From: Bulleidia sp.
GTDB lineage: Bacteria > Bacillota > Clostridia > Oscillospirales > Ruminococcaceae
Assembly (NCBI GenBank): GCA_963655125.1
Contig: CAVKDR010000006.1
Coordinates: 85,521 to 149,520 of the forward strand
Length of the DNA stretch: 64,000 nt
Direction of reading: 5' to 3'
Below the pieces are notes generated by a model. It saw nothing but the letters and a program-made list of their open reading frames with translations, made no database searches and had not been told where the DNA came from. A program made the position numbers and the translations under genes. How positions within the stretch are numbered: the first letter of the stretch is position 1; every line of letters begins with the position of its first letter. Below are positions 1 through 64,000 of the stretch, piece after piece.

Positions 1-1
1 C

Positions 2-1096
2 AACCTGGGGCTGACCCGCATCATCCCGCCCACGGTGCAGAACAAGGCGCAGGCCGAGGAAATTCGCGCCAACCGCAAGATCGCCCTGGCGATGCACCTC
101 TATTTTATGGATATGCTGGACCAGAGCATGGCCTTTGCGGCCAAGTTCCCGCCGGAGACCGATGTGTTCATCTCCACCAACGAACCCGGCAAGAAAGAGC
201 AAATTGAAAAGGCGTTCGCCGCCCTGCCGCTGCACAGCGTCACCGTACAGGTGGTGGAAAACCGCGGCCGCGATGTGGGCGCGTTCCTCTGCGACCTGGC
301 CCCGCAGCTGCGCGGCTATGATTACGCCTGCTTTATGCACGATAAAAAGGCCATCCAGACCAAGCCCGGCAGCGTGGGTGCCAGCTTCGGCTATGTCTGC
401 AACGAGAATGTCTGCAAAAACGCGGCCCACGTGCTCAACGTCCTCTGCGAGTTCGAGAACGACCCCTACCTCGGCATCCTCTGCCCGCCGTTCCCGGCGC
501 ATGGACTGTATTTCATGAACATGTGTTCCGGCGGCTGGGGCCCCAACTTTGAGAACACGAAAAAGCTGCTGAAAGAGACCCTCAAGCTGGACGTGCCCAT
601 CGCAGGCGAGGAATCGCCCATTGCGCCCTACGGCAGTGTGTTCTGGTTCCGTCCCAAGGCGCTGGCCCCGCTGTTCGACCACGGCTGGCAGCATACGGAT
701 TTCCCGCCGGAGCCGCTGCCCCAGGACGGCACCATCAGCCACGCCATCGAGCGCGTCTATCCCTTTGTGGCCCAGGCAGCCGGTTACTACCCGGCGACCG
801 TCATGAGCCGCGACTACGCCGTGACCCGCAATGATACCATGCAGGCCTACGCCACCGGCATGATCCGCCCGCTGGCCCGCGTGTTTGACTGCACCACTTT
901 CTGGGGGGCTTCCAGCGCGGCCACCGGCTTTGCGGCCAAGCGCCATCTGTTTGGCACCTACGGCCCCTACGCCAACAGCCGCCGCCGTCACGCCCGCAAC
1001 TGGCTGCGGGATAACCTGCCGGAGTCTGCCTACAAGGGCATCATCAACACAAAGCGCGCCATCTTCGGACCCCACCACGGCCCGTATGAGGATTAA
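2..1096 (+). CDS. Rhamnan-synthesis F (RgpF)-family polysaccharide biosynthesis protein, 5'-truncated by window edge
   Basis: The frame is open from base 2 with no upstream stop; the first in-frame start is GTG at 35. The sequence resembles the C-terminal half of RgpF-like proteins, and the next gene is a full RgpF paralog. Confidence 0.5.
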   Translation, partial: NLGLTRIIPPTVQNKAQAEEIRANRKIALAMHLYFMDMLDQSMAFAAKFPPETDVFISTNEPGKKEQIEKAFAALPLHSVTVQVVENRGRDVGAFLCDLAPQLRGYDYACFMHDKKAIQTKPGSVGASFGYVCNENVCKNAAHVLNVLCEFENDPYLGILCPPFPAHGLYFMNMCSGGWGPNFENTKKLLKETLKLDVPIAGEESPIAPYGSVFWFRPKALAPLFDHGWQHTDFPPEPLPQDGTISHAIERVYPFVAQAAGYYPATVMSRDYAVTRNDTMQAYATGMIRPLARVFDCTTFWGASSAATGFAAKRHLFGTYGPYANSRRRHARNWLRDNLPESAYKGIINTKRAIFGPHHGPYED

Positions 1097-1101
1097 AGCC
1101 C

Positions 1102-2529
1102 ATGAAACGGCTGATCGTTTATTTCCATTATGACCCGCTGGGGCAGATCGACACCGCCTGCCGCATCGCCGTGGAAGCTATGGCTCATTACGGCGAGGTG
1201 TTCTTTATCTCCAATGGCACCCTCTGCCCGGCGGACCGCGCCTGGGCGGCATCCGTCACGCTGGCCTGCCGGGATCGGGAAAACGTAGGGCTGGATGTGG
1301 GCGCTTACAAAGAAGCACTGGAGACCATCGGCCGGGAGCGCCTGGCCCGCTATGACGAACTGGTGCTGATGAACTTCACGCTGGCAGGTCCCGTCTGCCC
1401 GCTGGCCCCGATGTTTGCCGCCATGGAAGCTCGCCCGGAACTGGCGTTCTGGGGTTTGACCCGCCACTATGCCATGAAAAGCCGCCGCTTTGGCGGCCGC
1501 AGCGGGGAAGTGCCGGAGCACCTGCAATCCCACTTCTTGGCCGTCCGCGCACCGCTTTTGCACAGCGAGGATTTCTGGCAGTATTGGCAGACGATGCCGC
1601 TGCCCAAAAGTTACGAGGAGTCCATCGCCAACCACGAAACGCGCTTCACCGCGCATTTTGCAAGCCTTGGCTATCGCTGGGATTCCTACGTGGATACGTC
1701 CGATTTGCAGGGCGTTTTCGTCAACCCTATCATGGCCTGCCCACGGGAGCTGCTCGCAAACCGGGGCTGCCCGTTTTTCAAGCGTCGCAGCCTTTTTACG
1801 CCCTACGCGGACGAACTGCGCCGCACCGATGGCACCGCCGCCCGCGCCTTGTACGATTACGTAAAGCGGGGGACCGACTACCCCGTAGACCTGCTGCTGG
1901 CCGCCCTTTTGCAGCGCCAGCCGCTGGATGCCCTGGCCCGGGAACTGCACTGGCAGTACCTGCTGCCCGATGCCGCCCCCGCCGAGCCTGCGCCGGATCT
2001 GGCCGCACTGGGCCTGGCCCTGCTGCGCCTGCCTATGCCGGAATCCGACCCTGTCACCACCTGGTACAACCGCGAAGCCGCCCGCCAGGCCGATGAAGTA
2101 TTGGCCCAGGCCGCCGCCCTTTTTGCCAAGGAGCCGATGCTGGGCGTACTAAGTCCCGCCGTGCCGTTGTATCCCGCCGCCCGGCAAAGCCGTGAGGTCA
2201 GCTGGCAGGCGGCGCGCCCAGCCTTGCAGGGCAAAGTCAAGGTGCCGCTGGGCACCACGCCGCCCCCGGCCCCGGCCTGCGGCTGGGCGCTGGTGCGACT
2301 GGCCGCCGTGGCGGACGGCGACACCCTGCCTGCCATCACCACCCCGGCGGATGCCTGGCTGCTGCCGCTGAAAGCCCAGCAGAACGGCTACATCAGCGCC
2401 AGCTTTACCACCGCCGCCCAAAGCGCCGCCGCTGCCGACCAGCTGGCTTTGTACGGCCAGCAGGCCGCCGACCCTAAGGCTGTGGCGAAACAGCTTGGCC
2501 GCCTTGTCAAACACAAACTACAAAAATAA
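1102..2529 (+). CDS. Rhamnan-synthesis F (RgpF)-family protein with a roughly 170 aa Ala/Pro-rich C-terminal extension
   Basis: N-terminus MKRLIVYFHYDPLGQID...FFISNGTL is typical of RgpF-family starts. There is a 5 bp gap after the upstream paralog. The C-terminal low-complexity region is visible in the translation. Confidence 0.55.
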   Translation: MKRLIVYFHYDPLGQIDTACRIAVEAMAHYGEVFFISNGTLCPADRAWAASVTLACRDRENVGLDVGAYKEALETIGRERLARYDELVLMNFTLAGPVCPLAPMFAAMEARPELAFWGLTRHYAMKSRRFGGRSGEVPEHLQSHFLAVRAPLLHSEDFWQYWQTMPLPKSYEESIANHETRFTAHFASLGYRWDSYVDTSDLQGVFVNPIMACPRELLANRGCPFFKRRSLFTPYADELRRTDGTAARALYDYVKRGTDYPVDLLLAALLQRQPLDALARELHWQYLLPDAAPAEPAPDLAALGLALLRLPMPESDPVTTWYNREAARQADEVLAQAAALFAKEPMLGVLSPAVPLYPAARQSREVSWQAARPALQGKVKVPLGTTPPPAPACGWALVRLAAVADGDTLPAITTPADAWLLPLKAQQNGYISASFTTAAQSAAAADQLALYGQQAADPKAVAKQLGRLVKHKLQK

Positions 2530-2586
2530 AAAGGGGAGAGCCTTATCAAAAAGCAGCGCTTATTTTATCTGGACCTGATCCGAGCC

Positions 2587-3543
2587 GTGGCTCTCGCCAG
2601 TATTTTAATTGTTCACTTCAACGCCACCGTCACCGGGTATTTCACCCTGCCGCACAAGCTGTTTACCAGCACCCTGGTAAAAGGCATTTACCTCGGCGAT
2701 TTCGGCTCCTCGCTCTTTTTCATCGTGTCGGGCGCATCGCTGGCGCTCACCGTCCCGCCGGAACAAAGCCCCTGGCAGTTCTACAAAAAGCGCGCCAAGG
2801 CGGTGTTCCCGCTGTTCTGGCTGGCGTGGGTGGTCTGCTTTTCCATCCGGTTCATCAGCCAGCCCGGCTATTACGCCGGGGCCAAGACCATCACGCTGGT
2901 GCTGACCTTTTTGGGGCTGGATAACTTCGCCGTGGCCGCCGGCTGGGTGGGAATGGATTTCGCCTGCGTGGGCGAGTGGTTCCTGGGCAGCATCCTGTTT
3001 TTGTATCTGCTGTTCCCGCTTTTACAGCGGGCGCTGCGCAAGGCCCCGGTGCTGACCTGGGTGGTCACACTGCTCGTCTGCATCCCCCTCCACATGCAGG
3101 GCTGGGATAACGGTTTGGTGGCCGTACATATCCCGGAATTCCTCTTTGGCATGACCTTTTTAACGCTGAAAGACCAGATGAAGGCTGTTTTAGTGCTGCT
3201 GTTTGCCTTGGGGCTGATGAACCTGCAGGTCGATGAAAAGCTGCTCTGCTCGATGTTCAGCGCCGCAGTCTTTATCGCGCTGGCTGCTGCGGCGGCCCCG
3301 CTGCTGGATAAGCCGCTGCCCCACGCCATCTGTGCCAAGGCAGCAAAACTCTCCTACGCGGTGTTTTTGGTGCATCACGTCATCATCCAGCGCCTGGTGC
3401 GCGGGTTTGATTTGGCTGCACTCTCCCGCCGCGATACCGCAATTCTGTTCTGCGTCTACCTGCTGGCTGCCTACGCCGCCTCCGAAGCTCTGCTCTGGCT
3501 CCAGCGCCGCCTGAAAGAGCAACGTAAAGCGTTGATGCTGTGA
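2587..3543 (+). CDS. Acyltransferase family 3 membrane protein (polysaccharide O-acyltransferase-like)
   Basis: Polytopic and hydrophobic. It has the acyltransferase-3 N-terminal pattern (D)LIRAVALASILIVHFNATV..FFIVSGASL. The start is ambiguous: GTG at 2587, but the frame is open back to 2530, immediately after RBS AAGGGGAG. Confidence 0.6.
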   Translation: MALASILIVHFNATVTGYFTLPHKLFTSTLVKGIYLGDFGSSLFFIVSGASLALTVPPEQSPWQFYKKRAKAVFPLFWLAWVVCFSIRFISQPGYYAGAKTITLVLTFLGLDNFAVAAGWVGMDFACVGEWFLGSILFLYLLFPLLQRALRKAPVLTWVVTLLVCIPLHMQGWDNGLVAVHIPEFLFGMTFLTLKDQMKAVLVLLFALGLMNLQVDEKLLCSMFSAAVFIALAAAAAPLLDKPLPHAICAKAAKLSYAVFLVHHVIIQRLVRGFDLAALSRRDTAILFCVYLLAAYAASEALLWLQRRLKEQRKALML

Positions 3544-3663
3544 AAAGGCCCCCTCTGCGAGGGGGCTCCCGCGAAGCGGGTGGGGGAGAGAGCCTTGCCT
3601 TTCTATGCTCTCTCCCTCCGTCTGCGCTTCGCGCAGCCACCTCCCTCCCAGAGGGAGGCTTTA
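3544..3663. repeat. Intergenic tandem-hairpin repeat element, copy A (head-to-head dimer forming a roughly 120 bp imperfect palindrome)
   Basis: The first half (ccctctgcgaggg..gcgaagcg..gggagagagcc) is mirrored by the second half (gctctctcc..cgcttcgc..ccagagggagg). The same unit occurs at 18528-18585 and 62152-62198. Confidence 0.6.
3545..3570 (+). terminator. GC-rich hairpin (ccccctctgcgaggggg) downstream of the acyltransferase gene; first arm of repeat element A
   Basis: Perfect inverted repeat CCCCCTC-TGCG-AGGGGG directly after the stop at 3543. Confidence 0.5.
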
Positions 3664-3840
3664 ATGCAAAATCCCTATCCGCTGTTTGCCCAAAAACAGC
3701 GGATATTTTTTTGTCATAGTACCTTATACAAACCTCTGTACAAAAATCGGCAGGTACGGTATAATACAAAGTATGTATGTGTACCGGGGCACACGACCCG
3801 TGCGCCCGGGAAAAAGGAAGTATGGAAAGGGGAGTCCCTG

Positions 3841-4776
3841 ATGTCTGAGTTCTCTGTTTCTCTGGCAAAACTGGCGGAAGAAGCCAATCTGACCGTCGCC
3901 TATACCCCCTGCGAACTGGAAAAGGTCATGGTCACCGCGACCGAAGTGTACCGTCCGGGCATTCTGCTGGCCGGTTACTACGAAAATTTTGATAATAAGC
4001 GCGTCCAGATCATCGGCCTGACCGAGATGTCTTATCTGGAAGAACTGTCCACCTCGCTGCGCAACACCCACCTGGAAAAGCTGTTTTCTTTCCAGCCGCC
4101 CGCTGTCATCCTGACCCGCGGCATGCAGCCGCTTTCCGAGATGATGCAATTCGCCAAACAGTACGGTGTGCCGCTGCTCATGTCCACCGAGATGACCTCC
4201 GCCCTGATGGGCATGCTCATCACCACGCTGAATAAAGAACTGGCCCCCCGCATCACCCGCCACGGTGTGCTGGTGGAAGTTTACGGCGAGGGCATCCTGA
4301 TCCTGGGTGACTCCGGTGTTGGCAAAAGCGAGACCGCAATCGAGCTGGTCAAGCGCGGTCACCGTCTTATCGCCGATGACGCGGTGGAACTGCGCCGCAT
4401 CTCCTACAAGCAGATCCTGGGCACCGCGCCGGAAAACATCCGCCATTTTATCGAGCTGCGCGGCATCGGCATCGTCAACGTGGCCCGTGTGTTCGGCATC
4501 GGCTCGGTGCGTTCCAGCGTAGAGGTCGAGATGGTCATCCAGCTGGAACCCTGGGACCGCACCAAAAACTACGACCGCACCGGTCTGGAGACCGAGTACA
4601 CCGACATTCTCGGTGTCAAGGTGCCCAAGATGCTGATCCCCGTCATGCCCGGCCGTAACCTGGCCGTCATCATCGAGACGGCGGCAATCAACAACCGCCA
4701 GAAAGAGATGGGCTACAACGCCGCCAAGGAACTGCTGAAGCAGCTGGGCCTGAACGACGATGCCAACCTCAAATAA
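3841..4776 (+). CDS. hprK: HPr kinase/phosphorylase
   Basis: P-loop GDSGVGKSETAIELVKRGHRLIADD; RBS AAAGGGGAG upstream of ATG 3841. The ORF-track extension back to 3580 merely translates the intergenic repeat. Confidence 0.9.
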   Translation: MSEFSVSLAKLAEEANLTVAYTPCELEKVMVTATEVYRPGILLAGYYENFDNKRVQIIGLTEMSYLEELSTSLRNTHLEKLFSFQPPAVILTRGMQPLSEMMQFAKQYGVPLLMSTEMTSALMGMLITTLNKELAPRITRHGVLVEVYGEGILILGDSGVGKSETAIELVKRGHRLIADDAVELRRISYKQILGTAPENIRHFIELRGIGIVNVARVFGIGSVRSSVEVEMVIQLEPWDRTKNYDRTGLETEYTDILGVKVPKMLIPVMPGRNLAVIIETAAINNRQKEMGYNAAKELLKQLGLNDDANLK

Positions 4777-4806
4777 TTCCCAAAAGCAAAGAAGGAACAC
4801 CGTTTC

Positions 4807-5556
4807 ATGCACATGATCGCAGACCTGCACACCCACACCCTGTGCGCCACCCACGCATTCCAGACCTTAAACGAGATGGCGGCCGCCGCCAAAGACTGCG
4901 GCTACAAAGCCCTTGCTATCACCGACCACGCGCCCGCCATGCCCGATGCGCCGCACCGCTGGCATTTCGAGAATCCCACCGCCTTGCCCCGCACCATCGA
5001 TGGCGTGGTCATGCTCTATGGGGCCGAGGCCAATGTGGTGGATACCAAAGGTCATCTGGACCTGCCGCCGCGCATTCTGGCCTGGCAGGATTGGGTGGTC
5101 GCATCCATCCACAGCCCCTGTGTGCCGGGCCTGCTGACCCGCAAGGAGGCCAACCGCATCTGGCTGGCTGTGGCCGAAAACCCCTACGTGGACTGCATCG
5201 GCCACTCCGAGCAGGAAAACTACCGCTATGATTACGACCTGGTGACCAAGGCGTTTGCTGCCAACCATAAGGTCGTGGAACTCAACGGCAACTCGTTCAA
5301 CGTCCGCAAGGACGGCATCCCCAACATGAAAGCCCTGCTGGCCGCCTGCCTGCAAAACGGCTGCCATATCGCCGTGGACAGTGATGCCCACAGCACCTGG
5401 CAGCTGCGCCACGGCTTACAGGCCCTCTACGGCATGCTGGAGGAGATGCACTTCCCCGAGGAGCTGATCGTAAATGCAACCACTGCAAATCTCGCAGCAG
5501 AATTAAAATTGCACGGCAAAGCCTGTGCGGAAGAAGTTGGAGGAATCTTAGTATGA
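4807..5556 (+). CDS. PHP-domain (histidinol-phosphatase-like) phosphoesterase
   Basis: N-terminus DLHTHTLCATHA...ITDHAP with multiple His/Asp metal-ligand motifs typical of the PHP family. Confidence 0.7.
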   Translation: MHMIADLHTHTLCATHAFQTLNEMAAAAKDCGYKALAITDHAPAMPDAPHRWHFENPTALPRTIDGVVMLYGAEANVVDTKGHLDLPPRILAWQDWVVASIHSPCVPGLLTRKEANRIWLAVAENPYVDCIGHSEQENYRYDYDLVTKAFAANHKVVELNGNSFNVRKDGIPNMKALLAACLQNGCHIAVDSDAHSTWQLRHGLQALYGMLEEMHFPEELIVNATTANLAAELKLHGKACAEEVGGILV

Positions 5557-6509
5557 GCAAGTACACGATTGGTATCGATCTGGGCGGCACCACCATGACC
5601 GCCGGCCTGGTGGATGAGAACTATACGATCATCGGCAAGACCACTTGGGCCACCCGCCTGCCGCGCCCGGCCGAGGACCTGGAAAAGGCCATGGCCGACC
5701 TGTGCCGCACCGTTGCCAAGGAGAATAAGGTCGATTTCACTGACGTAAAATATGTAGGCATCGGCACCCCGGGCAGCGTCAACTTTACCACCGGCTTTGT
5801 GGGCTTCAACACCAACTTCGGCTACTATGACTGGAACCTCGGCCCCGACCTGGAAGCCATGCTGGGCTGCAAGGTCTATGTTGAGAACGATGCCAACGCC
5901 GCCGCTTACGGCGAGTACATCGCAGGCGGTGCCAAGGGCTACAAGGATGCTGTCGTCATCACCCTGGGCACCGGCATCGGCAGCGGCATCATCCTGGGCG
6001 GCAAGATCCTGCGCGGCTTCAACTTTGCCGCCGGTGAGATGGGTCATAACGTCATTGTAAAGGACGGCATCCAGTGTACCTGCGGCCGCAAAGGCTGCTG
6101 GGAGCGTTACGCCTCCGCCAGCGCCCTGACCCGCGAGACCAAGGCCGCCATGCAGGCCCATAAAGAGACCATCATGTGGAAGATGACCCCCGATATCGAC
6201 CATGTCAACGCCAAGCTGTCTTTCGATGCTGCCGCCAAGGGCGATGCCGTGGCAAAGTCCGTTGTGGACAGTTGGATCGAGTATGTCGGTGTCGGCATCG
6301 CCAACGTCATCAACACCTTTGAGGCGGAGATCATCTGCATCGGCGGCGGTGTTTCCAACCAGGGCGAGACCCTGCTGGCCCCCGTCCGCGCCTATGCCGA
6401 GAACGAGACCAAGAACATCACCAGTGGCCGCTTCCCCAAGATCGTTGCCTGCACCCTGCACAATGATGCCGGTGTCATCGGTGCTGCGGCCCTGGAAAAT
6501 TCTATCTGA
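5553..6509 (+). CDS. glcK: ROK-family glucokinase
   Basis: IGIDLGGT ATPase motif and ROK zinc motif CTCGRKGCWE; 4 bp overlap with the upstream gene. Confidence 0.8.
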   Translation: MSKYTIGIDLGGTTMTAGLVDENYTIIGKTTWATRLPRPAEDLEKAMADLCRTVAKENKVDFTDVKYVGIGTPGSVNFTTGFVGFNTNFGYYDWNLGPDLEAMLGCKVYVENDANAAAYGEYIAGGAKGYKDAVVITLGTGIGSGIILGGKILRGFNFAAGEMGHNVIVKDGIQCTCGRKGCWERYASASALTRETKAAMQAHKETIMWKMTPDIDHVNAKLSFDAAAKGDAVAKSVVDSWIEYVGVGIANVINTFEAEIICIGGGVSNQGETLLAPVRAYAENETKNITSGRFPKIVACTLHNDAGVIGAAALENSI

Positions 6510-6539
6510 TTTATTTTCACCATCGAACCGGGAGGAACC

Positions 6540-7469
6540 ATGCAGCAGCAAACGATTGAAACTCTGTGCCACGCCTTGCAGGAAAGTGCCCTGCCGTTTG
6601 CCCAGCAGGAGCCTTTGGCCGCCCATACCACGTTCCAGATCGGCGGCCCGGCGGTGTTTTGGTGTACACCGAAAAACGTGGAGCAGCTGCGCCGTACGCT
6701 GGCGCTCTACCGGGAAAACGGTGTGCGCACCTACCTTTTGGGCAACGGCTCCAACACGCTGTTTGCGGATGAGGGCTATGACGGTGCAGTCATCGATCTG
6801 CGCGGGCTGAACTTCGGCCCCACGGCCGAACCGCAGCCGGATGGTTCCACCCGCCTTGCGGCAGGCGCGGGCCTTACGCTGGGGCGGCTTTGTGCCTTTG
6901 CCCAGCAGCAGGGCCTTGCGGGACTGGCCTTTGCCTGCGGCATCCCCGGCACCATCGGCGGGGCTGTTTACATGAACGCCGGTGCCTACGGCGGCGAGAT
7001 GAAGGACGTGCTGGAAAGCGTGACCTTTTTGGACAGTGACCTCAACGAGCGCACACTGCCCGCCGCAGAATTGGCCCTGGGCTACCGCACCAGCCTGTTT
7101 GAGCAGCACCCCGATTGGTGTGTGCTTTCGGCCACGGTGCGTCTGCGCCCAGGCGACAGCGCCGCCATTCTGGCGGAAATGCAGGACTATCTGCAGCGCC
7201 GCAAAGACAAACAGCCACTGGAATGGCCCAGCGCGGGCAGTACGTTTAAGCGCCCCCAGGGGGCCTTTGCGGGCAAGCTGATCGAGGACTGCGGCCTGCG
7301 GGGTTTTACCGTGGGCGGTGCCCAGATCAGCGAGAAGCACTGCGGCTTTGTCATCAACCGCGGCGGTGCGACCTGCGCCGATGTGGTCAGCCTGACCGGC
7401 CAGGTCAAGGCCATTGTGCTGCAAAAAACCGGCTATACGCTGGAGCGGGAGATCCGCGTAGTAAAATAA
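6540..7469 (+). CDS. murB: UDP-N-acetylenolpyruvoylglucosamine reductase
   Basis: FAD-binding N-terminal region (FQIGGPA) and MurB C-terminal domain (GSTFKRP..GAQISEKH); canonical neighbourhood upstream of rapZ. Confidence 0.85.
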   Translation: MQQQTIETLCHALQESALPFAQQEPLAAHTTFQIGGPAVFWCTPKNVEQLRRTLALYRENGVRTYLLGNGSNTLFADEGYDGAVIDLRGLNFGPTAEPQPDGSTRLAAGAGLTLGRLCAFAQQQGLAGLAFACGIPGTIGGAVYMNAGAYGGEMKDVLESVTFLDSDLNERTLPAAELALGYRTSLFEQHPDWCVLSATVRLRPGDSAAILAEMQDYLQRRKDKQPLEWPSAGSTFKRPQGAFAGKLIEDCGLRGFTVGGAQISEKHCGFVINRGGATCADVVSLTGQVKAIVLQKTGYTLEREIRVVK

Positions 7470-7485
7470 AGGTGGGGGAGTACGC

Positions 7486-8349
7486 ATGAAATTTGTGATC
7501 GTAACGGGCCTGTCCGGCGCGGGCAAATCGATGGCCGTCAACGCGCTGGAGGACATTGGTTTTTTCTGCATCGATAATATTCCGCTGGCATTGCTGCCCC
7601 GTATCGTGGACTTTGCCCTGCAGGGCGAAAACCAGCTGAACCGCGTAGCCGTTGTGATGGACGTGCGCGGTGTGCGCAGCAGCGAGCAGCTGGAGCAGGC
7701 ACTTTCCGACCTGGATGCCCGCCAGTTTGAGTACGAGATCCTTTTCCTCGATGCCAACGATGCGGTTATCCAGCGCCGCTATAAGGAGACCCGCCGCCAG
7801 CACCCCATCACCATCAGCGAAAAAGTGCCCATCACCGAGGCCATCGCCCGGGAGCGCCGCCTGCTGCAGCCGCTGCGGGCGCGGGCGCAGTATGTCATTG
7901 ATACTTCGCTGCTCAGCACCGCCCAGAACAAGGAGCGGGTGTGCAGCCTGTTTTTGGACCACGGTGAAAGCCCGATGGCCCTCACGGTGGTGTCTTTCGG
8001 TTTTAAGTACGGCCTGCCGCAGGAGGCAGACCTTGTGCTGGATGTCCGCTGCCTGCCCAACCCGTTCTACGTGCCGGAACTGAAAAACCTGACCGGTATG
8101 GATCAGGAAGTGGTGGATTACGTCATGGCTGCCCCCGAGTCCCAGGAACTGCTGCGCCGTTACGAAAGCATGCTGGAATACGCCCTGCCGCTCTACGTCA
8201 AGGAGGGCAAAAGCCAGCTGATGATCGCGGTAGGCTGCACCGGCGGCAAGCACCGTTCCATCACTTTTGCGCGTAAAATCGGCGAGTTCTGCGAAAAACT
8301 GGGCTACGAACCCAGTGTGCAGCACCGCGATGCCAAGCGCACCTTATAA
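7486..8349 (+). CDS. rapZ: RNase adapter / nucleotide-binding protein RapZ (YvcJ)
   Basis: MKFVIVTGLSGAGKSMAVNALEDIGFFCIDNIP Walker A; full-length family match. Confidence 0.9.
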   Translation: MKFVIVTGLSGAGKSMAVNALEDIGFFCIDNIPLALLPRIVDFALQGENQLNRVAVVMDVRGVRSSEQLEQALSDLDARQFEYEILFLDANDAVIQRRYKETRRQHPITISEKVPITEAIARERRLLQPLRARAQYVIDTSLLSTAQNKERVCSLFLDHGESPMALTVVSFGFKYGLPQEADLVLDVRCLPNPFYVPELKNLTGMDQEVVDYVMAAPESQELLRRYESMLEYALPLYVKEGKSQLMIAVGCTGGKHRSITFARKIGEFCEKLGYEPSVQHRDAKRTL

Positions 8350-8381
8350 TACGATAAAATTTACGCTTTATCAGGAGTTTT

Positions 8382-9320
8382 ATGAGCTTCTCACAAGATG
8401 TAAAAAATGAGATCCTGCGCCATAGGATCTCCAAACCCTGTTGCTCCGTGGCCGCCGCCTATGCGGTGGCCTGTTTTGGTAAATACTTCGATGACCGCGG
8501 CATCGTTCTGCAGACCGAGAATGAGGGCGTAGCCACTTTTGCCCAAAAGCTGTACCGCCGCTGCGGCATCCGGGGGGATGTCCTGCGTAAGGAGCGCCCC
8601 ACCGGCCCGGTGTTTGAGTTCAGCGTCAAGGATGTGGTGGAAGTCGAGCGTTTGCTGGACCTGTTCGGCCACACCGGCAAGGAGCCGACCCTGCGCATCC
8701 GGCCGGAAAACTTCAAGTGCCAGCACTGTGTGCAGTCCTTCATCGCCACGGCATTTCTCTGCTGCGGCACGATGACCGACCCGGAGAAAAGCTATAACCT
8801 GGAATTCCTCTCCACCCGGCACTACCTCTCCCAGCAGCTGGAAGCCATGCTGGCCGAGCATGACTTCAACCCCCACCGCGCCCTGCGCAAGGGGGCCAAC
8901 ACGGTCTACATCAAATCGGCCGACCATATCGAGGATCTGCTCACTTTCATGGGCGCGGGCAACGCTGCCATGCGCATCATGGACCAGCGTATGTACAACG
9001 ATATGCGCAACAAAACCAACCGCCTTTCCAACTGCGAGACCGCGAACCTGGGCAAAAGCGTCCAGGCCGCCGTGCAGGTGCAGCTGGCCATTGAAAAGCT
9101 GCAGGCCGCCGGTGCCATGAGCACCCTGCCGGAAAACCTGCGCCTGACCGCCAAACTGCGGATGCAGTATCCCGACCTGCCGCTTGCCAAGCTGGCCCAG
9201 AAGTTCGATCCGCCCGTCAGCAAAGCGGGGCTGTCCCACCGCTTAAAGCGCATCCAGGAGGCCGCCCGCCGCCTGGACGAGACCACCCCGGAAACGCCCG
9301 AGAACGCTAAGGAACATTGA
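8382..9320 (+). CDS. whiA: Sporulation/cell-division transcription regulator WhiA
   Basis: N-terminus SFSQDVKNEIL, LAGLIDADG-like region and C-terminal HTH; follows rapZ directly with no yvcK between. Confidence 0.85.
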   Translation: MSFSQDVKNEILRHRISKPCCSVAAAYAVACFGKYFDDRGIVLQTENEGVATFAQKLYRRCGIRGDVLRKERPTGPVFEFSVKDVVEVERLLDLFGHTGKEPTLRIRPENFKCQHCVQSFIATAFLCCGTMTDPEKSYNLEFLSTRHYLSQQLEAMLAEHDFNPHRALRKGANTVYIKSADHIEDLLTFMGAGNAAMRIMDQRMYNDMRNKTNRLSNCETANLGKSVQAAVQVQLAIEKLQAAGAMSTLPENLRLTAKLRMQYPDLPLAKLAQKFDPPVSKAGLSHRLKRIQEAARRLDETTPETPENAKEH

Positions 9321-9322
9321 CC

Positions 9323-12300
9323 ATGCCTGAAACCACCCAAAGACAATTTACCCACCTGCATGTGCATACCGAGTACAGCCTGCTGGACGGTGCCTGCCGC
9401 ATTGACCGCCTGTTTGACCATATCAAGGCGATGGGGCAGACGGCCTGCGCCATCACTGACCACGGCGTTATGTACGGCTGTGTGGCGTTTTTTGATGCCG
9501 CCAAGGCGGCAGGCATCAAGCCCATCATTGGCTGCGAGGTCTATGTAGCGACCCGCACCCGCTTTGATAAGGTCAACCGTATCGATGGCAACAACCACCT
9601 GATTTTGCTGTGCAAAAACGAGACGGGCTACAAAAACCTGATCAAGATGGTCTCCGCCGGCTTTACCGAGGGTTTCTACTCCAAGCCCCGCATCGATAAG
9701 GACCTGCTGGAACAGTACCACGAGGGGCTGATCTGCCTGTCCGCCTGCCTGGCGGGCGAGATCCCCCAGGCGATCCTGGCAGGGGACTACGAGCGCGCGA
9801 AGCAGGCGGCGCTCTACTACCGCGACCTGTTCGGCGAGGGAAACTATTATATTGAATTGCAGGACCACGGCCTGGAGGAGGACCAGGTTGTGCTGCCCCA
9901 GCTGATCCGCCTGGCGCGGGAGACCGGCATCCCCATGGTCGCCACCAACGATGCCCACTACATCACCAAAGAGGATGCCAAGATGCAGAGCATTCTGCTT
10001 TGCATCCAGACCGGCAAGACCATCGCCGATGCCGACCGCATGGAGTTCCAGACGGACGAGTTCTACCTCAAAAGCACCGATGAGATGTACGACCTCTTTT
10101 CGATGGCGCCGGAAGCCTGCGAGAACACCAATAAAATCGCAGAGCAGTGCAATTTTGAGTTCACCTTCGGCGAAACCAAGCTGCCTTATTTCAAAGCTCC
10201 CGATGGCATGGAAAACCAGGCATACTTCGAGAAGCTTTGCTGGGAGGGCCTGGAACGCCGCTACCCCGGCAAGGTCACGGACGCGCTGAAAGAGCGCCTT
10301 TCCTACGAGATCAACGTTGTCAAGACGATGGGCTACACCAACTACTACCTCATCGTCTACGACTTTATCAACTACGCCAAAAGCCGGGATATCCCGGTAG
10401 GCCCCGGCCGTGGTTCCGGCGCGGGCAGCCTGGCGGCCTACTGTGTCGGCATCACCGATATCGACCCCATCCGCTATAACCTCATCTTTGAACGTTTCCT
10501 GAACCCCGAACGTGTCTCGATGCCCGACTTCGATGTCGACTTCTGCTACGAGCGCCGCCAGGAAGTCATCGATTACGTCAACGAAAAGTACGGCCGCGAC
10601 CACGTCGCCCAGATCGTCACCTTTGGTACGATGGCCGCCCGCGCCGCCGTGCGCGATGTGGGCCGCGTCATGGGCATGCCCTACCAGGATGTGGACCGCG
10701 TGGCGAAACTGATCCCCATGGAACTGAAGATGACGCTGAAAAAGGCGCTGGAGGTCAGCCCCGACCTGAAAGCGCTGTACGACAGCGACAGCCAGGTCCA
10801 CGAACTGATCGATACTTCGTTAAAGGTCGAGGGCATGCCCCGCCATGCCTCCACCCACGCCGCAGGCGTTGTCATTACCCGTGAACCGGCCACCGAGTAC
10901 GTGCCGCTGTCCACCAACGATGGCCTGCCGGTCACCCAGTTCAACATGGTGGAGATCGAGCGTCTGGGCCTGCTCAAGATGGACTTCCTGGGCCTGCGCA
11001 CCCTGACCGTCATCCATGATACCGAGATGGCTGTCCGCCACACTAAGGACCCGGATTTCCGGGTGGCGAACATCGACTACGATGATCCCGCCACCTACGA
11101 GATGCTGACCCGCGGCGAGACGATGGGCATCTTCCAGCTTGAATCTACCGGCATGACCCAGGTGCTGATGAGCATGCGCCCGAAAAACCTCGAAGATGTC
11201 ATCGCCCTGATCTCACTCTACCGCCCCGGTCCCATGGATTCCATCCCGACCTATCTGCGCAACAGAAAGGACCCGTCCAAGGTCGTGTACCAGACCCCGC
11301 AGATGGCCCATATCGTGGATGTGACCAACGGCGTTGTCATTTATCAGGAGCAGGTCATGCAGATCTGCCGCGAGTTGGCAGGCTTCAGCTTCGGCCAGGC
11401 CGATAACGTCCGCCGTGCCATGAGTAAGAAAAAACTCAAAGTCATGGAGGCCGAGCGCGAACATTTTGTCCATGGCTGCACCGAGCCGGGCAAGGAGTGC
11501 GCGGGCTGTGTCAAAAACGGCATCCCCGAAAGCGTAGCAAACCAGATCTACGATGATATGATCAGTTTTGCCTCCTACGCCTTCAATAAATCCCACGCGG
11601 CCTGCTATGCCTACGTGGCGTTCCAGACGGCCTACCTCAAGTGCCATTACCCCCACGAGTTTATGGCCGCCCTGCTGACCAGTGTGCTCGATAATACGTC
11701 CAAAGTCATCGAGTATACCTCCGAGTGCCAGCGCCTGGGCATCAAGGTCCTGCCGCCGGATATCAACGTTTCCCGCGGCGGCTTCACCGTGGACGGTGAC
11801 AGCATCCGCTTCGGCCTGAATGCCGTCAAGAGCGTGGGCCGCAACCTCATCGATTCGGTGGTCAAGGAGCGCAAAGACCGCCCCTACCGCAGCCTGTACG
11901 ATTTTTGCAAGCGGCTGCACGGCAACGAACTGAACCGCCGCGCGTTGGAAAACCTCGTCAAGGCAGGCTCCTTCGATGCGTTGGAACCCAGCCGCCGTGC
12001 GATGATCGACAGCGCCGAGGGCATCCTGAAAAGCGTTGAGACCGATGCCCGCCAGAACCTGGAAGGCCAGATGGATCTTTTCGGCATGATGGGCGGGGAA
12101 CAGGAGCAGGCTGCCAGCGATTACAAGATCCCCAACACGCCGGAATATCCCGCCAGCGAACTGCTCAAAATGGAAAAAGAGGTCTCCGGCCTCTACCTGT
12201 CCGGCCACCCGCTGGATGCCTACCGCACCCAGATCAGCCAGATCTCCACCTGCACCATTGCCGATCTACAGGGCGAGGATGCCAAGCGTTTTGACAACCA

Positions 12301-12862
12301 GAACGTTACAATTCTTTGCACGGTCGTCAAAAATAAGATCATGACCACCAAGTCCAACACGCTGATGGCCTTTACCACCGTGGAGGATCTGACTGGTACG
12401 ATGGAACTGCTGATCTTCCCGCGCGTCCTGGCCGAGTGCCGCGCCGCCCTGCAGGAGAATGCAGTTGTGGTCGCCAACGGCCGTGTCTCTGTCAAAGAGG
12501 AAGAAGCCGCCCGCCTGATCGTGGAGGGTGTGCAGCCAATCGAGCACTACGACCCGAATCAGAGTTTCGGCAAAAACCGTGTGGAAAAAGTCCGCCGCGA
12601 GACCAGCGGGGGAGAAGCCACCGGCTATTTCCTGACGGTGCCCAGCCGCCAGGGCCCGGAGATGCACAAGGTGGAAAACCTGCTGTGCAACATCTTTGAC
12701 GGCGGCACCGTCAAGGTCTATTTCCGCTTTGCGGACACCGGCCAAAAGGTGCTGGCCCGCCATATGGCCATCAAGGATGATCCGCTGCTGCGCGCCGAAT
12801 TGGAGCGTATTTTAGGTAAAGACCATGTAAAAGTTCAGATGGCTGAACAAAATGCAAAATAA
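9323..12862 (+). CDS. dnaE: DNA polymerase III alpha subunit
   Basis: N-terminal PHP domain (HLHVHTEYSLLDG), polymerase core and OB-fold; ATG at 9323 preceded by AAGGA. The track's 9317 start is an in-frame TTG. Confidence 0.92.
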   Translation: MPETTQRQFTHLHVHTEYSLLDGACRIDRLFDHIKAMGQTACAITDHGVMYGCVAFFDAAKAAGIKPIIGCEVYVATRTRFDKVNRIDGNNHLILLCKNETGYKNLIKMVSAGFTEGFYSKPRIDKDLLEQYHEGLICLSACLAGEIPQAILAGDYERAKQAALYYRDLFGEGNYYIELQDHGLEEDQVVLPQLIRLARETGIPMVATNDAHYITKEDAKMQSILLCIQTGKTIADADRMEFQTDEFYLKSTDEMYDLFSMAPEACENTNKIAEQCNFEFTFGETKLPYFKAPDGMENQAYFEKLCWEGLERRYPGKVTDALKERLSYEINVVKTMGYTNYYLIVYDFINYAKSRDIPVGPGRGSGAGSLAAYCVGITDIDPIRYNLIFERFLNPERVSMPDFDVDFCYERRQEVIDYVNEKYGRDHVAQIVTFGTMAARAAVRDVGRVMGMPYQDVDRVAKLIPMELKMTLKKALEVSPDLKALYDSDSQVHELIDTSLKVEGMPRHASTHAAGVVITREPATEYVPLSTNDGLPVTQFNMVEIERLGLLKMDFLGLRTLTVIHDTEMAVRHTKDPDFRVANIDYDDPATYEMLTRGETMGIFQLESTGMTQVLMSMRPKNLEDVIALISLYRPGPMDSIPTYLRNRKDPSKVVYQTPQMAHIVDVTNGVVIYQEQVMQICRELAGFSFGQADNVRRAMSKKKLKVMEAEREHFVHGCTEPGKECAGCVKNGIPESVANQIYDDMISFASYAFNKSHAACYAYVAFQTAYLKCHYPHEFMAALLTSVLDNTSKVIEYTSECQRLGIKVLPPDINVSRGGFTVDGDSIRFGLNAVKSVGRNLIDSVVKERKDRPYRSLYDFCKRLHGNELNRRALENLVKAGSFDALEPSRRAMIDSAEGILKSVETDARQNLEGQMDLFGMMGGEQEQAASDYKIPNTPEYPASELLKMEKEVSGLYLSGHPLDAYRTQISQISTCTIADLQGEDAKRFDNQNVTILCTVVKNKIMTTKSNTLMAFTTVEDLTGTMELLIFPRVLAECRAALQENAVVVANGRVSVKEEEAARLIVEGVQPIEHYDPNQSFGKNRVEKVRRETSGGEATGYFLTVPSRQGPEMHKVENLLCNIFDGGTVKVYFRFADTGQKVLARHMAIKDDPLLRAELERILGKDHVKVQMAEQNAK

Positions 12863-13002
12863 ATCCATGCACTTTGCAAGAATTGTCCATAATCTAGACG
12901 TGATAGTTGTGCTATAATGGATACGTCACAGAGATTGTTAAAAATTTATTCTAGCTTCTGGCAATGTGGCGCAATGTGCCCAAAATAGGAGGGGCTTGTT
13001 TT

Positions 13003-13977
13003 ATGGCTAAGGAAATTAAAACCATCGGTGTTCTGACCAGCGGCGGTGACGCCCCCGGCATGAATGCCGCTGTTCGCGCAATCGTTCGCGCTGGCATCAG
13101 CAAAGGCTACCGCATGATGGGCATCCAGCGCGGTTACAACGGCCTGATCAATGGTGAAGTTTACGAAATGAACGTCCGCAGCGTATCGGAGATCATCCAC
13201 CGCGGCGGTACGATCCTCTATACGGCCCGCTGCCTGGAGTTCAAGACCCAGGAAGGCCAGGCCAAGGGTCTTGCCCGCTGCAAAGAGCTGGGCATTGATG
13301 CACTGGTCGTCATCGGCGGCGATGGCTCCTTCATGGGTGCCCGCGCACTGGCAAACCAGGGCATTCCCTGCATCGGCCTGCCCGGCACCATCGATAATGA
13401 TATCGCCTGCAGTGAGTACACCATCGGCTATGACACGGCCATGAACACCGCTGTCGAGGCCATCGATAAACTGCGCGACACCACCCAGAGCCACGACCGC
13501 TGCAGCGTTGTCGAGGTCATGGGCCACCACGCCGGTTATATCGCCCTGAACGTTGGCATCGCCACCGGTGCTGTCGCCGTTCTGCTGCCCGAGATCCCGT
13601 TCGACTTCGAGCGCGACATCCTGCAGCGCATGCGCCAGACCCAGGTCACCGGCAAGAAGCACTTCATCATCATCGTGTCCGAGGGTGTCATCGGTGCCCA
13701 GGAGCTGGCAAACCAGATCCAGGCCGCTACCGGTGTCGACTCCCGCGCTACCGTTCTGGGCCACATCCAGCGCGGCGGTTCTCCCACGGTGCGTGACCGC
13801 GTCAACGCTTCTCTGATGGGCTACCATGCCATCGATCTGCTGTCCAAGGGCATCTACAACCGCGTTGTCGCCGTCTCCGGCGATAAGATCGTGGACTACG
13901 ATGTCAACGTGGCCCTGTCGATGCACAAGACCATCGACCGCGATATGATCGAGATCGCCAACGCCATCTCCATCTGA
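13003..13977 (+). CDS. pfkA: ATP-dependent 6-phosphofructokinase
   Basis: MAKEIKTIGVLTSGGDAPGMNAA signature; classic dnaE-pfkA adjacency. Confidence 0.92.
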   Translation: MAKEIKTIGVLTSGGDAPGMNAAVRAIVRAGISKGYRMMGIQRGYNGLINGEVYEMNVRSVSEIIHRGGTILYTARCLEFKTQEGQAKGLARCKELGIDALVVIGGDGSFMGARALANQGIPCIGLPGTIDNDIACSEYTIGYDTAMNTAVEAIDKLRDTTQSHDRCSVVEVMGHHAGYIALNVGIATGAVAVLLPEIPFDFERDILQRMRQTQVTGKKHFIIIVSEGVIGAQELANQIQAATGVDSRATVLGHIQRGGSPTVRDRVNASLMGYHAIDLLSKGIYNRVVAVSGDKIVDYDVNVALSMHKTIDRDMIEIANAISI

Positions 13978-14176
13978 TACCGCCAACCTTAAATAATTCG
14001 CACAAGCCCGCACAAAATTGCAAAAAACACTTGCAATTTGCGCGGGCTTGTGGTATTATACTACGGCAATACACACGCATTGCGTTGTTTTTTTGTGCGC
14101 TTTTTTCGTTAAAGCGTTAGAAAACATAAAACGCCATGCGGAGGGTAAAACTAAATTTATTGGAGGATTTTTTACT

Positions 14177-14899
14177 ATGGCAGTCGTATCTATGAAACAG
14201 CTTCTCGAAGCAGGTGTCCACTTCGGTCACCAGACCCGTCGTTGGAACCCCAAGATGGCTAAGTACATCTTCACCGAGCGCAACGGCATCTACATCATCG
14301 ACCTGCAGAAGACCGTGAAGAAGCTGGATGAGGCTTACAACTTCGTGCGCGACACCGCTGCTCAGGGCGGTGAGATCCTGTTCGTCGGCACCAAGAAGCA
14401 GGCTCAGGATTCCATCCGTGACGAGGCTACCCGCTGCGGCATGCACTATGTCAACGCTCGCTGGCTGGGCGGCATGATGACCAACTTCCGCACCATCCGT
14501 AAGCGCATCGATCGTATGGAGCAGCTCAAGACCATGCAGGCCGATGGCACCTTCGATCTGCTGCCCAAGAAGGAAGTTGTCAAGCTCGAGCTCGAGATGG
14601 AGAAGCTGGACAAGTACCTGGGCGGCGTTAAGAACATGAAGACCCTGCCGAAGGCTATGTTCATTGTTGACCCCCACAAGGAGCGCATCGCTGTCTCCGA
14701 GGCCCGCAAGCTGAACATCCCCATCGTTGCTATCGTTGATACCAACTGCGATCCCGATGAGATCGATTACGTGATCCCCGGCAACGACGACGCTATCCGC
14801 GCTGTCAAGCTGATCTCCGGCGCTATGGCCAGCGCTGTTCTGGAAGGCAAGCAGGGTGTCCAGGAGGCTCCTGCCGCTGAGGAAAAGACCGAGGCCTGA
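14177..14899 (+). CDS. rpsB: 30S ribosomal protein S2
   Basis: [27 protein letters not shown]; ATG at 14177 after GGAGG. The upstream part of the track ORF is untranslated leader. Confidence 0.95.
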
Positions 14900-14953
14900 T
14901 CCCCGCGTACCCGGAACACCTATTAGTATAAGACAGAAAGGACAAGAGAGATT

Positions 14954-15871
14954 ATGGCTATTTCTGCAAAAGACGTTATGGAACTGCGTAAGCAGACCGA
15001 CTGCGGCATGATGGAGTGCAAAAAGGCTCTGACCCAGGCTGACGGCGACTTCGAGAAGGCAATCGAGATCCTGCGCGAGCAGGGCCTGGCTGCTGCCAAC
15101 AAGAAGGCTGGCCGTATCGCCGCCGAGGGCATGGTCTACGCCGTTTCTTTCGACAACTGCGCTGTTGTCGTTGAGGTCAACGCTGAGACTGACTTCGTTG
15201 CCAAGAACGATAAGTTCGTTGAGTTCACCAAGAACCTGGCTAAGGTTGTTGCTGACGAGAACCCCGCCGATGTTGAGGCCCTGATGGCTTGCAAGATGGG
15301 CGAGGGCACCGTTGACGATGCCCTGAAGGCTCTGATCCTGGTCATCAAGGAGAACATCAAAGTTCGCCGTTTTGCCCGCTACGAGGGTCACTGCGCTGCT
15401 TACGTCCATGGCGGCGGCACCCACGGTGTCATCGTCAAGTTCGAGACCAGCGATGAGGTTGCTGCTAAGGCTGAGTTCGCTGCTTTCGGCAAGGACATTG
15501 CTATGCAGATCGCTGCTGCTAACCCCAGCTACCTGAACGAGTCCGATGTTCCGGCTGATGTTCTGGCTAAGGAGAAAGAGATCGTTCTGGCCCAGATGGC
15601 TAACGATCCCAAGACCGCCAACAAGCCCGATGCTATCAAAGAGAAGATGGCTGTCGGCAAGCTGGGCAAGTTCTACAAGGAGAGCTGCCTGGTCGATCAG
15701 GCCTTCATCAAGGACGGCGGCATCGATGTCAAGAAGTATGTTGCTGACACCGCTAAGGCTCTGGGCGGCGAGATCTCCATCGCTGCTTACACTCACTTCA
15801 CCAAGGGTGAGGGCCTGGAGAAGCGCAACGAGGACTTCGCTGCTGAAGTTGCTGCTGCCATCAAGGGCTAA
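14954..15871 (+). CDS. tsf: Elongation factor Ts
   Basis: MAISAKDVMELRKQTDCGMMECKKAL UBA-like N-terminus plus dimerisation domain; rpsB-tsf operon. Confidence 0.95.
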   Translation: MAISAKDVMELRKQTDCGMMECKKALTQADGDFEKAIEILREQGLAAANKKAGRIAAEGMVYAVSFDNCAVVVEVNAETDFVAKNDKFVEFTKNLAKVVADENPADVEALMACKMGEGTVDDALKALILVIKENIKVRRFARYEGHCAAYVHGGGTHGVIVKFETSDEVAAKAEFAAFGKDIAMQIAAANPSYLNESDVPADVLAKEKEIVLAQMANDPKTANKPDAIKEKMAVGKLGKFYKESCLVDQAFIKDGGIDVKKYVADTAKALGGEISIAAYTHFTKGEGLEKRNEDFAAEVAAAIKG

Positions 15872-15901
15872 TCTGAGCATTCAGATCTAACATGCAGAAT
15901 A

Positions 15902-15938
15902 AGGCATGCTGTGTTTTGCGATACAGCATGCCTTTTTT
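15902..15938 (+). terminator. Rho-independent terminator after tsf
   Basis: aggcatgctgt-N-acagcatgcct stem followed by TTTTTT. Confidence 0.7.
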
Positions 15939-16020
15939 GTGCCCGCCTTGCAATTGCAGGCTAAATCGGGTACAATACAGGTAAAACAGGGGCACAGCCC
16001 CACAAGGATGGTTCACCATA

Positions 16021-17886
16021 ATGGCGGAATTTTCTCCCAAATTTAAAGAAGCCCTGAGCCTGGTGCAAAAACCGGGCCGCTACACCGGCGGCGAGCCGGG
16101 CAGCGTGTACAAAGATAAAGACAAAGTGGATGTCCGCATGGCGTTCTGCTTCCCGGATACCTACGAGATCGGCATGTCCTTTTTGGGCGAGAAGATCTTG
16201 TACGATATCCTGAACCGCCACGAAAACTGGTGGTGCGAGCGCGCCTTCATGCCCTGGACTGACATGAAAGAGCAGATGGAGCGCCTGGACATTCCGCTCT
16301 ACTGCCTGGAAAGCAAGGACCCGCTGACGGATTTTGATATCATCGGCTTCTCGCTGGAATACGAACTCTGCTACACCAATATCCTGGCTATGCTGCGCTT
16401 GTCGGGCATCCCGCTGCGGGCTGCTGACCGTGACGGCAGCTGGCCGCTCATCATCGCGGGCGGCCCCTGCGTCTGCAATGCCGAGCCGATGGCGGATTTC
16501 TTCGATGTCATGCAGCTGGGCGAGGGCGAACAGATGCTGCAGGATATCTGCGCCGCTGTGGAGCAGGGCAAAAAGCAGGGTTGGACCAAAGAACAGCTGC
16601 TGCTGGAAATGGCCAAGATCCCCGGCGTGTACATCCCGTCTTTCTACGATGTTACGTATAAAGAAGATGGCCGCATCGAGAGCGTCAAGCCCAACCACCC
16701 CGGTGTGCCGGAGCGCGTGACCAAGGCCATCGTCAAGAATATGGACGACTACGAGCCGCCCAAAAACTTTGTGGTGCCGCTGGTGGGTGCTGTGCAGGAC
16801 CGCGCCTGCGTGGAAGTGCTGCGCGGCTGTGTGCGCGGCTGCCGCTTCTGCCAGGCGGGCCAGCTGTACCGTCCGTTCCGGGAGCGCAGCCCCAAGCTTA
16901 TCAGCGAGAGCGCCCGCCAGCTTTGCCGCAACACCGGCTATGACGAGTTGAGCCTGTCCAGCCTTTCCACCTCCGACCACTCCCGGTTGGAGGATATCCT
17001 GGACGAGCTGAACAGCTGGGCCGAGGCGGACCACGTCAGCCTGTCGCTGCCCTCGCTGCGCGTGGACAACTTCTCGCAGTCGCTGGTGGAAAAAACCACC
17101 AAGGTGCGCAAGAGCGGCCTGACCTTTGCGGCCGAGGCCGGCACCCAGCGTCTGCGGGATGTCATCAACAAAAACGTCACCTGGGACCAGATCGAGCGCG
17201 GCTGCCGCATTGCCTTCTCCGAGGGCTACACCTCGGTCAAACTCTACTTCATGATGGGCCTGCCCACCGAGACGCTGGAGGACATCAAGGGCATTGCCGA
17301 CACTGCCCAGCAGGTGGTCGACCTGTTCTACAAGATCCCCGACCGCCCGAAAGGCAAGGGCGTTCAGGTCACCATCAGCGTGGCCTGTTTCGTGCCCAAG
17401 CCGGACACGCCGTTCCAGTTCTGCGCCCAGGACCGCCGCGAGCAGCTGCGGGAAAAGCAGCAATATCTGCTTAGCTGTGTGCATTCCCGCAAGATCAAGG
17501 TCAACTACCACGACAGTGCCACCAGTGTGCTGGAAGGCGTTTTCGCCAAGGGTGACCGCCGCCTGGGCAAGGTCATCGAGACTGCCTTTAATAACGGCGC
17601 GTTCTTTGACACCTGGGAAGAATACTTTGACTATGGCCGCTGGATGGAAGCTTTTGCCGCCTGCGGCATCGACCCGGACTTCTACAACTACCGCACTATC
17701 GGCCTGGACGAGGTCACGCCCTGGGACCACCTGGACGTAGGTGTCACCAAGGCCCACCTGGTGCGGGAGTACAATAAGGCGCTGGCCGCCCAGACGACCC
17801 AGCCCTGCAACCGCCAGTGCAGTGCCTGCGGTGCCAATAAACTGATCGGAGGTCCCTGCTTTGACTACAGTAAGAATCTTCTTTGA
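16021..17886 (+). CDS. B12-binding-domain radical SAM protein (TIGR03960 family)
   Basis: Long N-terminal domain plus radical-SAM cysteine cluster CVRGCRFCQAG; typically paired with a DUF2344 protein. Confidence 0.75.
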   Translation: MAEFSPKFKEALSLVQKPGRYTGGEPGSVYKDKDKVDVRMAFCFPDTYEIGMSFLGEKILYDILNRHENWWCERAFMPWTDMKEQMERLDIPLYCLESKDPLTDFDIIGFSLEYELCYTNILAMLRLSGIPLRAADRDGSWPLIIAGGPCVCNAEPMADFFDVMQLGEGEQMLQDICAAVEQGKKQGWTKEQLLLEMAKIPGVYIPSFYDVTYKEDGRIESVKPNHPGVPERVTKAIVKNMDDYEPPKNFVVPLVGAVQDRACVEVLRGCVRGCRFCQAGQLYRPFRERSPKLISESARQLCRNTGYDELSLSSLSTSDHSRLEDILDELNSWAEADHVSLSLPSLRVDNFSQSLVEKTTKVRKSGLTFAAEAGTQRLRDVINKNVTWDQIERGCRIAFSEGYTSVKLYFMMGLPTETLEDIKGIADTAQQVVDLFYKIPDRPKGKGVQVTISVACFVPKPDTPFQFCAQDRREQLREKQQYLLSCVHSRKIKVNYHDSATSVLEGVFAKGDRRLGKVIETAFNNGAFFDTWEEYFDYGRWMEAFAACGIDPDFYNYRTIGLDEVTPWDHLDVGVTKAHLVREYNKALAAQTTQPCNRQCSACGANKLIGGPCFDYSKNLL

Positions 17887-18511
17887 GAAATGCGGGGAAG
17901 CCGCCTACATCTCGCTGCTGGACCTGCAGCGCGTGTTCCACCGCATCTTGAAAATGAGCGACCTGCCGGTGTATTACACCCAAGGCTATAACCCGCACAT
18001 CTACCTGTCCTTTTCCTGCCCGCTGTCCCTGGGGCAGGAGAGCCTGTGCGAAAGCTGCGAGGTCAAGACCGAGCAGGAGACCATTGACGGCGAGATTTGG
18101 CGCAACGCCCTGCAGCCCCTGATGCCCCGTGGCATCGTCATCACCAAGGTGGCCCCGGCAGTGGAAAAGGTCGCCGAGATCGAAACGGCTGTCTACGCCG
18201 TCACGATGCCCAAGAGCGGTATGTCTGCCATTGAAGCCTACAACAACGCCGAACAGGCCGAGGTCACCAAAAAGACCAAGCGCGGCCAGAAAACGCTGGA
18301 CCTCAAGCAGTACCTGCCCCGCATCGACTGCGAGGAGGCGGGGGACAACATCGAGTTTTCGGTCAAGCTGCCCTGCGGCAGCGGCGAAGCACTAAACCTG
18401 AACCCCTCGCTGCTGATGGATTTTTTGCAGCAGCACGGTGGCGCACCCATCTGGCAGTGCCGTGTGCTGCGCACCCATCTGTACAACAAATCGGGCGTGG
18501 ATTTTGAGTAA
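17861..18511 (+). CDS. DUF2344 (TIGR03936) radical-SAM-associated protein
   Basis: Start pattern RIFFEKCGEAAYISLLDLQRVFHRILK is typical of the family; overlaps the rSAM gene stop, indicating translational coupling. Confidence 0.7.
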   Translation: MTTVRIFFEKCGEAAYISLLDLQRVFHRILKMSDLPVYYTQGYNPHIYLSFSCPLSLGQESLCESCEVKTEQETIDGEIWRNALQPLMPRGIVITKVAPAVEKVAEIETAVYAVTMPKSGMSAIEAYNNAEQAEVTKKTKRGQKTLDLKQYLPRIDCEEAGDNIEFSVKLPCGSGEALNLNPSLLMDFLQQHGGAPIWQCRVLRTHLYNKSGVDFE

Positions 18512-18527
18512 CTGTGCGGCCATCGCT

Positions 18528-18585
18528 TTGCCTCCCTCTGCGAGGGAGGTGGCGCGAAGCGCCGGAGGGAGAGAGCCTCCGTTGA
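18528..18585. repeat. Intergenic tandem-hairpin repeat element, copy B
   Basis: gcctccctctgcgagggaggtggcgcgaagcgccggagggagagagcctcc, sharing the hairpin1/hairpin2/GGGAGAGAGCC architecture with copies at 3544 and 62152. Confidence 0.6.
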
Positions 18586-18657
18586 CGGAGTAATAGAAAA
18601 GCGGCAAGAAATCTGCGTTTTAGCTGAATTTTTGCTGGATTATTTGTCTAAAACCAC

Positions 18658-18686
18658 TTGCCAAACCACCGCCAAGATGCTATAAT
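18658..18686 (+). promoter_or_regulatory. Sigma-A type promoter for rplS (TTGCCA-17-TATAAT)
   Basis: -35 TTGCCA at 18658-18663, 17 bp spacer, -10 TATAAT at 18681-18686. Confidence 0.6.
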
Positions 18687-18692
18687 ACTAAA

Positions 18693-18802
18693 GCGTTAGT
18701 GCCGCCGAGCCATCGGCGGGATAATGACAAATCATTATACAGGCGGTCCTCTGACGAAACATTCGTGTATGAACGTCGCAAAAACATGGAGGAATTCATA
18801 AC
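18693..18802 (+). promoter_or_regulatory. Ribosomal protein L19 leader (autoregulatory cis-element candidate)
   Basis: Roughly 110 nt structured leader with hairpin gccgccgagccatcggcggg between the promoter and rplS, as found for Firmicutes rplS. Confidence 0.45.
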
Positions 18803-19144
18803 ATGGACGCAATCAAGCATTTTACCGAGGGTATGATCAAAGAGAACAAGCCCCAGTTCGAAGTCGGCGACACCGTTCGCGTCTCCGTCCGCATCAAGGA
18901 AGGCGACAAGGAGCGTATCCAGGCTTTCGAGGGTACCGTTATTGCTAAGAAGCATGGCGGAATCGCTGAGACTTTCACCGTCCGCCGTACTTCCTACGGT
19001 GTCGGCGTTGAGCGTGTGTTCCCGGTCAACAGCCCGTTCGTTGAGAAGGTCGAGGTCATTCGCCGCGGCAAGGTCCGTCGTGCGAAGCTTTTCTACCTGC
19101 GCGAGCGCACCGGCAAGGCCGCCAAGGTCAAGGCACGCATCTGA
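18803..19144 (+). CDS. rplS: 50S ribosomal protein L19
   Basis: Full-length match pattern ...[53 protein letters not shown]. Confidence 0.95.
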
Positions 19145-19221
19145 GCATACTGCAAAAAAGGGGAGGACGGTTGGCGTTCTCCCTTTTTTCGTATTTTTGC
19201 ATCTAAGGAGGGTGGCAGTCC

Positions 19222-19767
19222 ATGGCAATGCCCTTTAAAGACCGCTATAAACGCAATAAAGACATTTTAGAATGGTATGATGCCCTCGCCGTGGCCGTGG
19301 CAGTTATTGCACTGGTATTCACTTTCTGTGTGCGGGTCGTGCAGGTGGACGGCCACTCGATGCAGCCTACGCTGCTCAACGGCGAGCGTCTGCTGATGAC
19401 ACCGCTGACCAACCCCGATTACGGTGACGTTGTCATCGTGGACAGCTACATCCCGTATGGCAAGCCGCTGGTCAAGCGGGTCATCGGCAAAGCGGGGGAC
19501 ACCATCGATATTGACTTTGCCGCCGGTATCGTTTACCGCAACGGCGAAGCCTTGGATGAGCCCTACACCGCCGAGCCTACGTATACCTACGAGGGGATGG
19601 ATTTCCCCTTGACCGTGCCGGACAACTGCCTGTTTCTGATGGGCGATAACCGCAACGGGTCCAAAGACAGCCGCAGCACCGATATTGGCTGCGTTGACAC
19701 GCGGGACATCCTGGGCACAGCCCTGTGGCGCATCCTGCCTTTCAGTAAAATAGGAGCTGTGCAATGA
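19222..19767 (+). CDS. lepB: Signal peptidase I
   Basis: VDGHSMQPTL (Ser box), KRVIG (Lys box) and GDNRNGSKDSR motifs. Confidence 0.9.
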   Translation: MAMPFKDRYKRNKDILEWYDALAVAVAVIALVFTFCVRVVQVDGHSMQPTLLNGERLLMTPLTNPDYGDVVIVDSYIPYGKPLVKRVIGKAGDTIDIDFAAGIVYRNGEALDEPYTAEPTYTYEGMDFPLTVPDNCLFLMGDNRNGSKDSRSTDIGCVDTRDILGTALWRILPFSKIGAVQ

Positions 19768-20723
19768 GCCAGAGTGACATCATCAACAGCCGTCAGATCC
19801 AGTGGTTCCCCGGTCACATGACCAAGACCCTGCGCCTGATGGAAAAAGAGATCCGCAACGTAGACTGCGTTTTGCAGATCCTCGATGCGCGTATCCCGCT
19901 TTCCAGCCTGAACCCCGAGATCGAGCGGATCACGGCGGGCAAGCCCCACCTGTACATCCTCAATAAGGCCGATTTGGCCGACCCCGAGATCACCAAGCAA
20001 TGGCTGGCCTACTTTAAAAGCGCCGGTGCCGGGTGTCTCGCCATGGACTCCAAGCAGCGCGGCCGTGCCACCGCCGCCAAAGGCCCCATCGAAAAAGAGC
20101 TTTCTGCCCTGATGGCCCGCCGCCGCAACCGCGGCATGGTGGGTGCCGCCGTCCGCGTGATGGTGGTAGGCATCCCCAACGTGGGCAAGTCCACCTTTAT
20201 CAACTCCTTTGCCGGTACCACCCGCGCCAAAGCGGCCAATAAGCCCGGTGTTACCCGTGGCAAGCAGTGGATCTCTGTCGATAACTTCGACCTAATGGAC
20301 ATGCCCGGTGTGTTGTGGAAGAAGTTCGACTCGCTGGAAACGGCCTCGAACCTTGCCTTCATCGGCTCCATCCGTGACGATATCCTGGACATTGAGGAAC
20401 TGGCCTGCGGCCTGCTTTCCAGTGTGCGGGGCATCTACCCGGAACAGCTGCTGGCCCGCTACAAGCTGGACGAAAGCGCCCTGGAACTGCCGCCCTATGA
20501 CCTTTTGCAGGCCATCGGTGCCAAGCGCGGCATGCTGATCTCCGGCGGCGAAGTGGACACCGAGCGCGCCGCCAAGATGCTGGTAGGGGAGTTCCGCGCC
20601 AGCAAGTGGGGCCGCCTCTCGCTGGAGCGCCCGCCCCACCGCGACACCGCAGAGGAGGTGGACGATTATGCCGCCGACGACTTCCCCGAAGACGACCCGG
20701 ACTTCACGGACAACGAAGACTAA
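19764..20723 (+). CDS. rbgA: Ribosome biogenesis GTPase A (YlqF) with acidic C-terminal tail
   Basis: Circularly permuted GTPase motifs (NKADL...GIPNVGKST); C-terminus [23 protein letters not shown] is unusually acidic. Confidence 0.85.
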
Positions 20724-21342
20724 ACCGTCCAGCGAAGCCCTCTACGCCTTTGATGCCGAAAAGCGCACCGCCCACGGCATCATCTGCGGCGTGGATGAAG
20801 CGGGCCGCGGCCCCTTGTGCGGGCCGGTCTGCTGTGCCGCTGTCATCCTTGACCCCAACGACCCCATCGAGGGGGTCAACGACTCCAAAAAGCTGACCGA
20901 GAAGCGCCGGGATGCCCTGTTTGAGGAGATCACCCGCCGCGCCCTGGCCTATAAAATTATCTTCATCTCGCCCGCCGAAATTGACGAGCGCAACATCCTT
21001 TGGGCCACCATGGATGGCATGGCGCAGGCCGTGGCCGGGCTGAATCCCCAGCCGGACCATGTGCTCATCGATGGCAACCGCTGCCCGCCCGGCCTTACCC
21101 AGACGGCGGAATCTGTCGTCAAGGGCGATGCCAACAGCGCGTCCATCGCAGCGGCATCCATCCTGGCCAAGGTCAGCCGTGACCGCTATATGCTGGAACT
21201 GGACAAGCAATACCCCCAGTACCAGCTGGCAAAACACAAAGGCTATCCCACCAAGCTGCACTATGAGCTGATCGCCCAGTACGGCATCCAGCCCTTTTAC
21301 CGCCGCAGCTTTTTAAAAAAGCAGGGCTACTGGCATGACTGA
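20668..21342 (+). CDS. rnhB: Ribonuclease HII
   Basis: [14 protein letters not shown] catalytic motif. The only start in frame is ATG 20668, giving a 56 nt overlap with rbgA. Confidence 0.85.
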
Positions 21343-21688
21343 GGACATCGGCCATAAAGGCGAGGCCCTGGCCGCCAAGTATTACATTAAACGCGGCTAC
21401 CTGCTGTTAAACCACAACTACCGCACCCGCATGGGGGAGCTGGACCTGATCTTATATAAGGATGGTCAGCTCGTCTTTGCCGAGGTCAAGACCCGGGCGG
21501 GCCGCATGCTGGATACCCCGGCTGCGGCCGTAGATGCCCGCAAACAGCGCCGCCTGATTCTGGCGGCCCAATACTACCTGCAGCACAGCCCTTATGCAGA
21601 TGCCAGTATCCGCTTTGACGTGGTGGAAGTTACCCCCGCAGGCGATGCCTGGCAGATCCATTGTATCCCGGATGCGTTCCAATGCTAA
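21335..21688 (+). CDS. yraN: YraN-family (UPF0102) endonuclease
   Basis: Roughly 117 aa with GE..A..YL...GY..L..N.R...GE.DLI pattern; typical position after rnhB. Confidence 0.8.
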
Positions 21689-21893
21689 GGCAGTACCGTG
21701 TTATGCTGCGCGCAGACTGTCGGAGAGTGCTTTGTAGGGGCGAACAGTGTTCGCCCGCACCCACTTGCCATGCGGGAAGTCCCCCGGGCAAAAGCGCCGC
21801 TTCGCCAAGCCTGCAGCCGCACAATGCAGTGCAGCTGAAAAGCTGGAATATAGAGGTTTTATAAAGGTCTAAAAAAATAGGAGGGTTTTCGAT

Positions 21894-23342
21894 ATGCAGT
21901 TTCAGAGTACCAGAGATTCCGCACTCCGTGTTTCTTCGTCCGAGGCGATCGTGCGCGGTTTGGCACCCAAAAGCGGCCTATTTGTGCCGGAATCCTTCCC
22001 CCAGGCAGATTTGGAAAGCTGGAAGTCCCTGTCCTACCCGGCCCTGGCCGAGCAGGTGCTCAAAGGCTTCCTGACCGATTACAGCGCCGACTTCCTGCAC
22101 AACGCCACCGCCGCTACTTATGGCGAGGCGTTCGGCGGCAAGGCGGGCGAGACCGTCAAGGTCAGCGATGGCGTTTACGCGCTGGAACTGTGGCACGGCC
22201 CCACCTGCGCGTTCAAGGACTACGCCCTGCAGCTGATGCCGAAACTGCTGGTCGAGGCCAAAAAGAACCTGGGCCGCACCGAGACCACCCGCATTCTGGT
22301 GGCGACCTCCGGTGATACCGGCAAGGCTGCCCTGGCCGGTTATGCGGACCTGGACGGCATCGAGATCGAGGTGTTCTATCCCAACGCCGGCACCAGTGAG
22401 ATCCAGCATCTGCAGATGGCTACCCAGAAGGGCGGCAACGTCCAGGTCTATGCCGTGGAGGGCAACTTTGATGATGCCCAGACCGGCGTAAAGCGCGTCT
22501 TTGCAGATGAATCCGTTGCTGCCGAACTGGAAGCCCGCCACATCCGCCTGTCCAGCGCCAACTCCATCAACTGGGGCCGCCTGGTACCGCAGATCGTCTA
22601 CTACTTCTACGCCTACTTCCGCCTGGCGGAGCAGGGCGCAGTCGAGTGGGGCAAACCCGTTGACTTCTGCGTACCCACCGGTAACTTCGGCGACATCCTG
22701 GCCGGTTACTACGCCAAACAGATGGGCCTGCCCGTGGGCAAGCTGATCTGCGCATCCAACAAGAATAACGTCCTGACGGACTTTATCAAGACCGGCACCT
22801 ACGATGCCCGCCGTACTTTCTACAAGACCGCCTCGCCGTCCATGGACATCCTGATCTCATCCAACCTGGAGCGTCTGCTGCTGCACACCAGCGGCAGTGC
22901 CGAAAAGGTCGAAGGCTGGATGCAGGAACTGGCGGCTACCGGCAAGTACACCGTGGATGCCGAAACGCTGGCAAAAATTCAGGCAAACTTCGCCGCCGGT
23001 TACGCCGATGACGCTGCCGGTGCCGCCGAGATCCGTGCCCGCTTTGAGCGTGACGACTACCTCTGCGACACCCACACCGCCGTGGCCTTCCATGTGGCCG
23101 AGGCCAACCGCAGCGAGGCCCCGATGGTCGTCCTCTCTACCGCCAGCCCGTTTAAGTTCCCGCGGGATGTGCTGGCCGCCCTGGGCGAGACCGCCCCGGA
23201 GAGCGACTTTGCCGCCATGGCCGCACTGACCGCCAAGACCGGTGCCGAAGCCCCGGCCAGCCTGCGCGAACTGGACAAGCTGCCGGTGCGCTTCAACACC
23301 GTCATCGAGCCTGCCGAGATCCGCGCTGCCGCGCTGCGCTGA
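21894..23342 (+). CDS. thrC: Threonine synthase (long form)
   Basis: N-terminus MQFQSTRDS...GLAPKSGLFVP and PLP-lysine region FKDYALQ; about 480 aa. Confidence 0.85.
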   Translation: MQFQSTRDSALRVSSSEAIVRGLAPKSGLFVPESFPQADLESWKSLSYPALAEQVLKGFLTDYSADFLHNATAATYGEAFGGKAGETVKVSDGVYALELWHGPTCAFKDYALQLMPKLLVEAKKNLGRTETTRILVATSGDTGKAALAGYADLDGIEIEVFYPNAGTSEIQHLQMATQKGGNVQVYAVEGNFDDAQTGVKRVFADESVAAELEARHIRLSSANSINWGRLVPQIVYYFYAYFRLAEQGAVEWGKPVDFCVPTGNFGDILAGYYAKQMGLPVGKLICASNKNNVLTDFIKTGTYDARRTFYKTASPSMDILISSNLERLLLHTSGSAEKVEGWMQELAATGKYTVDAETLAKIQANFAAGYADDAAGAAEIRARFERDDYLCDTHTAVAFHVAEANRSEAPMVVLSTASPFKFPRDVLAALGETAPESDFAAMAALTAKTGAEAPASLRELDKLPVRFNTVIEPAEIRAAALR

Positions 23343-23373
23343 ACTACCGCAATTTTACGAAAGGGGGGCGTGT

Positions 23374-24057
23374 ATGGCCCTGTTTGTGATCGGAGACCTG
23401 CACCTCTCCTTAGGGGCAGATAAACCCATGGATATTTTTCCCGGCTGGGAGGGGTATCTGCCCAAACTCGAAGCCAACTGGCGCAAACTCATCAGCCCCG
23501 AAGATACCGTGGTGCTGGCGGGGGATACCAGCTGGGCGATGAACCTCAACGATACCAAGCCGGACTTTGCCTACATCCAGAAGCTGCCGGGCCAGAAATG
23601 GCTGCTGAAAGGCAACCACGACTACTGGTGGACCACCACCCGCAAGATGGAAAAATACCTGGCAGATTCCGGCTTTGACACGCTGCACATCCTGCACAAT
23701 AACGCCTGCATTCTGGGCGATACCGCCCTCTGCGGCACCCGCGGCTGGCCCTTTGATGATGTGGCCGCCCAGGGTGAAAAGCTGATGGCGCGGGAGGCAG
23801 GCCGCCTGCGCATGTCCCTGCAGGCAGCGGGGGACACGCCCCGCAAGATCGCTTTTCTGCACTACCCGCCGGTCTATCCCGGTGCCAGCGCCAAAGAGCT
23901 GGTGGACGTGCTGCATGAGTTCGGCGTGACTGAATGTTATTATGGCCACCTGCACGGAAAATCGATCCGTTACGCAGTCCAGGGCCCGGTGGATGGCATT
24001 ACCTACCGCCTGATTTCCGCCGATGGATTGGCGTTTTGCCCCTATAAAATCGGATAA
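23374..24057 (+). CDS. Calcineurin-like metallophosphoesterase
   Basis: MALFVIGDLHLS..GDT..GNHDYWW..LHYPP motifs; ATG 23374 follows AAGGGGGG. The upstream track extension is unsupported. Confidence 0.7.
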   Translation: MALFVIGDLHLSLGADKPMDIFPGWEGYLPKLEANWRKLISPEDTVVLAGDTSWAMNLNDTKPDFAYIQKLPGQKWLLKGNHDYWWTTTRKMEKYLADSGFDTLHILHNNACILGDTALCGTRGWPFDDVAAQGEKLMAREAGRLRMSLQAAGDTPRKIAFLHYPPVYPGASAKELVDVLHEFGVTECYYGHLHGKSIRYAVQGPVDGITYRLISADGLAFCPYKIG

Positions 24058-24196
24058 AGCGTGGAAAAACCGCAATTTTCTTTAGGAAATCGGCTCTGAA
24101 TTGTTAAAATTTTAAAAACAGGGCTGGTATTCTTGGCGGGAACATGCTATAATAACTTGTATTTTTATGTACATTTATTTTTGGAGGAATTTATAA

Positions 24197-25597
24197 ATGA
24201 AACTGATTTCCTGTGAAAAGCTCGAAAAGAGCATGGTCGAACTGCAGTTCTCTATTGACGCGGAGACCTTCAAATCCGCCGTCAACGCCGCTTTCAAGCG
24301 CGAGGGCAAGAAGTACGCCATCCCCGGCTTCCGCAAGGGCAAGGCTCCTAAGGCTATGATCGAGAAGATGTACGGCAAGGACCTGTTCCAGTACGATGCC
24401 ATCAACGATCTGTTCCCCGAGAACTACGAGGCTGCCGTTAAGGAAGCCAACATTGATGTTGTCGGCCGTCCCGATGCCGAGGTCGTTTCCATGTCCGAGG
24501 AGGAGGGCGCTACCCTGAAGGTCAAGGTCGCCGTCAAGCCCGAAGTCGAACTGGGCGAGTACGCCGGTTTAACCGTCAACAAAGATGTCAAGACTGTTGA
24601 CGAGGCTGATGTTGATGCCGAGATCAAGCGCATGCAGGACCGCAACGGCCGTCTGCTGACCCGTGAGGGCGCTGCTGAGAACGGTGACACCGTTGACATC
24701 GACTTCGAGGGCTTCGTTGATGGCGTTGCTTTCGAGGGCGGCAAGGCTGAGCACTACTCTCTGGTGCTGGGCAGCGGTTCTTTCATCCCCGGCTTCGAGG
24801 AGCAGGTCGTTGGCCATGCTGCTGGCGAGGACTTCGATGTCAACGTCAAGTTCCCCGAGGAGTACCAGGCTGAAGAACTGGCCGGCAAGGACGCTACCTT
24901 CAAGATCAAGCTGCACGAGGTCCAGTACAAGGAGCTGCCGGAGCTGGATGACGACTTCGCGAAGGACGTCAGCGAGTACGACACCCTGGACGAGCTGAAG
25001 GATTCCATCCGCAAGGGTATCCAGGCCAACCACGAGAAACAGGCTGACCAGAAGGTCGAGAACGATCTGATCGACCAGGTCGTTTCCAACATGAAGGCTG
25101 AGATCCCCGATGCCATGATCGACTCCCGCATCGAGGAGCTGGTTCAGGACTTCCAGTATCGCATCTCCCAGCAGGGCCTCAAGATTGAGCAGTACCTGCA
25201 GTACATGGGCATGACCATGGACCAGTTCAAGGAGCAGTTCCGTGAGCAGGCCGACAAGCAGGTCAAGATGCGCCTGGCTATGGAAGCCATCGTTGCCAAG
25301 GAGAACATCGAGGCTACCGAGGAAGAATTCGAGGCCGAGATCAAGCGCATTGCCGATGCTTACCAGATGGAGGCTGACAAGGTCAAGAGCCTGGTCGATG
25401 CCGCTGCCGTCAAGAAGGATCTGGCTGTCAACAAGGCAATCGACTTCGTGAAGTCCAAGGCTAACATCGTTGCCGGTGCTGCCGAGGAGAAGAAGCCCGC
25501 CAAGAAGACCACCCGCAAGACCACCAAGAAGGCTGCCGCCAAGAAGGACGAGGAGCCGAAGGAAGAAGCTAAGGACGAGGAGAGCAAGGGCGAGTAA
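24197..25597 (+). CDS. tig: Trigger factor
   Basis: N-terminal ribosome-binding (GFRKGKAP), PPIase and C-terminal domains with Lys/Glu-rich tail. Confidence 0.92.
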   Translation: MKLISCEKLEKSMVELQFSIDAETFKSAVNAAFKREGKKYAIPGFRKGKAPKAMIEKMYGKDLFQYDAINDLFPENYEAAVKEANIDVVGRPDAEVVSMSEEEGATLKVKVAVKPEVELGEYAGLTVNKDVKTVDEADVDAEIKRMQDRNGRLLTREGAAENGDTVDIDFEGFVDGVAFEGGKAEHYSLVLGSGSFIPGFEEQVVGHAAGEDFDVNVKFPEEYQAEELAGKDATFKIKLHEVQYKELPELDDDFAKDVSEYDTLDELKDSIRKGIQANHEKQADQKVENDLIDQVVSNMKAEIPDAMIDSRIEELVQDFQYRISQQGLKIEQYLQYMGMTMDQFKEQFREQADKQVKMRLAMEAIVAKENIEATEEEFEAEIKRIADAYQMEADKVKSLVDAAAVKKDLAVNKAIDFVKSKANIVAGAAEEKKPAKKTTRKTTKKAAAKKDEEPKEEAKDEESKGE

Positions 25598-25629
25598 TCC
25601 CTACGCTTTCTTAAATCTAAAGATGTAAA

Positions 25630-25670
25630 AGGGCCGATACGGTGCGCATCTGCCGCCGTATCGGTTCTTT
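25630..25670 (+). terminator. Terminator after tig
   Basis: ccgatacgg...ccgtatcgg stem followed by a T-run. Confidence 0.6.
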
Positions 25671-25708
25671 GGTGAACCCCTATTTTATCATTAAGGAGGG
25701 AAAACCCC

Positions 25709-26299
25709 ATGAGCCTTGTACCCTATGTTGTCGAACAGACTGCCCGCGGTGAGCGCAGCTACGATATTTTTTCGCGCCTGCTCAATGACCGTATCATCGT
25801 GCTGAGAGAGGATGTCAACTCCTCCTCTGCCAGCGTGATCGTTGCCCAGCTGCTGTACCTGGAAGGTCAGGATCCTGAAAAGGATATCTACTTCTACATC
25901 AACAGCCCCGGCGGCTCCATCTCGGACGGTATGGCGATCCACGATACCATGAACTATATCAAGTGCGATGTCTCCACTATCTGCGTAGGCATGGCTGCCT
26001 CGATGGGCGCTTTCCTGCTGGCAAGCGGCACCAAGGGCAAGCGTTTCGCCCTGCCCAACTCCGAGATCCTGATCCACCAGCCGCTCATCGGCGGTCAGGG
26101 CATCTCCGGCCAGACCACGGATATCCAGATCCACGCCAACCACATGGTGCACATCCGCAACAAGATGAACACCCTGCTCAGCCAGTACACCGGCCAGCCG
26201 CTGGAGACCATCCAGAAGGATACCGAGCGTGATAACTATATGACGGCCGAGCAGGCAAAGGCATACGGCCTGATCGACGAGATCCTCTATAAACACTGA
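25709..26299 (+). CDS. clpP: ATP-dependent Clp protease proteolytic subunit
   Basis: GMAASMGA Ser site, His/Asp triad context, IIVL..N.PGG. Confidence 0.95.
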
Positions 26300-26313
26300 T
26301 TCGGGGGAAGAAC

Positions 26314-27663
26314 ATGGCAAATCAAACGTCCGGCAAGGACGGAAAAGGACGCGAGATGCGCTGCAGTTTTTGCGGCCGCTCCCAAAATGAGGTCGAACAG
26401 CTGCTGATCGGCCCCGGCGTCAACATCTGCAACGAGTGCATCGACATGTGCCATAACATGCTGTACAAAGACGGCGAAAACCCGCCGCCGCGCGCCGGGG
26501 CTTCCCGCCGCCAGCAGGCACAGCCCGGTGCCGCCCAGTCCCGCTATGATACCGACCCGCTCGCAAGCGTCAACATCCTCACCCCCGCCGAGATCAAGGC
26601 CGGGCTGGATCAGTACGTTATCGGGCAGGACGATGCCAAGCGTGTGCTGGCAGTCTCCGTGTACAACCACTACAAGCGCATCCTCTCCGGTCAGCAGACC
26701 GGCGTGGAACTGCAAAAATCCAATGTGCTGATGCTCGGCCCCTCCGGCACCGGCAAGACCCTGCTGGCCCAGACCCTGGCTAAGATGCTCAACGTGCCTT
26801 TCGCTATCGCGGATGCCACCACCCTGACCGAGGCTGGCTACGTGGGAGAGGATGTGGAGAACATCCTGCTCAAGCTGATCCAGGCGGCGGATTTCGATAT
26901 CCCCAAGGCCGAGATCGGCATCATCTATGTGGACGAGATCGACAAGATCACCCGCAAGAGCGAGAACCCCTCCATCACCCGCGATGTGGGCGGCGAGGGC
27001 GTTCAGCAGGCACTGCTGAAGATCGTGGAGGGTACCGTCAGCAACGTGCCGCCCAACGGCGGCCGTAAGCACCCGCAGCAGGAGTTCATCCAGATCAACA
27101 CCAAGAACATCCTGTTTATCTGCGGCGGCGCGTTCGATGGCCTGGAAAAGCTGATCCAGAAGCGTACCGATAACGCTTCGATGGGCTTTGGCAGCCAGCT
27201 GCGCACCACCCTGGATAAGGATGAAACCCGCCAGAAGCTGCTGAAGAAGGTCGAGCCCGATGATCTGGTCAAGTTTGGCCTGATCCCCGAACTGATCGGC
27301 CGTCTGCCGGTCGTCACAGTGCTGGACCCGCTGGACGAGGATGCCCTGGTCCGTGTGCTGACCGAGCCGAAGAACAGCCTGGTGCGCCAGTACAAAGAGC
27401 TGCTGCATCTGGATAACGCCGAACTGGTCTTTACCGATGCAGCCCTGCATGCCATCGCCCGCAAGACGGTGGAACGCAAGAGCGGCGCGCGCGGTCTGCG
27501 CAGCGTGGTCGAAGATCTGCTGATTCCCATTATGTACGACATCCCCTCCGATGCTACCATCACCAAGGTGACCATCGATGAGGACACCGTCAACGGGGGC
27601 CAGCCGCATATCGAGCACGGCATCATGCGCCCGCGGTACAAAAATATCGCAATGAAACAATAA
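26314..27663 (+). CDS. clpX: ATP-dependent Clp protease ATP-binding subunit ClpX
   Basis: N-terminal zinc-binding domain [28 protein letters not shown], Walker A GPSGTGKT and IGF-loop region. Confidence 0.95.
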
Positions 27664-27765
27664 AAATGTGGCAGGAGTAGGTGCATGCTCCTGCCACATT
27701 TTTTGTTCACAAAAATTTTATAGTGAAACCTCTTGATTTTTGTATGCGAAGTGGTTATTATATAT

Positions 27766-27792
27766 TTAGCACTCAGAGAGAATGAGTGCTAA
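27766..27792. promoter_or_regulatory. CIRCE operator (HrcA binding site) upstream of groES
   Basis: TTAGCACTC-AGAGAGAAT-GAGTGCTAA, a perfect match to the CIRCE consensus TTAGCACTC-N9-GAGTGCTAA; preceded by TTGATT-N18-TATTAT. Confidence 0.9.
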
Positions 27793-28122
<330 letters not shown>

Positions 28123-28153
28123 TTTTCAGACTTTTCCATTTTGATTTAGATAA

Positions 28154-29800
<1,647 letters not shown>

Positions 29801-29829
29801 GCGGTACAAACCCCATAAATAACTAATAG

Positions 29830-29872
29830 CCCCCGGCACCTGCCTGAACAGCAGGTGCCGGGGGCTTTGTTG
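29830..29872. terminator. Bidirectional terminator between convergent groEL and the XRE gene
   Basis: 14 bp perfect stem cccccggcacctgc / gcaggtgccggggg with a 7 nt loop, U-runs on both sides. Confidence 0.8.
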
Positions 29873-29897
29873 TACTTGTCTATTTAAAAAGTAATGA

Positions 29898-30206
29898 TCA
29901 GATCGTATCCGTTTTGTTTTTGTTCTTTAGATGGGCGATTAAATAGTGGATGGCTTGAATATCGGATTCCGTTAGTCCGTCTACACTGACGGTTGCTGAA
30001 CTTTCAAGCCCCAACAAATAATCCGTAGATACTTTGAAAATGTTTGCTAGTTCTACAAGGTACTGGGTGGAGGGCACGGAGATCCCCATTTCCCACGCGT
30101 TTACACTGGAGCGGGTGATTCCCAGCTGTTTGGCCAGTTCAGCTTGCGTCATAACGTTCTGTTCGCGCAGATGCCGGATCCTATAGGAAATCATCACATC
30201 AGCCAT
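29898..30206 (-). CDS. XRE-family (Cro/C1-type HTH) transcriptional regulator
   Basis: MADVMISYRIRHLREQNVMTQAELAKQLGITRSSVNAWEMG HTH-XRE signature. The ATG is at 30206; the track extension to 30338 is unsupported. It lies in the low-GC island, divergent from the operon. Confidence 0.75.
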   Translation of the reverse strand: MADVMISYRIRHLREQNVMTQAELAKQLGITRSSVNAWEMGISVPSTQYLVELANIFKVSTDYLLGLESSATVSVDGLTESDIQAIHYLIAHLKNKNKTDTI

Positions 30207-30245
30207 GGAATTTTTCACCCCTTTGGATGTATAGTAGAACAAACT

Positions 30246-30274
30246 AAATGATATTGCATTATCAAAATGATATT
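30246..30274. promoter_or_regulatory. Candidate operator: two direct AAATGATATT repeats (19 bp apart) embedding a TGATATTGCATTATCA near-palindrome, in the divergent XRE/operon promoter region
   Basis: Repeats at 30246-30255 and 30265-30274; the second overlaps the -35 TTGACA of the +-strand promoter (TTGACA-N17-TACAAT at about 30279-30307). Confidence 0.35.
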
Positions 30275-30369
30275 TATAATTGACAATTGATTTAGCCATG
30301 CTACAATAAAGATAGCGAAAAAGCCTGCAAGATGGCAAACTCCAAAATCAAAGGAAAGAGGGAAAATTT

Positions 30370-31410
30370 ATGAGTTTGGTTACCATGAAATGCCCCAGCT
30401 GTGGCGGAACACTTGAACTGGACAGCACAAAAGAATTCGGTTTCTGCATTTACTGTGGAACAAAGGTGAGAATCCAGGATGAAAAAACGAGAGTAGAAGT
30501 TTCCGGACGCGTTAAGTTTGATGAGACGGAAAAGTATAAGAACTTTCTGAACCTGGCAAATCAGGCTTATGCAAATGGAAATGTTGGCGAAGCGTATGAT
30601 TATTACACAAAAGCGCTTGAAATCCGGCAGGACGACTATCTGCCTGTGTTCCGTAAAGGCCTGTGTGCAGGCTACCTTTCCAGCGAGAACGGCCTTCGCG
30701 TAGAAGAAGTGGTGGCAGGTGTATCGCATGGCTTCGACATGGCACCGGATAAAAAGGCCTGTCAGAATATGTCTGATGAGATTGTGACTTTTGTTGTAAA
30801 TCACGGCGCACCGCGCAACGATGGATTTTATAGTTCTGATGATTGCGCACGGTATGTGAAAGCTGTTTACAGCCGGGCTAATTTGTTGAACCGTTTGTAC
30901 CGGTTCATTGACCAGGAAAATGTGGATGACGTTATTACTTATATCGAAGCGGTTCTGGATTGCTGCCAGCGGGTTAATTCCTCGGTCATGAAGTTCTCTG
31001 CCGGGACATCGGTAAAGAAAGGCAAGGCCGAAACGGTCTACGGAACCTACCCGGTGCCGCAGAACATTACACATGAAATGGCAGATCTGAACAAAAAGTT
31101 TACAGTTGAGTATAACAAGTTTATTGAGCCGAGAGTGAAAAAGGCGGAGCGGGAAGTTGAGAATATCAAAAAGAAAATCGATGCACTCCCAGTGGTGCAG
31201 AAAATTGCGCATTATGTGTGCAACTGGTGGGTGTTCCTGCTGGGTTTGCTCTTGGTAAATAGCATTGGCATGGTCATCTGGATGGCTCAGCTGATTCTGC
31301 TTGCAGTGGCAAAAGTGACTGACAAAAATGGCACTACAAAGAGCCTGTATACAGAGTTGAAGAAAAAGAAGAAAGAATTGGCCGCCCTGAAAAAGCAACT
31401 TAAAAAGTAA
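30370..31410 (+). CDS. Zinc-ribbon / TPR-like / C-terminal TM tail-anchored protein (YdjG-like), function unknown
   Basis: N-terminal CPSCGG..N12..CIYCG zinc ribbon, helical TPR-like middle, single TM (WWVFLLGLLLVNSIGMVIWMAQLILLAV), Lys-rich coiled-coil tail. Low GC. Confidence 0.55.
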   Translation: MSLVTMKCPSCGGTLELDSTKEFGFCIYCGTKVRIQDEKTRVEVSGRVKFDETEKYKNFLNLANQAYANGNVGEAYDYYTKALEIRQDDYLPVFRKGLCAGYLSSENGLRVEEVVAGVSHGFDMAPDKKACQNMSDEIVTFVVNHGAPRNDGFYSSDDCARYVKAVYSRANLLNRLYRFIDQENVDDVITYIEAVLDCCQRVNSSVMKFSAGTSVKKGKAETVYGTYPVPQNITHEMADLNKKFTVEYNKFIEPRVKKAEREVENIKKKIDALPVVQKIAHYVCNWWVFLLGLLLVNSIGMVIWMAQLILLAVAKVTDKNGTTKSLYTELKKKKKELAALKKQLKK

Positions 31411-31427
31411 AGCGGAGAGAACAGGCT

Positions 31428-32573
31428 ATGGCGATTTTTGAAGTAATCAAATACGAAGGGGACAATAGCACCTTCGTTTGGAAACACCCTGCCGAAGATT
31501 TTAATACAAAGTCGCAGCTGATCGTGCACGAAACCCAGGAGGCACTTCTTTTCAAAAATGGTGTTGCGCTAGACTTGTTTCCTGCAGGGCGCTATACCCT
31601 GGATACACAGAACATTCCTCTGCTTCGGAAATTCGTAAATCTTCCTTTTGGCGGCGTGTCTCCGTTCCATTGCGAAGTGTATTTCATCAACAAAGTCGTT
31701 TCGATGGATGTGCTGTGGGGAACAAGTTCTCCAATCCCTGTCAAGGATGCGCAGTATGGCATTATTCTACCGGTAGGTGCCAATGGGCAGTTCGCTGTTC
31801 AGATTGAGGACAGCAGAAAGTTCATCACTACCATGATGGGCACGGTGCGGGAGTTTAATCAAGCAACGCTCACAAACGCATTCCGTGGCATCCTGATGAC
31901 AAAAATCAAGGACTATATTGCCAACCAATTTGTCAAAGAAAAAATTACATTCTTGGAGATCAATGCGCATATCGAGAGCATCTCCCAGGCAATCCAAGAA
32001 AAGCTTTCGGCTGAATTTGCCCAGTATGGCATCCGTCTGGTCAACTTTAACGTAAATGCTATTTTTGTGCCGGAAAGCGACCCCTCTTATCTGCGCCTGA
32101 AAGCTGCACTGGCCAGAAAAGCTGAAATGAACATTGTGGGCTACAATTACCAGCAGGAAAGAACCTTTGATGTGCTGGAAGGTGCGGCCAAAAACGAGGG
32201 CACCGGCGCTGGAGTCATGGGGGCAGGTATGGGCCTTGGCATGGGTGCAAACCTTGGCAGTGTGATTAGTGCCGCCTTTGGCGGGGCAATTGCTTCTATT
32301 GATGTAAAAGAAACGGCACCCCAAAAGGCAGAACGAGTATGCAGAAAATGCGGCGCAAAACTGCCGGAAAACGCCAAATTCTGCTTTGAGTGCGGAGAGA
32401 AAGCTGTTCTCGATGAGACGGTGATCTGCCCGAATTGCAAGGAGCCGACACCCAAAGGAAAGTTCTGCCTGCATTGCGGACACAGGCTTACCGTTACATG
32501 CCCACAATGCGGCGCAAGCCTAACACCGGGTGCGAAATTTTGCCCGGAATGTGGGGAAAGATTAGGTAACTGA
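31428..32573 (+). CDS. SPFH/Band-7 (Band_7_1-like, YdjI-like) protein fused to three C-terminal zinc ribbons
   Basis: N-terminus AIFEVIKYEGDNSTFVWKHP matches the SPFH Band_7_1 start pattern. There is a Gly-rich linker and CRKCG..CFECG, CPNC..CLHCG, CPQCG..CPECG ribbons. It sits 18 bp after the previous gene. Confidence 0.6.
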   Translation: MAIFEVIKYEGDNSTFVWKHPAEDFNTKSQLIVHETQEALLFKNGVALDLFPAGRYTLDTQNIPLLRKFVNLPFGGVSPFHCEVYFINKVVSMDVLWGTSSPIPVKDAQYGIILPVGANGQFAVQIEDSRKFITTMMGTVREFNQATLTNAFRGILMTKIKDYIANQFVKEKITFLEINAHIESISQAIQEKLSAEFAQYGIRLVNFNVNAIFVPESDPSYLRLKAALARKAEMNIVGYNYQQERTFDVLEGAAKNEGTGAGVMGAGMGLGMGANLGSVISAAFGGAIASIDVKETAPQKAERVCRKCGAKLPENAKFCFECGEKAVLDETVICPNCKEPTPKGKFCLHCGHRLTVTCPQCGASLTPGAKFCPECGERLGN

Positions 32574-32575
32574 GT

Positions 32576-32953
32576 ATGAAAAATAAAGTATATCTGGCTG
32601 TAAGTGCAATCCTTACAGTACTTGTAACGGTGGCGATGTTTCTGCTTTGGCCGGGTAGAGATGGCGTGTTCTGGACGATTTATATCTTTTCAAATCTTGC
32701 AATTTGGAGCGTAGGTGCTAACGCTGCCTACATGTCAGCGGAAAATAAATCGTTTGCAGCAAATTTAATGGTAGTTACGGTATCCGTTGTATATCTTGTA
32801 GTAAGTGTTGTATGGTCGGTTCTGTCAGTTGCAATCCTTGCTGCAAGCACTACGCTTTGCCTGGTAGGACATATTGTTCTCTTGGGAATCTTCCTGATTC
32901 TATGGCTTCTTGCCAAAGTGGCGGCAAAATATATCAATAGCCAGGATAACTAA
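32576..32953 (+). CDS. Small 4-TM membrane protein, unknown function
   Basis: 125 aa, entirely hydrophobic helices; start 3 bp after the SPFH gene stop (translational coupling). Confidence 0.5.
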   Translation: MKNKVYLAVSAILTVLVTVAMFLLWPGRDGVFWTIYIFSNLAIWSVGANAAYMSAENKSFAANLMVVTVSVVYLVVSVVWSVLSVAILAASTTLCLVGHIVLLGIFLILWLLAKVAAKYINSQDN

Positions 32954-32959
32954 AATCAA

Positions 32960-32998
32960 GCCCTGCATCCGCCGCAAACGGATGCAGGGCTTTTGTTT
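32960..32998 (+). terminator. Rho-independent terminator closing the island operon
   Basis: gccctgcatccg-ccgcaaa-cggatgcagggc followed by ttttgtttgt. Confidence 0.8.
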
Positions 32999-33064
32999 GT
33001 ATTTTGCCCCGCCTTGTGCTATACTAAATAAATCTTACGATTTTGTGCAAGGGGGGACTGCGCC

Positions 33065-33535
33065 ATGAAAAACCACGCCAAATATCTGGCCCTGGCCGTT
33101 ACACTGGGCATCATGGCGCTGATCTTCTTTTTTTCGTCCCAGCCGGGGGAGACTTCCTACCAGCTCAGCGGTGCGGTGGCAAATACCGTGCAGCACAGCA
33201 AAGTCTCGACTATCACGCCGTCCTGGTTCAATGCCCAGAACTTCAACGCCAACATCCGCAAATGGGCGCATGTGTATATTTACTGCGCGCTGGGTGTCAG
33301 CATGGCGGTCACCGTGCACCTTTGGACACACCGCATCGCCCTGTGGCAGCAAGGGCTGCTGGCGGCGGCGCTTTGTACGCTGTACGCCATATCGGATGAA
33401 ATCCACCAATACTTCGTCCCCGCCCGCGCCATGCTGCTGACCGATGTAGGCATCGATGCTTTCGGCTTTCTGCCCTGCATCGCTGTGACCTGTCTCATCA
33501 TCTGGTGCGTGACCCGCAAAAAAGCAAAACAATAA
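33065..33535 (+). CDS. VanZ-like family membrane protein
   Basis: ISDEIHQYFVPARAMLLTDVGIDAFGF motif typical of VanZ-like proteins; 4-5 TM. Confidence 0.6.
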   Translation: MKNHAKYLALAVTLGIMALIFFFSSQPGETSYQLSGAVANTVQHSKVSTITPSWFNAQNFNANIRKWAHVYIYCALGVSMAVTVHLWTHRIALWQQGLLAAALCTLYAISDEIHQYFVPARAMLLTDVGIDAFGFLPCIAVTCLIIWCVTRKKAKQ

Positions 33536-33589
33536 TGTTTACCGCCCCCCTTCGCCCGGCCATACTAACCGGGGATAGGGGGCGGTTTT

Positions 33590-35203
33590 GTGTCATTGCG
33601 GCGGCTTACGGGGCTATGCTGTGCGCTGGCGGTGCTGGCGGCGGTCATGCTGGCACGGGTGTACTGGGTGGGCACCGATACTACCTATGCGGCCAGCGCC
33701 GGGCGGCAGACCACCCAAACCACCGAACTGCCCCGCGCTCGCGGCAACTTCCTGGACCGCACCGGCCGCCCGCTGACCGGCACCGCCGCCACCTGCTACG
33801 CTCTCTGCATCCCTGGCGGCAACAGCTATTCGGCGCTGCTGCCCTACGTGTCCTACCAGGCGCAGACCTTATTGTACGAGCGCCGCAATTCCACCAGCCC
33901 CTTTTTAATAGAGATCGGCCCAACCAGTGCCCCGGCGGATGTGCTGCTGCTGGACCAGCCCCGCCGCCCACTGCCCAGCCCCATTGCTGTGCATCTGTTG
34001 GGCTACCTTGACCAGGAAAACCACGGTGTCACCGGCCTGGAACGCGCCTGGGATGCCGTACTGGCCGAATCCTGCGACCAGACCGCCGCTATCTGCCAGA
34101 CCACCGCCCGCGGGCGGCTGCTGGGCAACGGCACACCGGAGATCATCACCGAACAGCAGGGCACAGGGGCCCAGGTGAAACTGACCCTTGATGCCGACAT
34201 CCAGCGCTTGTGCGAGGGCCTTGCCCAGCTGTATATGACCCGGGGCTGCATCCTTGTCATGGACACCGCCACCGGCGAAATTTTAGCCAGCGTCAGCATG
34301 CCGGAGTACGACCCCGATGATGTGGCCCGCAGCATCCGCGCCGATGATACCTCGCTGGTCAACCGGGCGTTTTCCACTTTCAGTGTTGGTTCGGTGTTCA
34401 AGGTGGCGGCGGCGCTGGCCGCTTACGAGAACGGCCTCGACTGGTTCACCCACGACTGCACCGGCAGCATTGAGGTGGACGGTCAGACCTACCGCTGTGC
34501 TCTGGGCAAGGCCCACGGCACGGTCAACCTGCGCGGCGCGCTGGAACAAAGCTGCAACACCTACTTTGTAGCCCTGGGCCAAATCTTGGGCGGGCAGGCC
34601 CTGCGCACCGCGGCCACTGAGCTGGGCTTCGGCACCGCTGTGCCCATCGCTCCGGACCTGACCGCCAGTGCCGGGATTCTGCCCACCGCCAAAGAACTGC
34701 AAAGCACCGGCCAGCTGGCGGTGTTCAGCTTTGGGCAGGGCAGCTTCACCGCCACGCCCCTGCAAATTACGGCCATGATGAACACCATCGCCAACGGCGG
34801 CACCTACCACACGCCGCGCTTTTGCACTGGCATTGCCGATGCAGACGGGAACATTACCGACCCATTTCAACTTCCCGCGCCCCGCACCGTCTGCGATACG
34901 GCCACCGCCAAAGCCTTGCGCAGTATGCTGCAAAGCGTGGTCGAGGATGGCATCGGAACCGCCGCCAAACCCAACGGCGGCACCGCCGCAGGCAAGACCG
35001 GCACGGCCCAGACCGGCCAGTTTGACGCGGCAGGGGACGAACTGCTCAACTACTGGTTCAGCGGCTTCACCCCGGCGGAAAAGCCGAAATATACCATCAC
35101 GGTTTTGCAGGACGGTGTGCTGGAACCCGAAACTTCCAGCGCTGCCCTCTTTGCCAAAATCGCCGAAGGGCTGCAGGTGATTGAACAGCCTGCACCTGAC
35201 TGA
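33590..35203 (+). CDS. Penicillin-binding protein (class B transpeptidase)
   Basis: SVGSVFK (SxxK), SCN (SxN) and KTGTA motifs; N-terminal TM anchor; GTG start. Confidence 0.85.
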   Translation: MSLRRLTGLCCALAVLAAVMLARVYWVGTDTTYAASAGRQTTQTTELPRARGNFLDRTGRPLTGTAATCYALCIPGGNSYSALLPYVSYQAQTLLYERRNSTSPFLIEIGPTSAPADVLLLDQPRRPLPSPIAVHLLGYLDQENHGVTGLERAWDAVLAESCDQTAAICQTTARGRLLGNGTPEIITEQQGTGAQVKLTLDADIQRLCEGLAQLYMTRGCILVMDTATGEILASVSMPEYDPDDVARSIRADDTSLVNRAFSTFSVGSVFKVAAALAAYENGLDWFTHDCTGSIEVDGQTYRCALGKAHGTVNLRGALEQSCNTYFVALGQILGGQALRTAATELGFGTAVPIAPDLTASAGILPTAKELQSTGQLAVFSFGQGSFTATPLQITAMMNTIANGGTYHTPRFCTGIADADGNITDPFQLPAPRTVCDTATAKALRSMLQSVVEDGIGTAAKPNGGTAAGKTGTAQTGQFDAAGDELLNYWFSGFTPAEKPKYTITVLQDGVLEPETSSAALFAKIAEGLQVIEQPAPD

Positions 35204-35245
35204 CCAAGATTGAACACCACCCGCCAAACGCCCCAGAAAAACCAG

Positions 35246-35274
35246 TTGACAAGCCGCAAAAAGGGGCATATAAT
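35246..35274 (+). promoter_or_regulatory. Promoter of alaS leader (TTGACA-17-TATAAT)
   Basis: Consensus -35 at 35246-35251 and -10 at 35269-35274. Confidence 0.7.
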
Positions 35275-35279
35275 AGCTT

Positions 35280-35540
35280 TGTTAAAAGGAAAATGGCGAT
35301 GAAAGGGCCAATGCCGACCAGGCCAGTCCGTAGAGAGGATACCATCAGGTGAAAGGTATCCGGCTGCACCCCGGCAAAGCCACCCCGGAGCTTTCGGTAA
35401 CTAAGCCGAGCGTAACTGCGGCGTTAACGCGGGTAAAGTGGTGGTGTGTCATGCGGCACACTGCAAACCGGGTGGTACCACGGAAGCTTACACAGCCTTC
35501 GTCCCTGTACAGGGGCGTGGGCTGTATTCTTTTGTTGGGC
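35280..35540 (+). promoter_or_regulatory. T-box riboswitch leader controlling alaS
   Basis: Stem-I region with AGAGA motif, conserved T-box sequence aaccGGGTGGTACCACGGaag at about 35466-35486, then terminator hairpin and U-run (tattctttt) at about 35500-35535. Confidence 0.8.
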
Positions 35541-35576
35541 CCGTCACCGTAAATCAATGGATTGGAGAACACACAC

Positions 35577-38234
35577 ATGCAATGGACAGGACTTAACGAA
35601 CTGCGCGAAAAGTATCTGCATTATTTCGAGACCAAAGGCCACCTGCGCCTGGGCAGCTTCCCGCTGGTGCCGAAAGACGACCCCAGCCTGCTGCTGATCA
35701 ACAGCGGCATGGCCCCCATGAAGAAATGGTTCCTCGGCCAGGAAGAACCGCCGCGCCACCGCGTGACCACCTGCCAGAAGTGCATCCGTACCCCGGATAT
35801 TGAGCGCGTCGGCATCACCGCCCGCCATGGCTGCTTCTTTGAGATGCTGGGCAACTTCAGCTTCCAGGATTACTTCAAGAAAGAGGTCATTCCCTGGGCT
35901 TGGGAGTTCCTGACCAAAGAGCTGGAGATCCCCGCCGATAAGCTGTACATCTCCGTCTATCAGGACGACGACGAGGCTTACGATATCTGGACCAAGTCCG
36001 TTGGCATCCCTGAGGACCACATGGTCCGCCTGGGCAAAGAAGATAACTTCTGGGAGCATGGCTCCGGTCCCTGCGGCCCCTGCTCTGAGATCTACTATGA
36101 TCGCGGCCTGAAGTGTGGCTGCGGTAAGCCCACCTGCGGTGTTGGCTGCGACTGCGACCGCTTCATGGAGATCTGGAACCTGGTGTTCAGCCAGTACGAT
36201 GCTGACGGCAAGGGCAACTATGAACTGCTGGCCAAGCCCAACATCGATACCGGTATGGGTCTGGAGCGTTTGGCTGTTGTCATGCAGGATGTCAACAACC
36301 TGTTCGAGGTCGACACTGTTGCCGCTGTTCTGCACCATGTCGAGCGCCTGGCCGGTAAGACCTACGGCGAGAACGACAAGGACGACATCTCCATCCGCGT
36401 TATCACCGACCACATCCGCGCCACGGTCTTTATGGCATCCGATGGCATCCTGCCCTCCAACGAGGGCCGCGGCTACGTCATGCGCCGTCTGCTGCGCCGC
36501 GCTGCCCGCCATGGCCGTATGCTGGGCATCAACCGCCCGTTCCTGACCGAACTGGTCGACACCGTCATTGAGTCCAGCGAGGCCGGTTATCCCGAACTGC
36601 GTGAGCACGAAGCCTATATCAAGAAGGTCATCGGCACCGAGGAACTGCGCTTCGGCCGCACCATCGATGCCGGTCTGAACATCCTGAACGGCATGATGAG
36701 CCACCTGAAAGAAGTCCACGAGAAGGTCCTGTCCGGCGCGGAAGTGTTCAAGCTGAACGACACCTTCGGCTTCCCCCTCGACCTGACCCGCGAGATCGCC
36801 GCCGAGGCAGGTCTGGCTGTTGACGAGGCCGCTTTCCATGTGGAGATGACCAAGCAGCGTGAGCGCGCCCGCGCCGAGCGCCTGGCGAAGGATATCTCCG
36901 GTTGGAGCGCCGACCTGTTCGGTGAACTGACCGCCGAGGCCACCCAGTTTGACGGCTACGACACGCTGAGCGAGTCCGCTAAGGTCATCGCCCTGTCTGA
37001 CGGCGAGGAGCTGGCCGATGCCATTGCCACCGATGAGGCAGGCGAGAGCAAGGACGGTGTGCTGGTCGTGCTGGACCGCACCCCGTTCTACGCCGAGATG
37101 GGCGGCCAGGTCGCTGACCACGGCTACATCACCAACGGCGATGCCAAGCTGAAAGTCACCCAGGTCAAAAAGACCCCCAAGGGCTATTTTGTCCATACCT
37201 GCGAACTGCTGGATGGCACCATCCATGTGGGCGATGAAGTCACCGCTTCCGTTGACACCCAGCGCCGCATGGCCATCTGCCGCAACCACACCGCCACCCA
37301 CCTGCTGCAGAAAGCCCTGCGCGAGGTCCTGGGCGAGCATGTCCACCAGGCCGGCAGCTATCAGGATGATAAGCTGACTCACTTCGACTTCACCCACTTC
37401 AGCGCCGTCACCCCCGAGGAACTGCGCAAGGTCGAGGACCGCGTCAACGAGAAGATCTTCGAGGCTCTGCCCGTCACCATCCAGAACCTGCCCATCGAGG
37501 AAGCTAAGAAGATGGGCGCTATGGCTCTGTTCGGCGAGAAGTACGGCAGCGTTGTCCGCGTGGTTGACGCTGGCGGCTGGAGCACCGAGTTCTGCGGCGG
37601 CACCCACGTCACCAACACCGCACAGATCGGCTGCTTCAAGATCCTCAGCGAGTCCAGCGTGGCCGCTGGCATCCGCCGTATCGAGGCCACCACCGCTTAC
37701 GGTGTGCTGAACCTGCTGGATGAGCGCACCGAGCAGCTGGCTAAGACCGCCGTTGCCCTGAAGGCCAACAACCTGAAGGATGCTCCGGCCCGCGCCGAAG
37801 CCCTGACCGCTGAACTGAAAGAGACCAACAAGCAGCTGGATATCCTGAAAGCTGAGATGGCTTCCGCCAAGATCGATGGCCTGTTCGAGAATGCTGCCGA
37901 CATCGATGGTGTGCGCATCGTCTCTGCCTACCTGACCGGTACCGGCGCTGACACCCTGCGCGACATGGTCGATAAGGTCCGCGACAAGGCCCCCAACGCT
38001 GTCACCGTTCTGATCGGCAGCGATGGAAATAAGACCATGATGGCTGTTGGTGTTTCCAAGAACGCCCTGGCCCGCGGCCTGAAAGCCGGTGCCCTTGTCA
38101 AGAAGATCGCCGCAATCGCAGGCGGCAACGGCGGCGGCAAGCCCGATTTCGCCATGGCCGGTATCCGCGATACCTCCAAGATCGATGATGCCTTGAACGC
38201 CGTGCCCGAGATCGTCAAAGCGGAAATGCAGTAA
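35577..38234 (+). CDS. alaS: Alanine--tRNA ligase
   Basis: Full-length AlaRS with catalytic, editing (HTATHLL) and C-terminal DHHA1 domains; ATG 35577 is 9 nt after GGAG. Confidence 0.95.
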   Translation: MQWTGLNELREKYLHYFETKGHLRLGSFPLVPKDDPSLLLINSGMAPMKKWFLGQEEPPRHRVTTCQKCIRTPDIERVGITARHGCFFEMLGNFSFQDYFKKEVIPWAWEFLTKELEIPADKLYISVYQDDDEAYDIWTKSVGIPEDHMVRLGKEDNFWEHGSGPCGPCSEIYYDRGLKCGCGKPTCGVGCDCDRFMEIWNLVFSQYDADGKGNYELLAKPNIDTGMGLERLAVVMQDVNNLFEVDTVAAVLHHVERLAGKTYGENDKDDISIRVITDHIRATVFMASDGILPSNEGRGYVMRRLLRRAARHGRMLGINRPFLTELVDTVIESSEAGYPELREHEAYIKKVIGTEELRFGRTIDAGLNILNGMMSHLKEVHEKVLSGAEVFKLNDTFGFPLDLTREIAAEAGLAVDEAAFHVEMTKQRERARAERLAKDISGWSADLFGELTAEATQFDGYDTLSESAKVIALSDGEELADAIATDEAGESKDGVLVVLDRTPFYAEMGGQVADHGYITNGDAKLKVTQVKKTPKGYFVHTCELLDGTIHVGDEVTASVDTQRRMAICRNHTATHLLQKALREVLGEHVHQAGSYQDDKLTHFDFTHFSAVTPEELRKVEDRVNEKIFEALPVTIQNLPIEEAKKMGAMALFGEKYGSVVRVVDAGGWSTEFCGGTHVTNTAQIGCFKILSESSVAAGIRRIEATTAYGVLNLLDERTEQLAKTAVALKANNLKDAPARAEALTAELKETNKQLDILKAEMASAKIDGLFENAADIDGVRIVSAYLTGTGADTLRDMVDKVRDKAPNAVTVLIGSDGNKTMMAVGVSKNALARGLKAGALVKKIAAIAGGNGGGKPDFAMAGIRDTSKIDDALNAVPEIVKAEMQ

Positions 38235-38283
38235 ATCCACAGCGCAAGCTGTTTCCCATTCCACCATAAAGGAGGGACGAACA

Positions 38284-38628
38284 ATGGACGATTGCCTGTT
38301 CTGTAAGATCGCTGCAGGGCAAATCCCCTCGAACAAACTGTACGAGGACGATCAGCTGCTGGCTTTCTACGACATCGACCCCCAGGCCCCGACCCACTTC
38401 CTGGTCATCCCCAAGCAGCACATTGACTCTGCTGCCGCCCTGACCGAGAGTGATGCCGCCCTGCTGGGCCACATCTACGCCGTTATCGCAGACCTGTGCC
38501 GTCAGCTGGGCGTGGCCGAAAACGGCTACCGCGTTGTCACCAACGTGGGTGCCGATGGCGGCCAGAGCGTCAAGCATCTGCACTTCCATGTGCTGGCAGG
38601 CCGCAGCCTGGCATGGCCTCCGGGCTGA
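38284..38628 (+). CDS. HIT-family (histidine triad) protein
   Basis: CLFCKI..., HLHFHVL histidine triad. Confidence 0.85.
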   Translation: MDDCLFCKIAAGQIPSNKLYEDDQLLAFYDIDPQAPTHFLVIPKQHIDSAAALTESDAALLGHIYAVIADLCRQLGVAENGYRVVTNVGADGGQSVKHLHFHVLAGRSLAWPPG

Positions 38629-38670
38629 TGCCTTGCCGCGTACAAACAAAAACGAAATGAGGTAGCTATT

Positions 38671-39210
38671 ATGGCTGATACCTATACTTTGCATATCGCG
38701 GGCCTGACCCGTGAACTTCCCATCTGCAAGGTCAATGACCATCTGGACATTGCCGCCTTCATCATGTTCAGCGATGTGGAGCTGACCGAGGCCTGCGCCG
38801 CTGCGCTGCTGAAGAAAGCCCCCGAGTTTGACGTGATCCTGACCGCCGAGGCCAAGGGCATCCCCCTGGCTTACGAGATGGCCCGCCAGAGCGGCAAGTA
38901 CTGGATCCCCGCCCGCAAGGGTGCCAAGCTCTACATGAAAGAGCCTGTCATCATCGAGGACCAGTCCATCACCACCGCTGGCAAGCAGACCCTGGTCATC
39001 GACAAGAAAGACATCGACTATATGAACGGCAAGCGCATCCTGATCGTGGATGACGTTATCTCCACCGGCGGCTCTCTGCATGCCCTGGAGACCCTGGCCG
39101 CCAAGAGCACCGGCACCGTTGTTGGCTGCTGCGCTGCCCTGGCCGAGGGCGATGCCGCTAAGCGCACCGACATCTTCTTCCTGGAGCCGCTGCCGCTCTT
39201 TGCCCACTAA
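38671..39210 (+). CDS. Type I phosphoribosyltransferase-family protein
   Basis: PRPP-binding motif ILIVDDVISTGGS; exact substrate class unclear. Confidence 0.55.
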   Translation: MADTYTLHIAGLTRELPICKVNDHLDIAAFIMFSDVELTEACAAALLKKAPEFDVILTAEAKGIPLAYEMARQSGKYWIPARKGAKLYMKEPVIIEDQSITTAGKQTLVIDKKDIDYMNGKRILIVDDVISTGGSLHALETLAAKSTGTVVGCCAALAEGDAAKRTDIFFLEPLPLFAH

Positions 39211-39216
39211 GTAAAG

Positions 39217-41319
39217 ATGAAACGCAAACTTGCCATTTTTGGCCTTTGCTTTGCAGGGGCCGAGCTGTTTGCGGCAAATATGCCGCCGCTGGTCCTGGTG
39301 CCTGCGGCGGCACTTTTGCTATTGCTGTTGTTTATAAGCGCGGCTCGCCGCAGCCGGGTCCTGCCGCTGGTGCTGGGCGCAGTGGTGGGGCTTTGCTGGT
39401 TTTGCGGGTTCAGCTTTGTGGCGTTCCGCCCGGTGCGGGTGCTGGCGGGGCAGACAGCCTCCTGCACCGTTACGGTGGAAACCGACGCTGCAGCCGCCTA
39501 CCAAAACGGCCAGCTGCGGGGCACTTTAACGGTAACGAGCCTTAACGGCAAAGCCTGCCATTTTAAAATGCGCAGCAATGGCTTCCCGGCCCAGGAGCCG
39601 GGGGAGACCTTTACTGCCGATTTTGCCCTGACCGACCTGCCCAAGGATGCCTACCGGGCCTCCCGCCTAAGCCGTGGCATCCTGCTGCAGGGCGAGTACA
39701 CCGGCGGCTACAAAACGGGCACCGACAGCCGCGCCCCGCGCTTTGCACTCTACCGCCTGCGGCAGAACGCATCGGCCCTGCTGCGCCGCTGGCTGCCACG
39801 GGACCTGGGAGGACTGGAAGCCGCCATGCTGCTGGGGGATAGAACCGCTCTGCCGGACACCGTGCAGGACACTTTCCGCGCGGCGGGCATCTCGCACCTG
39901 CTGGCCGTGTCGGGCCTGCATCTGGCGCTGCTGTGTGGGCTGTTTTCGTTCGGGCATCGCCGCCGGTTTTACCGGCCGCTGATCCTCCTGCGTGCTGTGG
40001 CGGCGGTATTTTACATGCTGCTCACCGGCCTGCCAATCTCCGTCTTGCGGGCGGGCATCGTCTTTTTGCTGGTGCTGCTGGGGGACTGGTTCTACCAGCC
40101 CATCGATCTACTCACCCTCACGGGCGCAGCGGCCGTTCTGCTGGGTCTGCAGAATCCTTACGCACCCTGCGATATCGGCTTTCAGCTTTCGTTCTGCGCG
40201 GTGCTGGGTGTGCAGGCATCTGTGGCGCTCACCCATTGGGAGGAAACGCACATCCCCGGCCAGGACCCCGAGGGCTGGCCGGCCCAGCTGCGCCGCGCTG
40301 GGTTGACACTGCTTTCTACCATCCAAACGGCAGCTTTGGCCGCGCTGGCAACGCTGCCGGTGCTGGTCGCCCAAGGGCTGACTACCAGCGGCGTGGGTGT
40401 TCTCGCCAACCTGCTTACAGTCTGGATGCTCCAGCCCGCGCTGGTGCTGGGCCTTGCCGTGTTGGCGCTGCAAATTTTGGCTGTCCCGTTGGGCATCCTT
40501 GCGCCGCTGGCCCACATGACCAGTTTTCTGCTGGCGGTCTGGCTGCGGATCTTCTATGCGCTGGCCTCCTGGTGCGCCGTTCTGCCGCTGGCCCGGCTGT
40601 ACCTCCCACGGGAGTACACGCTGTTGGTGCTGGCCTTGCTGGGCGTATTGGCGCTGGTGTATTACGCGGCGGGTAAATTCCGCTGGTTTCTGCCCGCCGG
40701 TGCGGTCTGCGCTGTGGCGGCTATTGTGCTGGGTGTGCAGATGCAAAAGGGCATCGTCACGATGGCCTTGGTCGGCACCGCAGGCAACCCGGCAGTGGTC
40801 TGCGTACAGGACGGCCAAGCGGTGGTGCTGTTCCGGGGCGGGGAGTCCAACCTGCGGGCCGTGCGCAGCTACCTGGCGGACCACGGTGCCGCTGAACAAG
40901 TGCTGACTGTTGATCTGCGCCGCAGCGGCTCGGAAATCACTTTTGACACCGAGGATGTCAGCACCGCCCAAACGATGGATGCCTACACGATCCAGCCTAT
41001 TTTAAACGGCCTGACGCTGGAACTCTACCACACCTCCGGCGGCAATCTGGCTGTGATAGGGGATGGCCGCAGCCATATCGCCGTCATGGCAGGCAATGCG
41101 GGCCTGTCCGCGCCGGTGGCAGTGGATATCCTCTGCGCGGCGGGGGCGCTGTCGGATTCGGTGCAGCCTGCCGCCATTCTCACCACCGCATCTTCGCCCC
41201 GCTGGCTTGACCGGGCGGGCACCGAGCGGGTATACTATGGGCAGGACATTCCCTTTATCCAATTGCGGCCCGGCCGCTCGCTCCAGATCAAGGAGGCAGA
41301 ACAGGTTGCTATACAGTGA
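39217..41319 (+). CDS. comEC: Competence protein ComEC/Rec2 (DNA internalisation channel), with a degenerate C-terminal domain
   Basis: Competence domain AAGISHLLAVSGLHL plus multiple TM segments. No HxHxDH metallo-beta-lactamase motif is detectable in the C-terminal roughly 200 aa. Confidence 0.75.
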   Translation: MKRKLAIFGLCFAGAELFAANMPPLVLVPAAALLLLLLFISAARRSRVLPLVLGAVVGLCWFCGFSFVAFRPVRVLAGQTASCTVTVETDAAAAYQNGQLRGTLTVTSLNGKACHFKMRSNGFPAQEPGETFTADFALTDLPKDAYRASRLSRGILLQGEYTGGYKTGTDSRAPRFALYRLRQNASALLRRWLPRDLGGLEAAMLLGDRTALPDTVQDTFRAAGISHLLAVSGLHLALLCGLFSFGHRRRFYRPLILLRAVAAVFYMLLTGLPISVLRAGIVFLLVLLGDWFYQPIDLLTLTGAAAVLLGLQNPYAPCDIGFQLSFCAVLGVQASVALTHWEETHIPGQDPEGWPAQLRRAGLTLLSTIQTAALAALATLPVLVAQGLTTSGVGVLANLLTVWMLQPALVLGLAVLALQILAVPLGILAPLAHMTSFLLAVWLRIFYALASWCAVLPLARLYLPREYTLLVLALLGVLALVYYAAGKFRWFLPAGAVCAVAAIVLGVQMQKGIVTMALVGTAGNPAVVCVQDGQAVVLFRGGESNLRAVRSYLADHGAAEQVLTVDLRRSGSEITFDTEDVSTAQTMDAYTIQPILNGLTLELYHTSGGNLAVIGDGRSHIAVMAGNAGLSAPVAVDILCAAGALSDSVQPAAILTTASSPRWLDRAGTERVYYGQDIPFIQLRPGRSLQIKEAEQVAIQ

Positions 41320-42334
41320 AAACGAACTGAATAAACGGCTCCGCTCCGGCTGCGGGCTGTACTACTTTTATGCTGCCGATGAGGCTCTCGTCCACACCGC
41401 CGCCCAAAAGGCGCTGAAAGTGCTGAACGAGGATGACCCCGAGACTACCGTGCTGGACGGCCCTACGCCCCGGGTGGAGGAGATCGTGCTGGCGGCGGGC
41501 ACCATCTCGTTTTTCGGCGGGCGGCGGCTCGTGCTCATGCCCCTCATCCGCCCATCCACCTACTCGGACAAAGACCTGCAAGACCTCTGTGATACGCTGG
41601 CCGACACCGAGAACGCGATTTTCGTGATGACCAGCGTCATCGAGGAAAAGTTCGGCAAGCTGCGCCCCGGCAAGCGGGAGCAAAAGCTGATAACGGCCTG
41701 TGAGAAGCTAGGCTACTGTGTGCAGCTGAACAAACCCGGCCGCGCCGCCTTGCAGGAAATGGCCCGCACCTGGGCGAACGAGTGCGGTGCCCAGTTTGCC
41801 AAGGGGGCCGAAGCCGCCCTGCTGGACCGCTGCGGCGAGGATCAGTTCCTCTTAAAAAATGAGATCGACAAGCTGGCGGCCCTCTCCGGCTACGGTACCA
41901 TCACCGCCGGGATGGTGGCCCAGCTGGGCACCGTCACGCTGGATGCTGACACCTTTGATATGGTCAAGCTGGTGGCCGCAGGCCGCACCGACCAGGCCCA
42001 GCAAAAGCTGAAAACCCTGCTGGCCCTGCAAAACGAGCCGATCATGATCACCGGTGCCCTCATCGGCAATTACATCGATATGTACCGAGTCTTGCAGGCC
42101 AAGCGCAGCCGACGCAGCCTGGCCGATGTGGCTAAGGACTTTGGCTACGGCGGCAAGTGGAGCTACCGCCTGGGCGAGACCGAGCGCACGGCCTCCCGCT
42201 TTAAGCGCCACCAGCTGGAAAAATGCCTGGAAGTGCTGCAAAAGCTGGACACCGATTTAAAAAGCAGCAAGTTGGATGCCGACCTGCTGATGCAGAAAGC
42301 CCTGTGCGAACTGGCACTGGCCGGGAGGTCCTGA
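41306..42334 (+). CDS. holA: DNA polymerase III delta subunit
   Basis: Typical comEC-holA order. TTG 41306 lies 8 nt after AGGAGG. The track's earlier start overlaps comEC and is unsupported. Confidence 0.7.
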   Translation: MLYSENELNKRLRSGCGLYYFYAADEALVHTAAQKALKVLNEDDPETTVLDGPTPRVEEIVLAAGTISFFGGRRLVLMPLIRPSTYSDKDLQDLCDTLADTENAIFVMTSVIEEKFGKLRPGKREQKLITACEKLGYCVQLNKPGRAALQEMARTWANECGAQFAKGAEAALLDRCGEDQFLLKNEIDKLAALSGYGTITAGMVAQLGTVTLDADTFDMVKLVAAGRTDQAQQKLKTLLALQNEPIMITGALIGNYIDMYRVLQAKRSRRSLADVAKDFGYGGKWSYRLGETERTASRFKRHQLEKCLEVLQKLDTDLKSSKLDADLLMQKALCELALAGRS

Positions 42335-42933
42335 TGCTGAAACTGAACCAAGCCGTCCTGGTGGAGGGCAAATACGATGCCGCGCGGCTGACAAATCTCG
42401 TTGATGCGATGATTTTGACGACCGATGGCTCCCGCGTATTCCGGGACAAAGAGCTGCAAAATATGCTCAAGCGCATTGCCGCCGCCCAGGGGCTGATTAT
42501 TTTAACGGATTCGGACGATGCGGGCTTCCGCATCCGCCATTTTGTCACAGGCTTAGTCGGGGCCGAGCATGTACTGCAAGCCTACGTCCCGGCGATCCCC
42601 GGCAAAGAGGCCCGTAAGCAAGCCCCCGGCAAAGAGGGGCTGCTGGGCGTGGAGGGCATCGCCGATGATCTGATTCTGCAGGGCCTGCAGACTGCACTGG
42701 ACAGCGCCCCCGCACCCCAAACCACCGCACAGGATGCCGACCGCACGGCCATTACCTACACCGACCTGTACGAGTGGGGCATCTCCGGCACACCCGACAG
42801 CGCTGACCGCCGCCGCGCCCTGCTGGCCCGCTTAGGCCTGCCCCCGCGCCTGAGCAAAAAGGAACTGCTGCAAGTCCTCAACACCCTCTACACCTGGGAA
42901 AGCCTGGACGCGCAAATTGAAATGATGGAATAA
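42334..42933 (+). CDS. Toprim-domain protein (RNase M5-like / DUF4093)
   Basis: VLVEGKYDAARL...IILTDSDDAGFRIR Toprim motifs as in RNase M5; ATG overlaps the holA stop (TGATG). Confidence 0.6.
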   Translation: MLKLNQAVLVEGKYDAARLTNLVDAMILTTDGSRVFRDKELQNMLKRIAAAQGLIILTDSDDAGFRIRHFVTGLVGAEHVLQAYVPAIPGKEARKQAPGKEGLLGVEGIADDLILQGLQTALDSAPAPQTTAQDADRTAITYTDLYEWGISGTPDSADRRRALLARLGLPPRLSKKELLQVLNTLYTWESLDAQIEMME

Positions 42934-42984
42934 AAACAAAAATCCGCCATGCCTGTGCATGACGGATTTTTTGTATGGATTTGC

Positions 42985-43893
42985 TTACTTCAACGTCCCA
43001 TCCTCGACCTGCTGGCAATACCACGGCTTCTCGGCGTGGAACACCCGCCCGGCCAGGTGGGCAAACCGCTCATCGGCAATTTTGGCGGGAAACTTCAATT
43101 CCCACGCGCACAACGCCTGGTATTTCAGCCGCAGTTCGCGGTTGGCGGCGTTGTTGCCGTACTTGCTGTCGCCCAAAATGGGGCAGCCGATGTGCGCCAG
43201 ATGGGCACGGATCTGGTGGGTACGGCCCGTGATCAGTTCCACTTCCAAAAGCGCCAGCCGCCCGCTGACGGCCAGTGTCTCGTAGCCGGTGATGACCTCT
43301 TTCGCGCCGCCCGCCGTGGTATCGGTAATGCGCACGATGCCGCGCTCGGCATCTTTCAGCAGATAATCCCGCAGCAGGGCCGCAGGGGGATTGGGGCGGC
43401 CAAAAGTCACGCAGAGATACCGCTTTTCGATCTCCCGCTTCTTGATGGCCCCGGTCAAAAATGCCTCGGCGGCGTTGTTCTTAGCCAGCAGCACCAGGCC
43501 GCTGGTGCCGGTGTCCAGCCGGTGGCACAGCACGGCATGGGTGGGCTTGCCCTCGGCGGCCAGCTTGGCCTGCACCCGCTTTACCAGCGTGTCGGCATCG
43601 CCGCCGTCCACCGTCAGCCCGGCGGGCTTGTTGGCAATGATGATATCGTCATTCTCGTACACAAACACAGCGGCCGGGGTGGGGCGGCTTTCCAGCTGGT
43701 CATCGCTCAAAAACAGGCGGATGGTATCGCCGTTCTGCACCCGGGTGGAAAGCGGCTGCTTTTTGCCGTTCAGTTTGATCTTGTTCTCCCGCAGGGCTTT
43801 GTTCAGCCGCCCCAGGCCCAGGGCGGGGTACTGGTCCATCAGGTACTTGTCCAGCCGCACAGGCAGCAGGCTTTTTACATGCAATTCTTTCAT
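42985..43893 (-). CDS. RluA-family pseudouridine synthase with N-terminal S4 domain
   Basis: Catalytic HRLD and GRTHQIRAHLAHIGCPILGDSKYG motifs; the start MKELHV is at 43893. Confidence 0.85.
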   Translation of the reverse strand: MKELHVKSLLPVRLDKYLMDQYPALGLGRLNKALRENKIKLNGKKQPLSTRVQNGDTIRLFLSDDQLESRPTPAAVFVYENDDIIIANKPAGLTVDGGDADTLVKRVQAKLAAEGKPTHAVLCHRLDTGTSGLVLLAKNNAAEAFLTGAIKKREIEKRYLCVTFGRPNPPAALLRDYLLKDAERGIVRITDTTAGGAKEVITGYETLAVSGRLALLEVELITGRTHQIRAHLAHIGCPILGDSKYGNNAANRELRLKYQALCAWELKFPAKIADERFAHLAGRVFHAEKPWYCQQVEDGTLK

Positions 43894-45839
43894 TGGGTCG
43901 TCAACTCCTGGTCCCACAAAATTGTGGCATCGTTTATATCCAAAGTGACCATCAGCCAACCGGCATCGTGGTCATCGAGTTCCGTAATGCGGTAGCTTTG
44001 GCCGTCCGCACAAAGATACTGCGCGTTTTCCAATTTCCGTCGCGCAAACGGCGAATCCTTAAAGCAGACGGTCTTGCGGCTGGAATCCAGCACACCGCGG
44101 TTCCACAAAGCATCCGTGTAATCCGCCAGCCGCAGGGGATAGCTGTCATCATAGGGTGTACACAGCGCATCAAACGTCTGCCCCTGCAAGCCGGGGGCCA
44201 TCACATACCAGCTGCAGCTGCCGTCTTGGCTTGTCACCCGGCCGCACCAGGCGGCATTCTGCACCGGCTCCACGGCCTGCAAAAAGTCGCCCTCGTCCTC
44301 AAACAAATACAGCGCGTTTGGCTCTACCTGCCCCTCGGCCAGCGCCGCCAGCAGGTCGGCCCGCTGGGCTGCCAAGGCAGCTTCATCGTATCGCGCGGCA
44401 AAGGGGTCGTTGGTGGTCATGCCGTTGTCGGCGGCAAACAGTGCCAGGTGCAAAGCATCGTCCTGCAAGCCCTGCACGGAATAAATCTTCTCATACCCGG
44501 CAGCGGCCTGCCAGAAATCACTTTCCAGCGCGGTAGGAAAGGCCTCCGTCTGCTGCGCCTGTACCATGGCATCGTGCCGCTGCACCAGCGCCGGGCTGAT
44601 ATCCACCAGCTGCACCACCACGGCCGCCGTGACCCACACGGCCCCGCGGGGCAGCTTCGCCAGCCCGGCAAAGGCCGCCAGCACCAGCACGTAGTATACC
44701 GGCCAGAACAACCGCCCGCCGGAGCGGAAAACCGAGAACAATTTGATAAGCGAAGCTGGCAGCGGCAGCGTGACCAGTGTCACGCCGTTGGCGGTAACCA
44801 CATGGCTCACCGCAAACGCCGTCAGCACCGCAAACACAACGCACAGCGCCCAGTGCCGCCGCAGCAGGGCGGCCAGCCGCTTCCGCGCCGCAGCCACGGC
44901 GATGGGCAGGGCAATCAGCACCCCCAACCCCGGGTAGGCGAACGCATCATAATTGCCACCCACCTGATTCTGCGCGGGCAAAAATTGGCTGTAGAGTACG
45001 CCGTTCACCCCGGCGGGGTTCCACAACGCGTTCAGGTTCATCGAAAAATAACCGTACAACGCCTGTCCGCCGCTGGTGGCCGTGCCGTACAACAGCCCCA
45101 GCGCCCAGCCCAGCACCGCCGTGCAGGCTAAATCACAGCCCAAAAACACCGCAGGCCCGGCCCAGCGCTTTTGTGTGACCGCATATTCCAGCAGCAACGC
45201 CAGCGTGACCGCGTAGGTCATGGGCAGAAAATACGGGTGGATGCCCACGGCCAGCACATTGATGGCAAACAGCAGGGGATAGTTAAAACGTCCCTGCCGC
45301 CGCCCGCAAAAATAGCAGTACAGCGCCGCCAGCACCAGCCACTGCGCCCCCAGCGAGGTATGCCGGAATGCCCGCTCGATCAGAATCGGGCTGGCGCTGA
45401 ACAGCAGACTCCCCGCCGCACAGGCAGGCATGCTCTCGCAGAACAGTCCGCACAGCAGCGCACCGAACCCGCCCTGCAAGGCAAAGCAGGTAAGCGTAAA
45501 CCAGCCAAAATACTGGAACGTCCCGCCGACCAGATTCGCCACCGGCCGCAGCAGCGCCGCCAGCAGGGGGATGGAATCGGTGTACGCCACACTCACGCCC
45601 GCAGGTGCGTTGACGGCTTTCGTCACGCAAAAGGGGAATCCCAGCGCGTTTTCGCGGTAGAACAGCCACCCGGCGTAGTGCTGTTGGATGTCCTTTTCAA
45701 TGTAGCCGCCGCGGCAGAACGCATCGTTCGCTACATCCAGCGGCGAAATGCCGTACACGGCCAGAAACACCAGCACACCCAGCGCCGCGCCCAAGGCAAA
45801 CAGTACCGCTGTGCGCCGCCTTTTGGCAAGATCCGCCAA
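43890..45839 (-). CDS. Large polytopic membrane protein with a C-terminal extracytoplasmic domain (glycosyltransferase-like / YfhO-like?)
   Basis: About 12 predicted TM helices followed by a roughly 250 aa soluble domain. ATGA overlap with the downstream gene. No confident family assignment. Confidence 0.45.
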   Translation of the reverse strand: MADLAKRRRTAVLFALGAALGVLVFLAVYGISPLDVANDAFCRGGYIEKDIQQHYAGWLFYRENALGFPFCVTKAVNAPAGVSVAYTDSIPLLAALLRPVANLVGGTFQYFGWFTLTCFALQGGFGALLCGLFCESMPACAAGSLLFSASPILIERAFRHTSLGAQWLVLAALYCYFCGRRQGRFNYPLLFAINVLAVGIHPYFLPMTYAVTLALLLEYAVTQKRWAGPAVFLGCDLACTAVLGWALGLLYGTATSGGQALYGYFSMNLNALWNPAGVNGVLYSQFLPAQNQVGGNYDAFAYPGLGVLIALPIAVAAARKRLAALLRRHWALCVVFAVLTAFAVSHVVTANGVTLVTLPLPASLIKLFSVFRSGGRLFWPVYYVLVLAAFAGLAKLPRGAVWVTAAVVVQLVDISPALVQRHDAMVQAQQTEAFPTALESDFWQAAAGYEKIYSVQGLQDDALHLALFAADNGMTTNDPFAARYDEAALAAQRADLLAALAEGQVEPNALYLFEDEGDFLQAVEPVQNAAWCGRVTSQDGSCSWYVMAPGLQGQTFDALCTPYDDSYPLRLADYTDALWNRGVLDSSRKTVCFKDSPFARRKLENAQYLCADGQSYRITELDDHDAGWLMVTLDINDATILWDQELTTQ

Positions 45840-45910
45840 AACAAGGCCCCCTTTCCTTTATAATAGAGAAACTACAGGCAAGTATACCACAAAATCCGCT
45901 GCGGGACAAC

Positions 45911-45943
45911 AAAAAAGCCTGCCGAGGATCGTCCCGGCAGGCG
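45911..45943 (-). terminator. Terminator after xpt (minus strand)
   Basis: Reverse complement gives cgcctgccgggacgatcctcggcaggc stem plus TTTTTT. Confidence 0.7.
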
Positions 45944-45953
45944 AAAATCTATT

Positions 45954-46529
45954 TTACTGCTCGCGGAAAGTCAGGTGGTCATCGCTCATCTCGTTGACGA
46001 TGGCCAGGCTTGCCAGCTTGTAACCGGCAGCGCGCAGCTCGGCACCGCCCGGCTGGAAGCCCTTCTCGATGCAGATGCCGATACCGGCCACCGAGCAGCC
46101 CGCCTGGTTGCAGACATCCAGCAGGCCTTTCATGGCCTTGCCGTTTGCCAAAAAGTCGTCCAGGATCAGCACACGGTCGCCGGAGTTCAGGAACTTTTTA
46201 GCCAGGGTGATATCATACTCGCGGCCATAGGTAAAGGACTGTACCTTGGAGGTATAGACCTCGCCATCAATATTTTTGCTCTTGGCCTTTTTGGCGAACA
46301 CCACCGGCACATTGAAATACCGGGCGGTCATGCAGGCGATGGCAATGCCGGAAGCCTCGATGGTCAGGATCTTGTTCACACCGTCATTTTTAAAAATGCG
46401 GTAGAATTCCTCGCCGATCTTGTCCAGCAGGTCCACGTCCAGCTGGTGGTTCAAAAAGCAGTCGACCTTCAGTACGTTGCCGGGACGGACCTGCCCATCC
46501 TGCAAAATGCGATCTTCCAAAAGTTTCAT
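45954..46529 (-). CDS. xpt: Xanthine phosphoribosyltransferase
   Basis: MKLLEDRILQDG...VLILDDFLANGKA, a family signature across the full length. Confidence 0.85.
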   Translation of the reverse strand: MKLLEDRILQDGQVRPGNVLKVDCFLNHQLDVDLLDKIGEEFYRIFKNDGVNKILTIEASGIAIACMTARYFNVPVVFAKKAKSKNIDGEVYTSKVQSFTYGREYDITLAKKFLNSGDRVLILDDFLANGKAMKGLLDVCNQAGCSVAGIGICIEKGFQPGGAELRAAGYKLASLAIVNEMSDDHLTFREQ

Positions 46530-46860
46530 CTGCGAATGTGCCCCTTTCACAGTTCGTTTTTGTGGTAAAGTGTAATACTCTTTCCATTATGGCAAATTTC
46601 GGCGCAGTTTGCAAGAACTTTACAAAAAAATACTTGAACTTTTTGCGGTATTGGCGTTTTGATAACTTTTTGTAACTAAATTTTGTGTAAAAACTACATA
46701 AAACCTAAAAAATTGATTGTCAACTCTGTAAAATCGGGCCATTGCACTTTAGGGGATAAAAGTCTATAATGGCTAGTATATTCCAGCATCCTATCCGGGG
46801 TTGTGCGACCCCGGCGGTGAAATGCCGGTGCTGCGAAAATTTCTTGGGAGGGAAATCACA

Positions 46861-48084
46861 ATGAAAAAACTCGTTAGTTCTGTTCTGGCAGCTTCCATGG
46901 TGCTGAGCCTGGCTGCCTGCGGTTCCTCTGCTTCTTCTGCTGCAGAGAGCACCGCTGCATCCTCTGATGCAACTTCCACCGCCGCCACTGCTGAGACAGG
47001 CGAGGGTTCCGGCGCTTACACCGGCACCCCCATCAAGATCGGCGGCATCGGCCCCATCACCGGCGCTGCTGCTGTGTATGGCCAGGCTGTTAAGAACGCT
47101 GAGGAGCTGGCCGTCAAGGAGATCAACGCCGCCAACGGCAGCGATGTCTTTGAGTGGAAGTTCGAGGATGATGAGCATGACGCTGAGAAGAGCGTGAACG
47201 CTTACAACACCCTGAAGGACTGGGGCCTGCAGGTCCTGGCTGGCCCTGTCACCACCACACCGTCCTTGGCCGTTGCTGCTGAGACTGCCAATGACAACAT
47301 GTTCATGCTGACCCCGTCTGCCTCTGCTGTTGACGTCATCAACACTGGCGACAACGTCTTCCAGATTTGCTTCACCGACCCCAACCAGGGCGTTGCTTCT
47401 GCTGACTACATCGCAGACAACCAGCTGGCTACCAAGGTCGGCATCATCTACGATTCTTCCGATGCTTACAGCCGTGGCATTCATGACAAGTTCCAGGCTG
47501 AGGCCGCTGACAAGGGCCTGGAGATTGTTGCCGATGAGGCTTTCACCTCTGACAACAAATCTGACCTGTCCACCCAGGTTGCCAAGTGCCAGGAGGCTGG
47601 CGCTGATCTGGTCTTCCTGCCCATCTACTATCAGGAGGCTTCTCAGATCCTGATCGTTGCCAACAAGACCGGCTATGAGCCCACCTTCTTCGGCTGCGAT
47701 GGCATGGACGGCATCCTGGCCATCGAGGGCTTCGACACCTCTCTGGCTGAGGGCCTGATGCTCCTGACTCCTTTCGCTGCTGATGCCCAGGACGAAAAGA
47801 CCCAGGCTTTCGTCAGCGCTTATGTGGAAGCTTACGGCGACACCCCGAACCAGTTCGCTGCAGATGCTTACGATGTCATCTACTCCATCTACGAGGCTGT
47901 TCTCGCCGGTAACATCAACGGCGATATGGACACCAGCGAGATCTGTGAAGCTCTGAAGACCCAGTTCACTTCCATGTCTTTCAATGGCTTGACCGGTGAG
48001 GGCATGACCTGGGACGCTTCCGGTGCTGTTTCCAAGGCTCCTAAGGCTGTTGTCATCAAAGACGGCGCTTACGCTGCCATGTAA
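46861..48084 (+). CDS. livJ: Branched-chain amino acid ABC transporter substrate-binding lipoprotein
   Basis: Lipoprotein signal with LAAC lipobox, LivJ/K-type periplasmic binding fold; RBS GGGAGGG. Confidence 0.8.
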   Translation: MKKLVSSVLAASMVLSLAACGSSASSAAESTAASSDATSTAATAETGEGSGAYTGTPIKIGGIGPITGAAAVYGQAVKNAEELAVKEINAANGSDVFEWKFEDDEHDAEKSVNAYNTLKDWGLQVLAGPVTTTPSLAVAAETANDNMFMLTPSASAVDVINTGDNVFQICFTDPNQGVASADYIADNQLATKVGIIYDSSDAYSRGIHDKFQAEAADKGLEIVADEAFTSDNKSDLSTQVAKCQEAGADLVFLPIYYQEASQILIVANKTGYEPTFFGCDGMDGILAIEGFDTSLAEGLMLLTPFAADAQDEKTQAFVSAYVEAYGDTPNQFAADAYDVIYSIYEAVLAGNINGDMDTSEICEALKTQFTSMSFNGLTGEGMTWDASGAVSKAPKAVVIKDGAYAAM

Positions 48085-48112
48085 TCTCTCTTAGGTAGAT
48101 TCCGTTGCCAAT

Positions 48113-48152
48113 GGGGGCTGCCGGACAGTATGTTCCGGCAGCCCCTTTTTTC
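48113..48152 (+). terminator. Terminator/attenuator after livJ
   Basis: gggggctgccgga-N8-tccggcagcccc followed by TTTTTTC. Confidence 0.75.
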
Positions 48153-48325
48153 TTATGGCTTGCGTGTATCGTTGCAAAAAACAGCAGTTTTTCGCACAAA
48201 TACATGCAAAACCCATTGTTTTGCCGTTTTGTTTGTGGTACTATGGTTTTATGTTCCCCAAACGGCCAGCTGCGGCAAACCCATTGGCAGGGGACAAAGC
48301 GGCAAAATAGAGTGAGGTGTACGCA

Positions 48326-49210
48326 ATGCAATTCTTTTCTTACCTGATCAACGGTATCAGTCTGGGCAGCGTTTACGCGCTGATCGCCCTGGGCTACACC
48401 ATGGTCTACGGCATTGCCAAGATGTTGAACTTCGCCCACGGCGATGTCATCATGATCGGCAGTTATGTCGTGTATTTCGCATTTGGCGTATCGGGGCTTA
48501 ACCCGGTGCTGTCCATCGTCCTGTCCATGATCGTCTGCACGATTTTGGGCGTGGTGATCGAGCGGCTGGCTTACCGCCCGCTGCGTGAGGCCCCGTCCCT
48601 GGCAGTTTTGATCACCGCTATCGGTGTCAGCTACCTGCTGCAGCAGGTGGCCCAGCTGTCCTGGTCCTCCAACCCCAAGAGCTTTACGTCTGTCGTTTCC
48701 GGCATGAAGCCTGTCTCGCTGTTCGGCGGCCAGCTGACCATCTCGGCAGAGACCATCGTCACCATCGCGGCCTGTGTGGTCATCATGGTGGTGCTGATGT
48801 GGTTTGTCAACTACACGCCCGCCGGCCACGCCATGCTGGCTGTGTCGGAGGACCGCGGCGCTGCCCAGCTGATGGGTGTCAACGTCAACGGCACCATTTC
48901 GCTGACTTTCGCCATCGGCTCCGCACTGGCGGCTATCGCTGGTGCGTTGCTCTGCTCCTCTTACCCCACGCTGCAGCCCACCACCGGCGCTATGCCCGGC
49001 ATCAAGGCTTTCGTGGCGGCTGTTTTCGGCGGTATCGGCTCGATCCCCGGCGCATTTGTCGGCGGCATCCTGCTGGGCATCATCGAGAACCTCAGCAAAG
49101 CTTACATTTCTACCCAGCTGTCTGATGCCATTGTCTTTTTGGTGTTGGTCGTTGTGCTGATCGTCAAGCCGACCGGCCTGCTGGGCAAGAAAGTCAACGT
49201 GAAAGTGTGA
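48326..49210 (+). CDS. livH: Branched-chain amino acid ABC transporter permease
   Basis: LivH family; ATG 48326 after GAGTGAGGTG. Confidence 0.85.
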   Translation: MQFFSYLINGISLGSVYALIALGYTMVYGIAKMLNFAHGDVIMIGSYVVYFAFGVSGLNPVLSIVLSMIVCTILGVVIERLAYRPLREAPSLAVLITAIGVSYLLQQVAQLSWSSNPKSFTSVVSGMKPVSLFGGQLTISAETIVTIAACVVIMVVLMWFVNYTPAGHAMLAVSEDRGAAQLMGVNVNGTISLTFAIGSALAAIAGALLCSSYPTLQPTTGAMPGIKAFVAAVFGGIGSIPGAFVGGILLGIIENLSKAYISTQLSDAIVFLVLVVVLIVKPTGLLGKKVNVKV

Positions 49211-49211
49211 G

Positions 49212-50306
49212 GTGGCTGCGATGAACTTGAAAAATATGAACCGCTCCACCAAGAGCAACATCATCACCTTTGGCATCGTCATCGGCTTCTATCTGCTGAT
49301 CCAGATTTTGTCCGCCGCTGGCATGGTCACCAACTCCTTTGCGGGTCAGCTGGTGCCTATTTGCGCTTACGTTGTCATGGCTGTCTCCCTGAACCTGACG
49401 GTCGGCATGCTGGGCGAGTTGAGCCTGGGCCACGCCGGTTTCATGAGCGTGGGTGCTTTCGCCGGTACGCTCGTGTGGGTCACCCTGTATGACACCACCT
49501 TCCCCAAACCCGCAGCCCTGCTGCTGGCCTTTGTGGTGGGCGGCGTTGTGGCCGGTTTGTTCGGCTTCCTGGTCGGCATCCCCGTCCTGCGCCTGTCCGG
49601 TGACTACCTGGCTATCGTTACGCTGGCTTTCGGCGAGATCGTCAAGAACTTCATGAACGCCTGCAACCTGGGCGTGGATTCCAAGGGCCTGCACTTCTCC
49701 TTGAAAGATACCGCCTCCCTGAACCTGGAAGCTGACGGTAAGGTGCTGATCAACGGTGCTATGGGCATCACCGGCATCAAGAAAGCTTCCACTTTCACCA
49801 TTGGCGTTGTGCTGGTCATCATTACGCTGGCCGTCATCCTCAATTTGGTCAACTCCCGCGCCGGCCGTGCCATCACTTCCATCCGTGATAACGAGATCGC
49901 TGCCCGCTCGGTCGGTATCCCCATCACCAAGTACAAGCTGATGGCTTTTGTGACCTCCGCTGTGTTTGCCGGTATGGCCGGTGTGCTTTACTCGCTGAAC
50001 TACTCCTCGCTGGTCGCGAAGAAGTTCGACTACAACACCTCCATCCTGATCCTGGTGTTTGTCGTTCTGGGCGGCATCGGCAACCTGCGCGGCTCTGTTA
50101 TCGCGGCTACTGTGCTGACCGTCCTGCCCGAACTGCTGCGCAGCATGAACGATTACCGCATGCTGATCTACGCCATCGTGCTGATCGTTGTGATGATCTT
50201 CAACCAGAGCCCGCAGATGATCGCAATGCGCAAGCGCCTGACCGCCCGTTTCCGCAAAGATGCGGCCGACAAGGCACCCAAGAAGAACAAGAAGGAGGCG
50301 GCTTAA
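49212..50306 (+). CDS. livM: Branched-chain amino acid ABC transporter permease
   Basis: LivM family polytopic permease. Confidence 0.85.
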   Translation: MAAMNLKNMNRSTKSNIITFGIVIGFYLLIQILSAAGMVTNSFAGQLVPICAYVVMAVSLNLTVGMLGELSLGHAGFMSVGAFAGTLVWVTLYDTTFPKPAALLLAFVVGGVVAGLFGFLVGIPVLRLSGDYLAIVTLAFGEIVKNFMNACNLGVDSKGLHFSLKDTASLNLEADGKVLINGAMGITGIKKASTFTIGVVLVIITLAVILNLVNSRAGRAITSIRDNEIAARSVGIPITKYKLMAFVTSAVFAGMAGVLYSLNYSSLVAKKFDYNTSILILVFVVLGGIGNLRGSVIAATVLTVLPELLRSMNDYRMLIYAIVLIVVMIFNQSPQMIAMRKRLTARFRKDAADKAPKKNKKEAA

Positions 50307-50307
50307 C

Positions 50308-51069
50308 ATGGCACTGTTGGAAGTAAGCAACCTGGGTATTGCTTTCGGCGGCCTGCAGGCCGTTGCCCAGCTGGACCTTTCCATCGAGAAAGGCCACCTC
50401 TATGGTCTGATCGGCCCCAACGGTGCCGGCAAGACCACCGTATTTAACATGCTCACCGGTGTCTACAAGCCTACTGAGGGCAACATCGTCCTGGACGGCA
50501 AGGACATCACCGGCAAAAACCCTGAGCTTATCAGCAAGGCCGGTGTGGCCCGTACCTTCCAGAACATCCGCCTGTTCAACGAGATGAGTGTGCTGGACAA
50601 CGTCAAGGTCGGTCTGCACAACCAGATCCAGTACGGCATGTGGACCGGCATCCTGCGCCTGCCCGCCTACAAAGAGAAAGAGCACGAGATGAACCGCGAG
50701 GCCAAGAAGCTGCTCAAGATCTTTGGCCTGGAAGATAAGGCAGACCTCAAGGCCAGCCAGCTGCCCTACGGCGAACAGCGCAAGCTGGAGATCGCCCGCG
50801 CCCTGGCTACCAACCCGAAACTGCTGCTGCTGGACGAGCCTGCCGCCGGTATGAACCCCAACGAGACCGATGAACTGATGCAGACCGTGCGCAGTGTGCG
50901 CGACCAGTTCGGCATCGCCATCCTGCTCATCGAGCACGATATGAACTTTGTTATGGGCATCTGCGAGGAGATCACCGTGCTGGACTACGGCCGTGTCATC
51001 GCCCGCGGCAACGGCAAAGCGATCCGCAATAACCCCAAGGTCATTGCGGCTTATCTGGGAGGTGACTGA
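50308..51069 (+). CDS. livG: Branched-chain amino acid ABC transporter ATP-binding protein
   Basis: Walker A GPNGAGKTT, signature LPYGEQRKLEIARAL, Walker B LLLDEPAAG. Confidence 0.9.
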   Translation: MALLEVSNLGIAFGGLQAVAQLDLSIEKGHLYGLIGPNGAGKTTVFNMLTGVYKPTEGNIVLDGKDITGKNPELISKAGVARTFQNIRLFNEMSVLDNVKVGLHNQIQYGMWTGILRLPAYKEKEHEMNREAKKLLKIFGLEDKADLKASQLPYGEQRKLEIARALATNPKLLLLDEPAAGMNPNETDELMQTVRSVRDQFGIAILLIEHDMNFVMGICEEITVLDYGRVIARGNGKAIRNNPKVIAAYLGGD

Positions 51070-51071
51070 TC

Positions 51072-51791
51072 ATGGGTGAGATGCTTTCTGTTAAAAATAT
51101 CAATGTTTTTTACGGGTCCATCCAGGCCCTGCGCGATATTTCGTTCCACGTCAATGAGGGAGAGATCGTCACGCTGATCGGTGCCAACGGTGCCGGTAAG
51201 ACCACCACCATGCATGCCATCTCCGGCTTGCTGAAAGTGCAGAGCGGCGAGATCGACTACTGCGGCCAGAACATCAGCAAGATGGAGGCCCACAAGATCA
51301 TCCGTCTGGGCCTGGCTCAGGTGCCGGAAGGCCGCCGCGTTTTCAGCGGCCTGACCGTCATGCAGAACCTGCAGATGGGTGCCTACACCCGCCGCGATGG
51401 CAAAGAGGCTATCCAGAACGACTACGATATGGTCTTTGACCTGCTGCCGCGCCTGAAAGAGCGCCGCAACCAGCCCGCCGGTACGCTTTCCGGCGGCGAG
51501 CAGCAGATGCTGGCTATGGGCCGCGCCCTGATGTGCAAGCCCAAGATGCTTCTGCTGGATGAGCCGTCCATGGGTCTGTCTCCGCTGCTGGTCAAGGAGA
51601 TCTTCAAGATCATCCGCCAGGTCAACCGCAACGGCGTGACCGTGCTGCTGGTGGAACAGAACGCCAAGATGGCCCTGGAGATCGCCAACCGCGCCTACGT
51701 GCTGGAGACCGGCAAGATCAAGATGGAAGGCGAAGCCCACGAGCTCGCCAACAACATCGAGGTCCGCAAAGCCTACCTCGGCTGCGAATAA
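51072..51791 (+). CDS. livF: Branched-chain amino acid ABC transporter ATP-binding protein
   Basis: GANGAGKTT, LSGGEQQMLAMGRAL, LLLDEPSMG. Confidence 0.9.
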   Translation: MGEMLSVKNINVFYGSIQALRDISFHVNEGEIVTLIGANGAGKTTTMHAISGLLKVQSGEIDYCGQNISKMEAHKIIRLGLAQVPEGRRVFSGLTVMQNLQMGAYTRRDGKEAIQNDYDMVFDLLPRLKERRNQPAGTLSGGEQQMLAMGRALMCKPKMLLLDEPSMGLSPLLVKEIFKIIRQVNRNGVTVLLVEQNAKMALEIANRAYVLETGKIKMEGEAHELANNIEVRKAYLGCE

Positions 51792-51797
51792 AAACCA

Positions 51798-51830
51798 AAA
51801 GGACCTGCCCGAAAGGACAGGTCCTTTTCT
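51798..51830. terminator. Bidirectional terminator between livF and the convergent hypothetical gene
   Basis: ggacctgcccgaaaggacaggtcc hairpin followed by ttttct. Confidence 0.65.
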
Positions 51831-51844
51831 GTATGCTACTTTAA

Positions 51845-52417
51845 TTACAACAGCGCCTCCGGCGGGCGGTCATCCTCGGTGCCGGGCTGGGTCAGCATAT
51901 CCATCAGCTTTGAATAAATATCGCTGCCATGGGCAATAAACATGTTTTTGGTCATCTCGGCGGTCAGCTTATCGGGCATCGCCAATTGCAGCTGGAACAC
52001 ATCGCTGCCCAAATCGCCGATATTGCACCATACCACGTACTTGCCGTCTTTTTCTTCCACATGGGCGCGGTTGGAGGCCGCCTTGTGCCGCCAGCTCTGG
52101 ATCTGCATCACGGCGCGGATGGCGCTCTCCCGCACAGTGCGGGGCAGGTCATGGGCCAGTGTGCTGGCTACCGAAGCACCTTTGCTGGTGATGCTGTACT
52201 GTTCATCGGCACAGGTGACAAGGCCCTGCTTCTGCACCTCGGCCAAAGCATCGGCAAATTCAAAGTAGTTGACCAGCTGCTCCTGCAAAAGCGCACCCTG
52301 CAGGGTATCCCGCGTCAGGGGACCGGCTGTTTTGATAAGATAGCAAAGTAAAATGCGGATCTGGGTATCATCTGTAAGGCCGCCGGGCTTTACACCTGCG
52401 GTAAATGCTTCTGCCAT
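51845..52417 (-). CDS. Hypothetical cytoplasmic protein (conserved Clostridia family, possibly DUF4364-like)
   Basis: 190 aa ORF with good coding appearance and its own upstream RBS; family assignment tentative. Confidence 0.45.
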   Translation of the reverse strand: MAEAFTAGVKPGGLTDDTQIRILLCYLIKTAGPLTRDTLQGALLQEQLVNYFEFADALAEVQKQGLVTCADEQYSITSKGASVASTLAHDLPRTVRESAIRAVMQIQSWRHKAASNRAHVEEKDGKYVVWCNIGDLGSDVFQLQLAMPDKLTAEMTKNMFIAHGSDIYSKLMDMLTQPGTEDDRPPEALL

Positions 52418-52523
52418 CTGATCACTTCCTCGTATTTTGTGTTTTCTATCCTATTATACACGGCAAAAACAGAAGTGGCAAGATGGCAAACACGATTTGT
52501 TTACCCTTTGAAACACCGCCTGG

Positions 52524-53432
52524 TCAAAACACAGTCTCGATCTGCTTGCGGCTCTGCGGGGTGGAGTAGGTCCACTTTTTAATGCGCCCGCGGGTCACGA
52601 AATAGTGCGGCTCAAATCGCAGCGGCTGGGCCAGATTTTTGTTCACCACCACCAGCTTGATCTTCATCTTGTCCGGCAAAATGTTTTTGATGTACACGCT
52701 CACGGCCTGGCCCGGGTGCAGGCTGCGGTCAGCCTCGGCCAGCCCTGCCAGGTTGGGTGCGATCTCAATAAACACGCCGTAATCCTCCACGCTGCGCACA
52801 ATGCCCACCACGGTCTCGCCGGGGGCGAAGCAGGCGGCGTTCTCGCTCCAGGTGCCCAGCAGCTCCCGCAGCGTCAGCACAATGCGTCCCTGGGGGTCGC
52901 GGTTCTTGATGGCGCACAGCAATTGCTGGCCCACCTGCACCCGGTCGGCAGGCGAGGAAATGCGCGACACAGACAAGCAATCAATAGGCAGCAGTGCCGC
53001 AATGCCGCAGCCAATATCGCAGAACGCACCAAAATTTTCAATGTGCGTCACGGTGCAGGGGATGACGCTGCCGGCCTCCAGCGTGTCCAGATACTGCCGC
53101 CGGCACAGCCGCTGGGCCAGGGCGCGGGAGAGCAGGAACACCTCCTCGCCGCTTTCGTCCTCCTCGGTGCCGGTGACGACAAAGCAGGTGGCACGGCCAA
53201 CCCGGGTCAGCACGGCAATGTCCTTGATCTCCTCCTGCGGGCCAACGTCCACACATTCCTCAAAGGGCATGTAGGCCCGCTGGCCGCCCAGTTCAAAGCG
53301 CAGTCGGCGCTCGGTATCAAAGGCAAGGGCGGTGCTCTGCAATACTTCGCCGGTGGTGATGCAGTGATACAGCTCCTCACGGCGCAGATGGTTGGCGTTG
53401 CGGCAAAGACCTTCGGCACGATATTCCAGCAT
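52524..53432 (-). CDS. S1 RNA-binding domain protein (tandem S1/OB folds)
   Basis: Repeated S1-like segments (G..V.G.V..I...GAFCDIG.., GETVVGIVRSVEDYGVFIEIA). Confidence 0.55.
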   Translation of the reverse strand: MLEYRAEGLCRNANHLRREELYHCITTGEVLQSTALAFDTERRLRFELGGQRAYMPFEECVDVGPQEEIKDIAVLTRVGRATCFVVTGTEEDESGEEVFLLSRALAQRLCRRQYLDTLEAGSVIPCTVTHIENFGAFCDIGCGIAALLPIDCLSVSRISSPADRVQVGQQLLCAIKNRDPQGRIVLTLRELLGTWSENAACFAPGETVVGIVRSVEDYGVFIEIAPNLAGLAEADRSLHPGQAVSVYIKNILPDKMKIKLVVVNKNLAQPLRFEPHYFVTRGRIKKWTYSTPQSRKQIETVF

Positions 53433-53577
53433 TTTCGGCTCCTCTTTTCTTGTATGGTGTATGCCCCCGGCGCGGACCGGGGACCCTTGTAAACTTTTAT
53501 GCAGTGGGTTTGCAAAACAAACCGTGATGTACTATAATAAAGGGTACTGAATTTTATGGAAAGGGCGGTGTGCTGCC

Positions 53578-53766
53578 ATGGACGTACAGGTCGGCGATGT
53601 GATCCAGACCAAGAAACCGCACCCCTGTGGTGCCAACCGTTTTGATGTGCTGCGTGTCGGCATGGATTTCAAGATCCGCTGCCAGGGCTGCGGGCACGAA
53701 ATTATGCTGCCACGCACAAAAATTGAGCGCAACATCAAAAAAGTCCTGCGGGGCGGGGAACAGTAG
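53578..53766 (+). CDS. DUF951-family small protein
   Basis: 62 aa with KKPHPCG.NR....R.G.D..I.C.GCGH...PR pattern characteristic of DUF951. Confidence 0.7.
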   Translation: MDVQVGDVIQTKKPHPCGANRFDVLRVGMDFKIRCQGCGHEIMLPRTKIERNIKKVLRGGEQ

Positions 53767-53811
53767 CGGCGTTTTTGGCCCGCTACAACCCATAACCCCA
53801 AAGGAGGAACC

Positions 53812-54897
53812 ATGCAGCCTTTTTCTGAACTGCACGAGGTCGAGCGCCGGTACGAAGAACTGGCCTATAAAATGTCCACGCCGGAGGCTGCTGCCGATGC
53901 AGATGCCTACGCCCAGATGATGCGTGACTACAAGGAACTGACCCCCCTGATGGAAGAATACCGCCGCTATACGACCCTGCAAAAGGAAGAACAGGAAGCC
54001 AAAGAGGCCCTGCAGCAGGACTCCGACCCGGCGTTTACCGCTATGGTACAGCAGGAGCTTTGCGAAATCGCCCGGAATCTGGCACAGAGCGAGGAGAATC
54101 TTCGCCTGCTGCTCATCCCCAAGGATGCCGATGACGAAAAAAGCGTCATCCTGGAAATTCGTGCCGGTGCGGGCGGTGAGGAAGCCGCCCTGTTTGCTCA
54201 CAGCCTGTGGCGGATGTACAACATGTACGCGGCCAAGCGCGGCTGGAAATGCGAAACGATCAGCGAGAACCCCACTGAACTAGGCGGCGTAAAAGAAATC
54301 GTTTTCTCCGTGGAAGGCCCCGATGTCTACAGCCGCCTGAAATTTGAAAGCGGTGTCCACCGCGTCCAGCGTGTGCCCGAAACCGAGACACAAGGCCGCA
54401 TCCACACCTCCACCGTCACGGTGGCCGTCATGCCCGAAGCCGAGGAAGTGGAGTTTGAACTGGACCCCAAGGACCTGCGCATTGATACGTTCCGCTCCTC
54501 CGGCGCAGGCGGCCAGCACATCAACAAAACATCCTCGGCCATCCGCGTGACCCACCTGCCCACCGGCATGGTGGTAGAATGTCAGGACCAGCGTAGCCAG
54601 CGCGAGAACAAAGACCGCGCCTTAAAAGTCCTGCGCAGCCGCCTGCTGCAGCAAAAGCAGCAGGCCTACGATGAAGCCTACAACGCCCAGCGCCAAAGCC
54701 AGGTGGGCAGCGGAGACCGCAGCGAAAAGATCCGCACCTACAACTTCCCCCAGGACCGCGTGACCGACCACCGCATCGGTTTAACGCTGCGCAACCTGCA
54801 AAGCGTGTTGGACGGCGACCTGGACCGGGTGCTGGATCCGCTGATCCTGGCCGATCGGGAAGAAAAACTCAAAGCAAACAAAGGTGACGCACAATGA
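53812..54897 (+). CDS. prfA: Peptide chain release factor 1
   Basis: PET (PxT) tripeptide in RVPETETQGRIHTS and GGQ motif SGAGGQHINKT; no programmed frameshift, so it is RF1 rather than RF2. Confidence 0.85.
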   Translation: MQPFSELHEVERRYEELAYKMSTPEAAADADAYAQMMRDYKELTPLMEEYRRYTTLQKEEQEAKEALQQDSDPAFTAMVQQELCEIARNLAQSEENLRLLLIPKDADDEKSVILEIRAGAGGEEAALFAHSLWRMYNMYAAKRGWKCETISENPTELGGVKEIVFSVEGPDVYSRLKFESGVHRVQRVPETETQGRIHTSTVTVAVMPEAEEVEFELDPKDLRIDTFRSSGAGGQHINKTSSAIRVTHLPTGMVVECQDQRSQRENKDRALKVLRSRLLQQKQQAYDEAYNAQRQSQVGSGDRSEKIRTYNFPQDRVTDHRIGLTLRNLQSVLDGDLDRVLDPLILADREEKLKANKGDAQ

Positions 54898-55913
54898 ATA
54901 CACAGGTTTTGCCGGTGAATGACGAAAGCATTGCACTGGCGGCAGAACTGCTGCAAAAAGGCGAACTGGTTGCCCTGCCGACCGAAACGGTCTATGGCAT
55001 CGCAGCTGATGCCCGCAATGGCGAAGCAGTCAAAAAGATTTTCGAGGCCAAGGGCCGCCCCCAGGATAACCCCCTGATCGTGCACATCTACGGCATGGAG
55101 ATGCTCAAGGGCATCGTGTCCGAGGTGCCCGACCGCGCCTACAAGCTGGCAAAAGCGTTCTGGCCCGGCCCGCTGACGATGGTCATGCCCCGGGGCGGGG
55201 AAGTCAGCAACGTGACTTGCGCCGGTCTTGATACCGTAGGTGTGCGTATGCCGTCCCACCCGGTGGTGCAGGCGGTCATCAAGGCCAGCGGCGTGGCGTT
55301 TGCTGCGCCCTCGGCCAACCTGTCAGGCAAGCCCAGCCCCACCAACGCCCAGGATACCCTGGTGGATATGGACGGCCGCCTGCCGCTGATTTTGGATGGC
55401 GGCGAGAGCGCTGTCGGCGTTGAGTCCACGGTTGTGGCCGTCACCGGCGAGCACCCGATGCTGCTGCGCCCCGGCTACGTGACGAAAGAACAGATGGAGG
55501 AAGTCCTGGGCGAGGAAGTCCTCGTCAGCCCCGCTATCCTGGAAAAACTCAAGGATGGGGAAGTGGCCCGCTCTCCCGGCATGAAGTACAAGCACTACGC
55601 CCCCAAGGCACAGGTCACGATTTTGCGCGGCGACTTCGCCAAGTACAAGGCTTACATCGAGCAGCACACCGCCCCCGGTGTGTGGGCCCTCTGCTTTGAC
55701 GGCGAGGGTGCCCAGCTGCCTGTGCCCTTTATTGAGTACGGTAAAAATCACGATGGCGTGACCCAGGCACACCACCTGTTTACGGCCCTGCGCGATTTGG
55801 ATAAGCAGGGGGCCGAAGTTGTCTACGCCCGCTGCCCCGAGCAGGACGGCGTTTCGATGGCGGTCTATAACCGCCTGATCCGCGCTGCGGCGTTCCGGGT
55901 GGTCGAACTATGA
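54894..55913 (+). CDS. tsaC: L-threonylcarbamoyladenylate synthase (Sua5/YwlC, long form)
   Basis: YrdC domain (PTETVYGIAADA..KGRP..PLIVHI) plus Sua5 C-terminal domain. Confidence 0.85.
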   Translation: MNTQVLPVNDESIALAAELLQKGELVALPTETVYGIAADARNGEAVKKIFEAKGRPQDNPLIVHIYGMEMLKGIVSEVPDRAYKLAKAFWPGPLTMVMPRGGEVSNVTCAGLDTVGVRMPSHPVVQAVIKASGVAFAAPSANLSGKPSPTNAQDTLVDMDGRLPLILDGGESAVGVESTVVAVTGEHPMLLRPGYVTKEQMEEVLGEEVLVSPAILEKLKDGEVARSPGMKYKHYAPKAQVTILRGDFAKYKAYIEQHTAPGVWALCFDGEGAQLPVPFIEYGKNHDGVTQAHHLFTALRDLDKQGAEVVYARCPEQDGVSMAVYNRLIRAAAFRVVEL

Positions 55914-56515
55914 AAGTCGTAGGCATCACCGGCCGCTCTGGCTGCGGCAAATCCAGTGCGACAAAATTTTTGGCCGCGCAGGGGTATCCTTGTATTGACG
56001 CGGACCTCATCGCCCGCGAGGTGCTGCTGCCCGGCTCGCCCTGCATTGCGCAGCTGCAAGAAAAATTCGGCAGCGACATTGCCGATGAAACCGGCAATGT
56101 CCGCCGCCGCCTGCTGGCCGACCGCGCTTTTGCCACCCCGGCGGGCACCCAGGCTCTGACGGCTATCGCCCAGCCGGAAATTTTGCACCGCATTGAAACG
56201 CGCCTGCAGGAAGCCGAGCAGGGCGGGGCAGAGCTGGCCTTTGTGGATGGTGCCGTCATTGTTGGTACGCCCTTCGAGGCCCGCTGCGATGCCCTTGTGT
56301 TGATTTCCGCCCCTTACGATACCAGCGTGGCCCGCATCTGCGCCCGTGATGGCATCGCTCCCGAGATGGCCCGCCGCCGTCTGGACGCGCAGACACCCAT
56401 CGAAACGCTGCGCGCCGCCGCCACCCATGAGGTCATCAACGATGGCACGGCCGAACAGCTGGCCGAAAAAATGCACGCCGTTTTACAGCAGCTGCGAAAG
56501 GAGGAACATGGCTAA
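55910..56515 (+). CDS. coaE: Dephospho-CoA kinase
   Basis: MKVVGITGRSGCGKSS P-loop; about 200 aa. Confidence 0.85.
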   Translation: MKVVGITGRSGCGKSSATKFLAAQGYPCIDADLIAREVLLPGSPCIAQLQEKFGSDIADETGNVRRRLLADRAFATPAGTQALTAIAQPEILHRIETRLQEAEQGGAELAFVDGAVIVGTPFEARCDALVLISAPYDTSVARICARDGIAPEMARRRLDAQTPIETLRAAATHEVINDGTAEQLAEKMHAVLQQLRKEEHG

Positions 56516-57104
56516 AAAAGCAAAGCCCCGCCGCCCCGGCCTGCTGCGCACCCTGTTTGCGGTGCTGGTGGTGCTGGCGCTGGCTGCGACCCTTTTGTTC
56601 ACCGTTTTCCGCCGCCAGATCGATACGATGGAGTACCCCTGCCGCTACAGCGAGTATGTGGAATACTACGCAGGCAAGTACAATATCGACCCGCTGATCT
56701 TATATGCTTTCATCCGCACCGAGAGCAACTTCAACCCCAATGCCCAGTCCAACGTGGGCGCGCGCGGCTTAATGCAGATCACCGAGGAAACGTTTGACTG
56801 GATCAAAACCAAAATCGCCCCCACGGAGAGCCTGACCTTTGACGATCTCTACGACCCCGAAACGAACATCCGCTTCGGAACCTATTTCGTCAGCTACTGC
56901 CTGCTGCGCTACCATGACGACCTGGCTACCGCAGCCGCCGCCTACCACAGCGGATGGGGGACCGTGGATGACCTGCTGGCCCAAGAGGAATACTCCGCCG
57001 ATGGCAAAACGCTGGATCATTATCCCTACCCGCAGATGCGGCAATATGTACACAAGATAACCAATAGCTACCAACGCTATCAGGACATCTATAACGAAAA
57101 ATAA
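56508..57104 (+). CDS. Lytic transglycosylase (SLT-domain) with N-terminal membrane anchor
   Basis: ESNFNPNAQSNVGARGLMQI catalytic Glu motif; the ATG 56508 overlaps the coaE stop. Confidence 0.75.
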   Translation: MAKKAKPRRPGLLRTLFAVLVVLALAATLLFTVFRRQIDTMEYPCRYSEYVEYYAGKYNIDPLILYAFIRTESNFNPNAQSNVGARGLMQITEETFDWIKTKIAPTESLTFDDLYDPETNIRFGTYFVSYCLLRYHDDLATAAAAYHSGWGTVDDLLAQEEYSADGKTLDHYPYPQMRQYVHKITNSYQRYQDIYNEK

Positions 57105-57119
57105 GAAAGGAAGTTTCCC

Positions 57120-58511
57120 ATGAAGACCACTGAGGAACTCAAAGCACTGCTTTACAAAAACCAGACGGTAGCCGATGCTGCCCCGGACACCCTGCAGGCC
57201 GCCCAGGATTTCTGCGAAGGCTACAAGACTTTCCTGGATAACGCTAAGACCGAGCGCGAGGCTGTCCGCACCAGCGAGAAGCTGCTGCTGGACGCTGGCT
57301 ACAAAAAGTTTGTCCCCGGCGAAAAGCTGGCCCCCGGCACCAAGGTCTACACCATCAACCGCGAAAAGTGCATCCTGGCTGCCACCATCGGCACCAAGAG
57401 CCTGGAAGAAGGCTTCCACCTGAACATCGCCCACATCGACTCTCCGCGCCTGGATCTGCGCCCTGTGCCGGTGTTTGAAAAGACCGGCATCGGCTACCTG
57501 CGCACTCACTACTACGGCGGCATCCGTAAGTATCAGTGGCCCACCATCCCCCTGGCCCTGCACGGCGTGGTTTACCGCGCTGACGGCACCCGCGCCGAGA
57601 TCTGCATTGGTGAGAAGGACAGCGACCCTGTTTTCTGCATCACCGACCTGCTGCCGCACCTGGGTGCCAAGCAGAACACCAAGTCCCTGGCCGAGGGCAT
57701 CACCGCCGAAGAACTGAACGTGCTGATCGCCTCCCAGCCCATCGCCGATAAGGATGCCGAGCAGCGCATCAAGCTGAACATCCTGGGCATGCTCAACGAG
57801 GTTTACGGCATCACCGAGCGCGACTTCACCCGTGCCGAGATCGAGGTCGTGCCCGCCCACAAGGCCCGCGATATCGGCCTGGACCGCGCCATGATCGGTG
57901 CCTACGGCCACGATGACCGCGTGGACGCTTACCCGGCCCTGATGGCCGAGATCGGCATCACCGCCCCGGCCTACACCACCATCTGTGTGTTGACCGATAA
58001 GGAGGAGACCGGCTCTGATGGTGTCACCGGCCTGAACAGCATGTACACCTTCCACTTCATCCAGCAGCTGTGCGCCGGTCAGGGTGCTGATTACATCACC
58101 GCCTGCAAGGCTGGCAAGTGCCTGTCTGCCGATGTTACCGCCGCCTACGACCCGACCTTTGCCGATGCCTTTGAGCCGGATAACGCCACTTATGCAGGCA
58201 ACGGCGTGGCTATCTACAAGTACACTGGTGCCCGCGGCAAGTCCGGCACCAGCGATGCCTGTGCCGAGATGGTCAGCTACCTGACCCGCCTGCTGGAGAA
58301 GAACAACGTTGTCTGGCAGATCGGCGAGATGGGCAAGCTGGACCTGGGCGGCGGCGGCACCGTTGCCAAGTACGTGGCTAACCAGGACATCGACACCATC
58401 GATATCGGTGTGCCCGTGCTCTCGATGCATGCGCCTTTCGAGGTCGTCTCCAAGGCTGATGTCTACATGGCCTACCTGACCTTCAAGGCTTTCTGCGAGG
58501 ATGCCGAGTAA
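57120..58511 (+). CDS. M18-family aminopeptidase
   Basis: 463 aa with HIDSPRLDL and GGGGT..D metal-ligand segments typical of M18/M42 aminopeptidases. Confidence 0.6.
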   Translation: MKTTEELKALLYKNQTVADAAPDTLQAAQDFCEGYKTFLDNAKTEREAVRTSEKLLLDAGYKKFVPGEKLAPGTKVYTINREKCILAATIGTKSLEEGFHLNIAHIDSPRLDLRPVPVFEKTGIGYLRTHYYGGIRKYQWPTIPLALHGVVYRADGTRAEICIGEKDSDPVFCITDLLPHLGAKQNTKSLAEGITAEELNVLIASQPIADKDAEQRIKLNILGMLNEVYGITERDFTRAEIEVVPAHKARDIGLDRAMIGAYGHDDRVDAYPALMAEIGITAPAYTTICVLTDKEETGSDGVTGLNSMYTFHFIQQLCAGQGADYITACKAGKCLSADVTAAYDPTFADAFEPDNATYAGNGVAIYKYTGARGKSGTSDACAEMVSYLTRLLEKNNVVWQIGEMGKLDLGGGGTVAKYVANQDIDTIDIGVPVLSMHAPFEVVSKADVYMAYLTFKAFCEDAE

Positions 58512-58616
58512 TTTATAAATTATGCCAAAGGGGGACCGGCGCAACCGCGCCGGTCCCCGTTGTGTATATCTGCAAAACAAAAAGAAAAAAGCCGCAACCA
58601 ACGTTGCGGCTTTTTG

Positions 58617-58692
<76 letters not shown>

Positions 58693-58716
58693 AGAAGTGC
58701 GTGTCTTTCGTGACAG

Positions 58717-58752
58717 CTTATTTAGTATAGCAGACGACACGTGCCATGTCAA
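58717..58752 (-). promoter_or_regulatory. Promoter for tRNA-Ala copy 1 (TTGACA-17-TATACT on minus strand)
   Basis: Plus-strand tgtcaa at 58747-58752 and agtata at 58724-58729. Confidence 0.7.
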
Positions 58753-58926
58753 GCATGTTTTTTGCAAAAATTGAAAATATTTGCAAATTTTCGCTGTAGG
58801 GGCCGATGCTTGCCATCGGCCCGCCATCTGCGCACACCCGGCATATCGTAGGGGCGGATTCCATATCCGCCCGCAAAACAGGGAATACAAACAAAAAAGA
58901 CCGCAACTTCCGTTGCGGTCTATATC

Positions 58927-59002
<76 letters not shown>

Positions 59003-59236
59003 AGAAGTGCGTGTCTTTCGTGACAGCTTATTTAGTATAGCAGACGACACGTGCCATGTCAAGCATGTTTTTTGCAAAAATTGAAAATATTTGCAAATTT
59101 TCGCTGTAGGGGCCGATGCTTGCCATCGGCCCGCCATCTGCGCACACCCGGCATATCGTAGGGGCGGATTCCATATCCGCCCGCAAAACAGGGAATACAA
59201 ACAAAAAAGACCGCAACTTCCGTTGCGGTCTATATC

Positions 59237-59312
<76 letters not shown>

Positions 59313-59445
59313 AGACTGTTCGGCGCAGGATGATTTCCTGACGACGCTGATTATTATAGCAAAGGCGGTACAATTTGTCAACAGCTTTTTGCAAAAAAAT
59401 CAAAAAGTTTTTCCCGCGCGTAGTATGGTCACGGGGGTGGGGCCG

Positions 59446-62141
<2,696 letters not shown>

Positions 62142-62151
62142 CGCCTACAAA

Positions 62152-62198
62152 AAAGGCCCCCTTGTGCAAAGGGGGCTCCGCCGAAGGCGGTGGGGGGA
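62152..62198. repeat. Intergenic tandem-hairpin repeat element, copy C (acts as the ligA terminator region)
   Basis: ggcccccttgtgcaaagggggctccgccgaaggcggtgggggg: hairpin1 + hairpin2 + GGTGGGGGG, the same architecture as copies A and B. Confidence 0.55.
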
Positions 62199-62296
62199 TT
62201 GTGACCTTGCCAGTAAAACAATCTGCTCCTGCAAAATTACAATCCCTCAGTCTGCGCTATCGCGCATCCAGCTCCCTTTACACAAGGGAGCCTTTT

Positions 62297-62953
62297 TTAT
62301 TTCACCGCCGCTTTCATCATCCACTTCGCCCCGCACACAGCAAGCACTGCCAGCACACCTACGGGGAACACCAGCATCCACGGGCACTCCGCCAGCGGGT
62401 GCAGCCATTTGTCAACGCTGACACACCCGCCAATAAACAAAAAGTACAGCACCCAGCCGCCCGTGCGGCCAAACCGGCTGAGTACGCCTGCCCACACAAG
62501 CCCCACCAACACCGGCAGTACGGCGCAGACCGGCCACACAAAAACCGGGATACCCCGCCACAACTCACTGACGGCAAACAGTGGGAAGAACCCATGGTTC
62601 ATGGCCCCCAGCCCCGTGATCGTCACGGCGGCAATCGCTTCAGCAAGTGCGGTCATCCGCAAAATATGCAGGCAGATGCCCGCCAAAAGCCCGCGTCTGC
62701 TGGCGCTGAATTGCAGCAGCAGGGGAAAGCTGCCGCACAGGTATACAGCCCCCGGCACACAGCAAAGGATCACGGTTAAAATCATGCCTACGCCGGTCAA
62801 CAGCAGCAACGCTTCGGGGTCATCCTCGGTGGCGGCCAGCAGGGCGGTCACTTCGCCCCCCGCCACCGGGAACAGCGCGGCGGGCACTGCCAGCCAAAGA
62901 TCCGGCGCTTCAAAGCGCAGGCAGGCGGAAATCATTCGTTTCATCACAAACAC
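62297..62953 (-). CDS. Polytopic membrane protein (probable ABC-2 type permease component)
   Basis: 218 aa, all hydrophobic helices; downstream of the ABC ATPase on the minus strand. Confidence 0.45.
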   Translation of the reverse strand: MFVMKRMISACLRFEAPDLWLAVPAALFPVAGGEVTALLAATEDDPEALLLLTGVGMILTVILCCVPGAVYLCGSFPLLLQFSASRRGLLAGICLHILRMTALAEAIAAVTITGLGAMNHGFFPLFAVSELWRGIPVFVWPVCAVLPVLVGLVWAGVLSRFGRTGGWVLYFLFIGGCVSVDKWLHPLAECPWMLVFPVGVLAVLAVCGAKWMMKAAVK

Positions 62954-62959
62954 CTCACA

Positions 62960-63610
62960 TCAGCGCACGGCTGCCTGGCGCAGCGCCCGCAGGGCAGCAG
63001 TCATCAGCAGGCAGGCGGCTACGGTAAGCGCCGCGCAGTAGGGCACAAACCACTGCGGCAAAAAATACGCCAGCAGCATAAACACAAAGATCTGGGCAGA
63101 TGCCACAATATACAAAAGGATCTTTGCAGTCAAACCCAGCGCCTGCGGCCAGGCAGTGGGCAGGGCGGTACCGGCCACAGAACCGGTTGCCGCCAAAAAC
63201 AGCATCAGGCAAAAGCCGCCCACCGGGTGCAGCCCGCATTGCAGCAAAAATACATTACGCCCGGCCGCTTCCTCTGTTGGCATCCATAGCGAAAGCTGCG
63301 CTGCCAGCACCGTAAACGCTTCAGCAAACAAGCCGCCAACCACCCAAAGTGCCAGAATGGCCCGGCGGATGCTTTGCCGTGTGGCCCCAAAACTCAGTGC
63401 CAGCTGACTATAAGCAGCGGAAAACTGCCAAAACGAAATGTGCAGAAAAATGCCATACAAAAAGCAGAAAGAAATGGCATAATGGGAGAAGATGACCATC
63501 TTCGTCAGCCCGCCCAACGCCAAAGTGCCAAAGTAAAACAGGGTGGCAGCGCCCAGCATCTGGGCAAGCGGCCAGGCAAAAAAGCGCAGCGTTTTAACAG
63601 TGCCTTTCAT
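62960..63610 (-). CDS. Polytopic membrane protein (probable ABC-2 type permease component)
   Basis: Starts MKGTVKTLRFF at 63610, preceded by AGGAGGG; 6 TM; 2 bp after the ABC ATPase stop. Confidence 0.5.
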   Translation of the reverse strand: MKGTVKTLRFFAWPLAQMLGAATLFYFGTLALGGLTKMVIFSHYAISFCFLYGIFLHISFWQFSAAYSQLALSFGATRQSIRRAILALWVVGGLFAEAFTVLAAQLSLWMPTEEAAGRNVFLLQCGLHPVGGFCLMLFLAATGSVAGTALPTAWPQALGLTAKILLYIVASAQIFVFMLLAYFLPQWFVPYCAALTVAACLLMTAALRALRQAAVR

Positions 63611-63611
63611 C

Positions 63612-64000
63612 TTATCCCTCCTGATGCTCCTGCTCATGGCCGCACAGCGCTACAAATACCTTTTGCAGGCTAAGGCCCGTGCAGTCCACATCCAGCCCTT
63701 TGGCGGTGATGGTCCCGGCAGGAACCCGCACCACGCAGGACTTCTGCCGCCCCAGCGTTTCGGTGTGCAGGATGTTAAGCCCGGCGCAGGCTTCGTTCAC
63801 CACATCGTCCCGCCCGGTCACGGCGCAGAACTGCGCCAGCAGTTCATCGGCATCGCAGGCTTCGATCAAATGCCCCTCTTTCATGATGAGCACTTTCTCA
63901 AACACGTTCGAGGCTTCTTCCAGAATGTGGGTAGAGACAACGAACGTCCGCCCGGTTTCGGCGTAATCGTCCAGCAGCAGGCGGTAAAAATCTTCCCGCG
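63612..64000 (-). CDS. ABC transporter ATP-binding protein, 5'-truncated by window edge
   Basis: The frame is open to 64000. Translation ...TGRTFVVSTHILEEASNVFEKVLIMKEGHL shows the H-loop/D-loop region of an ABC ATPase. Confidence 0.7.
   Translation of the reverse strand, partial: REDFYRLLLDDYAETGRTFVVSTHILEEASNVFEKVLIMKEGHLIEACDADELLAQFCAVTGRDDVVNEACAGLNILHTETLGRQKSCVVRVPAGTITAKGLDVDCTGLSLQKVFVALCGHEQEHQEG

Follow-up and report, generated by a model that had tools for sequence, protein, structure and literature searches.

Intergenic repeats with mirror-image purine tails in gut Clostridia, a candidate counterpart of the potential intrastrand triplex elements of E. coli

What are the GC-rich tandem hairpins that lie just past the ends of three genes in this 64-kb stretch of DNA (the window, analysed at its full length)? 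They had been read from the letters as a repeat family with three or four copies. A profile hidden Markov model (HMM) built from the copies revealed five repeat units at three loci, two inverted doublets and one singlet, each with E ~1e-12 and with no other match in the 64 kb. A structure-only scan for an 8-nt pyrimidine arm, its perfect complement and, 10-35 nt downstream, the mirror image of that complement returned the same five sites and no others, while composition-preserving shuffles averaged 0.02. We rejected a chance origin on these counts, on the E values and on more than 100 homologous stretches found elsewhere. All five units are intergenic. Each locus starts 1-16 nt past the stop codon of its upstream gene (acyltransferase, DUF2344 or ligA), as the sequence-only reading had placed them. 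Each unit listed here was seen in the sequence, by nhmmer, in the DNA fold and in the structure-only scan (Y, pyrimidine arm; R, purine arm; the parts of minus-strand units run from high to low coordinates).

Unit A1, type GCCCCCTC, 3544-3594, plus strand (HMM match 3542-3599, nhmmer E=8e-12): flank AAAG 3544-3547; Y 3548-3555; loop TGC 3556-3558; R GAGGGGGC 3559-3566; linker T 3567; hairpin 2 CCCGC-GAA-GCGGG 3568-3580; tail TGGGGGAG 3581-3588; AGAGCC 3589-3594.
Unit A2, type CCTCCCTC, 3607-3662, minus strand (HMM match 3603-3665, nhmmer E=9.5e-13): flank AAAG 3662-3659; Y 3658-3651; loop 3650-3648; R GAGGGAGG 3647-3640; linker 3639; hairpin 2 GGCTGCGC-GAA-GCGCAGAC 3638-3620; tail GGAGGGAG 3619-3612; AGAGC 3611-3607.
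Doublet A, 3544-3662: A1 and A2, inverted with tails inward, 12-nt spacer 3595-3606.
Unit B, singlet, type CCTCCCTC, 18527-18577, plus strand (HMM match 18527-18582, nhmmer E=8e-13): Y 18531-18538; loop TGC 18539-18541; R GAGGGAGG 18542-18549; T 18550; hairpin 2 GGCGC-GAA-GCGCC 18551-18563; tail GGAGGGAG 18564-18571; AGAGCC 18572-18577; unit sequence CCTCCCTCTGCGAGGGAGGTGGCGCGAAGCGCCGGAGGGAG.
Unit C1, TT/AA subtype, 62149-62206, plus strand (HMM match 62150-62210, nhmmer E=5e-13): flank AAAAAAG 62149-62155; Y GCCCCCTT 62156-62163; loop GTGCA 62164-62168; R AAGGGGGC 62169-62176; T 62177; hairpin 2 CCGCC-GAA-GGCGG 62178-62190; tail TGGGGGGA 62191-62198; then TTGTGACC 62199-62206.
Unit C2, TT/AA subtype, 62236-62298, minus strand (HMM match 62231-62297, nhmmer E=8e-12): flank AAAAAAG 62298-62292; Y GCTCCCTT 62291-62284; loop 62283-62279; R AAGGGAGC 62278-62271; linker 62270; hairpin 2 GGATGCGC-GATA-GCGCAGAC 62269-62250; tail TGAGGGAT 62249-62242; TGTAAT 62241-62236.
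Doublet C, 62149-62298: C1 and C2, inverted with tails inward.

The architecture first read at the three loci, with hairpin 1, hairpin 2 and a G-rich tail, was correct, and the extents had to be redrawn. The segment 3544-3663 is a genuine locus, but what was taken for a single copy there is an inverted doublet. At ligA, 62152-62198 covers only the left half of a doublet, and the minus-strand partner at 62236-62298 had been overlooked. The segment 18528-18585 contains a true unit together with an unrelated small hairpin (18577-18590). A generic repeat finder run on the window missed the family, as indels in hairpin 2 set the copies apart.

A unit measures about 50 bases. In order, it has a pyrimidine arm, a 3-5-nt loop, a purine arm, a T, a GC stem with a d(GCGAAGC)-type mini-hairpin as its cap, and a purine tail that copies the purine arm in mirror image, neither as its complement nor as a direct repeat. 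All five window units have a perfect 8-bp pyrimidine/purine stem, and DNA folding (ViennaRNA) gives two hairpins and a free, unpaired tail in every one, with tools that model no triplexes. The tail mirrors the arm at 8/8 positions in A1 (arm C against tail T counted as a match), in A2 and in C2 (C:T and A:T counted), and at 7/8 in C1 because of one extra G. On the purine-tail strand, the apex of hairpin 2 is GCGAAGC in A1, A2 and B, GCGATAGC in C2 and CCGAAGG in C1; the exact mini-hairpin consensus is present in four of the five. Doublet A combines two different types directly 3' of the acyltransferase stop codon (3541-3543) and 13 nt 5' of a canonical terminator (3676-3705), and it folds as a single long imperfect hairpin (-78 kcal/mol, z=-6.5). 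Doublet C occupies the spacer between ligA (stop 62139-62141) and a convergent minus-strand gene, has A6 and T6 at its flanks and also folds into a long hairpin (-81 kcal/mol, z=-9.5).

The earlier proposal of a dispersed, multi-copy and unannotated extragenic family held. A pattern scan of one genome per species revealed at least 109 matching stretches, and iterated nhmmer over them yielded about 204 units. By BLAST, none of the fetched pattern loci overlapped the window. Perfect-stem parsing caught only 129 of the 204 units, and HMM-column extraction was used instead. In the resulting alignment of 159 unique units, 95.3% of cells show the tail in agreement with the reversed purine arm, against 36-52% when the register is slid and 78% in the best direct-repeat register. 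The mutual-information matrix is concentrated on the mirror diagonal (0.80, 0.67, 0.22 and 0.13 bits at positions 1, 3, 8 and 4), with off-diagonal values of at most 0.10. The columns of the two arms pair and co-vary as T-A and C-G family-wide, and the triples observed are C-G*G, T-A*A, G-C*T and T-A*T, of which the G-C*T at position 1 is non-canonical.

Permuting tails among 139 gap-free unique units, drawn from more than 100 genome stretches, lowered concordance from 0.962 to a mean of 0.837 (maximum 0.864). Perfect 8/8 units make up 76% of those observed and 22% on average (33% at most) after permutation. The coupling of arm and tail appears independent of lineage, as judged from counts made without phylogenetic correction, and module-shuffling recombination could inflate that independence. 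An identical hairpin 2 (GTCGGCGAAGCCGAC) occurs with five different arms, each time with the matching tail, and each of the three main arm/tail types occurs with 14-28 hairpin-2 variants. Asymmetric types (GAGGAGGG/GGGAGGAG, GGGAGAGC/TGAGAGGG and GAGGAAGG/GGAAGGAG) fit solely as mirrors. One subfamily is an exception, with a consistent A*G-C mismatch at position 4 (R GAGGGAGG, tail GGAAGGAG) across seven hairpin-2 variants.

Hairpin 2 varies in sequence and keeps its fold. Across 86 distinct segments, 13-24 nt long, end-to-end pairing holds at 83% of positions, compared with 30% in shuffles. Where the scan pattern did not force the apex, it was C(GAA)G in 17 units, C(GCA)G in 10, C(GTA)G in 4 and C(TTC)G in 1; this bias to GNA over TTC marks the purine-tail strand as the one under selection. 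The d(GCGNAGC)/d(GCGNNAGC) mini-hairpins (PMC13037366) and d(GNA) triloops (PMC3201870) are extraordinarily stable in DNA, and their consensus, as in d(GCGAAGC), is what stands at the hairpin-2 apex here. Until now the mini-hairpin has been a motif of physical chemistry, seen also at a few origins and promoters, and has no description as the turn of a triplex module within a genomic repeat family.

We consider it probable that these units are DNA-level dispersed repeats, the gut-Clostridia counterpart of the BoxC/PIT/TMECO potential intrastrand triplex elements of E. coli. In the alignment, the three segments co-vary as expected for a one-strand hairpin with a third strand on top of it, and the base triples bear the signature of a class II purine-motif intrastrand DNA triplex. 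Each unit would be one such module on a single strand: 8-nt pyrimidine arm, loop, 8-nt purine arm, T, capped GC stem and 8-nt mirror tail. The two arms would pair as a hairpin, and the very stable d(C-GNA-G) mini-hairpin that caps the stem, usually GCGAAGC, would provide a rigid turn. The tail could then fold back antiparallel onto the purine arm in the major groove, through G*G-C, A*A-T and T*A-T triples with T*C-G at the junction. Folding would be expected when the strand is single-stranded, during replication or repair, in transcription bubbles or as a mobilisation intermediate. DNA would be its medium, as purine-motif triplexes do not form in RNA (PMC4666352). The units may be selfish or neutral structural repeats, quickly gained and lost in intergenic DNA.

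BoxC/PIT elements were described by Hoyne and Maher (2000), as cited by Holder et al. (2015; PMC4666352). In vitro, CD and NMR show that oligonucleotides of TMECO fold into a stable triplex (Tm 70-82 C), whereas DMS footprinting detected no triplex in vivo, and their function is not known (PMC4666352). The co-varying mirror tail places our element with BoxC/PIT/TMECO and not with classical REPs or pneumococcal BOX. Both are G/C-rich and follow the class II order of pyrimidine arm, purine arm and reverse-Hoogsteen (RH) purine strand. Both are intergenic, multi-copy, unannotated and without strand bias; their inverted pairs are always or nearly always of two types; their loci are hypervariable among strains, with some pairs cut down to a plain hairpin; and neither has an assigned function. 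We found the TMECO consensus in 5426/5426 E. coli genomes searched. The median was 19 places per genome, and the five best matches shown overlay no annotated feature.

The two also differ. The arms here are 8 nt (CCTCCCTC, GCTCCCTC or GCCCCCTC) against the 9-nt CCCTCNCCC of TMECO, and an AGAG(A/C) extension, absent from TMECO, is conserved after the tail. TMECO hosts are Enterobacteria, whereas the hosts here are Oscillospiraceae and other Clostridia, with variants in the further groups named below. The second loop of TMECO is 3 nt (TTA or CCG); here its place is taken by a stem of 13-24 nt with a GNA mini-hairpin cap. Loop 1 is 3-5 nt. The connector from purine arm to tail consists of one T and a 13-24-nt hairpin, and a point against the proposed fold is that it far exceeds the loops known from characterised intrastrand triplexes, 1-6 nt (1-6 nt in ITxF, 3 nt in TMECO). 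The window units, with arms CCTCCCTC, GCCCCCTC and GC[CT]CCCTT and a different connector, do not match the TMECO consensus CCCTCNCCC-N3-6-GGGNGAGGG-N3-GGGNGAGGG, which only a Pirellulales variant approaches. We see the likeness as one of logic, not of shown homology. The ITxF screen allowed loops of 1-6 nt only and so, by its stated limits, would not find this family; the hairpin in place of a 3-nt loop probably explains why earlier triplex screens would miss it. H-DNA has the same purine-tract mirror symmetry and the same base triples. However, H-DNA arises from duplex under supercoiling and can do without a third, complementary pyrimidine segment on the same strand. The conserved, co-varying pyrimidine arm of our units implies instead that a single strand folds.

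The family is abundant in dominant human-gut Clostridia: Gemmiger (including G. formicilis ATCC 27749), Subdoligranulum, Faecalibacterium and other Oscillospiraceae. Besides Oscillospiraceae and other Clostridia, variants occur in Bifidobacterium, Selenomonadales, Pirellulales and Alphaproteobacteria, the last two with a shorter form. (The G. formicilis copy is our locus L043.) Close inverted pairs hold 142 of the 204 units, and 46/55 convergent and 17/17 divergent pairs are heterotypic. Such pairing would keep the local fold of each unit perfect while spoiling the perfect long palindrome. Solo units show no strand bias relative to the coding strand (6 vs 11). In the window, Rfam reached gathering score for three tRNAs only and gave nothing close to locus A even at E up to 10. 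We found no published description of the family, and nothing relevant on REP, REPIN or RAYT in Firmicutes or Faecalibacterium.

The units might alternatively be mobile elements of REP/REPIN or MITE type, folded as single-stranded DNA and recognised in trans by an enzyme such as a RAYT or IS200-like HUH transposase that mobilises the doublet. We regard this as possible, if rather doubtful, and part of the evidence fits it well. Close relatives differ in whether they carry the units at each of the three window loci. At locus A the doublet is cleanly present or absent directly past the stop codon, its segment missing from five of eight contigs that encode an identical HprK protein, which makes the bare doublet the indel unit; the A-runs that flank it may represent a short target duplication. 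Inverted doublets, which fold into long hairpins, are the prevailing arrangement. Near-identical copies number at least 13 in the metagenome-assembled genome (MAG) JAFQOX, many of them breaking contigs, and about 10 in CALYTP, and both MAGs have the doublet at the centre of larger elements, 255-400 bp long, that end in terminal inverted repeats.

In that last respect the family resembles MITEs, a class that includes the Correia, RUP and pneumococcal BOX elements. Between the two MAGs the outer inverted repeats are not alike and are therefore not part of the family itself, and, unlike in MITEs, what comes and goes, both in the window and between the strains compared at locus A, is the bare doublet. 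REP, BIME and REPIN elements reportedly go with RAYT transposases, as Bertels and Rainey in 2011 and Nunvar et al. are said to have described, and BIMEs alternate two unit types, Y and Z. The earlier REP/BOX-like label is right about the inverted pairs and the presence/absence among strains: like those elements, ours are short, intergenic and palindromic, stand singly or as inverted doublets and form long imperfect hairpins. It overlooked the mirror tail, however. The units have two hairpins plus that tail in place of a single imperfect palindrome, and no 5' GTAG/GTGG head beside it; a separate GTAG-hairpin family in the same window better fits classical REPs.

Other observations also argue against mobility. 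Judged from ORF lists and the first 60 residues, the ORFs between distant unit pairs or beside units in the fetched loci included none that could be recognised as a transposase; those between distant pairs looked housekeeping-like. The strict pattern had no match in 2.9 million viral contigs, and the BLAST matches were all partial, falling in 13 faecal 'Bacteriophage sp.' contigs, which lack annotation, and in a few plasmids of sphingomonads. No transposase has ever been tied to BoxC/TMECO (PMC4666352). Alleles at loci B and C show replacement of sequence, with no clean insertion. Unit B is absent from 7/7 aligned contigs, out of 10 relatives' contigs with an identical L19 protein, and the spacer is 244 nt in all 10 against 291 nt in the window. 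At locus C the four closest orthologous loci (98% LigA identity, human-gut contigs) carry a plain hairpin, AAAAGGCCCCCTCACGGCGAGGGAGCCTTCTTT, instead.

A mobile element would be compatible with the triplex fold and would give that fold a function. A stronger form of the triplex proposal takes the three-way covariation to mean that selection maintains the triple helix in vivo and that the module is a functional single-stranded DNA signal read by some machinery, not structural junk. We think this unlikely; the reader could be a single-strand transposase mobilising doublets, or else a factor of replication or repair. Against the triplex fold in general stands the fact that G-rich purine-motif triplexes are disfavoured by intracellular K+.

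At the RNA level, the units could be rho-independent (bidirectional) terminators or 3'-end stabilisers, as the start of every window locus 1-16 nt past a stop codon would suggest. This explanation is quite improbable for the family as a whole. The proposal that the repeats double as terminators stands only for locus C. There the doublet lies between convergent genes and its A6 and T6 flanks make it look like a bidirectional intrinsic terminator, and the relatives' plain terminator hairpin has the same outer arms. A terminator role is thus plausible at the ligA locus only, and at some such sites the outer hairpin with its T-run may act in this way. Locus A, in contrast, has A4/T3 at its flanks and its own, separate canonical terminator at 3676-3705, and locus B has no U-run. 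Family-wide, the flank before hairpin 1 is AAAG, CTTG or CAAG, with AAAG at these 4 nt in only 25 of 102 units, about a quarter. Hairpin 2 and the stem-mirroring tail would be superfluous for a terminator, yet they are conserved and co-vary; the solo units lack orientation bias; and in tests PIT/TMECO did not act as terminators (PMC4666352).

A structured small RNA, or a switch of the riboswitch kind with the tail and the 3' arm as rival Watson-Crick partners of the 5' arm, is hardly credible. The GAGGGAG core of the commonest types is self-mirroring and would allow a 7-bp pairing of tail and 5' arm. However, such a switch predicts a direct repeat, and we rejected both switch and direct repeat on the mirror register (95% against at most 78%) and on mutual information confined to the mirror diagonal. 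Types GCCCCCTC, CCCTCCTC and GCTCTCCC leave at most 5 bp for this pairing, Rfam has no matching family even at E up to 10, and both orientations relative to genes occur. A G-quadruplex or i-motif repeat, or a set of unrelated look-alike GC-rich hairpins, is equally far-fetched: the units are G-rich with two G3-G5 tracts each, and the TMECO CD spectrum is also quadruplex-like, but we rejected the quadruplex because each unit has just two long G-tracts and its two arms co-vary as the strands of a duplex would, NMR ruled out a quadruplex in TMECO (PMC4666352), and the counts given above exclude chance resemblance.

To the question of whether intrastrand DNA triplexes form or matter in bacteria, where TMECO folds in vitro and went undetected in vivo, the family adds evolutionary evidence, in dozens of arm variants with matching mirror tails across many hairpin-2 backgrounds and genomes, a pattern that is hard to explain unless three strands interact. 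The triplex logic, the heterotypic pairs and the locus instability were known from BoxC/PIT/TMECO. The hairpin-bridged module is new here, and short-loop triplex screens miss modules of this kind.

The repeats also have practical effects, breaking assemblies, marking strain-variable intergenic sites and seeding spurious ORFs. Crude ORF calling placed 58 units 'inside' long ORFs, a result that we put down to the spurious ORFs that arise in GC-rich DNA and left unused. In the window, a unit seeds one such spurious ORF at 3580-4776, which opens with 'MGERALPFYALSLRLRFAQPPPSQREA'.

Searching the 64-kb window with an HMM built from aligned copies revealed five units of the repeat and no others. Each unit consists, on one strand, of a pyrimidine arm, a loop and a purine arm (hairpin 1), then a T, hairpin 2 and a purine tail.

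Unit A1: 3542-3599, + strand, HMM E about 1e-12
Unit A2: 3603-3665, - strand, HMM E about 1e-12
Unit B, singlet: 18527-18582, + strand, HMM E about 1e-12
Unit C1: 62150-62210, + strand, HMM E about 1e-12
Unit C2: 62231-62297, - strand, HMM E about 1e-12

The sequence-only reading had counted three or four copies and overlooked C2; the architecture it described is present at all three of its loci: a hairpin rich in C and T, then a short GC hairpin with a GAA-type loop, then a G-rich tail. Its locus at 18528-18585 contains unit B, but the small hairpin at 18577-18590 is outside the family. At loci A and C, two inverted units form a doublet in which their tails point towards each other, and each doublet folds as a single long imperfect hairpin (-78 kcal/mol, z = -6.5 for A; -81 kcal/mol, z = -9.5 for C). 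Folded individually as DNA, all five units form the two hairpins, with the tail remaining free.

The G-rich tail mirrors the 3' (purine) arm of hairpin 1; it is neither complementary to nor a direct repeat of any segment of the unit. The tail changes along with the purine arm across the aligned copies.

Arm and tail sequences of seven pairs from the aligned copies
Arm GAGGGAGC, tail TGAGGGAG
Arm GAGGGAGG, tail GGAGGGAG
Arm GAGGGGGC, tail TGGGGGAG
Arm GAGGAGGG, tail GGGAGGAG
Arm GGGAGAGC, tail TGAGAGGG
Arm GAGGAAGG, tail GGAAGGAG
Arm AAGGGAGC, tail TGAGGGAT

This alignment of arm and tail is independent of any pairing rule because it is defined by HMM columns. Among 159 unique units, with kinship ignored, concordance was 95.3% in the mirror register and 36-52% in slid registers. 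An alternative Watson-Crick helix needs a direct repeat and was rejected, as the best direct register reached 78%. Mutual information between arm and tail was 0.80, 0.67, 0.22 and 0.13 bits on the diagonal (positions 1, 3, 8 and 4) and at most 0.10 bits off it. In 139 gap-free unique units, 5000 permutations of the tails gave a concordance of 0.837 (maximum 0.864) versus the observed 0.962, kinship again being ignored, and 22% perfect 8/8 units (maximum 33%) versus 76%. A single hairpin 2 version (GTCGGCGAAGCCGAC) is combined with five different arms, always together with the tail that matches the arm, and the three main arm/tail types carry 14-28 different hairpin-2 variants apiece. Judged from these combinations, the coupling between arm and tail does not simply reflect a few lineages.

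An antiparallel (reverse-Hoogsteen, purine-motif) triple helix requires a mirror-symmetric purine tract beside a duplex. The triples seen, written pyrimidine-purine*tail, are C-G*G, T-A*A and T-A*T, with G-C*T adjoining hairpin 2. This junction triple is non-canonical, a caveat for the triplex, and a constant A*G-C mismatch in one subfamily counts against a perfect triplex match. A structure-only scan of the window (an 8-nt pyrimidine arm followed by its perfect complement, with that complement mirrored 10-35 nt further downstream, and no sequence motif) returned exactly the five units; shuffles averaged 0.02.

Arm and tail are connected by one T and a 13-24-nt segment, hairpin 2, of which there are 86 distinct versions. 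These pair end to end at 83% of positions, compared with 30% in shuffles, and 62 of the 86 have at most one mismatch. The apex is strongly strand-asymmetric: counting only units unconstrained by the scan pattern, C(GAA)G occurs 17 times, C(GCA)G 10 times and C(GTA)G 4 times, versus once for C(TTC)G. Both d(GCGNAGC)/d(GCGNNAGC) mini-hairpins and C-G-closed d(GNA) triloops are exceptionally stable in DNA (PMC13037366, PMC3201870), and the exact consensus is on the purine-tail strand in four of the five window units. Purine-motif triplexes reportedly do not form in RNA (PMC4666352). Taken together, the apex asymmetry, the mini-hairpin stability and the restriction to DNA indicate that the folding entity is the purine-tail strand, presumably as single-stranded DNA.

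Beyond the window, a degenerate pattern scanned across one genome per species matched at least 109 stretches, and iterated nhmmer converged on ~204 units in 774 kb of listed stretches plus the window, bearing out the earlier suggestion of a wider multi-copy family. The matches listed were mostly from gut Oscillospiraceae and other Clostridia (Gemmiger, Subdoligranulum, Faecalibacterium, Oscillibacter and many MAGs), with a few in Selenomonadales and Bifidobacterium and a shorter variant in Pirellulales and one alphaproteobacterial MAG. Judged from some of these matches and from human-gut contigs with 98%-identical LigA sequences, the host of the window is probably a Gemmiger/Subdoligranulum-like gut Oscillospiraceae. 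Rfam gave no match, either at the gathering score or with E relaxed to 10, and no description of the family was found in the searchable literature, which is limited in coverage.

Close pairs, within about 110 nt, account for 142 of these ~204 units: in 55 pairs the tails point at each other (convergent), in 17 the arms do (divergent). Two different arm types are combined in 46 of the convergent and all 17 divergent pairs, most commonly CCTCCCTC with GCCCCCTC. Because pairing is heterotypic, each unit's own hairpin and tail match perfectly, and the long inter-unit palindrome has mismatches in each of its three segments. We interpret the structure under selection as the local unit, not the long inter-unit hairpin.

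All three window loci are polymorphic. Among contigs whose HprK is identical to that of the window, five have a 157-169-nt spacer at locus A without the doublet and three have 297 nt, as in the window. In the alignment, doublet A (about 3544-3668) directly follows the stop codon, precedes AAAATCC and is bordered by A-runs at each end. Alleles carrying and lacking the doublet are nearly identical over the region except in the last 11 acyltransferase codons (window 3511-3543 versus 1811-1843 of the fetched stretch L200). There the two differ strongly (LKEQRKALML* versus LREERQKLFQ*), which suggests either raised local variation or a recombination tract adjoining the doublet. At locus B, the DUF2344-L19 spacer is 291 nt in the window and 244 nt in all ten contigs with an identical L19 protein, whose promoter region is nearly identical to the window's; the alignment of seven of these ten showed an unrelated 45 nt in place of the unit. 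At locus C, a unit was absent from all 80 orthologous ligA loci of gut-metagenome origin. In the four nearest of them, which have 98% LigA identity and share the convergent neighbour, there is a plain hairpin, AAAAGGCCCCCTCACGGCGAGGGAGCCTTCTTT. The arms of this hairpin are the counterparts of doublet C's outer arms and share their C:A mismatch.

We infer that the units are most likely selfish or neutral structural repeats acting at the DNA level. When the purine-tail strand becomes single-stranded, it would fold into the hairpin, the mini-hairpin and the predicted triplex, and units would be gained and lost rapidly in intergenic DNA. REP/REPIN-like mobilisation by some enzyme is compatible with the triplex fold and, if true, would give it a purpose. 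However, this is rather unlikely, as no transposase was seen among ORFs between distant unit pairs (ORF lists, judged on the first 60 residues) and the units lack the GTAG head carried by a separate family in the window. The terminator role proposed by the sequence-only reading is plausible at doublet C but not for the family at large, as locus A is followed by a separate terminator at 3676-3705, locus B lacks a T-run, A-runs flank only about a quarter of units and solo units show no orientation bias.

The closest parallel to these DNA repeats is the E. coli BoxC/PIT/TMECO group of intrastrand-triplex repeats. Holder et al. 2015 (PMC4666352) describe TMECO, with the motif CCCTCNCCC-N3-6-GGGNGAGGG-N3-GGGNGAGGG, as a class II purine-motif intrastrand triplex. 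Its folding was observed in vitro by CD and NMR (Tm 70-82 C), but DMS footprinting in vivo did not detect it. TMECO always lies between genes, without strand bias and with neither promoter nor terminator activity; inverted pairs always combine types A and B; and its loci are unusually strain-variable, palindromic pairs often being partly deleted to leave a hairpin (PMC4666352). We found its consensus in every one of the 5426 E. coli genomes searched, with a median of 19 occurrences per genome and no annotated feature under any of the five best matches shown. The present family shares the intergenic location, lack of strand bias, heterotypic inverted pairs, variable loci and reduction of a pair to a hairpin. 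In contrast, it has 8-nt arms of different sequence, other hosts and a 13-24-nt mini-hairpin-capped stem in place of the 3-nt second loop, a connector much longer than in characterised triplexes. The ITxF screen allowed loops of 1-6 nt only (PMC4666352) and would not have found it, because the connector exceeds that limit. Membership of TMECO was rejected, since the family has neither the short second loop nor the sequence consensus that define it, and from its sequence features we class it as a putative variant alongside BoxC/PIT/TMECO.

The compact variant, ACCCTCCC-tct-GGGAGGGT-cgaGCGAAGCgag-GGGAGGGTG, has several copies per genome. Because its tail can also form Watson-Crick pairs with the 5' arm, a triplex is here indistinguishable from an alternative hairpin. 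Sphingomonad plasmids gave partial BLAST matches.

Compact variant, by fetched stretch
Pirellulales/Planctomycetota: L008, L011, L012, L019, L036, L040, L050, L056, L061
Pirellulales/Planctomycetota: L066, L071, L080, L085, L097, L100, L102, L103
Alphaproteobacteria: L091

In two MAGs with 10-15 near-identical copies each, many at contig ends, the doublet forms the centre of larger elements bounded by terminal inverted repeats of their own.

MAG JAFQOX (goat colon), MITE-like element: L068:5840-6110, L074:1-345, L018, L029, L057
MAG CALYTP, composite: L026:2360-2620, L028, L042, L090, L096; also in L039

The JAFQOX element (330-400 bp, triplex-type doublet core, outer inverted repeats CAGACTGTCGAAAAAGCC...) directly abuts a host terminator-like hairpin in most copies with visible flank, which suggests hairpin-targeted insertion. 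The CALYTP/L039 composite differs from it, with about 255 bp and ends AAATTGTAATTT...AAATTACAATTT around the doublet; its ATTGTAAT motif recurs in the window after the tail of unit C2 (62236-62243).

A second, unrelated intergenic family has GTAG followed by a GC-rich hairpin (e.g. GTAGGGGCGGATTCCATATCCGCCC) and looks like classical REP with a 5' GTAG head.

GTAG-hairpin copies, window: 21734-21756, 58796-58822, 58848-58872, 59106-59132, 59158-59182
GTAG-hairpin copies, fetched stretches: L110:3991-4063, L115:3935-4015, L156:4072-4170

Relatives likewise differ in whether this family occurs downstream of ligA. Three identical tRNA-Ala(GGC) genes lie in a 310-bp tandem repeat at 58617-59312 (-), and two of the spacers hold two GTAG-hairpin repeats each.

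Long, spurious ORFs at 3580-4776 (+) and 3383-3868 (-) cross the repeats and encode low-complexity peptides such as MGERALPFYALSLRLRFAQPPPSQREA, and one relative has a 58-aa gene annotated across the doublet, so the family probably gives rise to false 'hypothetical proteins'. The strict unit pattern had no match in IMG/VR. Thirteen 'Bacteriophage sp.' records, all unannotated contigs from human faeces and including MT838152.1 and MT837730.1, contain partial to near-complete matches to doublet A, with up to 80% coverage at 84% identity.

Follow-up and report, generated by a model that had tools for sequence, protein, structure and literature searches.

The 64-kb window analysed here (the whole stretch of 64,000 nucleotides from Bulleidia sp.) contains a short island of low GC content between groEL and vanZ, and the locus raises the question of where this island came from and what its genes do. 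The island consists of four genes, a divergent XRE repressor gene and a three-gene operon encoding proteins of 346, 381, and 125 aa (Table 1). In the initial annotation, it was described as a self-contained, horizontally acquired, and possibly phage-defence-like module.

Table 1. Coordinates of the island genes, the candidate control region, and the border hairpins within the window.
Feature	Position	Strand	Basis
Left boundary: bidirectional intrinsic terminator hairpin	29828..29866		16-17 bp perfect stem, 13 GC pairs, T-runs on both strands
XRE-family HTH repressor, 102 aa, C-terminal helical tail of ~35 aa	29898..30206	-	HTH_3 2.2e-15, HTH_19 2.4e-12
Putative operator and divergent promoter core	30250..30307		Promoter scan, 11/12 and 10/12 matches
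Adaptor/anchor protein, 346 aa	30370..31410	+	Zinc ribbon, TPR-like, membrane hairpin
SPFH (Band_7_1) scaffold protein, 381 aa	31428..32573	+	Band_7_1 4.1e-42
Small polytopic membrane protein, 125 aa, ~4 TM	32576..32953	+	Hydropathy
Right boundary: operon terminator hairpin	32958..32992		14-16 bp stem, then T-run

The GC content of the island (29880-32957) was 0.455, compared with 0.592 across the remainder of the window, and the island was the GC minimum among all 3078-bp windows of the 64-kb stretch (0.458; mean 0.584, sd 0.030, about 4 sd below the mean). GC3 was 0.38-0.54 in the four island genes, as against 0.72-0.81 in clpP, clpX, groES, groEL, vanZ, PBP, and alaS. A genome-typical composition is thereby excluded, and the initial estimate of about 45% GC between flanks of about 60% was borne out. 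The two strong terminators said to bracket the island were located as perfect-stem hairpins. The left hairpin serves groEL and, on the opposite strand, the convergent XRE gene, and shares homology with the sole groEL terminator of a related site that lacks the island (L024). The right hairpin is related to the groEL terminator, and in the sister species near-identical copies of the hairpin are present at both island ends. At L002, the island is flanked by a 42-nt direct repeat whose copies are 93% identical and spaced 3113 bp apart, the same arrangement surrounds it at L040, and the L002 sequence past the right hairpin is the continuation of the L024 empty-site sequence. The duplicated terminator hairpin of the sister strains was the only mobility signature of the islet. 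Terminal inverted repeats were not found at the island borders, nor was an adjoining tRNA at the island or a recombinase/integrase ORF within it.

Comparison with relatives located the insertion. In eight related Gemmiger/Subdoligranulum genomes, groEL and vanZ directly adjoin each other, 94-181 bp apart (empty sites at L008, L010, L015, L017, L024, L025, L030, and L031), which agrees with the proposal that the insert interrupts a core gene order and excludes an ancestral cassette at this site. The site is empty in L024 despite GroEL and AlaS identities of 99% and 98%, respectively, to the window. In another high-GC genome (L045), the cassette (XRE, 347 aa, SPFH, and 126 aa) is found at an unrelated locus, after PTS/HAD genes, and is also a low-GC patch (GC 0.50 versus 0.62-0.64 in the flanks). 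The island thus has the properties of a horizontally acquired islet, namely deviant composition, absence from the site in relatives, and presence at another site elsewhere. Horizontal acquisition of the four-gene cassette as a self-contained module is well supported because relatives have empty sites, the same cassette occurs at another locus, and both GC and GC3 deviate.

The untranslated gaps within the operon are 17 nt and 2 nt, so that the tight coupling claimed initially holds and the counts (18 and 3 bp) are corrected. The XRE gene is oriented divergently from the operon and has the Shine-Dalgarno sequence AAGGGGTG ahead of its ATG at 30206; the best NCBIfam match of its product was the RstR phage repressor family (2e-15, under the cutoff). 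The XRE proteins of sister strains share 93-96% identity with this product, and the one in the L045 cassette, at the other locus, shares 69%. The direct repeats and near-palindrome reported for the shared intergenic region correspond to the 14-bp near-palindrome GATATTGCATTATC (30250-30263) and an additional GATATT at 30269-30274. Two promoter-like sites stand face to face: TTGACA-16-TACAAT on the plus strand (30280-30307), with the operon -35 TTGACA at 30280-30285 and an extended -10 TGcTACAAT at 30299-30307, and TTGTCA-17-GATAAT on the minus strand (30286-30258), with the -35 of the XRE gene at 30281-30286 and its -10 at 30258-30263. A 36-nt operator core, GATATTGCATTATCAAAWWGATATTTATAATTGACA, is kept in the window, L002, L040, and L045, of which the L045 proteins are just 40-76% identical. 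The XRE gene and operator travel together with the operon, in keeping with the XRE-linked control suggested before. The XRE protein most probably binds the GATATT-type operator, and as a repressor it would control both promoters because the operator overlaps the -10 of the XRE gene and abuts the -35 of the operon.

The 381-aa protein is a member of the Band_7_1 family (PF13421, 144.7 bits versus a cutoff of 24, residues 24-217), and matches the classical Band_7 family weakly, at 36.5 bits. It comprises an SPFH domain and helix (about 24-250), a Gly-rich low-complexity linker (255-290), and three Cys4 zinc ribbons (305-375) formed by six CxxC motifs, with Zn_ribbon_3, DZR, and Zn_Ribbon_1 matches at 1e-14 to 1e-18; the Pfam profile search therefore confirmed both parts of the assignment made initially. 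Foldseek with a low-confidence AF2 model (pLDDT 59) retrieved only stomatin, flotillin, HflK/C, prohibitin, and QmcA assemblies (probability 1.0, E 1e-8 to 1e-4), and the model predicts the SPFH alpha/beta fold and long helix, like ring- or cage-forming stomatin, flotillin, and HflK/C. No hydrophobic or TM segment was found in this protein (hydropathy maximum 1.36). The claim that all three operon products are membrane-associated consequently stands for the 346-aa and 125-aa proteins, which are integral, and is modified for the SPFH protein, which is predicted to be soluble or peripheral.

About 8000 homologues of the SPFH protein were retrieved, and among the matches listed 120 of 120 carried SPFH and zinc-ribbon Pfam domains at similar length. 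The corresponding clostridial genes, which carry no assigned function or system name and are annotated by domain name alone as 'SPFH domain-containing protein' (Band_7_1 with DZR/Zn_ribbon) or, by JGI, as 'membrane protease subunit, stomatin/prohibitin family', share the length and architecture of the window protein at 56-95% identity (120 listed), as well as a neighbouring zinc-ribbon partner and small TM protein. The window gene belongs to this widespread clostridial group and does not differ from it in kind; at 90% clustering, it groups with RefSeq WP_300676270.1 (uncultured Gemmiger sp.). Given this number of homologues and their shared layout, the architecture is common, and the earlier statement that no named system matches is only partly right. 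The partner proteins are not YdjG or YdjH orthologues.

The 346-aa adaptor contains, in order, a Cys4 zinc ribbon (1-34), a TPR-like helical repeat domain (53-201), a beta-hairpin (206-228), a long helix (231-271), a hydrophobic membrane hairpin (283-317), and a Lys-rich C-terminal helix. Its gene is mosaic and hypervariable within one species, the C-terminal half being 55-71% identical between conspecific strains that otherwise share 97-100% identity. The 125-aa protein is almost wholly hydrophobic, with a conserved C-terminal YINSQD motif, and had no family match in Pfam, NCBIfam, PHROGs, or PADLOC. With a local HMM, homologues were found 3' of the SPFH gene in L004, L045, L052, L046, L062, L064, L065, and L069; those of L052 and L046 have an extra cytoplasmic tail with a common 'RYSDPM' motif. 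Many Clostridia have the triad of SPFH-zinc-ribbon protein, zinc-ribbon partner, and small 4-TM protein. A partner with a zinc ribbon, or with zinc ribbon and TPR, adjoins the SPFH gene at 19 of 22 loci, and a protein resembling the 125-aa product is present at 12 of the 22. This linkage was seen in Gemmiger and Sedimentibacter, on a Butyrivibrio plasmid, and in IMG/VR elements, with varying gene order.

The parallel to B. subtilis ydjFGHI, drawn in the initial annotation, is correct according to the literature (PMC8581546, PMC11237479). YdjI is a soluble protein whose localisation depends on two membrane proteins, the zinc-ribbon-bearing YdjG and YdjH (PMC8581546, PMC11237479); it also binds PspA and is required for PspA foci (PMC8581546). 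YdjG has two zinc ribbons, an NTF2/YpeB-like domain, and a TM segment, and YdjH has a TPM domain (PMC11237479). SamGH is kept in check by SamI, a phenotype that does not require PspA (bioRxiv 10.64898/2026.02.06.704340). The association of SPFH proteins with ESCRT-III has been described as ancient (PMC10936438).

The window module shares with PspA-YdjGHI (SamGHI) a three-part organisation, in which the SPFH gene is accompanied by genes for two membrane proteins, one of them membrane-anchored and with a zinc ribbon at its N terminus. Like YdjI/SamI, compared here by its published description, the window SPFH protein combines predicted solubility, a low-complexity linker, and C-terminal zinc ribbons; the suggestion that the ribbons are 'instead' fused to the SPFH protein, unlike in Bacillus, was thus mistaken. 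The window protein has three ribbons and YdjI one. The partner has one ribbon, a TPR-like domain, and a membrane hairpin where YdjG has two ribbons and the NTF2/YpeB-like domain, and the third protein, essentially four TM helices with no Pfam or NCBIfam match, stands in place of a TPM-domain protein; orthology of the 346-aa protein to YdjG and of the 125-aa protein to YdjH was accordingly rejected. The analogy therefore rests on the SPFH-zinc-ribbon component and the overall organisation. Further differences are a G-I-H-like gene order, a cassette-borne XRE repressor rather than sigma-W, and a mobile, low-GC module rather than a chromosomal core one. The operon includes no pspA, unlike PspA-YdjGHI, and in line with the initial annotation none was found in the island, the 64-kb window (a weak test), or about 20 related neighbourhoods, using Pfam lists and phmmer with an approximate E. 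coli PspA query. As in E. coli QmcA-YbbJ (SPFH-NfeD) and HflK/C-FtsH, whose QmcA and HflK/C assemblies were the top structural matches of the low-confidence SPFH model, an SPFH-fold protein would be expected to assemble into a ring or cage that lies against the membrane and surrounds a membrane partner encoded alongside it. The window SPFH protein differs from both in having no N-terminal TM anchor, and neither an NfeD (OB-fold) nor a protease domain was found in either window partner protein, which sets the operon apart from SPFH-NfeD operons.

The cassette is best read, at a probability of roughly 55%, as a variant of the SamGHI-type SPFH membrane module that is mobile, controlled by XRE, and lacks PspA. 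The 346-aa protein would be held in the membrane by its hydrophobic hairpin, with the zinc-ribbon and TPR-like domains in the cytoplasm, and the 125-aa protein would sit in the bilayer. The soluble SPFH protein would be recruited to both and may oligomerise as a ring or cage on the inner membrane face, enclosing or restraining its membrane partners; this is proposed because such behaviour has been shown for YdjI/SamI with YdjG/H, HflK/C-FtsH, and QmcA-YbbJ. With no PspA dedicated to it, the module probably serves membrane-stress sensing or stabilisation, or it gates its 4-TM partner.

It is very improbable that the island is instead a native, vertically inherited operon with a low GC content due to membrane-protein composition, or a non-functional remnant. 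Borders without an integrase, tRNA, or terminal inverted repeats and fixation at one site in several sister strains would suit a native operon, but GC3 depends little on amino-acid composition and falls by 0.25-0.4, and the empty site in eight relatives, one with 99% GroEL identity, and the same cassette at another place in another genome also argue against it. A remnant is at odds with four intact, conserved ORFs, a near-consensus promoter, and Shine-Dalgarno sequences. The module might also be a functional equivalent of YdjGHI that recruits a PspA/ESCRT-III protein from an unlinked gene of the genome, for which the binding of PspA by YdjI (PMC8581546) and the ancient SPFH-ESCRT-III association (PMC10936438) speak. 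This is considered unlikely: pspA was missing from all of the approximately 20 neighbourhoods sampled, a genome-hopping cassette cannot count on a host PspA, and the 2026 SamGHI preprint reports PspA-independent phenotypes (bioRxiv 10.64898/2026.02.06.704340).

A somewhat less doubtful alternative is a mobile-element conflict module that serves anti-phage defence, abortive infection, or superinfection exclusion. The 4-TM protein would be an effector that damages the membrane and is kept inactive by the SPFH assembly around it, phage or MGE cues would be sensed by the hypervariable TPR adaptor, and XRE would keep expression low until infection. Mobility and XRE control fit such a role, as does the adaptor variability, a pattern common in conflict genes. 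Several relatives also have suggestive neighbours: an SPFH module of 60% identity that has an XRE gene of its own and directly follows genes for an endolysin, two large serine recombinases, and a tyrosine integrase (L060); a triad beside SbcC-like, PLD, and ResIII-helicase genes (weak LmuB, DrmC, and PbeA matches) and a serine recombinase (L064); a protein with a BnzA-like N-terminus (6.8e-14; L062); and, on Butyrivibrio plasmid pNP21, a position between an R-M S subunit with a recombinase and a YoeB/RelB pair. These prophage- or recombinase-bearing elements and the hypervariable adaptor gene are circumstantial hints of defence. Against this, no significant PADLOC-DB v2 model matched the three operon proteins (best 0.008-0.015, partial; LeoBC at 0.008 and PD-T4-6 at 0.014 are noise), and XRE matched generic HTH models only, so that the likeness to defence systems is a generic one, of an XRE/HTH protein resembling CapH and other control proteins within a small cassette on mobile DNA. 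PHROGs matches were restricted to the zinc ribbons, and there was 1 weak match in 50,697 phage genomes and 11 loci in 2.9 million IMG/VR contigs. The window cassette lies outside any defence island, the Sedimentibacter triad has native GC and ordinary neighbours, and no paper ties SPFH proteins of the Band_7_1-zinc-ribbon type to phage defence. The phage-defence-like character suggested initially thus found no specific match. A speculative and improbable extension is that the cassette and the wider triad represent a previously undescribed class of mobile immunity or exclusion systems that act at the membrane, independently of PspA/ESCRT-III and gated by XRE, with an SPFH cage checking a pore-forming or depolarising 4-TM effector and the hypervariable TPR adaptor recognising invader cues. 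Mobility, XRE control, adaptor hypervariability, and prophage-end relatives fit an accessory or conflict role at least as well as housekeeping stress for the PspA-less SPFH module favoured here.

To our knowledge, work on YdjI/SamI-type SPFH proteins has been confined to B. subtilis, always with PspA nearby. The SPFH-zinc-ribbon architecture is already known from YdjI/SamI, and on the best reading the novelty lies in its PspA-less, mobile, XRE-controlled variant. An SPFH-zinc-ribbon protein with a zinc-ribbon membrane adaptor is a portable unit that is widespread in gut Clostridia, lacks PspA, has its own repressor, and moves between genomes. This compact four-gene system offers a handle on the stand-alone role of SPFH assemblies, be it stress sensing, gating of small membrane proteins, or defence, and the strain-level mosaicism of the adaptor raises the question of conflict-type selection on the module in the human gut.

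In 400-bp windows, the GC fraction was 0.39-0.52 between 29.88 and 32.96 kb and approximately 0.55-0.67 on either side. The whole island (29880-32957) has a GC fraction of 0.455, compared with 0.592 for the remainder of the window, and it forms the minimum among all 3078-bp windows of the 64 kb (0.458; mean 0.584, sd 0.030). GC3 was 0.38-0.54 for the four island genes and 0.72-0.81 for clpP, clpX, groES, groEL, vanZ, the PBP gene, and alaS, and therefore the deviation is not explained by amino-acid composition. The AT-rich island described in the initial annotation is confirmed by this profile, and the two strong terminators said to bracket it were found as perfect-stem, T-tailed hairpins at both ends. 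The island consists of an XRE gene and a divergent operon encoding a 346-aa protein (the adaptor), a 381-aa Band_7_1 protein with zinc ribbons (SPFH-ZnR), and a 125-aa protein with four transmembrane helices (TM125), collectively referred to here as the triad; the untranslated gaps between the operon genes are 17 and 2 bases. An Rfam search returned a single sub-threshold match to an archaeal sRNA, which lies over a terminator. Elsewhere in the window, three tRNA-Ala(GGC) genes are arranged in tandem on the minus strand (58617-59312) with a spacing of exactly 310 bp.

Features of the groEL-alaS region (window coordinates)
Feature	Position	Strand	Description
groEL	28169-29800	+	
Left terminator hairpin	29828-29866		perfect stem, T-tailed
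XRE gene	29898-30206	-	102 aa
Operon promoter	30280-30307	+	extended -10, near-consensus; TTGACA-16-TGcTACAAT
Adaptor ORF	30370-31410	+	346 aa
SPFH-ZnR ORF	31428-32573	+	381 aa
TM125 ORF	32576-32953	+	125 aa
Right terminator hairpin	32958-32992		perfect stem, T-tailed
vanZ	33065-33535	+	
Transpeptidase gene	33590-35203	+	
alaS	35562-38234	+	

Horizontal acquisition of the island, as claimed in the initial annotation, is strongly supported. The flanking PBP gene groups the host with Gemmiger/Subdoligranulum (Oscillospiraceae), and in eight related genomes the site is empty, with a groEL-vanZ gap of 94-181 bp and nothing between; the GroEL, ClpX, and AlaS proteins of one of these genomes (L024) are 98-99% identical to those of the window. 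The same site is occupied in a sister lineage (L002, L040-44, L054-56). A complete cassette (XRE, 347 aa, SPFH of 378 aa, and 126 aa) was found in an unrelated context in locus L045, downstream of PTS and HAD-hydrolase genes, where it again forms a low-GC patch (0.50 versus 0.62-0.64), and Sedimentibacter sp. zth1 carries the three-gene operon without the XRE gene at a native GC of 27-28%. When metagenomes were scanned with the adaptor profile, only four further informative loci emerged, each of them at the Gemmiger site already described. The GC content of the island is thus lower than that of its surroundings and the triad is not a universal core operon fixed beside groEL; a native operon of odd composition was rejected because of the empty sites in relatives and the GC3 drop.

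Searches of the island and its borders revealed neither an integrase nor a neighboring tRNA gene nor terminal inverted repeats. In the sister lineage, near-identical copies of the terminator hairpin are present at both island ends: in L002 they form a 42-nt direct repeat (2568-2609 and 5681-5722; 93% identity, 3113 bp apart), past the right copy of which the sequence runs on as the empty-site sequence of L024, and a similar pair is located at about 7465-7500 and 10598-10632 in L040. In the window, the left hairpin corresponds to the L024 version and the right hairpin to the island version, the latter with two pairing-preserving changes. No recombinase was found near the duplicated hairpins. 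An integron-like cassette was also considered and rejected, as the flanking hairpins resemble ordinary GC-rich, T-tailed terminators and there is no integrase nearby. Across the genus, the groEL-vanZ spacer is apparently variable, with other inserts in other species.

The clpX-groESL-vanZ-PBP order is itself not universal in the Gemmiger/Subdoligranulum genus, because in about half of the species representatives (L009, L011-L014, L016, L018, L022, L026-L028) PBP-alaS has neither groEL nor vanZ upstream within the examined distance of up to 10 kb. A gene for a 314-aa alpha/beta-hydrolase-like protein lies in the groEL-vanZ gap of L021 (8391-9335) and L023, and in L039 (1-3000) vanZ is preceded by a MATE-like transporter gene together with zf-CHC2 primase-like ORFs.

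The SPFH-ZnR protein matched Band_7_1 at 4e-42, well over the gathering score. It contains a Gly-rich low-complexity stretch (residues 255-290) followed by six CxxC motifs that make up three Cys4 ribbons (residues 305-375), and it has no hydrophobic segment and is predicted to be soluble. An AF2 model built from a 15-sequence alignment was of low confidence (pLDDT 59) and was used for fold-level assignment only; in Foldseek searches of PDB libraries, this model matched stomatin, flotillin, HflK/C, prohibitin, and QmcA-YbbJ assemblies exclusively, with a probability of 1.0, and a PDB sequence search with the protein gave no match. The adaptor begins with a Cys4 ribbon, has Pfam TPR matches under threshold, and ends with a beta-hairpin, a 40-residue helix, a hydrophobic hairpin (283-317), and a Lys-rich helix, implying a topology in which all but the membrane-inserted hairpin is predicted to be cytoplasmic. 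TM125 is made up of four hydrophobic helices joined by very short loops and matched no described family among the Pfam, NCBIfam, PHROGs, and PADLOC profiles; the latter three sets contained no specific family for any of the operon proteins. The domains had been called correctly in the initial annotation; the sole point to amend is the SPFH protein, which is predicted to be soluble although all three products had been described there as membrane-associated.

The XRE protein matched HTH_3 at 2e-15, and among named families it comes closest to phage-type repressors, for example RstR and DicA, although none of these matches reaches the cutoff. Its gene is separated from the operon by 163 bp, within which the XRE-gene promoter faces the operon promoter and the two -35 elements overlap. 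The -10 element of the XRE gene (30258-30263) forms part of the near-palindrome GATATTGCATTATC (30250-30263); a near-palindrome had been reported in this shared intergenic region. A 36-nt core, GATATTGCATTATCAAAWWGATATTTATAATTGACA, is shared by the two cassettes of the window and L045, whose proteins show just 40-76% identity, which is the signature of an operator moving together with its repressor; the XRE protein would be expected to bind this operator. A toxin-antitoxin pair with an XRE antitoxin was rejected, as such a system would not be expected to show the divergent arrangement or to include three large structural proteins.

Approximately 8000 homologs of the SPFH-ZnR protein were retrieved, of which the 120 listed agree with it in length and in domain content (SPFH plus zinc ribbon); their only source annotations are 'SPFH domain-containing protein' and 'membrane protease subunit (stomatin/prohibitin family)'. 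RefSeq WP_300676270.1 (uncultured Gemmiger sp.) belongs to the same 90% cluster as the window protein, and this cluster recurs on dozens of gut-metagenome contigs. Judged from these matches, the architecture, although the module had been described as matching no named system, is common rather than unusual. The adaptor family is narrower and faster evolving: a word-based search gave 28 clusters, and a profile search gave 3082 representative clusters at E<=1e-3, falling to 37 at 1e-30; many of these clusters align just through the ribbon and TPR part. A plasmid scan returned mostly distant SPFH proteins (21-28% identity). Linkage of the triad was surveyed using local HMMs over 22 loci carrying an SPFH-ZnR gene. 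An adjacent partner with the N-terminal ribbon motif (M..KCPxCG...D.KEFxFCxxCG) or with a ribbon plus TPR was found in 19 of these, and a TM125-like protein in 12. The gene order was adaptor-SPFH-TM in the window clade, L045, L004, and L052; SPFH-TM-adaptor in L046, L064, L065, and L069; and SPFH-adaptor in L005, L047, L050, L060, and L061. The persistence of linkage through such rearrangement argues for a functional complex of the triad products.

The description of Bacillus subtilis ydjFGHI in the initial annotation was accurate (PMC8581546, PMC11237479). YdjI reaches the membrane only with the membrane proteins YdjG and YdjH and is required for PspA foci (PMC8581546), and according to Ravi et al. 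YdjG combines two zinc ribbons with an NTF2/YpeB-like domain and a TM segment, and YdjH is a TPM-domain protein (PMC11237479). In a 2026 preprint, ydjGHI was renamed samGHI and a SamGH membrane complex restrained by SamI was proposed; PspA was not needed for the developmental phenotype (bioRxiv 10.64898/2026.02.06.704340). In a comparison based on the domains described in the literature and on Pfam membership, the window module shares with YdjGHI an SPFH-linker-ZnR protein, its pairing with a ribbon-bearing membrane adaptor, and a three-part layout. It differs in having three ribbons on the SPFH protein rather than the single ribbon of YdjI, a TPR-like domain in the adaptor where YdjG has an NTF2-like domain, and a bare 4-TM protein in place of the TPM protein YdjH; it also lacks pspA, is mobile, and would be under XRE rather than sigma-W control. 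From these shared and differing features, the module would work like YdjGHI without being an orthologous copy of it. It is not one of the SPFH-NfeD pairs.

The conspecific genomes L040 and L054 are 97-100% identical over approximately 7 kb, comprising the flanks and most of the island, but only 55-71% identical across the C-terminal half of the adaptor gene (window 30867-31455), a level of nucleotide identity at which synonymous sites are saturated. The adaptor gene of the window has a breakpoint at about 30867, and L002 carries the L054 adaptor allele with different XRE, SPFH, and TM125 segments. Among the window, L002, L040, and L054, the nearest relative varies by segment (XRE, adaptor N-half, adaptor C-half, SPFH, and TM125). 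On these identities, the island is a recombination mosaic, and the pattern fits frequent recombination among divergent alleles.

The island is best read, with a probability of roughly 0.55, as a variant of the SamGHI-type SPFH membrane-scaffold module that is mobile, lacks PspA, and is controlled by its XRE protein, from a large but uncharacterized clostridial family. Cooperation of the cassette with an unlinked PspA encoded elsewhere is improbable; pspA was absent from all triad neighborhoods examined by Pfam lists and by phmmer with an approximate E. coli PspA query, the latter being a weak test. A conflict or defense role, in line with the phage-defense-like character originally proposed, is unlikely as well, if slightly less so. 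The direct tests were negative: PADLOC returned nothing for the three operon proteins, PHROGs matches were restricted to the zinc ribbons, one weak match was found among 50,697 phage genomes, IMG/VR contained just 11 loci, and the literature gave no link between this kind of SPFH protein and phage defense.

The hints in favor of such a role are circumstantial. Mosaicism of the island is the most striking of them; it is compatible with conflict-type selection or repeated cassette exchange and does not discriminate between the two. The XRE-SPFH-adaptor module of L060 comes after genes for an endolysin, two large serine recombinases, and a tyrosine integrase, at the end of an integrated element, and on a small Butyrivibrio plasmid a relative is flanked on one side by an R-M specificity subunit and a recombinase and on the other by a toxin-antitoxin pair. 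In L064 (112-6803 and 12955-13407), the triad adjoins genes for an SbcC-like ATPase, a PLD-like protein, and a ResIII/DEAD helicase that show weak similarity to LmuB, DrmC, and PbeA, and a serine-recombinase-like fragment is located close by; this neighborhood may be a defense island on a mobile element. In the IMG/VR locus L062 (UViG_3300005201_000285, 8001-12600), a neighboring 295-aa protein has an N-terminus like that of BnzA of the Bunzi defense system (PADLOC 6.8e-14). It is encoded between tandem SPFH-ZnR paralogs (441 and 434 aa), each followed by a small TM protein, and serine-recombinase-like ORFs, recognized from N-terminal sequence only, lie upstream.

The architecture, which had appeared to be the most surprising feature of the island, is thus common, and the mobility, self-contained regulation, and hypervariable adaptor of the island are real features that merit testing.

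Follow-up and report, generated by a model that had tools for sequence, protein, structure and literature searches.

A YdjI/SamI-type SPFH protein with a triple zinc-ribbon tail, encoded in a three-gene operon on a low-GC island of a Gemmiger-like genome

The locus analyzed lies within a 64,000-nucleotide stretch of DNA (here, the window) and centers on a forward-strand open reading frame (ORF) with an ATG start (positions 31428 to 32573) that encodes a protein of 381 aa, denoted SPFH-ZnR3. The product is a soluble SPFH protein of the YdjI/SamI type, that is, a member of the Band_7_1/YdjI (SamI) subfamily composed of an SPFH domain, a flexible tail, and three zinc ribbons. An earlier sequence-only reading of this DNA had already called a YdjI-type Band_7_1 SPFH domain followed by a Gly-rich linker and three zinc ribbons, and this assignment was correct: the ORF has the boundaries given there, the strings EVIKYEGDNSTFVWKHP and GTGAGVMGAGMGLGMGANLG and all six CxxC knuckles are found in its translation, and annotation against Pfam yielded the Band_7_1 and zinc ribbon models, all above their gathering scores. 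SPFH-ZnR3 is a real but ordinary gene. Its 90% identity cluster includes WP_300676270.1, “SPFH domain-containing protein [uncultured Gemmiger sp.],” and RefSeq gives its homologs just the name “SPFH domain-containing protein.” The NCBIfam profile search assigned SPFH-ZnR3 to no specific family and returned ribbon matches at noise level only. A sequence search of the PDB with the whole protein retrieved no SPFH entry and only weak ribbon-level matches (ribosomal L40e/L32, E > 0.1); the SPFH relatives came to light only in a fold search with Foldseek.

The SPFH domain spans aa 24 to 217 (positions 31497 to 32078, forward strand) and was delineated by Pfam, AlphaFold2 (AF2), and Foldseek. The match to Band_7_1 (PF13421) is highly significant (E = 4.1e-42, 144.7 bits versus a cutoff of 24), the domain is confidently modeled (pLDDT of 80 to 93), and comparison of the model with the PDB retrieved stomatin, flotillin, HflK/C, prohibitin, and QmcA, with E values down to 9e-9. 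The domain is followed by only two short helices (aa 219 to 255 of the AF2 model). No transmembrane (TM) segment was detected in SPFH-ZnR3, the top 19-aa hydropathy window reaching 1.36, below the threshold of 1.6, and no TM helix was seen in the AF2 model. SPFH-ZnR3 lacks an intrinsic membrane anchor, as does YdjI (PMC8581546). The label “membrane scaffold” that had been attached to the protein needs qualifying, given that proteins of this subfamily lack an intrinsic membrane anchor.

Downstream of the helices, alignment conservation, hydropathy, and the AF2 model delimit a conserved Gly/Met-rich segment (aa 256 to 280; positions 32193 to 32267, forward strand). It is not a mere spacer, because its mean column identity in an alignment of 70 sequences is 0.74 versus 0.43 for the variable linker that follows (aa 281 to 303), and because G269, M272, and G273 are invariant. 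The region from aa 256 to 302 is disordered in the AF2 model (pLDDT of ∼30), and Bacillus YdjI possesses an analogous Met/Gly/Asn-rich stretch. The hydropathy maximum of SPFH-ZnR3 (the value of 1.36 given above) falls within this segment and is below TM level; hence, a role as a TM or re-entrant anchor was rejected. The moderate hydrophobicity of this conserved segment is a caveat on the anchorless call.

The C-terminal tail consists of three ribbons, all on the forward strand and all recognized by Pfam: ribbon 1 (aa 304 to 327, CRKC-x10-CFEC; positions 32337 to 32408; matched by Zn_ribbon/DZR), with C305, C308, C319, and C322; ribbon 2 (aa 333 to 354, CPNC-x9-CLHC; positions 32424 to 32489), with C334, C337, C347, and C350; and ribbon 3 (aa 357 to 379, CPQC-x10-CPEC; positions 32496 to 32564), with C358, C361, C372, and C375. 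The knuckles are thus separated by 10, 9, and 10 residues rather than by the 11 to 14 counted previously. Across aa ∼296 to 379, Zn_ribbon_3 scores 64.7 bits and DZR scores 62.6 bits, each in three stretches, and Zn_Ribbon_1 scores 53.4 bits, all above the Pfam gathering scores; the best Zn_ribbon_3 stretch (aa 355 to 379) corresponds to ribbon 3. All 12 tail cysteines are invariant in the 70-sequence alignment, which extends down to 56% identity, and the four cysteines of ribbon 2 stay invariant when Bacillus YdjI is added. The motif KFC is nearly invariant in each of the three ribbons; this Lys-Phe motif precedes the second knuckle of each. With 12 of 12 cysteines invariant and exactly three ribbons present in 116 of the 120 best homologs, the predicted triple-ribbon tail is far beyond chance. 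As judged from their sequences, the ribbons are minimal zinc ribbons of ∼22 aa, of the PF13240/PF13248/PF12773 (DZR) type, and predicted Zn binders. The AF2 model shows a short beta-strand pair at each ribbon, albeit with a pLDDT of only 53 to 65. Because this confidence is moderate, the ribbon geometry is derived mainly from the HMM matches and the cysteine conservation.

The SPFH-plus-zinc-ribbon layout is common to thousands of proteins of gut Clostridia and has already been described in the literature. The homolog search was saturated, with at least 7,963 of the 8,000 scored candidate clusters significant, and the best 120 homologs were all full length with the same Pfam set. Accordingly, the view of the sequence-only reading that this is an unusual fusion is not borne out: the search found the common architecture that would speak against novelty by that reading's own account, and RefSeq annotates such proteins routinely, so that the claim of novelty fails. 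Given that the architecture is common and routinely annotated and that its prototype, YdjI/SamI, has been studied, the gene carries little weight as a discovery. Of modest value is the finding that the ribbon tail is a module of variable copy number. Among the 150 nearest 50%-identity representatives, 68 have no ribbon, 11 have one, 40 have two, 23 have three, 4 have four, and 4 have five. A Pfam scan of the 68 ribbonless representatives identified SHOCT in 23 and GYF_2 in 4, both short binding or oligomerization modules (PMC3581485); PF13421 is the most common partner of SHOCT (PMC3581485). Such modularity, with zero to five ribbons and exchanges for SHOCT or GYF_2, is easier to reconcile with a role in avidity or docking than with a precise catalytic or sequence-specific function. 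Phage and plasmid sequences were searched as well. A tblastn search of phage genomes yielded one marginal, partial match at 24% identity, on which basis a phage origin of SPFH-ZnR3 was rejected; phage genomes and PHROGs are essentially devoid of the SPFH domain. Matches were found in 167 plasmid records, mostly to the SPFH domain only (Ralstonia megaplasmids and others), and merely three of these cover ≥80% of the query, so that SPFH-ZnR3 was rejected as a plasmid-specific gene.

SPFH-ZnR3 is the middle gene of a tightly packed three-gene operon, in which both of the other genes encode membrane proteins. The upstream partner (346 aa; positions 30370 to 31410, forward strand), whose ORF is separated from the SPFH gene by a 17-nt gap, combines an N-terminal zinc ribbon, TPR-like repeats, a TM segment (aa ∼281 to 315), and a Lys-rich C-terminal helix. 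It shows weak Zn_Ribbon_TF and TPR matches in Pfam, and its AF2 model (pLDDT of 80.8) retrieved TPR proteins only in Foldseek. Alignment to Bacillus YdjG with hhalign (90% probability, E = 1.5e-6) covers ∼34 columns, the ribbon only. This partner adjoins SPFH-ZnR3 in Sedimentibacter (32% identity) and in further lineages. More generally, a ribbon-headed neighbor (M..K.CP.CG...KEF.FC..CG) adjoins the SPFH gene in all eight lineages examined, namely, the window together with L003, Sedimentibacter, P0039, P0069, P0103, P0110, a Butyrivibrio plasmid, and Bacillus (YdjG). This recurrence, likewise of modest value, suggests a docking role for the tail that can be tested. The downstream partner (125 aa, ∼4 TM segments; positions 32576 to 32953, forward strand) starts 2 nt past the SPFH stop codon. 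It matched no family in Pfam, NCBIfam, PADLOC, or PHROG, and a homolog with 35% identity and four predicted TM segments occupies the same position in Sedimentibacter. Divergent from the operon is a gene for an XRE-family HTH regulator (114 aa; positions 29898 to 30242, reverse strand, as called in L001; longest ORF reaching 30338; Pfam HTH_3, E = 4.9e-15), which L003, L004, and L022 carry at the corresponding position. A consensus scan identified a candidate sigma-70-like promoter at positions 30280 to 30307 on the forward strand (TTGACA-16-TACAAT with an extended TG, 11/12), although the number of such sites in the region does not exceed the shuffle expectation. Two bidirectional terminator hairpins were predicted, one following groEL and the XRE gene (positions 29828 to 29866) and marking the left edge of the island described below, and the other following the 125-aa gene (positions 32958 to 32992) at the right edge of the operon.

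The three-gene set and the divergent XRE gene form a low-GC island of ∼3.1 kb in the spacer between groEL and vanZ of a Gemmiger-like genome, with a GC content of 0.38 to 0.50 versus 0.58 to 0.66 in the flanks. The spacer is strain variable: strains with identical GroEL have either an empty site or LysR and MatE genes there, and homology to the island-free site stops just past the left hairpin. No flanking direct repeats indicative of site-specific insertion were found around the island, where the only repeats are the two terminator hairpins and the ribbon motifs. Elsewhere, homologs adjoin IS66 fragments and Mor and DUF927 genes, and one is borne on a small Butyrivibrio plasmid. Pfam identified no PspA domain among the neighbors in the window, tblastn and phmmer --max with Bacillus PspA as the query found no PspA in the 64-kb window (single-sequence searches of limited sensitivity), and PspA_IM30 is not listed within 6 to 8 kb of six homologous loci. 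Likewise, no TPM_phosphatase domain, which Bacillus YdjH matches at E = 7.7e-22, was found in the window neighbors, and neither NfeD nor FtsH was found in the SPFH-ZnR3 neighborhood. In PADLOC-DB 2.0, SPFH-ZnR3 had only a noise-level match to LeoBC (E = 0.008, 13 bits), the two partners had none, and the regulator matched generic HTH models; PHROGs yielded matches to generic ribbons and to the HTH regulator only. That gut Clostridia carry this module without pspA on small accessory islands is of modest value.

Taken together, the domains, the homology to YdjI, the conserved cysteines, the absence of a TM segment, the operon, and the recurring ribbon-headed neighbor are directly observed. SPFH-ZnR3 is probably a cytosolic scaffold docked to membrane partners, with the ribbons serving as multivalent protein-interaction modules. 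The SPFH domain would oligomerize beneath the membrane, where the protein would be held by its operon partners rather than by an anchor of its own; the Gly/Met-rich segment and the three ribbons, as a multivalent module, may then dock or regulate these partners. The resulting complex could act as a membrane-stress sensor or organizer, by analogy with the restraint of SamG and SamH by SamI in Bacillus subtilis. Several observations run against this docking model: identity to YdjI is 23%, the homology between the partner and YdjG is confined to the ribbon, YdjH is missing and an unrelated small TM protein stands in its place, PspA turned up neither in the window (single-sequence searches of limited sensitivity) nor among the genes listed within 6 to 8 kb of six homologous loci, and the ribbons are modeled with moderate AF2 confidence. 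A connection to PspA is unsupported here, because there is neither a linked pspA nor a TPM-domain YdjH.

The earlier suggestion of “nucleic-acid or protein-partner capture at the membrane” holds up in part: protein-partner capture is compatible with the YdjI data, whereas capture of nucleic acid has no support here. A tail that captures DNA or RNA at the membrane is highly improbable, even though nucleic-acid binding is known within the zinc-ribbon class (PMC3581485), the N-terminal ribbon of the partner weakly matches a TFIIB-type ribbon model in Pfam, and the three ribbons are mildly basic by sequence count (net charges of about +2, +3, and 0). The ribbons are minimal and have no extended basic surface, their number varies from 0 to 5 in close relatives, with SHOCT or GYF_2 in their stead elsewhere, Pfam and NCBIfam place no nucleic-acid enzyme or partner in the operon, and the documented contacts of Bacillus YdjI are proteins (PMC8581546). 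The conservation of the Gly/Met-rich segment, which at 0.74 resembles that of the folded domains, the fact that no other stretch of the protein is as hydrophobic, and the near invariance of KFC in every ribbon could also mean that this segment and the Lys-Phe motifs bind the membrane directly, the ribbons providing avidity and the neighboring proteins being clients rather than anchors. Such self-anchoring is unlikely: the hydropathy stays below TM level, no lipid-binding precedent was found for this ribbon type, and Bacillus YdjI, which has the analogous segment, is delocalized without YdjG or YdjH (PMC8581546).

Two further explanations start from the island rather than from the tail. The low GC content, the strain-variable hotspot, the divergent XRE/cI-like regulator, and the occurrence of homologs beside IS66 fragments, Mor, and DUF927 genes and on the Butyrivibrio plasmid would all suit an accessory conflict module, involved in anti-phage defense or abortive infection, with the SPFH protein sensing or scaffolding and the membrane proteins acting as effectors. 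We consider this very unlikely, given that the three structural proteins have no significant PADLOC match, that the SPFH domain is all but missing from phage genomes and PHROGs, and that typical effectors, such as a nuclease or an NTPase, are missing; moreover, stress-tolerance cargo explains the accessory status equally well. A more speculative and rather doubtful reading is that the cassette works independently of PspA as a membrane module that moves horizontally and is gained and lost by strains at the groEL-vanZ hotspot. Ribbon-ribbon or ribbon-TPR contacts between the SPFH tail and the ribbon-headed partner would then form a conserved docking code in which ribbon copy number tunes avidity, and the module would confer a strain-specific trait. 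If so, this trait might be tolerance of bile or antimicrobials or the exclusion of phages, and the cassette would constitute an SPFH system in its own right, as yet undescribed, and not a degenerate form of the Psp operon.

Among characterized systems, the pspA-ydjGHI (pspA-samGHI) operon of Bacillus subtilis is one of the closest to the locus. SPFH-ZnR3 aligns with Bacillus tequilensis YdjI (L008:422-1393) over 313 aa (BLASTP, 23% identity, E = 8e-18), collinearly through the linker and ribbon. Both are anchorless Band_7_1 SPFH proteins in which a low-complexity stretch rich in Gly and Met precedes a C-terminal CxxC...CxxC ribbon containing FCPxCG, and in both cases a neighboring gene encodes a protein that begins with a zinc ribbon and carries its TM segment C-terminally; YdjI, however, has one ribbon rather than three. 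YdjI is soluble, forms membrane foci that require YdjG and YdjH, and shows two-hybrid interactions with YdjH and PspA; SamI restrains SamGH signaling in B. subtilis (PMC8581546; bioRxiv 10.64898/2026.02.06.704340). The 346-aa partner shares the layout of YdjG at both ends, the N-terminal ribbon and the C-terminal TM segment, whereas YdjG is reported to have two ribbons and an NTF2-like domain and the middle of the partner is TPR-like; their homology is limited to the ribbon. In place of the TPM-domain YdjH, the locus encodes the unrelated 125-aa protein with ∼4 TM segments; in addition, there is no linked pspA, the SPFH gene is in the middle rather than last, and the genes lie in an accessory island of low GC content that includes an XRE regulator, instead of behind a sigma-W promoter.

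Further parallels concern the SPFH core and its pairing with other domains. Band_7_1 (PF13421)-SHOCT proteins have the same core and a short modular C-terminal domain, which in SPFH-ZnR3 is a zinc-ribbon array. Archaeal proteins that combine SPFH, a coiled coil, and a zinc ribbon, encoded in “Meth_adaptin” ESCRT-related loci (PMC10936438), are alike, as far as their description goes, in the SPFH-ribbon pairing and the membrane-remodeling context but differ in being archaeal, in the coiled coil, and in the linkage to ESCRT/adaptin. Finally, the anchored cage formers (stomatin, HflK/C, flotillin, prohibitin, and QmcA-NfeD) share the SPFH fold (Foldseek E values of 1e-8 to 1e-5); they possess an N-terminal TM segment or hairpin and a long coiled-coil wall or lid, which SPFH-ZnR3 lacks, and the function likely shared with them is oligomeric scaffolding under or on the membrane.

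The gene at 31428-32573 (+, ATG start) encodes a 381-aa protein, SPFH-ZnR3, in which residues 24 to 217 form a Band_7_1 SPFH domain (PF13421; E = 4.1e-42, 144.7 bits against a Pfam gathering score of 24). Three zinc-ribbon stretches at residues ~296 to 379 all score above the Pfam cutoff (Zn_ribbon_3, 64.7 bits; DZR, 62.6; Zn_Ribbon_1, 53.4). The ribbons read CRKC-x10-CFEC, CPNC-x9-CLHC, and CPQC-x10-CPEC; the knuckle spacing is therefore 9 to 10 residues, not the 11 to 14 given in an earlier sequence-only reading. All 12 tail cysteines are invariant in a 70-sequence alignment extending down to 56% identity, and exactly three CxxC...CxxC units are present in 116 of the 120 best database matches. 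The open reading frame, Pfam domains, and invariant cysteines thus bear out the composition proposed in that reading, an SPFH domain with three ribbons. In an AF2 model built on the 70-sequence alignment, the SPFH domain is confident (pLDDT 80 to 93), the linker at residues 256 to 302 is disordered (pLDDT ~30), and each ribbon is modeled, with moderate confidence, as a small beta-hairpin unit (pLDDT 53 to 65). Foldseek matched the model to stomatin, flotillin, HflK/C, prohibitin, and QmcA in the PDB (E values of 1e-8 to 1e-5); a PDB sequence search gave ribbon matches at noise level only.

The tail is more than a spacer because its Gly/Met-rich part (residues 256 to 280; 32193-32267) is conserved like the folded domains, with a mean identity of 0.74, compared with 0.43 for the variable 23 residues that follow (281 to 303). 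Within its core, GAGMGLGMGxNLG, residues G269, M272, and G273 are invariant. Hydropathy along the protein also peaks in this segment but, at a KD value of 1.36, stays below the level of a transmembrane (TM) segment; SPFH-ZnR3 has no membrane anchor. Possible functions of the segment include contact with the membrane or with a partner.

The fusion had been considered unusual, a view that the database searches contradict. At least 7963 of 8000 scored candidates were significant homologues, the search being saturated, and the best 120 were all full-length (353 to 408 aa) and shared its Pfam set. Those that carry a name are called “SPFH domain-containing protein” or “membrane protease subunit (stomatin/prohibitin family)”. 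The 90% cluster of SPFH-ZnR3 itself includes a RefSeq protein of an uncultured Gemmiger sp., WP_300676270.1. When the SPFH part alone (residues 1 to 250) was compared against 1.84 billion 50%-identity representatives, 3358 clusters were found at E ≤ 1e-3 and 2042 at E ≤ 1e-10. Among the best 150 representatives, 68 carry no ribbon, 11 carry one, 40 two, 23 three, 4 four, and 4 five. The ribbon-less proteins include 23 with a C-terminal SHOCT domain and 4 with GYF_2, in agreement with the published observation that SHOCT is most often paired with PF13421 (PMC3581485). By these counts and alternatives, the tail of this subfamily is a swappable short module of variable copy number, and the treble ribbon is one of its ordinary states. 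In some Band_7_1 relatives (P0201, P0203, P0219, P0250, and P0267), two or three ribbons lie N-terminal to an SPFH domain that starts at about residue 130, replacing or supplementing the C-terminal ones; the array is therefore positionally mobile besides being variable in number.

In the window, the SPFH-ZnR3 gene is the middle of three tightly spaced genes, preceded by a strong promoter-like site (TTGACA-16-TACAAT, 30280-30307) and a divergent XRE-family regulator (29898-30242, -); a bidirectional hairpin terminator stands on either side of this group (29828-29866 and 32958-32992). The upstream gene (30370-31410, +) encodes a 346-aa protein that starts with a zinc ribbon (MKCPSCGG...FCIYCG). 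TPR-like helical repeats occupy residues 53 to 201, and the protein further has a beta hairpin, a long helix, a hydrophobic segment of ~35 residues, predicted to be one long TM segment or a hairpin, and a Lys-rich C-terminal helix. Its AF2 model (mean pLDDT 80.8) matched only TPR proteins in Foldseek, and no Pfam family was found; the family is small, fast-evolving, and unannotated, with only 28 detectable homologues, all uncharacterized. The downstream gene (32576-32953, +) encodes a small multipass membrane protein of 125 aa that matched no family in Pfam, NCBIfam, PADLOC, or PHROGs. Three long ORFs (all -) run antisense to genes of the window: 28058-29839 (593 aa) to groEL, 30301-31398 (365 aa) to the 346-aa gene, and 38215-39207 (330 aa) to the HIT/phosphoribosyltransferase genes. 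None has a family match, and all are most likely spurious, as is typical of reading frames in such sequence.

The cassette is flanked by the housekeeping genes of a Gemmiger/Subdoligranulum-like gut Clostridium, with tig, clpP, clpX, and groEL on one side and vanZ, a PBP gene, alaS, comEC, and holA on the other; its GC content is 38 to 50%, against 58 to 66% around it. Among contigs encoding a GroEL protein identical to that of the window, the groEL-vanZ spacer (29800-33064 in the window) occurs in three states: empty, at 177 nt (L018, L021, and L023); with one or two LysR genes and MatE (L019 and L020); and with the XRE, ribbon-TM, and SPFH cassette (L022 and the window). Since, moreover, homology to the empty site ends just past the groEL terminator, the cassette is an accessory island of ~3.1 kb in a strain-variable hotspot. 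A repeat search around the island found no flanking direct repeats, and searches of phage genomes and PHROGs led to rejection of a phage origin.

Sedimentibacter sp. zth1 carries the same three-gene set, with an SPFH protein 68% identical and partners 32% and 35% identical to those in the window; gene order and partners vary in other lineages. For example, two loci (L005, 9175-10876; L010, 7175-9034) with the SPFH proteins P0039 and P0069 (~59% identical) begin with the SPFH gene; behind it, in place of the ribbon-TPR-TM and four-TM pair, lie genes for one or two soluble ribbon-headed proteins (375 to 377 aa and 184 aa) and then for a DUF975 membrane protein. Relatives are also carried by a 20-kb Butyrivibrio plasmid or lie close to IS66 fragments; one copy (L013, 5534-5809; 1-1672) lies beside Mor-family and DUF927 genes, a Ser/Thr kinase gene, and IS66 TnpB fragments, which suggests that it is part of a mobile element. 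[quoted passage not shown] This recurrent partner is the lead to keep, offering a concrete hypothesis for the role of the ribbon tail.

We favor, as the probable arrangement, a cytosolic SPFH scaffold that would oligomerize beneath the membrane, docked there by membrane proteins of its own operon; its tail would be a multivalent interaction module directed at those partners, and the complex would organize or gate the response to membrane stress, a role like that of SamI toward SamGH. Protein-partner capture, as proposed in the sequence-only reading, is plausible. That the Gly/Met segment and a Lys-Phe ribbon motif bind lipid directly is unlikely, given the subthreshold hydropathy and the partner dependence of YdjI. 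Somewhat less likely still is an accessory conflict or defense module, which fits the island context, but the cassette has no defense hallmarks and matched no PADLOC defense model. Least probable is the capture of nucleic acid, also raised in that reading: the ribbons are of minimal type, vary in copy number, and interchange with SHOCT and GYF_2, and no neighboring gene is related to nucleic acids.

The favored scaffold model draws on Bacillus, where YdjI/SamI is soluble, forms membrane foci that require YdjG and YdjH, gives two-hybrid interactions with YdjH and with PspA, and restrains SamGH signaling (PMC8581546; bioRxiv 10.64898/2026.02.06.704340). The Bacillus loci were retrieved via primer sequences printed in PMC8581546, yielding YdjI (323 aa), YdjG (341 aa), YdjH (255 aa), and PspA. 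The window operon is a PspA-less variant: PspA was absent among the Pfam-scanned neighbors, a Bacillus PspA query found no match in the 64-kb window (tblastn and phmmer, of limited sensitivity), and PspA is listed in none of six homologous loci. YdjG and the 346-aa partner both end in a TM segment, and hhalign aligns them as homologous over the N-terminal ribbon only (90%, E = 1.5e-6, 34 columns); unlike YdjH, the 125-aa partner is not a TPM-domain protein. SPFH-ZnR3 and YdjI are collinear over 313 residues (23% identity, E = 8e-18), from the SPFH domain through a Gly/Met-rich stretch to the ribbon, and the Met/Gly/Asn-rich stretch of YdjI is analogous to the Gly/Met-rich segment here. The Pfam composition is the same (Band_7_1, Zn_ribbon_3, and Zn_Ribbon_1), but YdjI has one ribbon, matched by each of the three in SPFH-ZnR3. 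The layout of SPFH domain, low-complexity stretch, and ribbon is already described in the literature, and SPFH-ZnR3 is a further YdjI/SamI-type Band_7_1 SPFH protein with C-terminal zinc ribbons.
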